A stretch of DNA of 20,000 nt, from NCBI GenBank assembly GCA_016906335.1, contig JADEYG010000015.1, positions 1,297,566 to 1,317,565 on the forward strand. Direction: 5' to 3'. The DNA comes from Novakomyces olei (Eukaryota). A model generated the notes under the pieces. That model had not been told where the DNA came from, ran no database searches, and was given only the letters and a program-made list of their open reading frames with translations. The position numbers were made by a program, and so were the translations under genes. Of the stretch, positions 1-20,000 are shown piece by piece. Position 1 is the first letter of the stretch, and every line of letters begins with the position of its first letter.

Positions 1-25
1 CCGTCAGTATATTCATGCGTATGGC

Positions 26-1450
26 ATGCTAGGCATTAATCAAGCCAGTATTGTCGACGCAAAAGGAAGACCGATACCGCACTCTCCCAAAGATACACGA
101 TTTACCCGCTTTTCTCACGCAAAAGAAATCTCAGTCGGTAATCGTGAAAAATACGGAGACATTTATACAGTCAAGAAAGGCCCATACAAAGAGCTAGTGA
201 TAACAAATCCGGAAGCTTTGCGAGCCCATTATGAGGGCGACGCTATGGCTCACACAAAGCTTGAATCGCTCGGGTTTGGAGCCTTTCTAGGTTCGCTTCT
301 AGGCGAGTGTGTGGGCTTAAAGTATGGAGATGACTGGCGGCGTATCCGTCGTGCTGTCGATCCCTACTTCACGCACAAGGCGGCAATGCTTTCGCTTCCA
401 GCTACGTCTCAATATTTGTTTGAGTGGGCTGGACACGATCTGCCACGCATGAAAGAGGCAAATCACACTGCCCCTGGTCAGTTCAGTATCCGAGCCATGG
501 ACGCAGTTACAATAGTCCCATTCAAAGCTACAGCTAAGCTCATGTACGGTGACAAGACTATGACTGACGAATTTTTCCGGCAGCTGTGGTCCATAATTCC
601 TTTGCACTCGGACCTGATTAATTTTGCTTTTCTCTCGTCTCTCGGTCGCTGGAACCTGTTTCAGTACACGTGTCTGCCAAAAGCTAACCAGCTGCGAAAA
701 TTCCATAGAACGTTTCGTGCCCTCAACATGTGGATGGTGCGCGACGCGCAGGCAAACAATGAAAACAGTATTGTATTTGAAATGTACGAGCAGGTGAAGA
801 GTGGAAAACTGACGTTTGACGAATGGATCCAGACAATTGACGAGATTCTGTTTGCTAATATTGATATCACTGCGGCGGCAATGGCCTGGATGATTATAAT
901 TATTGCCCGTGAACCAGGCTACCAGGACAAGTTGCTTCGCGAGTTCCAGGACAGAATTAGTGACAGCTCGGATGAGAATGAGACGGCACTGTACATCAAG
1001 GACACACAAACAGAGCTCCATCGAGCAATGACAGAGGCAATCAGAGTCCAGCCTGTTGTGTGGTATGGATTTCCTGAGCTCACACAGGCGACAAAAGCCA
1101 TCCAGGGCTATGTCGTTCCCTCTCGCACTCCGGCAACTGTTGACGTGTACCAGCTAAACACGCAGTCTCCCATATGGAATCCAGCAGATAAGCCTAAAGG
1201 CTACGGCAATGTTTTTGATCCAGACCGGTTTATTTCGCTAAACGTTACCGATTATGCCTGGTCCTTTTTCCGCTTTGGTAATGGACCTAGAAAGTGCCTC
1301 GGACGTAACTTTGCTGAATCCCTCCTCAAGGCTGAAATATTCCACGTGTTTTCCCGCTATTCTGTACAGTTGCTAGACAAGGTTGAAATACGTCGCGATA
1401 AATTCACGGCGCAGCCTGAATGCCGTCTACTCTTTACACAGCGTGAGTAG
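26..1450 (+). CDS. Cytochrome P450, GliC/PUL2-like (diketopiperazine-oxidising type); probably 5'-partial
   Basis: Heme motif FGNGPRKCLG, ExxR (EAIR), PDRF, I-helix DEILFANIDITA, and LLGECVGL..GDDWRRIRR resembling GliC-type P450s from recall. The frame is open back to position 2 (RQYIHAYG-M) and there is no N-terminal membrane anchor, so the true start may lie upstream of the window. Confidence 0.9.
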   Translation: MLGINQASIVDAKGRPIPHSPKDTRFTRFSHAKEISVGNREKYGDIYTVKKGPYKELVITNPEALRAHYEGDAMAHTKLESLGFGAFLGSLLGECVGLKYGDDWRRIRRAVDPYFTHKAAMLSLPATSQYLFEWAGHDLPRMKEANHTAPGQFSIRAMDAVTIVPFKATAKLMYGDKTMTDEFFRQLWSIIPLHSDLINFAFLSSLGRWNLFQYTCLPKANQLRKFHRTFRALNMWMVRDAQANNENSIVFEMYEQVKSGKLTFDEWIQTIDEILFANIDITAAAMAWMIIIIAREPGYQDKLLREFQDRISDSSDENETALYIKDTQTELHRAMTEAIRVQPVVWYGFPELTQATKAIQGYVVPSRTPATVDVYQLNTQSPIWNPADKPKGYGNVFDPDRFISLNVTDYAWSFFRFGNGPRKCLGRNFAESLLKAEIFHVFSRYSVQLLDKVEIRRDKFTAQPECRLLFTQRE

Positions 1451-1677
1451 ATCGGTTCGTTATTGGGTCGGTTCAATATTAGGTCCGGCTAGGAGGAGGT
1501 ATTTGGCAAGCGCATTGATTTGCTTTGATTTGAATGATCGAATAAATTGACTTTTTAAAAGGCCTTTTTTAATATAGTATTAAATAATAGCAAATACTAT
1601 GTAATAATCATGATCACTGCTAGAGTAATAAACGCTGGTTTTCAAAACCCCATTTGTGCAAGCAACTCTGCCAGTCT

Positions 1678-3075
1678 TCAAACCTTGGCCGACAATGAGG
1701 GCCCCACCTTGATAATTCTAGCCAGTGTCATAAAGGCAGAGCCAGCCAGAATAACGACGCCAGTGAATATTATCATGCGGGAAAAATCTGTTCCTCTTGT
1801 AAGAGCTCCAGCAATAGGAGAGCCGGTGAGGGCAGCAATGCTGATAATTTGGAAAGAGATGCCAATCCTCTGGCCCAGCACTTGGATAGAGGGACTCAGT
1901 GACGCAATCACTCCAGTCAAAAGGCCGACATAGGCACCTGAAAATATGCCAAACAGCAAACAGAAAACAATGTAGCCGCCTCTGTTGGTTGCACCAAACC
2001 AGGCAAATACAATAATACCCGTAATGACTACGCACGGGATCATCAAGTTTAGTGCTCCGCGTCTGTCGGCAATCATGTTTGGCACAGTCCGGCCGATAAT
2101 GGAGCCGGCATTCGTTATCGGGAGGGAATAAAAAGTAAGAGTCTGTGATATGCCATTGGCTAAGCCAAAAGATTCAAGGAAAAAGAAGGGCGTAAAAAGT
2201 CCCCACATGGTGAGAAAAGCACCACCGACAAAAACCATAAACGGAAGATCTTTGAAAGCACTCGTATCGTACAATAAACTGGCTGGCCGAGGAGGGATAC
2301 GGGTTTTTTGCATAAGGCATGTTCCAGCGAGACACGCAAGAGAGATGAAAGCCACAACTCGCACGGTCCAGCCAAAGCCGATTCGTGGAAACAAACGATT
2401 CAATATGATTGGGAAAACGACGCCGCCAAGAGAGGAACCGGTAGCGACAATACCAAAGCCAATGTAGCGTCTAAGCTTCCACCAGTGGCCTACAACTGCC
2501 ATAGCCGGGAGAAAAATACAGCCCATACCAATGCCCATACAAAGAGACTGAGCGAGGAAGAACTGGTAGTAGCTCTTGCACAGAGAAAGCATAAAAATCC
2601 CAACTAGAAATAGTAAACTGCCTCCCGTAATCAAGTAACGAAAGTAGCCCATGTCAAACAGGTGGCCCGAGAAAATACCACAAAAGAACATTATAAAAAC
2701 TTGCACGGATCCGATCCATGAAATATTGCTCGGCGTTTGATGACTCAGCTGATGGCCCTCATAATAAGTCTGAAACACGCCAAAACAATTGACTATACCA
2801 AACGTACAAAAGAGGCCGAGCCATCCACCGATCACTACGAGCCATGCCTCAAGACCACCGTCGGGAAATGCAAAGTCTGGAGGTCCATTGCCTGCACTTT
2901 TGACTTGCGACTCAAATGACTGATCTTTTCCTTTTCTCTCGGGCGCAGAACCTTCATATCCTTTCTCTTCGTCATTCAAGGAATTCGCGGACACCCGTTG
3001 AGTTTCGTTGAGCTGCTGCTGTCCATCATCATGCGGCCAGCTGTCTGGCAATTGCTGTGCTGTACTGTTTGCCAT
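1678..3075 (-). CDS. MFS transporter, monocarboxylate porter (MCT/Mch-like) family
   Basis: FPDGGLEAWLVVIGG, FGVFQTYY, SNISWIGSVQ, GHLFDMG, GSSLGGVVFP, ADRRG motifs; about 12 hydrophobic segments; intronless 465 aa. Confidence 0.93.
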   Translation of the reverse strand: MANSTAQQLPDSWPHDDGQQQLNETQRVSANSLNDEEKGYEGSAPERKGKDQSFESQVKSAGNGPPDFAFPDGGLEAWLVVIGGWLGLFCTFGIVNCFGVFQTYYEGHQLSHQTPSNISWIGSVQVFIMFFCGIFSGHLFDMGYFRYLITGGSLLFLVGIFMLSLCKSYYQFFLAQSLCMGIGMGCIFLPAMAVVGHWWKLRRYIGFGIVATGSSLGGVVFPIILNRLFPRIGFGWTVRVVAFISLACLAGTCLMQKTRIPPRPASLLYDTSAFKDLPFMVFVGGAFLTMWGLFTPFFFLESFGLANGISQTLTFYSLPITNAGSIIGRTVPNMIADRRGALNLMIPCVVITGIIVFAWFGATNRGGYIVFCLLFGIFSGAYVGLLTGVIASLSPSIQVLGQRIGISFQIISIAALTGSPIAGALTRGTDFSRMIIFTGVVILAGSAFMTLARIIKVGPSLSAKV

Positions 3076-3287
3076 AGCTCGTTATGTTTGGAGCACTTTG
3101 AAAAAGCACATTTTGTACAGAGCGAAAAGGCCTCATCTTTATAGATCTTCCTGTTTATCTGTCAACACTCTTTTCCTTGCTCTTGCGACTCGAAAGTGTC
3201 GATCCAAAAGAAGATTGCACTGCGCATGCTCTCCTTGTCGGAGGTACACCTTGTTCCAGTTCGGAAATAGGTCCAAAAACGTGATAA

Positions 3288-3302
3288 CTCCGTGTTTCGG
3301 AG
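3288..3302. promoter_or_regulatory. Candidate Zn2Cys6 binding site CTCCG-N5-CGGAG in the MFS promoter
   Basis: Perfect inverted pentamers containing everted CCG/CGG triplets about 215 bp upstream of the MFS ATG. A TGATAA lies at 3282-3287 and a TATAAAG on the minus strand at 3143-3137. Confidence 0.35.
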
Positions 3303-3735
3303 AAATGCCTGAAAAGCTGGTTAAGCATGGAACAATAAACTACAGAATATTACTTTCTAATGAATCCAAGTCATTGGATTACTTAAAGTGTAATGCTCCA
3401 TTTTAGGCTAAATTCCTATCAGCTGGACGGTTTATCAAAAAAAAAAGGCAGCTGCTCATCAAGAATAACTAGACTTTAATTAGAGTTTGAAAAGAAGTAA
3501 ATGTAGAGGGGTGCAGAGTTGTTTGCCAATAGTGTGAGGGCACATACGACGATGTCAGCAACTCAGCAACAAGTACTTGGAACGGTTCGGACTATACAAT
3601 GCTGAATAAACAAGGCACAATAAGTTCTTACGTCTACACTTTGAACGATAAGCAGGAAGCACGATACTCGAAAAGGGTCTTACGGTCCAAAACAAGTGCA
3701 ACGAGTATGTGTTCAAATTATAATTGAATTCGTCT

Positions 3736-5526
3736 TTAAAACACAATAGCAGCCCAGTGCATTTGAAAAGAATCTAGCTGAGCAAGAAACGCTTCTAAAT
3801 CCGGATGCATCTGTCCAGAGCTAGGGCTTCCGGCGGATGCAATTTGCTTCGTTTTTACTCTGCGAATCCGCATACAATCATGTGCCCAGCGCTGGCGCTC
3901 AGCGAGAAAGACACCAAGAGCGCCGAGAGTTTCAATAGCGAGATCAATCTCCAGGCCCTCATCGTCAGCTGGCATCTCTGGCGCCTGCAATGATTTGTAG
4001 CTAAAGAGAGCCAAAAGCACCATACAAGCAGCCCATACAGTCATGAGAGCGGATCGAACTGGATAGGCAAAATGCCAATCCAGCTTTTCACGGTGCTCAA
4101 GGGCAAAAGAACGGCCGTATCGCTGCCACAGAGTACGGATCGATCGGCGAGCAAGGCGGTTTGCTATTTGCACCAGCTGTGGGGTCATTTGCGTACCAGG
4201 ATTAGCCAAAATATTACGGAAAAAGAGCAGCTTTGAGCGGACAAGCATAAGCTGCAATTCGTCGTAATGAAATGGCTTCATCTCAACCACATTGTTCTCA
4301 AAGCTAAAGTCAAAAATCATACGCTCGAGCCTCGCCACATCAATGGTTAAATCCAGCTCAGGTCGGCCTAATTTTGCAACATCAGACACTAATTTACAGA
4401 TGCTTATTTTGCCCTGAAGGTAAGCAAACTCATAGTCCTCACGACCACCCAGACTCGGATGGGGCGCGCTTATTTCTTCGGCCATAAGAACAAGTGGCCG
4501 GCCGGAAAAGGCCTTGGTCATGCACGCAGAGGTCCATGAATGCCAAAAATGCCGGCAAATACGCTCGTACATTACTTGATCGTCAATCTGCAGAAAAGTG
4601 CCGATTTTATGATAGCCAAGAGAAATTGCCATACTCATAGACATGAACGAGTACCCTAGTTGAGCTTCAATTGAACAAAATACATTCATAAAATTAGCCA
4701 GTAACGTAATGGCACACAGACCATTCAGAGAAGGTTTCTCCAACGTGTCGGCCACAAGTGATTTTGCTTGAATAAACAGGCTTTGCGCAAATGATCTGCC
4801 ATTCCGCGTTCCTGACGAGTGCTGATCGATATTATTTTCCCACCCGTTTTCCATTAGCGAAGCAAGTATCAGCGCCAGTATAACAAGCAACTTGTTATCT
4901 TGGCCAGTTAAACTGCACGAAAAAGCTGTAGACCACATATCACGGTACACAACCTCAAATTCGCTTTTACTGATGCCGATAAATGGCCTGTTAGCATCGC
5001 GAAATAAAACTTGTACCAATTGATCGCACGTCTGTTTTGCTGGAAGCCCTCCACCATAGTAGTCCGGTGATTGCCTGCGTAAACGCGAAATCTGTTCATT
5101 AGTTTGTCCAAATATATGTTCAAAGCCGACTAAACTTGGCTGAACATTCGAGTCTGAGTTCGAAACTCGCATTTCGTAACTGCCATTTCCACGCGCGTCC
5201 CGAACACGCTCGGTATCGAAGTGTAATCTTTGATTGGAACCAGAAGCCTTGCTACTGTTGCTGCTGCTAGTGGGAATACCTGCACTGTAGCTGCTTTCAG
5301 GAGAAGTTGTCTGCGGCTCTAAATTTCTGTTAAAAAGGATATGTTGTTCATAATCACGAGTATGCAGATTTTTGCGCCGCTTGTCTCGCGAATAATTGCA
5401 TTCAGCAGGAGGTCTCGATTCAGAGCAGCTACGACACACAGGCAGGGCACGATTACACTGGATCTTTTTCGCTCGGCAGCGCTCACACGCTCTTTCAGAA
5501 TAATGGTCCTGGCCTGGATCCATCAT
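3736..5526 (-). CDS. Zn(II)2Cys6 fungal transcription factor with middle homology region
   Basis: CERCRAKKIQCNRALPVCRSCSESRPPAEC binuclear cluster; AISLGYH...ERICRHFW...SGRP fungal TF region. The ORF track starts at a TTG (5547); the first ATG is at 5526. Confidence 0.92.
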   Translation of the reverse strand: MMDPGQDHYSERACERCRAKKIQCNRALPVCRSCSESRPPAECNYSRDKRRKNLHTRDYEQHILFNRNLEPQTTSPESSYSAGIPTSSSNSSKASGSNQRLHFDTERVRDARGNGSYEMRVSNSDSNVQPSLVGFEHIFGQTNEQISRLRRQSPDYYGGGLPAKQTCDQLVQVLFRDANRPFIGISKSEFEVVYRDMWSTAFSCSLTGQDNKLLVILALILASLMENGWENNIDQHSSGTRNGRSFAQSLFIQAKSLVADTLEKPSLNGLCAITLLANFMNVFCSIEAQLGYSFMSMSMAISLGYHKIGTFLQIDDQVMYERICRHFWHSWTSACMTKAFSGRPLVLMAEEISAPHPSLGGREDYEFAYLQGKISICKLVSDVAKLGRPELDLTIDVARLERMIFDFSFENNVVEMKPFHYDELQLMLVRSKLLFFRNILANPGTQMTPQLVQIANRLARRSIRTLWQRYGRSFALEHREKLDWHFAYPVRSALMTVWAACMVLLALFSYKSLQAPEMPADDEGLEIDLAIETLGALGVFLAERQRWAHDCMRIRRVKTKQIASAGSPSSGQMHPDLEAFLAQLDSFQMHWAAIVF

Positions 5527-5720
5527 CACCCATCGAAACTCTTTCAAATAAATCTAACATAAGCCCTGCTGCTGCATTCGAGCCTGTTGCAATTGGGCTC
5601 TCCCAAAACTATTGCAGCTCTTCCTTCATAGTACTAAGCTGACAATCAAGACTTTTTTTGCCCAGCTTTTTCATGGACCATTGTCGCAGGTTTCTCGATT
5701 ATTTACGTATGTGTAGTAAA

Positions 5721-5977
5721 TGTTGTTGAAATATGGACTCTGTCAACTTATAAATTTACTGTTCTAAATACTCTCATTCCTTCAGCCAAAATTGAAACTA
5801 TTACGATCTGTCTTTACCCCCGTATTGCTTATCTACTTTCAGGATATGAATATATATATCTATGGATGAAACCCTTTGACCTTGGGGGAATTTCACTGTC
5901 TTCTACTGTAGCAAGATTATTAATATTAACCGTTCGAACAACCTATCCAACAATAATTTACATCAATAATTACAACA
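5721..5977 (+). repeat. 5' LTR of the copia element (about 257 bp)
   Basis: Terminal inverted repeats TGTTGT/ACAACA, an internal TATATATA run near 5850, and a PBS immediately downstream. Confidence 0.8.
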
Positions 5978-5988
5978 GGTTATGAGCC
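5978..5988 (+). promoter_or_regulatory. Primer binding site for an internal fragment of tRNA-iMet (Ty5/copia type)
   Basis: GGTTATGAGCC directly after the LTR end, matching the Ty5-type PBS rather than a TGG-type tRNA 3'-end PBS. Confidence 0.8.
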
Positions 5989-6072
5989 TGGAAGGTTAAA
6001 TATTACATCTACTCAGTGATTAGAAGTGAAGTTAAGTTTCTCAATATTAAAAATTATTAAAAATCAAAAAAC

Positions 6073-7452
6073 ATGGCTCAACCAAATGTCACCCCCGTAC
6101 TTGCCAATAGTTTGAGAAATAATACAATAATACTTGGAATAATTCCAATGTTGAAATCGTGGCACGAGTATAGTGAATGGAAATTGAAGATTACAAACAG
6201 ATTGGAATTGCATGGGTTCTCCGCATTATTGGAGAGCGATCAAGACTCCAGTATTCCGAAAGTCACCGTTCTCGTAATAACAGCCGAACTAATCGAGGCA
6301 ATAAACGAAAATCTACTTGGACCCCGCATTGAAGGAATAAAATCGCCGAAAGCACTCTTTAAATTACTCGATTTGGAATTTGGCAAAAAGAAAAATTAAG
6401 TGATTGAAGCTGTCGCCACTAAATTCATGGCTCCCCAGAAATTGTGGGGAGGAGACCCTGAAAAGTTTATGAACGAATACAGAAACATCGTGATCAGTCT
6501 CGTAAGACTAGGATTTACGGAGCTCACGTATTTTACTTATTGTGGAATTTTATCGGCTTTACCCAAAGAAATTGCGGGGAACATTCGCCACAATGTTAGC
6601 TCAAAAATTACTGCTAAATTACAAGTGTTTGATCTTTTGGATCTAGTCTCAAACGAGCTTGCCTTTTACGGAAATGATGAGCTTAATAATGAATACGTCA
6701 ATCTTGTCGATCGATTTGAAAATCCAAAATCGAAAACCAACGACTATTACCAAAAGAGGAATACACTCCCGAATAGGAAATCGGTCAACCCCGCACCCAA
6801 ATGCTCTTTTTGTGGACGAATTGGGCACAGGGCTAATGATTGTTTCAAAAATTTAAAAGGGAAAGGAACAAAACACTGTCAAAACTGTGAAAAGTATGGA
6901 CATACCGACAAAGAATGTCGAAAAAGAAACGACACTGATAATAAAAGCAAATCTCATACAGTCTATATTACGACTGATAAAAATGAGCCTATCTTGTGAC
7001 TAGATAAGAATGTAACTAAAAAATCTACACAGTGGATTTTAGATACAGGCGCCTCTAGTCACATTTGCTTTGATTTAAAATGTTTTTATAATTTAAAAAG
7101 GGTTGATACAAAAATTCAGACAGGAAAAAATACGTACTCTCCAATTAAAGGAGTTGGAACGATTTTTTTAAAAATTAATGACGTTTACAATAATAAATTA
7201 ATTTTATCAAATGTCCTGTACGCCCCAAAATATGGAATAAACTTGTTCAACCCTCTAATATTAAAAGAATTTAATGGAGGAAAAACATTCTCGATATCTG
7301 ACAGAGATAAAGTTATGATGAGCGATAACAAACCACTTATACGTCTGAACAAGGTCAATAACATATACTCATTTAATGCGATATCAATTCAAAAAAAGAA
7401 TGTTCAACAAGCTAATTCCATTTTACAAGATTCTTACGAAACGTGGCATGAA
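6073..7452 (+). pseudogene. Copia gag-protease-(pre-integrase), one frame with internal stops at 6397-6399 (TAA) and 6997-6999 (TGA)
   Basis: ORFs 6073, 6400 and 7243 share a frame. CSFCGRIGHRANDC and CQNCEKYGHTDKEC zinc knuckles. The frame continues after the TGA as LDKNVTKKSTQWILDTGASSHICFD...NVLYAPKYGINLF. Confidence 0.88.
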
Positions 7453-7905
7453 TGTTATAACTGTGGAAATTACTCACTGTTATAACTTTTAGATTAATTA
7501 AATCTACCCTTAAACTATGGAAAACCTTGTCCTTTTATAGACTTCAAGGCTCAGTGTTAGGGAGTCGCTATTTAGGCCGCTATGAACGGTTGATATAGCG
7601 ACGAGTCTTATTCAACTTTCCAGTTTATTACTTTAATTTCTTTTAGTTATTTGTTTAATGTGGCTTAGATAGTTCTAGAATAGTTTTCTCATAGTTTAAC
7701 CACAAGGGTCAAGCTTATAAATAGAGGCTTGTCTTCTACTTGTCCCTTGTGTGAAATCAATTTGGGTTACGCCTATACTTCGCGACTGTAGGCTCCTCAG
7801 TCTCCTTGTTGCAATAGTCACCGACAGTACTCTGGTTCGTCCCATCTTCCTGCCTCCGCCCGCGCGATATCGGGCTAGTCCATCACCCAGGGTCACCCCC
7901 TAACA
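7453..7905 (+). repeat. 5' LTR of gypsy element 1 (453 bp)
   Basis: TGTTA at 7453 and TAACA at 7901-7905; T-rich U3; TATAAATA at 7716-7723; self-primer GTGTGAAAT at 7749-7757. Confidence 0.85.
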
Positions 7906-10123
7906 GTATTTCACACCCGCGACGTGGCACCGAGATGGAAGTCGATCCAAACAACGAGATGTCGGCTACGATTCAACAAATCCTTAGGGATATGAGTTCT
8001 AGAATGCAAAACCTGGAACAGGAAAACCTTCAGTTACGAGGTCATGTGATGGATTTGAGTTCAAGAACCAGTGGACACACTTCGAATTACCGGGAACCAA
8101 AGCTGGCTACACCGCCACTGTACCACGGAGAACGAGCGAAGACCACGGAGTATCTTACGCAAATCAAAATGTACATCGACAGTCAACCGACGAGATTTAC
8201 TACAGAGAGACAACAAGTTATGTTTGCTGCATCCTATTTGAGAGGCTCTGCATTTAGATGGTTTGAACCACATGTGAAGACAGACAACAGTATGATCCTA
8301 GACGACTTTGACGAATATTGTACGCAGTTAGAACGAATGTTCGGAGACCGCAATATTCAGAGAACAGCGCAGAAACAGATACGTGAACTACGACAGAGAC
8401 GATCAGTTGCACAGTATGCTGCAGAATTTAACCGCTTGCGTGCGTGGATCAATTGGAACAATGATCCATTGATATCACAGTTTTACGAAGGGTTAAAAGA
8501 CGAAATGAAAGACGAATTGGCCAGAATGGATGAGCCAAACGACATTGACAAACTCATTGACGAGTGTATTAAAATTGACAACAGACTATCAGAAAGAAAG
8601 GGGAACAACGGTCGTTTCCTAACCCATAGACCGCAACAACCAGTATCGAGAGATAGGGGAGCTGTGCCTATGGACGTCGACATGGTACAAGCTCAGCCCG
8701 CAAAGAATGCCGCTTGGAACGGACATAATAGCGGACAACAGAATATGGTCGCTCAATCAGTCGCTAAGAACAGAGGTTTTAGCGGACACAACACGGAGCC
8801 ATCAGACAAGTATACAAAGGGCCGCATAAACATGCCCAAGATACAGTGCCAACGCTGCCATAAGTTTGGACACTATGCCAAGAATTGCCGAAGCACATTT
8901 CCGGCACGAGATATGACGAGAGAACGTCAAAATAACGCTTTAAGTTTGGAGGAGACGATGGTCTACCAGTCTGAACATGATGAATTCAGTGAGAATGAAG
9001 ACACTATGCCCCAACGAGTGGAGGTAAATGTGAAAATAGGAAATGAGAGTTTTACGGCTTTAGTTGACTCCGGCGCGAGCTCAAGCTTTATGCACTGGAA
9101 GCTAGCAGATAAGTTGAAGATCGAAACTGCTCCATTAAAGAATCCTATTACTGTACGCGTGGCTGACGGGAGAACTATACGTTCACGTCAAGCAATTAAG
9201 CGAACCGACAGTTTGAACCTGAGTATCAATGGATACGAGACGGATACAAGATTTTTAGTTGCCGAGATCGGAACAAATAACATGTTACTGGGAGTAGATT
9301 GGCTAAGAAAGCACAACCCCATAATTAATTGGAAAGAAGGTACTATTGCATGGGAGACGACCAGTAATACCTTCACGGAAACATCAATGAACACCGAATT
9401 TGAACCTCACACTGAGGAAGTAAGTGATTCAACAGACGATGAAAACATAATTACATCTGCCAAAAACGAGGACGTTCTGGAATTGGACATTACAGAAGTT
9501 ACCTCAACTGCAACCAAGATACCAGAAGAGTATCAGGAATTTAAAGATGTATTTGGCGAGCAAGAACAATTGGAACTACCGCCACACCGCTCATACGATC
9601 ACGAAATCGTACTAGAGAAAGATGCCAAGATCCCATTCGGACCAGTTTATGGAACTACACCGAAAGAACAAGACTATCTACTAAAGTACTTGGAAGAAAA
9701 CTTGCAATCAGGATTTATTCGAAAATCTAAAAGTCCAGCTGCATCACCTGTACTATTTGCACCGAAGAAAGACGGTGACCTTAGACTCTGTGTCGACTAC
9801 AGAGCTTTAAACAAAGTTACAGTGAAGAACCGTTATCCTTTGCCGCGCATTGATGGACTTATTGATAAGTTAGCGCAGGCCATCTACTTCACTAAACTAG
9901 ATTTGCGAGGTGCATACAACCTCATCAGAATTAAGAAAGGAGACGAATGGAAAACAGCATTTCGTACTCGCTATGGATTATTTGAATATCGCGTAATGCC
10001 ATTTGGACTTACAAATGCACCAGCGACGTTTCAAAATTTAATGAATGACATATTTCGAGATATATTAGATGTCAAAGTTTTGGTTTATCTAGACGACATT
10101 CTAGTATATAGCAAGACCCTTGA
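7453..10123 (+). mobile_element. Ty3/gypsy (Tf1/sushi-type) LTR retrotransposon 1, 5' part, interrupted in RT
   Basis: LTR TGTTA...TAACA followed by a gag-PR-RT ORF; inserted in the copia pol. Confidence 0.93.
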
Positions 10124-10151
10124 TGTTACGGTGCGCTATATGAGGCGCTAG
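7935..10151 (+). CDS. Gypsy gag-protease-reverse transcriptase polyprotein, truncated (native sequence ends near 10123)
   Basis: Retrotransposon gag ([33 protein letters not shown]), [18 protein letters not shown], protease LVDSGA and [46 protein letters not shown]. The last residues are read from the next LTR. Confidence 0.93.
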
Positions 10152-10515
10152 CTAGCGCTGAAGATAGCGCTTTTACATCCTTTAATTTGTTTTGTTTCAC
10201 TTTATTTTGTGTTACGACTTCTATTTTTAATTAGTTCTATTTATAACTCTTAGCTTCTATTTTTAGATAGCAACTTAGTTAGTTTAATTAGTTTAGTTTG
10301 ATTAGTTTCTCGGGCAAAGCCCCACGGAGCGTCATAAGAATGGGACACTCCCCTCTTATGTTCGCTACGTGTAATCAAATCTTGGTGTGCAATATTTTGG
10401 TTTTCTATTACTAGGTTCCCTACTTTCCACGTATCCTCAACAGAGCCAGCGTGAGATCTGGCATATTCACCTTATTGCACCTTTACGACTTTTTGGAAGT
10501 AAAGCCCCCATAACA
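10124..10515 (+). repeat. 5' LTR of gypsy element 2 (392 bp)
   Basis: Same termini as LTR1 and the same CCCC.TAACA-GTATT junction; self-primer ACGTGTAAT at 10367-10375. Confidence 0.85.
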
Positions 10516-10553
10516 GTATTACACGTCCACGATTCTGATTCGAGGATACAACG

Positions 10554-10930
10554 ATGTCGGCAGCGGATTTTGAGCAGTTGAATAGGTTTCTTGAGCAAAC
10601 CACAGCGCGTTTGGAACGGCTGGAGAAAGAGAACCGCACTCTCGCTGACCAACTCGGTATCGCTAAGGGAACCGTGCAGGAACGAGGGTCGAAGGAGCCT
10701 AAAATGGCACCACCACCATTCTTTTCCGGCGAACGCTCGAAAACTGGTGAATTTTTGACCTGCGTGAGGATGATTATTGGCAGTCAACCAGATCGCTATC
10801 GCTCGGCGCGACAGCAAGTGATGTTTGCGGCGTCTTACCTTCGCGGAGCGGCTTTCAGATGGTTTGAGCCTCATGTGAGAAACGAAAATGAAGTTATTCT
10901 CGACGATTTTGATTGTTTTTGTGACACGCT
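10554..10930 (+). pseudogene. Truncated gypsy gag (ORF runs on into foreign DNA to 11009)
   Basis: EPKMAPPPFFSGERSKT...[23 protein letters not shown]...ILDDFD aligns with the element 1 gag; similarity stops after CDTL near 10930. Confidence 0.88.
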
Positions 10931-11227
10931 CTATACATATTCCTGCGCGAATTACGCCGTAATTCGAAATATATGTATCGTAGTTTTTATTAGCTATATT
11001 TTTTGTTAGGGTGTTCTACGTAGAATTACGGCGTAATTCCAGTTTGAAAATTAATTAATGTATGGGAGGGGGGTCATGTGAATTTGCTGCTCGTCGTCGC
11101 GAATTACGGCGTAATTCTAATAAGAATTGAATAACAAATAGTCAAACAGGGTTTTCGAGGGTAGATTTTACTGCATAATTCCAGGTTAATATATGGTAAA
11201 AATCGCGACGACGGAAAGGAAATTCAC
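10931..11227 (+). repeat. Subtelomeric module copy A: palindrome array plus long inverted repeat, upstream of the TLH gene
   Basis: GAATTACG-N-CGTAATTC at 10949, 11023 and 11101; inverted arms 11078-11102 / 11203-11227; alignable with 16234-16532. Confidence 0.85.
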
Positions 11228-11316
11228 ACTATTAATAATAAGATTCGCATTATATCGAAAATAGATTACAGCATGTTTCTAGTAGTAATTAAAGACTTGA
11301 ACAGATATACTCAGTC

Positions 11317-14300
11317 ATGGAGTACTTGGGAATCGAGGAGGCCTTTGGTTTAAAGGTAGTTGCTTGCAAGGCTTGTCGGGCATGCGTAAAGGTCGAGGTT
11401 GGAACCAACGCAGCCGAAAGGCATTTGCGTCAGGCGCATAAGCTAAAGTCAACTGAACTTCAAATTGCACTTTCTGTAATTAATGCAAACGACGTGAATA
11501 TCGCTCCTGTTTTGAATATATATTGGAGCACGCCGAGCCTGCGTGAAGTGGTTGAACCGTTATTATTTCTAAAGGTTTGCCAAGGCTACTACTGCAGTTT
11601 TTGCTATGATGCTGCTTCAACATCGCGAAAGGTCATTGAGCAGCATATCTCAAAAGAACATACTGTTCGAACATCAAAAGATCATATTGTTTGTTCACCC
11701 CTACAAACTTGTTTTACAGAGAATCAATTTCTGAAATATTTTCGTGTTGCTGCGAAAGATGGTTTAAAACCAAGCTCAAATTCAGCCGCGGAGGGCGTTG
11801 TAGGAAAGTTCTTGGAAAAGACCCTTATAACCCTTCCCAGTGCTGCAACAGAAAGTGATGTCGATCAAAGAGACATTCCACCGTGGGTCACGAAGTTTGG
11901 GTTTGATCGAGTCTGTTTACAAACGGAAAACCTGAGCAATTTCGAATCCACAGTGCTTGACAGTATTGATGAACAAATCGAGCTTTTATATAACAATATA
12001 TTTGATGAAAGCAATATGAAAATGACTTCAGCTATGGCGACTAGACTGAGTAGTTTTGTGCCGGACAATTCTGGACGAGTGCGCCACTTTCGACGAACAA
12101 CTTTACCTGCGACTAAGAAAAGATATTTTTCGTACTGGGCTCAGGCAATTCGATTTTTCATTACTCGACTGATGTTGAACTGTGACGACGCTCAAAGGGC
12201 TAATGTCGAGGGGACTGTACTTGCAATCAAAGCTGGTCTATTTGATACTGCGCGACGGTTTCTTTTTTATATTGGTTTATATCTTTTAAAACAACCAATT
12301 AAAAACAACGATTTTGATTCTGCACTCTTAAGCTTTTGTGCATCATGTGCTTATTTATATCAAGGAGATGCTTCAAAAGGCTGGAAACCGCCTAATGGAT
12401 TTAATACGATATTATCTGGATTGATTTACTGCGCTCAATTAACTTTGTTTGAAGAGGCTTGCTCGCAGCCGGGAGAGGCTAGTTCAAACTTGGACATTTT
12501 AGTTGAGCAGTTTCTCAACCCATCAAGAAGTACTGCGGTTGGAGTTCTTCTTAATTGGAGAGCTTATCTTTTTCAGTATACAAAATATTATGTTAATCCG
12601 CACCAATGTACCTGGGATATTGCAGAGAGAGAAGTCTCTTACAGAGGAAGTTCTCTACGAATGGCCGAAATCACAATTTTATACAAACGCGCAGTTTTGG
12701 CAGCCTACGGAATTTTAAGCGACAGTCTTTTGTTTGGAATCAACTACAAATTTCTTTCGACAAAATCTCTTCGTGATTTAATTCATATTTCACAGCCTGG
12801 CTACTGGTTTGGGATAGCAGCTGAAAACAAACATTATTTAAAAGAACATGAAAACTGGCTCGTTCGTCTATTGCAATCAAATACACGTCTAACAACTTAT
12901 TTTCATAACGGAACAGGAGACTGGGACAAATCAGCCATTGCGCGGTATTTGGCTGCGGTACACACATTTTTGCGATGGATATGGACACTATTAACAATAT
13001 CAGCGCCCCCATTGCGCGGTACGGAAACCATAACTATATGGTTCAGAAATGGAAGGAGAGGGCGAAATATATTATTAAAGATGGACAGATGCTAGTATAT
13101 ACAACCTATACTAAAACACAAAACATTACTGGGCGCCCGCGAGTCCTTGCACGGTTTCTAACTCACGAAGTGGGGAACTTGGTTCTGAATTATTTGATTT
13201 ATATTCAACCGTTTACTGAATACTTACAGGGTGTCCTCGGGAACGCACTATCTCAAACGGCATTATTTGTGTCACATGGAAAGGAATGGGACGGTAAGTG
13301 CCTTTCTCGGTACTTCGAGCAGTCTTGCGCACATGCAAGTGTTCCAACGTTGTCAATATCTGCCTGGCGGCAGATTGCTTCGTCCATTATAAATGTCAAA
13401 TTCTCAAAACACATCGCAGACGTTGAGGACAACAGTGACGATGATGAAGGTCTTACTATGACTCATAATGCTGTCAATTTAATACACCTATCGAATCACA
13501 GTGTCGCAACACACAGTACAATGTACGGAAACAGTAGCGGTTTGAAGAATACGGCTGATCTTTGGCTCAACCATAGTTGGAAGGCGTGTCAGTCATGGGC
13601 GGATTTCTTCAAAATGTCTGAACAATATATTCATGCTACGGACAAGATCGAAAATACTAAAGCAGTACCAGAAGATTTGGAAGTCTCCATTGGTCAACTG
13701 AAAAAGAATGCATTTAGAAAAGCAAAAGAGCTGTTTGGTTCTGATTTTGAATTCCGTGCTGCAATACAGGCGGATGCTATTGTAGCAGTTGCCCGAAAGG
13801 TACAGGAAATAGTTATTGTATTTCCTACTGGGTTTGGAAAGACATGTGTAATCCAGGTTGCAGCTTGCTTGCCGCAAGCTTCATGCACAGTGATGGTTTA
13901 CCATTTGTGGCGTTGATGATTGATGTGGAACGTCGGTCCAAACTAGTGGGGATCGACACTGGAATATGGACCGCGAATGATTCGCCGCAAAAGTTTTATC
14001 GCTTAACCTTGATGTCGGTGGAGACAGCTGTGTCGGACTCGGGACGGCAATATTTAACACTTTTACGCCAAAGAGGAATTCTTGATCGATTGGTAGTCGA
14101 TGAATGCCATTTGGCATTTACTACGTCATACAGAAAGGCAATTCAACAAATACCTAGTTTAAGACTATTGGATGTACCAATAGTGCTCTTGTCGGCAACG
14201 CTTCCTCCGTGCAAAAGGAGCGAATTTATAGACCATTTTGTGCTAGAGAATCCGACTTGGTTTAAAGTACGATGTCGTAGACACAACATTGTTTACAAAG

Positions 14301-15421
14301 CGAGGCAAGCTACTGGAGCACTACAGTCCGAAGTAATAAATACTCTGAAACAATTTGAATTCAAAGATGAAGATGATCGCGTAATGTGTATCGCAAGAAC
14401 AAAGTCAGACGCCGAAACAATTGCTATTGCTAGTCGTGCGCATTGCATAACATCAAAGCTTAGCTTTGCTGAGAAGGCTGGAATAATAAATCGGTGGATA
14501 TTAGGTGAGAAAAGCAAAGTATTAGTTGGAACGACTGCTATTGGAACTGGTGTTGATTTCCAACATGTGAGACTGGTTGTGCATGCCAAAGCGCCTTACA
14601 GTTTGGTAGACTATTTCCAAGAATCAGGACGTGCTGGAAGAGATGGCAGAAGAGCCGAGAGCCTAATCATATTTAGTGAGGATGATCTAAGCACAATGGA
14701 GAAACCATTGAGAAGATATGTACATGAAACAGAGTGCAGGAGATTAGTACTAGACAGATATTTCAACGACTATGATGAAGACTTAGCGCGATGTCAGACG
14801 GACGAGAATCATTGTGACTTATGTCAGATGTCGAAGCGCCGCAAGGTCCGGGCTGAAGCAAACGAGAGGCAGCCCGATTGCCGATATGGTCGACAAGCCG
14901 TGTTACAGAGAGATCGGTCGAACATCATAATTGCTGAAGATATTCACAATTTAATGCTTTATCTTTCAGACAAATGTGTTTTGTGTCTCCTTTCCGGTGC
15001 TAGTCAGTACTCACACGGCTTTGGCCAATGCCGGAACAGGATAAAGTTTTTGTACTTGGACGCCAAAAGAACAGTATTGAAAGCAAATCAGCGAAATTGG
15101 ATAAAATCTGGGAGCGTTTGCTATCGGTGCTACCTACCTCAAACAATATGTCGGACGGCATTTGAGAAAGAGGAACGGCAATGTCAATATTCAGACAAGA
15201 TCATGCCATCGTTATTTACTATATTTGAATTAGCACACGAAAAATTAGAAATGAAAGACAAACTAAAAACCTGGACTGGTGAAGCTTTACCGGCCAAAGG
15301 CACAGCATGCTTATTGTGGGCCGGTCAAATCACAATCGGTCCCACACAAATAGCGGGTGTAAAGTTCGTGCATTGGTATTTCAGCAATGACAGGCCAACC
15401 AAAATGGCGGAACAAAAGTAG
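11317..15421 (+). CDS. Telomere-linked RecQ helicase (TLH-like) with N-terminal C2H2 fingers and a putative tyrosine-recombinase-like domain; two frameshifts (about 13072 and 13898)
   Basis: Joins ORFs 11317-13095, 12975-13916 and 13844-15421. CKAC..HLRQAH and CSFC..HISKEH fingers; Walker A PTGFGKT; VVDECH; LLSATLP; GTGVDF..VRLVVH; YFQESGRAGRDG; RecQ Zn motif CRR..YF..C..CDLC; C-terminal Cys clusters. Adding one T at each shift gives a single 1368-aa protein. Confidence 0.88.
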
Positions 15422-15604
15422 TTTGTTGGATCTAATTTATCTTCATTTATTGTATTAATATGTGATTCAACGTATGCAGGATTCATAGATATAATGGAAA
15501 ATTTATGAATTGAAACCTATTATATGTCGAGTGTGGCATCACGAATTTATTCAACTATAACTATAGTATGGAGAGCAATTTTATAAGTAATGCGCAAGTT
15601 ATGC

Positions 15605-15692
15605 AATAATGTATGGAGGATTATTGTATGGAGTATTATTGTATGAAGATTATTGTATGAGGATTAATAAATGGAGGATTAATGTATGGAGG
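15605..15692 (+). repeat. Short degenerate tandem repeat (about 15-bp unit GTATGGAGGATTATT)
   Basis: About 5-6 imperfect copies; same family as the 17-kb minisatellite. Confidence 0.7.
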
Positions 15693-15773
15693 ACCCTAAT
15701 TCCAAATCATTGGCAATCCATATTGCAGCGAGGGTAGGGTTGCTGAACTTATAAATTATAATTATTATACAAG

Positions 15774-16060
15774 ACGTACATATTCCAGCGCGCATTACGC
15801 CTAGCTATTATTACTAGCGACATTTCGACGAAATGTCAGCTGGTATTATTTTTTTTGTATAATAATTGCATTATGTCTAAAATTCGAGAAAACCCTATCA
15901 CTGATATTTCGGCGAAATGTCGCAAGGCGCTAGTGGATTGCCATATATTAAACTGCGAAAAGTTCCCCTAAAAAAGTTGCGACATTTCGACGAAATATCG
16001 CTGAATACAGCGATGCTATTGGATAATACAGTAGCGCAAGCTGAATATCGACGAAATATT
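15774..16060 (+). repeat. Diverged module copy with GACATTTCG-N-CGAAATGTC palindromes
   Basis: Starts with TACATATTCCAGCGCGCATTACGCC (23/25 identical to 10934-10958); palindromes at 15819-15837, 15903-15921, 15981-15999 and a degenerate one at 16044-16060. Confidence 0.8.
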
Positions 16061-16232
16061 GATAGGCTGTGGATTTTTGATAAATTCATCACAGCCATTG
16101 CTTGGGGTAGGGTAAGGGTATATTATAAATAATAATATTATTGCATCGCACATGGCACATAGTATAGTTATCTGATAATATAATATAGTTATTATGGAGA
16201 GAGCACCATAGTAATAGAGTATAATAAGAAAA

Positions 16233-17004
16233 ACTAGATATATTCAAGACGGAATTATGGCGAAATTCCATTTTTATGTAATGCGATTCTTATTATGTAT
16301 AATTCTAGTCAGGGTTTTCGCTTTTCCTTTACGCCATAATTCCATTTCGAAAAATAATTAATGTATGAGGGGGGGGTCATGCCAATTTCCTTAGCATTCC
16401 CGCGAATTATGGCGTAATTCTAATAAGAATGGTAGGAGAAACGTGGAGGCAGGGTTTTTTAGGGAGAATTTTCCGACTAAATTCCAAATTATAATATGGG
16501 AAATTGCGCGGGAATGCTAAGGAAATTGGCATAAACGGGGGTAAGAACGACGTAAGAGCAAAAATAGTTTCCGCCTTAATTCCAAAACATTGGCAAACCA
16601 TATTGCGGCGAGGGTAGGGTTGCTGAATTTATAAAATATAATTATTATACAAGATGGTCTACACATATTATAGCTATCTGATAATATAATAAAATATTAT
16701 AGAGAGAGCCCCATAGTAATAAAGTATAATAAGAAAAACGTCAGAAAAATAAGAAAAATTAAGAGTGTGTAGTCCATGTGTAGAGGTGACAAAACGTCGA
16801 ATGAACAAGTGTTTTTACAAAAAGTGTATGGTTGGATAGAGGGGTGCAGTAGGAGTGTAAATATATACTTGTTTACAAGATTGGATTAGTAATTATGGAA
16901 ATATATGGGTTTAAAGATTTATAAAAAGCTCATGACGGCGCAGGATGCATTTTATGTGGCATTATAATAATGTATAGTAGAATAATTTATTGTAAAGCAA
17001 TGTA
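16233..17004 (+). repeat. Subtelomeric long repeat copy B (near-identical to 19229-20000)
   Basis: Direct repeat at an offset of about 2995-2996 bp with only a few differences; identical spurious ORFs at 16407 and 19402. Confidence 0.95.
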
Positions 17005-17600
17005 TGTATAATAATGTATAGTATAATAATGTATGGTAATTTAATGTATAGGAATAATGTATGTATAATAATGTATGGTATAATAATGTATGGTATAATA
17101 ATATATGGTAGAATAATGTATTGTAAAGTTATTGTAAAGTAATGTATGTATAATAATGTATGGAGGAATAATGTATGGAGGAATAATGTATGTATAATAA
17201 TGTGTGGTATAATAATATATGGTAAAATAATGTATTGTAAAGTGAATAATGTATGTATAATAATGTATGGTATAATAATGTATTGTAAAGTAAAGTATGT
17301 ATAATAATGTATGGTAAATAATATATGGTAGAATAATGTATTGTAAAGTTATTGTAAAGTAATGTATGTATAATAATATATGGTAGAATCATATGGTATA
17401 ATAATATATGGCATTATAATGTATGGTATAATAATATATGGTGGAATAATGTATGGAGGAATAATGTATGTATAATAATGTATGGTATAATAATATATGG
17501 GGGATTAATGTATGGGAATAATGTATGGGGAATTAATGTATGGGGGATTAATGTATGGAGAATAATGTGTATGGGGGAATAATGTATGGGGGAATAATGT
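16961..17600 (+). repeat. AT-rich minisatellite, 13-15 bp unit TAATAATGTATGG(TA)
   Basis: Dozens of imperfect tandem copies, drifting to the G-richer variant GGGGAATAATGTAT at the 3' end. Confidence 0.92.
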
Positions 17601-17614
17601 ACGGTGATATTTAT

Positions 17615-18390
17615 TTAGGGTTAGGGTTATTTATGATCGAATGGAGTAGAGAATTATATTGAGATTGTTGGATATGAAAGGGAGGGAGAGAGTTGGAGTT
17701 GAGATAGGAAGTAAAGGGAAATAGAAAATGGGAATAGAGTAATGTAGAAGTTGCCAAAAAAATGTTTGATAAAGGACAGTTATTGAAAGGAAGATTGTTT
17801 TAATATTATTTAGTATTTTATAATATTTGGTTAAAGTTTAGAAAGGATCAAATAAAAATGATGATGTAAAAGTTTTAAAAGGGCGGAAAATGTGAATAAT
17901 AATAGATTGAAGGGGTGTGAGGGGATGTGGAAAAGTGATGGGAGATGAAGAAAGAAAGATTTTGGAAGAGTTGAGGGAAGCAGATGGAAGTTGATGGAGT
18001 TAGGAGGTAGGGCTATGGTTAAAGTGAGAAGAATTAGGGTTATTTAGTTCTAAGTGTATGAATGTTAGGGTTAGTAATTTATTATAAGAGAATGATAGCA
18101 TGTTGGGGGAAGAAGTTTATAAAATAGAGAATGGTAATGGGGGTTAGGGTTATGGAGGAATAATGTTTGGTAAAATGATGTATGGGGATTAATGTATGGG
18201 GGAATAATGTATGTAGGAATGTATATGGTATAAATATAAGTATTTATTAAGCATGGAGACTAATATAAATATATTCAAAAAATATATATTCAAGACGAAG
18301 CTATTGCGAAATTTCATTTATGTGTAATGTAATTCTTAGTCTGGGTTAGGGTTAGTCAGGGGGTAGTCAGGGGTTAGTTAGGGTTAGTTA
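17615..18390 (+). repeat. G-rich, C-poor tract with interspersed telomere-like TTAGGG and variants
   Basis: TTAGGGTTAGGG at 17615-17626; single copies near 18034, 18064 and 18144; cluster GGGTTAGGGTTAGTCAGGGGGTAGTCAGGGGTTAGTTAGGGTTAG at about 18343-18387. Confidence 0.7.
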
Positions 18391-18613
18391 CTAATGGTGA
18401 AATTTAGGTAGGGTTGGGCAAAAACTTAGGGAAAATTTTTCGAGGTAGGAAATTTGAGATGCGATTCTTATGCGGAAGCTTTGTATGGAGGTTGCTACGC
18501 GTCCAGTTATTTGTTGTGTAGACAAACAATGAGCGTTGCTATAAACAATGGTTTCCTTGGCAACGTATTGCTTATAGCTTGACGAAGACGCATCGTAAGC
18601 ACCATTGACGGCA

Positions 18614-19010
18614 AGGGTAGGGTTGTTGGATTTATAAATATAATTATTATACAATATGGGCTGCACATATTATAGTTATCTGATAATATAATATAAATAT
18701 TATAGAGAGAGCACCATAGTAATAGAGTATAATAAGAAATACGTCAGAAAAATAAGAAAAATTAAGAGTGTGTAGTCCATGTGTAGAGGTGACAAAACAT
18801 CGAAAGAACAAGCGTTTTTACAAAAAGTGTATGGTTGGATAGAGGGGAGCAGTAGGAGTGTAAATATATATTTGTTTACAAGATTGGATTAGTAGGTATA
18901 AAGATATAGGGCTTTAAAGATTCATAAAAAGCTCATGATGCCCCAGGATGTATTTTATGGGTCGTGTCTATTGTAATAATTTATTGTAAAGTAATGTATG
19001 TATAATAATC
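18614..19010 (+). repeat. Diverged copy of the 3' half of the long repeat (homologous to about 16611-17010)
   Basis: AGGGTAGGGTTG...CTGATAATATA...GAGAGAGCACCATAG...GTCAGAAAAATAAG...GTCCATGTGTAGAGGTGAC...AAAAAGCTCATGA, all collinear. Confidence 0.9.
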
Positions 19011-19052
19011 TCCATTAACGGAAATAATTTACAACAATGTCTGGAGCTAGTG

Positions 19053-19230
19053 TGTTAGGGGGTGACTCAATACAAAGTAATCTTAAGTCGGCCAAGATCA
19101 CACGTTGGCCTTGACAGGGAATAGCAAAAGGATAGGCAGATAGAAGAACTAATCTCAAGACACTTATATTAAGCGGAACCTTGGTTGTTGTAACGCCCCG
19201 AACCCAGTAGAAGAACTCCTCTTCTTATAC
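19053..19230 (-). mobile_element. Partial gypsy LTR (TATA to U5 end), related to LTR1, inverted
   Basis: 19053-19066 is the exact reverse complement of LTR1 end GTCACCCCCTAACA (7892-7905). The minus strand TATAAGAAGAGGAGTTCTTCTACT resembles LTR1 TATAAATAGAGGCTTGTCTTCTACT. Confidence 0.72.
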
Positions 19231-20000
19231 TAGATATATTCAAACCGGAATTATGGCGAAATTCCATTTTTATGTAATGTGATTCTTATTATGTATAATT
19301 CTAGTCAGGGTTTTCGCTTTTCCTTTACGCCATAATTCCATTTCGAAAAATAATTAATGTATGAGGGGGGGTCATGCCAATTTCCTTAGCATTCCCGCGA
19401 ATTATGGCGTAATTCTAATAAGAATGGTAGGAGAAACGTGGAGGCAGGGTTTTTTAGGGAGAATTTTCCGACTAAATTCCAAATTATAATATGGGAAATT
19501 GCGCGGGAATGCTAAGGAAATTGGCATAAACGGGGGTAAGAACGACGTAAGAGCAAAAATAGTTTCCGCCTTAATTCCAAAACATTGGCAAACCATATTG
19601 CGGCGAGGGTAGGGTTGCTGAATTTATAAAATATAATTATTATACAAGATGGTCTACACATATTATAGCTATCTGATAATATAATAAAAATATTATAGAG
19701 AGAGCCCCATAGTAATAAAGTATAATAAGAAAAACGTCAGAAAAATAAGAAAAATTAAGAGTGTGTAGTCCATGTGTAGAGGTGACAAAACGTCGAATGA
19801 ACAAGTGTTTTTACAAAAAGTGTATGGTTGGATAGAGGGGTGCAGTAGGAGTGTAAATATATACTTGTTTACAAGATTGGATTAGTAATTATGGAGATAT
19901 ATGGGTTTAAAGATTTATAAAAAGCTCATGACGGCGCAGGATGCATTTTATGTGGCATTATAATAATGTATAGTAGAATAATTTATTGTAAAGCAATGTA
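19229..20000 (+). repeat. Subtelomeric long repeat copy C (runs off the window)
   Basis: Near-identical to 16233-17004. Confidence 0.95.

Follow-up and report, generated by a model that had tools for sequence, protein, structure and literature searches.

The subtelomere studied here raises the question of how one sequence boundary came to be joined to several different upstream sequences, and of what made that boundary. The window (the whole 20,000 nt stretch of Novakomyces olei DNA analysed) is a fungal subtelomere with its G-rich strand on +, in which one coding telomere-linked helicase (TLH) element (10931-15774) is followed distally by internally deleted non-coding derivatives, a minisatellite and TTAGGG tracts (Table 1), an anatomy that bears out the claim of a first-pass annotation that a single coding copy and several non-coding ones are stacked head to tail in the direction of the telomere. 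Elements are ordered as a terminus, (C)TAG/TAT then A[CT]ATATTC, followed by palindromic sites, a long inverted repeat, in some elements the gene, and then a tail with GGGTAGGGT, minisatellite and telomere repeats. In type 3 copy a, 16234-16573 corresponds to the 5′ region from 10931 to ~11279, and 16574-16654 to 15694-15774.

Table 1 Features, junctions and short-read joints of the window (X1, X2 and X3 are short-read runs)
Feature	Position	Strand	Basis or remark
gypsy-1 gag-pol, cut in reverse transcriptase by next element	7935-10123	+	Pfam Retrotrans_gag, aspartyl protease, RVT_1
gypsy-2 LTR and gag fragment	10124-10930	+	ORF 10554-11009 matches DUF4939
Coding TLH element, 5′ region (type 1)	10931-11316	+	left terminus CTATACATATTCC
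TLH gene	11317-15421	+	Pfam, tblastn to P0001, motif coordinates
OrsD/C2H2 zinc finger	~11350-11661	+	Pfam
Tyrosine-recombinase-like 'TLH domain'	~12796-13620	+	~300 aa, upstream of RecQ helicase
Candidate catalytic R	13006-13026	+	PPLRGTE
Candidate catalytic K	13098-13121	+	YTTYTKTQ
Candidate catalytic R (second)	13359-13376	+	SAWRQI
Candidate catalytic H and Y	13491-13532	+	SNHSVATHSTMYGN
RecQ-type helicase, then Cys-rich tail	~13821-14650	+	Pfam
3′ part of coding element	15605-15774	+	15-nt minisatellite 15607-15693, tail fragment 15694-15774
Module type 2, non-coding	15775-16233	+	left end CGTACATATTCC; tail with GGGTAGGGT; cut at AAGAAAAAC
Module type 3 copy a, internal-deletion derivative	16234-16965	+	tail runs to minisatellite
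15-nt minisatellite, ~44 units	16963-17631	+	ends in TTAGGGTTAGGG at 17615-17626
Nearly C-free G-rich tract	17632-18279	+	TTAGGGTTATGG at 18144; short minisatellite 18151-18220
Type-3-like left end, cut after ~63 nt	18280-18343	+	sequence comparison
Degenerate telomere repeats, second junction class	18344-18390	+	repeat scan and X2 joints
Further module body (18391-18603) and tail (18604-19009)	18391-19009	+	tail 89% to 16602-17015
Multi-copy repeat fragment (putative LTR), cut at 19229-19231	19010-19229	+	X1 loose end behind 19231
Module type 3 copy b	19230-20000	+	99.2% identical to 16233-17004; runs off window
Junction J1	10930/10931		partner: gypsy-2 LTR and gag fragment, cut mid-gag
Junction J2	15774/15775		partner: tail of coding TLH element, cut after TATACAAGA
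Junction J3	16233/16234		partner: module type 2, cut at AAGAAAAAC
Junction J4	at 18280		partner: nearly C-free G-rich tract
Junction J5	19229/19230		partner: multi-copy repeat fragment 19010-19229
Extra partner joint	12282 to 16234		X2
Extra partner joint	module 2, cut near 15893, to 16234		X1 and X2
Extra partner joint	17947 + TTAGGC to 16234		X2
Extra partner joint	15837 to 19228		X3
Extra boundary departure	10930		X3 record 18 leaves window

All five left ends that had been annotated as module starts were located (10931, 15775, 16234, 18280 and 19230), and they align without gaps from one shared column, with A.ATATTC invariant in 5/5 copies and a different truncated sequence before each. 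Across the 10 copy pairs, identity is 4-14/30 nt upstream of the boundary versus 14-28/30 nt downstream, and from base 1 onward module types 1 and 3 can be aligned for ~340 nt without a gap. The 18-mer TAGATATATTCAAGACGG, allowing up to 3 mismatches, matched the window only at 16235, 18281 and 19231 (3 observed versus 0.01 expected; at least 3 in 0/200 shuffles). As annotated, 18 nt lie between the element end and the first palindrome in three copies (palindrome starts 10949, 16252 and 19248), which places the junction 26 nt from the palindrome centre. Each element carries 3-4 palindromic sites with the core ATTnCGnCGnAAT, spaced ~76-84 nt apart, and 13 of the 14 matches to this core lie inside modules (0.94 expected). 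The type 1 region has three 17-nt palindromes, GAATTACG(C/G)CGTAATTC, at 10949, 11023 and 11101, and a long inverted repeat at 11077-11228 (DNA fold z -5.4), the pairing of which is maintained across modules despite different arm sequences; module type 2 has four palindromes with the core ATTTCG(A/G)CGAAAT. Because three diverged module types (~70% identity) and ~ten different upstream partners share this one boundary, the comparison supports the left end as an intrinsic, defined element terminus, as the annotation had proposed. No inverted copy of the left end, defined right end, target duplication or circle junction was seen.

A terminus of this kind could be the 3′ end of a minus-strand rolling-circle element resembling a Helitron (hairpin, ~13 nt, CTAG), and type 3 read on that strand does end in GGAATTTCGCCATAATTCC, 13 nt and CTAG, followed by T in J3 and J5. 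This candidate is highly improbable and largely refuted: in place of CTRR, types 1 and 2 have TATAG and TACG as their ends, a base other than T follows at the 12282 and near-15893 junctions, the type 3 hairpin is weak (DNA fold z -0.18), and the sole gene, on the opposite strand, encodes a RecQ-type (SF2) helicase, with no Rep or Pif1-type helicase found.

The upstream sequences are cut off at the boundary, as claimed for the gag, 15774, 16234 and the G-rich tract at 18280. The gypsy-2 gag fragment shares 48% identity with the gypsy-1 gag, a homology that ends at residue 126 (nt 10931); the native continuation of gypsy-1 is itself visible in an X2 loose end behind 10123. At J2, 15694-15774 is 93% identical to 16574-16654 and divergent beyond, and at J3, 16155-16234 resembles 16662-16739 and 19656-19735, both of which run on into GTCAG. 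The partner ending at 19229 is likewise cut, since an X1 contig continues differently behind 19231, and its annotation as an LTR cut at a TATA box is putative; its depth in X1 is 88.6 versus 21.3 for the TLH ORF. The further claim, that this end recombines into unrelated targets and replaces what was distal, holds insofar as the partners are unrelated and the window lacks the sequence once distal to each cut; the direction of events could be capping of truncated ends or reciprocal exchange.

An independent check was made with the short-read (de Bruijn) contigs of three other runs, X1, X2 and X3. X1 record 3 and X2 record 15 span J2, and X1 record 6 and X3 record 23 span J4; none of the contigs listed spans J1, J3 or J5. 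X1 record 3 begins exactly at 10931, and the X1 gag contig (record 2) passes 10931 for 1951 nt unlike the window. The contigs add about five partners at the same boundary, in joints whose short sides measure 20-37 nt, several of them below the tool's trust limit of 30-31 nt. Depth in X2 across the TLH gene drops from 18137 (11002-11335) to 3762 (14342-15677), so several 3′-truncated copies share the left end; in X1 the coding copy is apparently single-copy (depth 21.3 versus 20.6 for its neighbour). Joints off the left end are also present (15801 to 16356, 15839 to 15941, 16140 to 16681, 17156 to 18604, 17178 to 18178 and 17192 to 17010) and are read as homologous or minisatellite variation.

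These contigs bear on whether the stack reflects ordinary duplication of subtelomeric sequence (through homologous recombination or through break-induced replication primed by telomere repeats), in which case the boundary would be the edge of an ancestral block, or else assembly artefacts. The three unbridged junctions and at least two 1-nt errors in the window relative to the contigs fit an artefact, and duplication has parallels in excerpts of two reports, of discrete Magnaporthe TLH-region boundaries joined to chromosome-unique DNA (PMC1635262) and of Fusarium arrays with interstitial telomere repeats (bioRxiv 10.1101/2024.02.27.582403). However, J1, J2, J3 and J5 showed neither telomere repeats nor shared upstream homology on sequence comparison, and the partners are truncated transposons and truncated elements and therefore not products of transposon insertion. 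With J2 and J4 bridged in two runs each and further partners found at the same base in other runs, where a chance error would not recur at the same nucleotide, we regard both explanations as very unlikely.

Microhomology of 1-3 nt on the terminal CTAG was found in 4/4 junctions with a known native upstream continuation (C at J3, CT at J5, 2 nt at 12282 to 16234, and CTA near 15893). Classical tyrosine recombinases (YRs) exchange strands across 6-8 bp overlaps, with binding sites flanking on both partners; against such a crossover stand the short microhomology, the unrelated partners and the junction lying off the first palindrome centre, and in sequence the joins look more like end joining or template switching. 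Host repair alone could account for them, the left end being the physical terminus of a donor molecule (a terminal fragment freed at the fragile palindromic region, for example, or an extrachromosomal linear copy) attached by end joining or by microhomology-primed copying from the donor's last bases (template switch/MMBIR), with the TLH protein not involved. The arbitrary truncation of the partners and the exact start of X1 record 3 agree with this, and the same stack shows ordinary telomere healing and repeat-mediated capture at 18343-18390, where X2 joins 11416 and 17999 to 18371 via TTAGGG-like filler. We consider this account unlikely but not negligible: a separate cause would be needed for a nucleotide-exact terminus in three diverged module types, palindrome breakage is expected at palindrome centres and not 26 nt outside, and the conserved recombinase-like catalytic set described below would be left unexplained.

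The same microhomology is compatible with capture of cDNA at eroded ends, for which yeast Y'-Ty1 cDNA is a precedent. Here the left end would be the 5′ end of a plus-strand transcript, started at an internal promoter in the palindromic sites and reading to the telomere, and copied by a retrotransposon reverse transcriptase; such a promoter would yield a fixed 5′ end with variable upstream partners, and gypsy reverse-transcriptase genes adjoin. This route is distinctly unlikely, as the window showed neither a poly(A) tract nor a fixed 3′ end, the module 3 deletion (~11279 to 15693) lacks GT..AG ends and is therefore not a spliced form, and the orientation is opposite to the target-primed addition of Drosophila HeT-A/TART.

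The TLH ORF is intact once two frameshifts are corrected by inserting one T after 13071 and another after 13896; these bases are present in the covering contigs of X1 and X2 (X3 for 13071 only), and both frameshifts are T-run errors of the window. Pfam identified OrsD, DEAD, Helicase_C and RecQ_Zn_bind in the protein, which has 169 relatives at E≤1e-3, with the same architecture in 6/6 scanned; the TLH domain had no Pfam match at E≤10, and neither DUF3435 nor Phage_integrase matched the protein or the scanned relatives. An AF2 model of the domain (pLDDT 81.3) aligned best with XerA (4a8e; VIA-align Z 13.0, 153 aligned residues, rmsd 3.0), and all 29 rows with Z≥5 were recombinases, type IB topoisomerases or entries that we take to share the tyrosine-recombinase/topoisomerase IB fold. 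Foldseek ranks 1-18 were tyrosine recombinases throughout (best E 6.2e-3, none ≤1e-3), and Atlas scored the domain 0.86, under its trust level of 0.9. Candidate catalytic residues are kept in relatives (R 37/38, K 36/38, R 35/36, H 33/35, Y 34/34), and the window's own protein carries all five. The domain is thus predicted, on structural evidence for the fold, to fold as a tyrosine-recombinase catalytic domain with a conserved candidate R-K-R-H-Y set; as in Ndc10, such a fold may be non-catalytic. The idea of YR-driven end capture proposed in the first-pass annotation is genuinely supported by this recombinase-like domain; the short microhomology and off-centre junction speak against a classical YR crossover.

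The reading that we favour, at an even chance, is that an enzyme-made, defined terminus was joined repeatedly to pseudo-sites or to chromosome ends that had been truncated, the probable candidate catalyst being the recombinase-helicase that the element itself encodes. The stack would have been built by repeated events, each joining the same exact terminus to a chromosome end truncated arbitrarily in a retrotransposon gag, another repeat, an earlier element or G-rich terminal DNA, or equivalently to a pseudo-site by unequal exchange, in either case through 1-3 nt of microhomology and without telomere repeats. The precise terminus would most likely be made by the element's protein, a fusion of zinc finger, tyrosine-recombinase/type-IB-topoisomerase-like domain and RecQ helicase, through cleavage and joining at the left end, and the non-coding deletion derivatives, retaining the cis sites, would be mobilised in trans.

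Several known systems share parts of this arrangement. Integron IntI and the protelomerases are tyrosine recombinases whose substrates are folded or hairpin DNA, and vaccinia topoisomerase performs type IB end joining; the TLH domain has the same predicted catalytic fold (2a3v Z 9.3, topoisomerases IB 5.9-7.8, TelA 3.8), and palindromes and a long inverted repeat adjoin the active end here, where the fused helicase could supply single strands. Unlike in those systems, the junction lies off the palindrome centre, and neither hairpin ends nor covalent complexes were seen. As in Crypton and Starship elements, the integration of which is thought to rely on very short identities, the recombinase gene comes first, a few hundred bp inside one end and reading inward, and terminal inverted repeats are absent; unlike in them, the recombinase-like domain is fused to a RecQ helicase and zinc finger and lacks DUF3435 or Phage_integrase matches, and there is no right end or two-sided insertion, everything distal to the junction being replaced. 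Drosophila HeT-A/TART also form head-to-tail stacks with a fixed centromere-proximal end on a variably truncated older unit, but are non-LTR retrotransposons that attach through a 3′ oligo(A) and whose genes point toward the centromere, whereas the present element has no reverse transcriptase or poly(A) and its gene reads toward the telomere. A further parallel is offered by the Saccharomyces cerevisiae Y' elements, which are cited in an excerpt of PMC4522978. They are likewise helicase-encoding and subtelomeric, amplified in head-to-tail arrays onto chromosome ends, but telomeric repeats lie between their units, which spread through homologous recombination or break-induced replication, and no recombinase-like domain is known in them. 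A mobile-element origin has long been suspected for them.

The closest comparison is with the TLH regions of filamentous fungi, described in excerpts for Magnaporthe oryzae (Rehmeyer 2006, PMC1635262) and Fusarium oxysporum (TLHcr; Salimi 2024 preprint, bioRxiv 10.1101/2024.02.27.582403). These share two C2H2 motifs, a conserved ~250-aa domain and a RecQ helicase, a gene that adjoins telomere repeats, reads toward the end and is accompanied by tandem repeats, and a discrete proximal boundary joined to different sequences, with arrays and truncated copies. Discrete boundaries were thus already known in Magnaporthe; new here are the repeat-free junctions and the recombinase fold, the TLH domain not being called a recombinase in the excerpted text of either report. 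In the same excerpts the boundary falls within telomere-like repeats (HAR-C CCTAAC...) or has interstitial telomere repeats on both sides, whereas J1, J2, J3 and J5 are repeat-free with 1-3 nt microhomology, and, unlike in those regions, short non-coding deletion derivatives outnumber the TLH gene here.

All five left ends lay where the first-pass annotation had placed them (see table; the junctions preceding them are termed J1 to J5), and the copies aligned without gaps from a single column, with A.ATATTC invariant in 5/5. A search with the left-end 18-mer, allowing up to three mismatches, returned positions 16235, 18281 and 19231 only (3 observed vs 0.01 expected, with 0/200 shuffles reaching 3). 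Identity among the ten pairs of copies was 4-14/30 nt upstream of the boundary and 14-28/30 nt downstream. The coding telomere-linked helicase (TLH) element (type 1, 10931-15774) is ~70% identical to the two type 3 copies (starting at 16234 and 19230), yet aligns with them gap-free for ~340 nt from the first base, and in these three copies the first 17-nt palindrome starts 18 nt inside the end, as had been described. There was no inverted copy of the left end (terminal inverted repeat) in the window, and comparisons within the window found no common right end and no target duplication. Hairpin folding of the left end was not better than shuffles for type 3 (z -0.18) and gave a z-score of -2.15 for type 1.

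The proposal that each left end is preceded by a different, cut-off sequence was borne out by the upstream partners. Homology to the neighbouring gypsy gag ends at residue 126, corresponding to nt 10931 (J1); the tail at 15694-15774 (J2) is 93% identical to 16574-16654 and diverges beyond; 16155-16234 (J3) matches stretches that continue with GTCAG at 16740 and 19736; and a G-rich tract precedes the left end at J4. The repeat ending at 19229 has a different continuation in a contig of X1, one of four short-read sequencing runs (X1 to X4) whose contigs were compared with the window.

Read support was assessed using Logan contigs, with X1 and X3 originating from one study and X2 from another. 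J2 and J4 were both bridged (see table), and a bridge for J1, J3 and J5 was absent among the longest contigs listed, where 1591 further contigs exist and repeat boundaries also interrupt de Bruijn contigs. X1 record 3 begins exactly at 10931. X1 record 2 (the gag contig, window 10486-10931) continues for 1951 nt past 10931 in sequence unlike the window, at a depth of 20.6, and gag is therefore uncut there in that sample. X3 record 18 (window 10930-12128) tracks the TLH element to 10930 and then carries 298 nt unlike the window, so that the upstream partner of the coding element differs between samples. The differences at 10931 among X1, X3 and the window are strain polymorphism. Extra joints to the first base of type 3 were found in X1, X2 and X3 (see table), their sides being 20-37 nt and partly under the trust limit of the tool; with the window and run contigs combined, about ten different partners were seen at one boundary. 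Joints elsewhere (15801->16356, 15839->15941, 16140->16681, 17156->18604, 17178->18178 and 17192->17010) connect homologous or minisatellite positions, and are read as ordinary variation. In X2 the gene had a depth of 18137 at 11002-11335, falling to 3762 at 14342-15677, which indicates several copies with a common left end and differing right cut points. X1 had no depth in bin 16346-16679 and a depth of 75.6 in its twin (19352-19685), taken here as single placement of two 99% identical copies and not as absence. X4 provided four contigs, each matching 18-22 nt of the window, with next to none of it covered.

Left ends, joints, palindromes and long inverted repeats of the TLH element and its derivatives (window coordinates; arrows mark joints)
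Feature	Coordinates or sequence	Contigs or run	Remark
J1	before left end 10931
J2	15774/15775	bridged by X1 record 3 (10931-15831) and X2 record 15
J3	before left end 16234		microhomology with element terminus 1 nt (C)
J4	before left end 18280	bridged by X1 record 6 and X3 record 23
J5	before left end 19230		microhomology with element terminus 2 nt (CT)
Extra joint to type 3 first base	12282->16234	X2	microhomology with element terminus 2 nt (CT)
Extra joint to type 3 first base	module 2 cut near 15893->16234	X1 and X2	microhomology with element terminus 3 nt (CTA)
Extra joint to type 3 first base	17947+TTAGGC->16234	X2
Extra joint to type 3 first base	15837->19228	X3
Palindrome, type 1	GAATTACG(C/G)CGTAATTC
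Palindrome, type 2 (15775-16233)	GACATTTCGACGAAATGTC
Palindrome, type 3	GAATTATGGCG(T/A)AATTC
Long inverted repeat	11077-11228		DNA fold z -5.4
Long inverted repeat	16379-16532		DNA fold z -6.9
Long inverted repeat	19374-19527

For J3, J5, 12282->16234 and the junction near 15893, what lies upstream in the uncut state is known, and all four share bases with the element terminus (see table); the chance of four such microhomologies is ~1e-5 to 1e-4, a rough hand estimate with C at ~0.17-0.2 of this DNA. There were no telomere repeats at J1, J2, J3 or J5. A second, conventional junction class was also present: in the copy with left end 18280, degenerate TTAGGG repeats (18344-18390) take over after ~63 nt, where the copy is cut, and in X2 positions 11416 and 17999 join 18371 via TTAGGG-like filler. 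This class resembles the outcome of telomerase healing and a later repeat-primed capture, and the TTAGGG-filled junctions indicate that terminal truncation and telomerase healing occur in this lineage.

Four features make up the pattern: the proximal end is exact, its partners are arbitrarily truncated, all distal DNA is lost, and the far sides of the units are variably truncated. Such a pattern is produced by repeated capping of truncated ends, or by unequal exchange at one site. An enzyme-made terminus is favoured because homology-driven copying needs shared sequence to fix a junction at a single nucleotide, and the reading in which such a terminus is repeatedly joined to truncated chromosome ends or pseudo-sites is given an even chance of being correct. 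Joining could proceed by reciprocal exchange at pseudo-sites, or by cleavage and subsequent end joining or priming, and the 1-3 nt microhomology favours cleavage with end joining or priming over reciprocal exchange. The candidate maker of the terminus would be the sole enzyme of the element, a fusion of a recombinase/topoisomerase-like domain with a helicase. Host repair without the TLH protein, capture of cDNA, and ordinary duplication or an assembly artefact were weighed as less probable rivals.

Behind the terminus are 3-4 palindromes with the common core ATTnCGnCGnAAT, spaced ~76-84 nt apart and with flanking bases that vary by element type (see table). Thirteen of the 14 matches to this core in the window fall within modules, vs 0.94 expected. 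The third palindrome lies within a long inverted repeat whose 26-29 nt arms are separated by ~100 nt and stay complementary despite type-specific sequences. Every tail carries GGGTAGGGT, followed by the 15-nt minisatellite and telomere repeats. In module 3, an internal-deletion derivative, the 5′ 340 nt and the tail remain and ~11279-15693 is missing; an origin from spliced RNA was rejected as the deletion does not have GT..AG ends.

The TLH open reading frame (11317-15421) appears as three frames in the window sequence. Behind 13071, the contigs of X1, X2 and X3 that span this position have an extra T, and behind 13896 so do those of X1 and X2; both positions are T-runs, and the two insertions restore one frame of ~1368 aa, indicating that the TLH gene is intact and that the window has two homopolymer errors. 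A pair of C2H2-type zinc motifs is found at the N-terminus of the protein (residues 12-115; Pfam OrsD, E 7.4e-07; also found in 6/6 scanned relatives), and a RecQ-type SF2 helicase core at its C-terminus (DEAD; Helicase_C, 3.4e-15; RecQ_Zn_bind, 4.1e-4, below the curated cut-off). An exhaustive HMMER search identified 169 relatives at E<=1e-3, with the same architecture in 6/6 of the full-length ones scanned, and a word-based search added 47 more ascomycete relatives, named only 'hypothetical protein' or 'superfamily II helicase RecQ'. No relative was found in metagenome contigs scanned with P0004, one of these relatives, and with the helicase part of the window protein. Many relatives (P0154-P0196) occupy a contig of 4.7-7.8 kb by themselves; short-read assemblies of other ascomycetes would be expected to give this pattern if they had collapsed the element as a multi-copy repeat. 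The architecture of the window protein matches that of published telomere-linked helicases, which combine a RecQ helicase with two C2H2 motifs and a 'TLH domain' of ~250 aa (bioRxiv 10.1101/2024.02.27.582403). A conserved domain is located directly upstream of the helicase in 38 aligned relatives, and its equivalence with the published TLH domain rests on architecture and position because no named published TLH protein was among the matches of either homologue search.

This domain was modelled with AlphaFold2 (residues 560-860 of the relative P0001, using an alignment of 38 family members), with a pLDDT of 81.3. Foldseek ranks 1-18 were all tyrosine recombinases, with a best E of just 6.2e-3, and VIA-align, which is independent of Foldseek, gave Z scores of 13.0/11.2/10.8 to XerA/XerA/XerH, the top match being an archaeal XerA with 153 residues aligned at an rmsd of 3.0. 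All ten chains with Z>=8 in VIA-align were recombinases or integrases. Besides recombinases, the 29 rows at Z>=5 contained type IB topoisomerases as well as Ndc10/CBF3, SroF, MrpR and a Zincore chain, the latter four presumably sharing the tyrosine recombinase/type IB topoisomerase fold, and the next row fell to Z 3.8. The model predicts that the TLH domain has the catalytic-domain fold of tyrosine recombinases and type IB topoisomerases. Language-model look-alikes at 0.83-0.86 were Phage_integrase, NDC10_II and protelomerase clusters, and serve as a lead only. Pfam returned no family for the TLH domain at E<=10, and Phage_integrase, DUF3435 and similar families were absent from whole-protein scans of the window protein and six relatives; the window fragment of the domain had a single, chance-level match to DUF6241. 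Candidate catalytic residues in the alignment are R (37/38), K (36/38), R (35/36), H (33/35) and Y (34/34), and all five are present in the window protein. The His of HxxR is not conserved, and an acidic insert of ~30 aa lies between R and H. The candidate H-to-Y spacing of 9 appears to match that of XerD and Cre, which the spacing of the set also resembles apart from the acidic insert.

Catalogues of TLH genes at fungal chromosome ends date back to the late 1990s, the TLH domain was defined in a 2009 paper, and the spread of TLH regions has hitherto been attributed to recombination at telomere-like repeats; to our knowledge, the TLH gene and its 'TLH-specific' domain have no known function. 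Rehmeyer et al. 2006 (PMC1635262) report that Magnaporthe TLH regions adjoin chromosome-unique DNA at discrete 'near' and 'far' boundaries, which lie within telomere-like HAR-C repeats, and that terminal truncation is frequent; for Fusarium, the preprint (bioRxiv 10.1101/2024.02.27.582403) describes TLH-region arrays flanked on both sides by telomere repeats. A fixed boundary as such is therefore already known. What this analysis adds is junctions that show microhomology and are repeat-free, short derivatives that are non-coding, and the predicted recombinase fold of the TLH domain. A link between TLH and tyrosine recombinases was not found in openly searchable text.

The lack of a common right end, upstream partners cut at at least 8 places and the absence of distal target halves from the window argue against a Crypton-type transposon. 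A Helitron on the minus strand was rejected, as there is no Rep/Pif1-helicase ORF and CTAG is present on the minus strand at type 3 ends only. A telomeric non-LTR retrotransposon of the HeT-A/TART or MoTeR type is not indicated, with TLH being the only ORF of the element and no poly(A) at the fixed end. Drosophila telomeric arrays are formally alike in pattern, but here there is no reverse transcriptase and the gene is opposite in orientation. A broader proposal, which is possible but held to be rather unlikely, is that TLH proteins are active recombinase-helicase fusion enzymes and that TLH elements represent an unrecognised class of eukaryotic DNA element, a 'terminal transposon', which would move by joining a single end, made by an enzyme, to chromosome ends that are broken or eroded, bringing a new telomere with it. 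If true, this would provide a mechanism for the spread of TLH-type, perhaps also Y'-type, subtelomeres among chromosome ends, and would account for the retention of TLH genes in fungi and a choanoflagellate. The nucleotide-exact, repeat-free terminus, the cis-site-only derivatives and the predicted recombinase-fold domain make the function of TLH directly testable, including whether the TLH protein cuts the left end and whether captures need it.

The + strand is G-rich from 10931 to the window end (GC skew up to 0.96) and has TTAGGG tracts at 17615 and 18144, suggesting that it heads to a telomere beyond base 20000. Just 18 C are present on the + strand in 17000-18299 (100-nt bins), and the G-rich tract at 17000-18300 may be decayed terminal DNA. 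This near-C-free tract consists of the 15-nt minisatellite (~44 units, 16963-17605), then ~500 nt of non-repetitive G-rich DNA between two short TTAGGG tracts. Two nested gypsy elements are found from ~7900 onward, with the LTR (TGTTAC...) of gypsy-2 interrupting the gypsy-1 gag-pol in reverse transcriptase at 10123/10124, a nested insertion; the native continuation of gypsy-1 past 10123 was seen in an X2 contig, and its distal half is missing from the window owing to the cut of the chromosome within gypsy-2 gag. Ordinary fungal genes occupy 1-5526 (P450, MFS transporter and Zn2Cys6 factor by Pfam), directly proximal to the transposon-rich subtelomere, and possibly form a small metabolite cluster.

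Follow-up and report, generated by a model that had tools for sequence, protein, structure and literature searches.

Telomere-linked helicase (TLH) genes are found at the chromosome ends of many fungi. The locus studied here raises the question of what is done by an array of short palindromes placed just upstream of one such gene, and of which protein reads them. The stretch of DNA that was analyzed, called the window below, is 20 kb long and is a fungal chromosome end. Positions 1 to 5547 hold a P450 gene, an MFS transporter gene, and a Zn2Cys6 regulator gene, followed at 6400 to 10930 by Ty3/gypsy-type retroelement fragments (gag, protease, and reverse transcriptase). The TLH gene occupies 11317 to 15421 on the plus strand, and from 15421 to the end of the window lies a mosaic of short repeated modules and telomere-like tracts; Tandem Repeats Finder places a 15-nt minisatellite of 43.9 copies at 16966 to 17605. 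Since 12 of the 14 plus-strand TTAGGG hexamers lie at or beyond 11006, the telomere is to the right and TLH is transcribed toward it. The Pfam domains of the neighboring gene and the distribution of TTAGGG bear out the setting given in the original prediction, that of a subtelomere adjoining a TLH gene. Our evidence base is this one 20-kb window, in which two independent lineages of the array (A and B/C) and a further array, D, can be compared, together with the contigs of two other runs.

Array A consists of three perfect 17-nt palindromes of the form GAATTACG-N-CGTAATTC, which are identical except for the central base, their sole asymmetric position. A1 (GAATTACG-C-CGTAATTC, positions 10949 to 10965, centered at 10957) becomes 9-1-9 when the flanking C/G is counted; A2 (GAATTACG-G-CGTAATTC, 11023 to 11039, centered at 11031) and A3 (GAATTACG-G-CGTAATTC, 11101 to 11117, centered at 11109) follow, with center-to-center spacings of 74 and then 78 nt. 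All three, as palindromes, are given without strand. A pattern search and a palindrome census both recovered them at the centers and spacings that had been claimed. With up to 3 mismatches allowed, the pattern GAATTACG-N-CGTAATTC matched seven times in the 20-kb window against an expectation of 0.14, obtained from 200 dinucleotide-preserving shuffles, none of which gave seven matches. A census of perfect palindromes whose arms reach 8 nt or more and whose loop is no longer than 3 nt gives only six places in the 20 kb (4880, 10948, 11023, 11101, 15819, and 18687); four of the six are members of arrays A and D, and the one at 18687 is AT-only. Short-read contigs from two other runs, one with the same organism label (X3) and one with a different organism label (X2), span array A with no differing letters listed, and the array is therefore no assembly artifact. 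A degenerate fourth palindrome had also been proposed near 11173. The sequence is present (GATTTTACTGCATAATTC, 11164 to 11181), but it is better called a separate conserved motif: it recurs in copies B and C and, inverted, in D. Together with CAGGGTTTTCGAGGGTA, it forms a conserved block (11147 to 11181, plus strand) that is shared by A and B/C and reversed in D.

The further array, D (15819 to 16060), was overlooked in the first reading. It comes directly after unit A and is built on a half-site that differs from that of A, ACATTTCG-N-CGAAATGT, or GACATTTCG-N-CGAAATGTC in its longer form. D1 (GACATTTCG-A-CGAAATGTC, 15819 to 15837, centered at 15828) is a perfect 9-1-9 palindrome. Eight of nine positions pair in both D2 (GATATTTCG-G-CGAAATGTC, 15903 to 15921, centered at 15912) and D3 (GACATTTCG-A-CGAAATATC, 15981 to 15999, centered at 15990), and D4 (GAATATCG-A-CGAAATATT, 16043 to 16060, centered at 16051) is degenerate. 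These four, also given without strand, are spaced by 84, 78, and 61 nt. Nine palindromes in the window have a CG-N-CG core and no more than 2 mismatched pairs (mean of 1.37 and maximum of 6 in 300 shuffles), and six of these nine are A1 to A3 and D1 to D3. All six occurrences of the common core ATT[AT]CG-N-CG[AT]AAT in the window fall within arrays A and D. D-type letters are present in all six half-sites of D1 to D3; since both arms of the D sites carry them, symmetry has been kept while the sequence changed. When the palindromes are masked, local similarity between D and A is alike in both orientations (z of 6.5 and 6.6). With its different half-site and similar spacing, array D provides independent support for the A-type palindrome array. 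A metagenome scan for two sites 52 to 78 nt apart returned 11 loci with GC contents of 0.27 to 0.71, several of them with closely spaced prokaryote-type repeats; none had full GAATTACG arms or a fungal look, so that no relative was found among them.

Copies of the A-type module also occur without the gene. Unit B (16233 to 16654, plus strand) is a gene-less unit of 0.42 kb made of an A-homologous left module and an 81-nt right-end block, and unit C (19229 to 19649, plus strand) is a near-identical duplicate of it, 98 to 100% alike. Partial copy E (18277 to 18343, plus strand) corresponds to the first 67 nt of a B-type module and is cut off by degenerate telomere repeats. The sites lie at 16252 to 16268, 16326 to 16342, and 16404 to 16420 in B and at 19248 to 19264, 19322 to 19338, and 19399 to 19415 in C. 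Compared with A, site 1 has two mismatches (16252 and 19248) and site 3 has one (16404 and 19399), and the variants predicted for both copies were recovered by the search at these two sites, but not at site 2, where a manual count gives four mismatches and the pattern search admitted three at most. Because the B/C sites are damaged (2, 4, and 1 mismatches), the sites are not kept everywhere. As judged from their sequences, B and C look like short, internally deleted units in which both ends were retained.

How much the three copies say about spacing depends on their descent. A and B align collinearly as homologues and agree at 235 of 355 columns (66%), and their substitutions comprise 48 transitions and 72 transversions, which indicates that the divergence is old. 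The same counts rule out RIP decay as the source of the A/B differences. Being near-identical duplicates, B and C are to be taken as one witness. The collinear homology of A and B means that all three copies inherited the 74/78 spacing, whose agreement therefore offers no independent proof of constraint. The conservation of spacing over three copies, advanced in the original prediction as evidence, is thus mostly a matter of common descent.

Are the palindromes selected sites, or the remains of a decayed repeat? Tandem Repeats Finder reported no period of about 75 bp at array A, and the spacers (six pairs within A and six within D) score like shuffles, with z between -1.2 and 1.8. A simple tandem repeat is ruled out by this absent period and these unrelated spacers, which likewise gave no support to a 152-bp internal duplication. 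Since the spacers within each array are unrelated, only the palindromes have been kept, and on this comparison of sequences, they appear to behave like selected sites. Between A and B, 42 of 51 columns are identical in the sites versus 193 of 304 outside them (Fisher p = 0.01). A neutral history is conceivable, in which template switching (quasi-palindrome correction) together with gene conversion perfected and homogenized the short palindromes of an old tandem or mosaic repeat: conversion is frequent in the mosaic subtelomeres, many shuffled modules are seen in the window, the B/C sites have decayed, and inverted-repeat arms can homogenize without selection. However, such correction perfects each palindrome by itself and does not bring three separate sites to one sequence as the spacers between them diverge completely; array D repeats the same architecture in another sequence, and conservation is higher in the sites than in their flanks. 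We consider a neutral relic quite improbable and regard the array as a real, non-random cis element that is probably functional.

The position of the array within its unit is well defined. Unit A is a 4.8-kb TLH unit whose left boundary, at 10930, is sharp. Similarity among the five copies begins at its left (centromere-proximal) terminus (10930 to 10948, plus strand): the upstream flanks of A, D, B, C, and E are unrelated, and likeness sets in 16 to 19 nt before palindrome 1, at (T)A(C/G/T)ATATTC. The X3 contig matches from exactly 10930 and has different DNA before that point. What adjoins the boundary in the window itself is a gag fragment, which in other contigs has a different continuation from 10931. 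Since the same boundary abuts several different neighbors, 10930 is a discrete end. When translated, the X3 DNA before the boundary resembles, by our own reading, a retroelement integrase motif.

Array A is the first feature inside this unit, with the palindromes 19 to 187 bp from the boundary and 200 to 368 bp upstream of the TLH ATG (11317), the shorter distance being measured from the end of A3. The order along unit A is the terminus, A1, a spacer with the telomere-like TTAGGGT (11006 to 11012, plus strand), A2, a spacer with one minisatellite unit and a G run, A3, the CAGGGTTTTCGAGGGTA+GATTTTACTGCATAATTC block, and the ATG, which follows the end of the GATTTTACTGCATAATTC motif (11181) by about 136 nt. 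At the other end of the unit, the 81-nt right-end block (15694 to 15774, plus strand) contains GGGTAGGGTT, ends in TATACAAGA, and is also found after arrays B and C (starts at 15694, 16574, and 19569; 93% identity). Comparison of left ends with reverse-complemented right ends revealed no terminal inverted repeats (z of -0.9 for unit A and 0.5 for unit B), and the end of unit A is therefore no classical cut-and-paste transposon end. The start of the right-end block resembles the right half of A1 directly, at 12 of 14 nt, which is not significant (p = 0.06).

The gene behind the array encodes two C2H2-like fingers (OrsD), a tyrosine-recombinase-like "TLH domain," and a RecQ helicase. In the window, its reading frame is in three pieces, separated by two frameshifts. 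Since the short-read contigs carry an extra T at both places, after 13071 (X2 and X3) and after 13896 (X2), the pieces would join into a gene of about 1369 codons; both frameshifts are probably assembly errors, and the gene is probably intact. PF12013 (OrsD) matches residues 12 to 115 (E = 7.4e-7), two CxxC...HxxxxH motifs are visible, and the C-terminal half has Pfam matches to DEAD, Helicase_C (E = 3.4e-15), and RecQ_Zn_bind. One report lists N-terminal C2H2-type zinc-finger motifs as a feature of the TLH family and gives the name "TLH domain" to the region between the fingers and the helicase (10.1101/2024.02.27.582403). The gene in the window has the zinc fingers, the TLH-domain homology, the RecQ domains, and the subtelomeric position that mark this family. 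A phmmer search with the window ORF retrieved 395 proteins at E ≤ 0.001, 63 of them at E ≤ 1e-10, and the motifs PLRxxE, YHK, WRQ, and NHxxxTxxxxY are shared in the TLH domain.

What kind of domain this is was addressed by profile and structure comparison. Pfam has no family for the TLH domain and, at E ≤ 5, gave no recombinase family in four homologues or in the window ORF; a profile search of PDB sequences matched the RecQ part alone. A structure predicted for one homologue (P0023, 434 aa, from a 67-row alignment) reached a pLDDT of 83.7 and a pTM of 0.79. The top ten Foldseek matches of this model are all Xer recombinases, at weak E values (0.017 to 0.19, none ≤ 0.001), and the domain has the catalytic-domain fold of a tyrosine recombinase or type IB topoisomerase. 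Candidate catalytic residues stand in the expected order, R, K, R, H, and Y, and are found in 38 of 43, 53 of 58, 64 of 65, 55 of 62, and 56 of 60, respectively, of the alignment rows that cover each column; all of them are present in the window's own ORFs. Look-alikes in the ESM Atlas include integrase, NDC10_II, and protelomerase clusters at 0.84 to 0.86, all below 0.9 and to be read as leads only. Because the model is Xer-like and the candidate residues are conserved, the "YR-RecQ" label of the original prediction, that is, a tyrosine-recombinase-like domain fused to RecQ, is supported at the level of fold and motifs. The modeled recombinase fold of the neighboring protein would add interest to the array. 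A search of the full-text literature outside subscription journals found no paper tying TLH genes or the TLH domain to recombinases or integrases.

Our tentative reading, to which we give somewhat less than even credence, is that the palindromes are phased sites for a dimeric, sequence-specific DNA-binding protein, most likely the adjacent TLH protein. TLH is the best candidate binder since the sites are selected and located no more than 190 nt inside a discrete element end, on the promoter side of the element's own gene; since zinc fingers and a recombinase-type fold for DNA binding are part of that gene's product; since the A and D types differ concertedly and symmetrically, as matched pairs of site and protein would; and since the gene-less units retain the left module. 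TLH would bind via its N-terminal zinc fingers and its tyrosine-recombinase-like domain, and two or more dimers would load on the palindromes. The loaded protein would mark the inner (proximal) end of the unit and, by occupying its own promoter, could exert feedback on TLH transcription. The palindromes would then be accessory sites, arm-type or subterminal-repeat-like, that may help the unit be copied or joined to other chromosome ends. That a protein binds the palindromes, that TLH is this protein, and what the binding achieves are three steps that we infer. What can be held against TLH is that its identification as the binder rests on adjacency and on the A/D difference. For a binder that recognizes no more than the ATT-CG-N-CG-AAT core common to both types, that difference could also have arisen through homogenization inside each array. 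No gene follows array D, B, or C.

A homodimeric host factor acting in transcription or chromatin might bind the palindromes instead and use them as a TLH promoter/UAS, a silencer, or a boundary, much as Tbf1/Reb1 sites occur in the X and Y' elements of yeast. We regard this as a serious alternative, though a somewhat less likely one than TLH. It would suit the location of the array, about 134 to 368 bp upstream of the TLH ATG, and its interleaving with the telomere-like motifs TTAGGGT and GGGTAG. Furthermore, the authors who described the analogous Magnaporthe HAR-CDEF repeat block liken it to yeast X elements and suggest silencing (PMC1635262). However, two arrays with different, concertedly changed half-sites are unexpected for a single conserved factor, and array D is near-perfectly symmetric without a downstream gene; type-specific sites suit an element-encoded binder better than one host factor. 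We know of no fungal factor with an A-type site, and among the sites familiar to us (Zn2Cys6 CGG pairs, bZIP, homeodomain, Reb1, Abf1, and Mcm1), none fits both the A type and the D type. If a host factor does bind, the palindromes would provide a compact handle on the switching or insulation of subtelomeric genes.

If TLH is the binder, the palindromes could also be more than docking sites, namely, the cleavage or crossover cores of its recombinase-like domain, in an Xer/dif-like fashion or, as a bolder option, like telomere resolvases acting on palindromic targets, with recombination, inversion, integration, or resolution occurring there. The original prediction had set this aside on account of the 1-nt center. 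That argument is weaker than stated, as the site also reads 5-7-5, with the 7-nt overlap ACGNCGT. The core site of tyrosine recombinases has two inverted elements of about 9 to 13 bp around an asymmetric 6- to 8-bp overlap; the palindromes have arms of 8 to 9 nt and a 1-nt center or, in the 5-7-5 reading, short arms and an overlap that is symmetric save for the middle base. Conservation of catalytic-type residues agrees with a crossover core, as does the central base, which alone is asymmetric and varies between sites (C, G, and G); the protelomerase cluster at 0.84 among the language-model look-alikes is a lead only. Unit D adds a junction to this list. Its first 25 nt (15777 to 15801, plus strand) copy the left terminus of A with 2 mismatches, up to the center of palindrome 1, where all likeness to A is lost; for a breakpoint to fall within 1 nt of one of four centers in 350 bp, the chance is about 0.03. 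However, this is a single junction and forms no hybrid palindrome, and recombination among three to four like sites set 74 to 84 bp apart in a single module would lead to their mutual deletion or inversion. The binding arms would measure just 5 to 8 nt; those of Cre, Flp, and Xer are 11 to 13 nt long. Altogether, we find a crossover core very unlikely.

A more far-reaching proposal, which we consider unlikely, is that TLH units are unrecognized self-propagating chromosome-end elements. A single protein would unite an active tyrosine recombinase with zinc fingers and a RecQ helicase; at the inner end, the palindrome arrays would serve this recombinase as recognition, and possibly cleavage, sites; the break in D would be a footprint of the enzyme; B and C would be non-autonomous derivatives; and subfamilies would possess matched pairs of site and protein.

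Docking of TLH as such has counterparts among mobile elements. The subterminal repeats of En/Spm, Ac/Ds, and Mutator, like the arm-type sites of lambda integrase, are bound by an element-encoded protein. Similarly to array A, these comprise several short motifs within about 250 bp of an end, overlapping the element's own promoter; motif and protein vary by subfamily, and gene-less derivatives retain the ends. In contrast to the transposon subterminal repeats, the window unit is without terminal inverted repeats and its sites are palindromic. Cryptons and Starship "captain" elements are eukaryotic tyrosine-recombinase DNA elements and share with the TLH unit the placement of a recombinase-fold gene at one end and the lack of terminal inverted repeats; TLH differs from them in having no Pfam match to their recombinase families, in its fusion to RecQ, and in its strictly subtelomeric position.

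Origin iterons, the other function that the original prediction had entertained, fit the array poorly. Iterons are direct repeats at about 22 bp, near helical phase, beside an AT-rich unwinding region and a Rep gene. What the array shares with them is a repeated motif of 17 to 19 bp beside a gene whose product might bind it. The window sites, however, are palindromes spaced by 74, 78, and 84 bp, that is, 7.05, 7.43, and 8.0 helical turns, and they come without a Rep gene. Pfam matched no initiator family in the gene adjoining the array, and neither a replication gene nor evidence of an origin was found in the window. Since the sites are palindromic, not close-packed, and without a neighboring initiator gene, they form no iteron array.

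A second symmetry surrounds A3. An inverted repeat with a 29-nt left arm (11077 to 11105, plus strand) that is 83% complementary to the right arm (11200 to 11228, plus strand) encloses A3 and the CAGGGTTTTCGAGGGTA/GATTTTACTGCATAATTC block, and its counterpart in copy B is perfect over 26 nt (16379 to 16404 and 16507 to 16532). Between A and B, six changes are mirrored on both arms, against an expectation of about one (binomial P of about 4e-4 to 1e-3); a further 17 pairs are unchanged, and 8 form a pair in only one of the two copies. As single strands, these segments fold better than shuffles, with z of -4.60 for A and -6.24 for B, and none of 200 shuffles folded as well.

Both the maintenance of this inverted repeat through mirrored changes and its folding scores would be in line with a structural or replication element, such as a cruciform or hairpin, an origin (like the yeast Y' ARS), a RecQ loading point, or a hairpin for small-RNA silencing. 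Nevertheless, the 8- to 9-bp arms of the palindromes are too short for stable extrusion, a one-base loop is impossible, and the three A sites are identical in sequence and not merely in symmetry. Our analysis of the window found no evidence of an origin or a transcript, and Rfam returned only two hairpin matches, both far below threshold, at 29 bits against a gathering score of 139. Two RNA read sets with the same species label placed no reads on 10400 to 15600, a result that carries no weight either way. We therefore hold such an element to be highly improbable as an explanation of the palindromes.

Docking of TLH on the palindromes would bear on how these genes spread. The TLH domain has so far been treated as a domain without an assigned role. 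TLH units of 4.3 to 7.3 kb are described as discrete repeated regions in Fusarium oxysporum (PMC12857005), and Botrytis cinerea is reported to carry TLH genes in some strains only (10.1101/2022.03.07.483234). If the TLH domain is a working recombinase and the palindromes are its docking sites, the spread of TLH would be partly enzyme-driven and site-specific, beyond passive recombination, and the role of the helicase-associated repeats of Magnaporthe would become testable with simple probes.

Two published chromosome-end systems are comparable in layout. As discussed in the Magnaporthe report, the X/STR and Y' elements of yeast also combine a helicase-encoding end unit with proximal short protein-binding or telomere-like motifs and interstitial telomere tracts (PMC1635262). 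The yeast sites differ in that they serve host factors and are not arrayed palindromes. To our knowledge, the Y' helicase has no recombinase-like domain.

The closest published analogue of array A that we found is the HAR-CDEF repeat block of Magnaporthe oryzae. It holds telomere-like motifs, stops 181 bp short of the TLH ATG, and makes up the sharp "near" boundary of the subtelomere; its HAR-D repeat includes a conserved 23-bp imperfect palindrome inside a truncation-resistant core (PMC1635262). The window shows the same succession of a boundary (10930), the array (10949 to 11181), and the ATG (11317). Common to both is thus a compound repeat block immediately upstream of TLH, with a sharp proximal boundary, telomere-like motifs, and a palindrome. 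The two blocks have no sequence similarity, and the window differs in having three to four copies of a shorter perfect palindrome at 74 to 84 bp in unrelated spacers, without tandem unit repeats; an array of a second type and an inverted repeat that covaries are further additions. By our own reading of the printed consensus, the HAR-D palindrome likewise has an odd length, being 11-1-11 with a single mismatched pair.

A second palindrome array, D (15819-16060), lies immediately downstream of the TLH unit headed by array A. Its half-site, unlike that of A, is GACATTTCG-N-CGAAATGTC, and its palindromes are centred at 15828, 15912 and 15990; a further, degenerate one lies at 16051. Array D is absent from the finding of the original prediction. 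The first 25 nt of unit D (15777-15801) are the A-type left terminus, and the divergence falls right on the midpoint of palindrome 1. Unit D thereby shows a rearrangement breakpoint at a palindrome centre.

Units are also found in truncated form. Copy E, a partial copy that ends after 67 nt, is capped by degenerate telomere repeats (GGGTTAGGGTTAGTCAGGG...; 18277-18395). Similar degenerate repeats are joined to a TLH copy in the short-read contigs of run X2, which carries another organism label; there, the gene is cut at 11416, 100 nt into the ORF. These truncated, repeat-capped units indicate that this chromosome end has repeatedly broken, healed and been extended anew. In the same run, summed contig depth, which is not copy number, reaches 24 to 29 thousand over the palindrome module (bins 10922-11269) versus 3.8 to 4.7 thousand over the TLH body (13010-15600), a difference that hints at a several-fold greater abundance of the module relative to the gene.

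Within the module, an inverted repeat with arms of 26 to 29 nt surrounds palindrome 3 in A (11077-11105/11200-11228) and in the gene-less duplicate units B (16379-16404/16507-16532) and C (19374-19527). The arms are 83% complementary in A and perfectly so in B and C; between A and B, the repeat differs by six mirrored substitutions. Its hairpin propensity is strong (z of -4.6 and -6.2), and the sole Rfam match to the repeat, miRNA-precursor-like and in the B and C copies, was far below threshold. The spacer that separates palindromes 2 and 3 carries, in both the A and the B module, a single unit of a 15-nt, AATAATGTATGGNNG-like minisatellite, a stretch among the best conserved between these two modules. 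This minisatellite occurs at 15607-15693, 16966-17605 and 18151-18220, as well as at 11050-11072.

The TLH ORF itself is split in the window by two frameshifts, at 13071 and 13896. Short-read contigs contradict both, carrying one extra T at each place; miscounted homopolymers in the assembly are the probable source, rather than a pseudogene.

At the other side of the window (1-5547), adjacent P450, MFS transporter and Zn2Cys6 regulator genes look like one border of a secondary-metabolite cluster, with nothing but retroelement debris between them and the subtelomere. Further afield, three loci on unrelated metagenome contigs (L002, L004 and L007; about 6001-6101) each contain five ATTACGNCGTAAT-like palindromes, approximately 22 nt apart, within 100 nt. 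They form a true iteron- or operator-like array built on a similar motif, and the contigs are probably prokaryotic or phage DNA.
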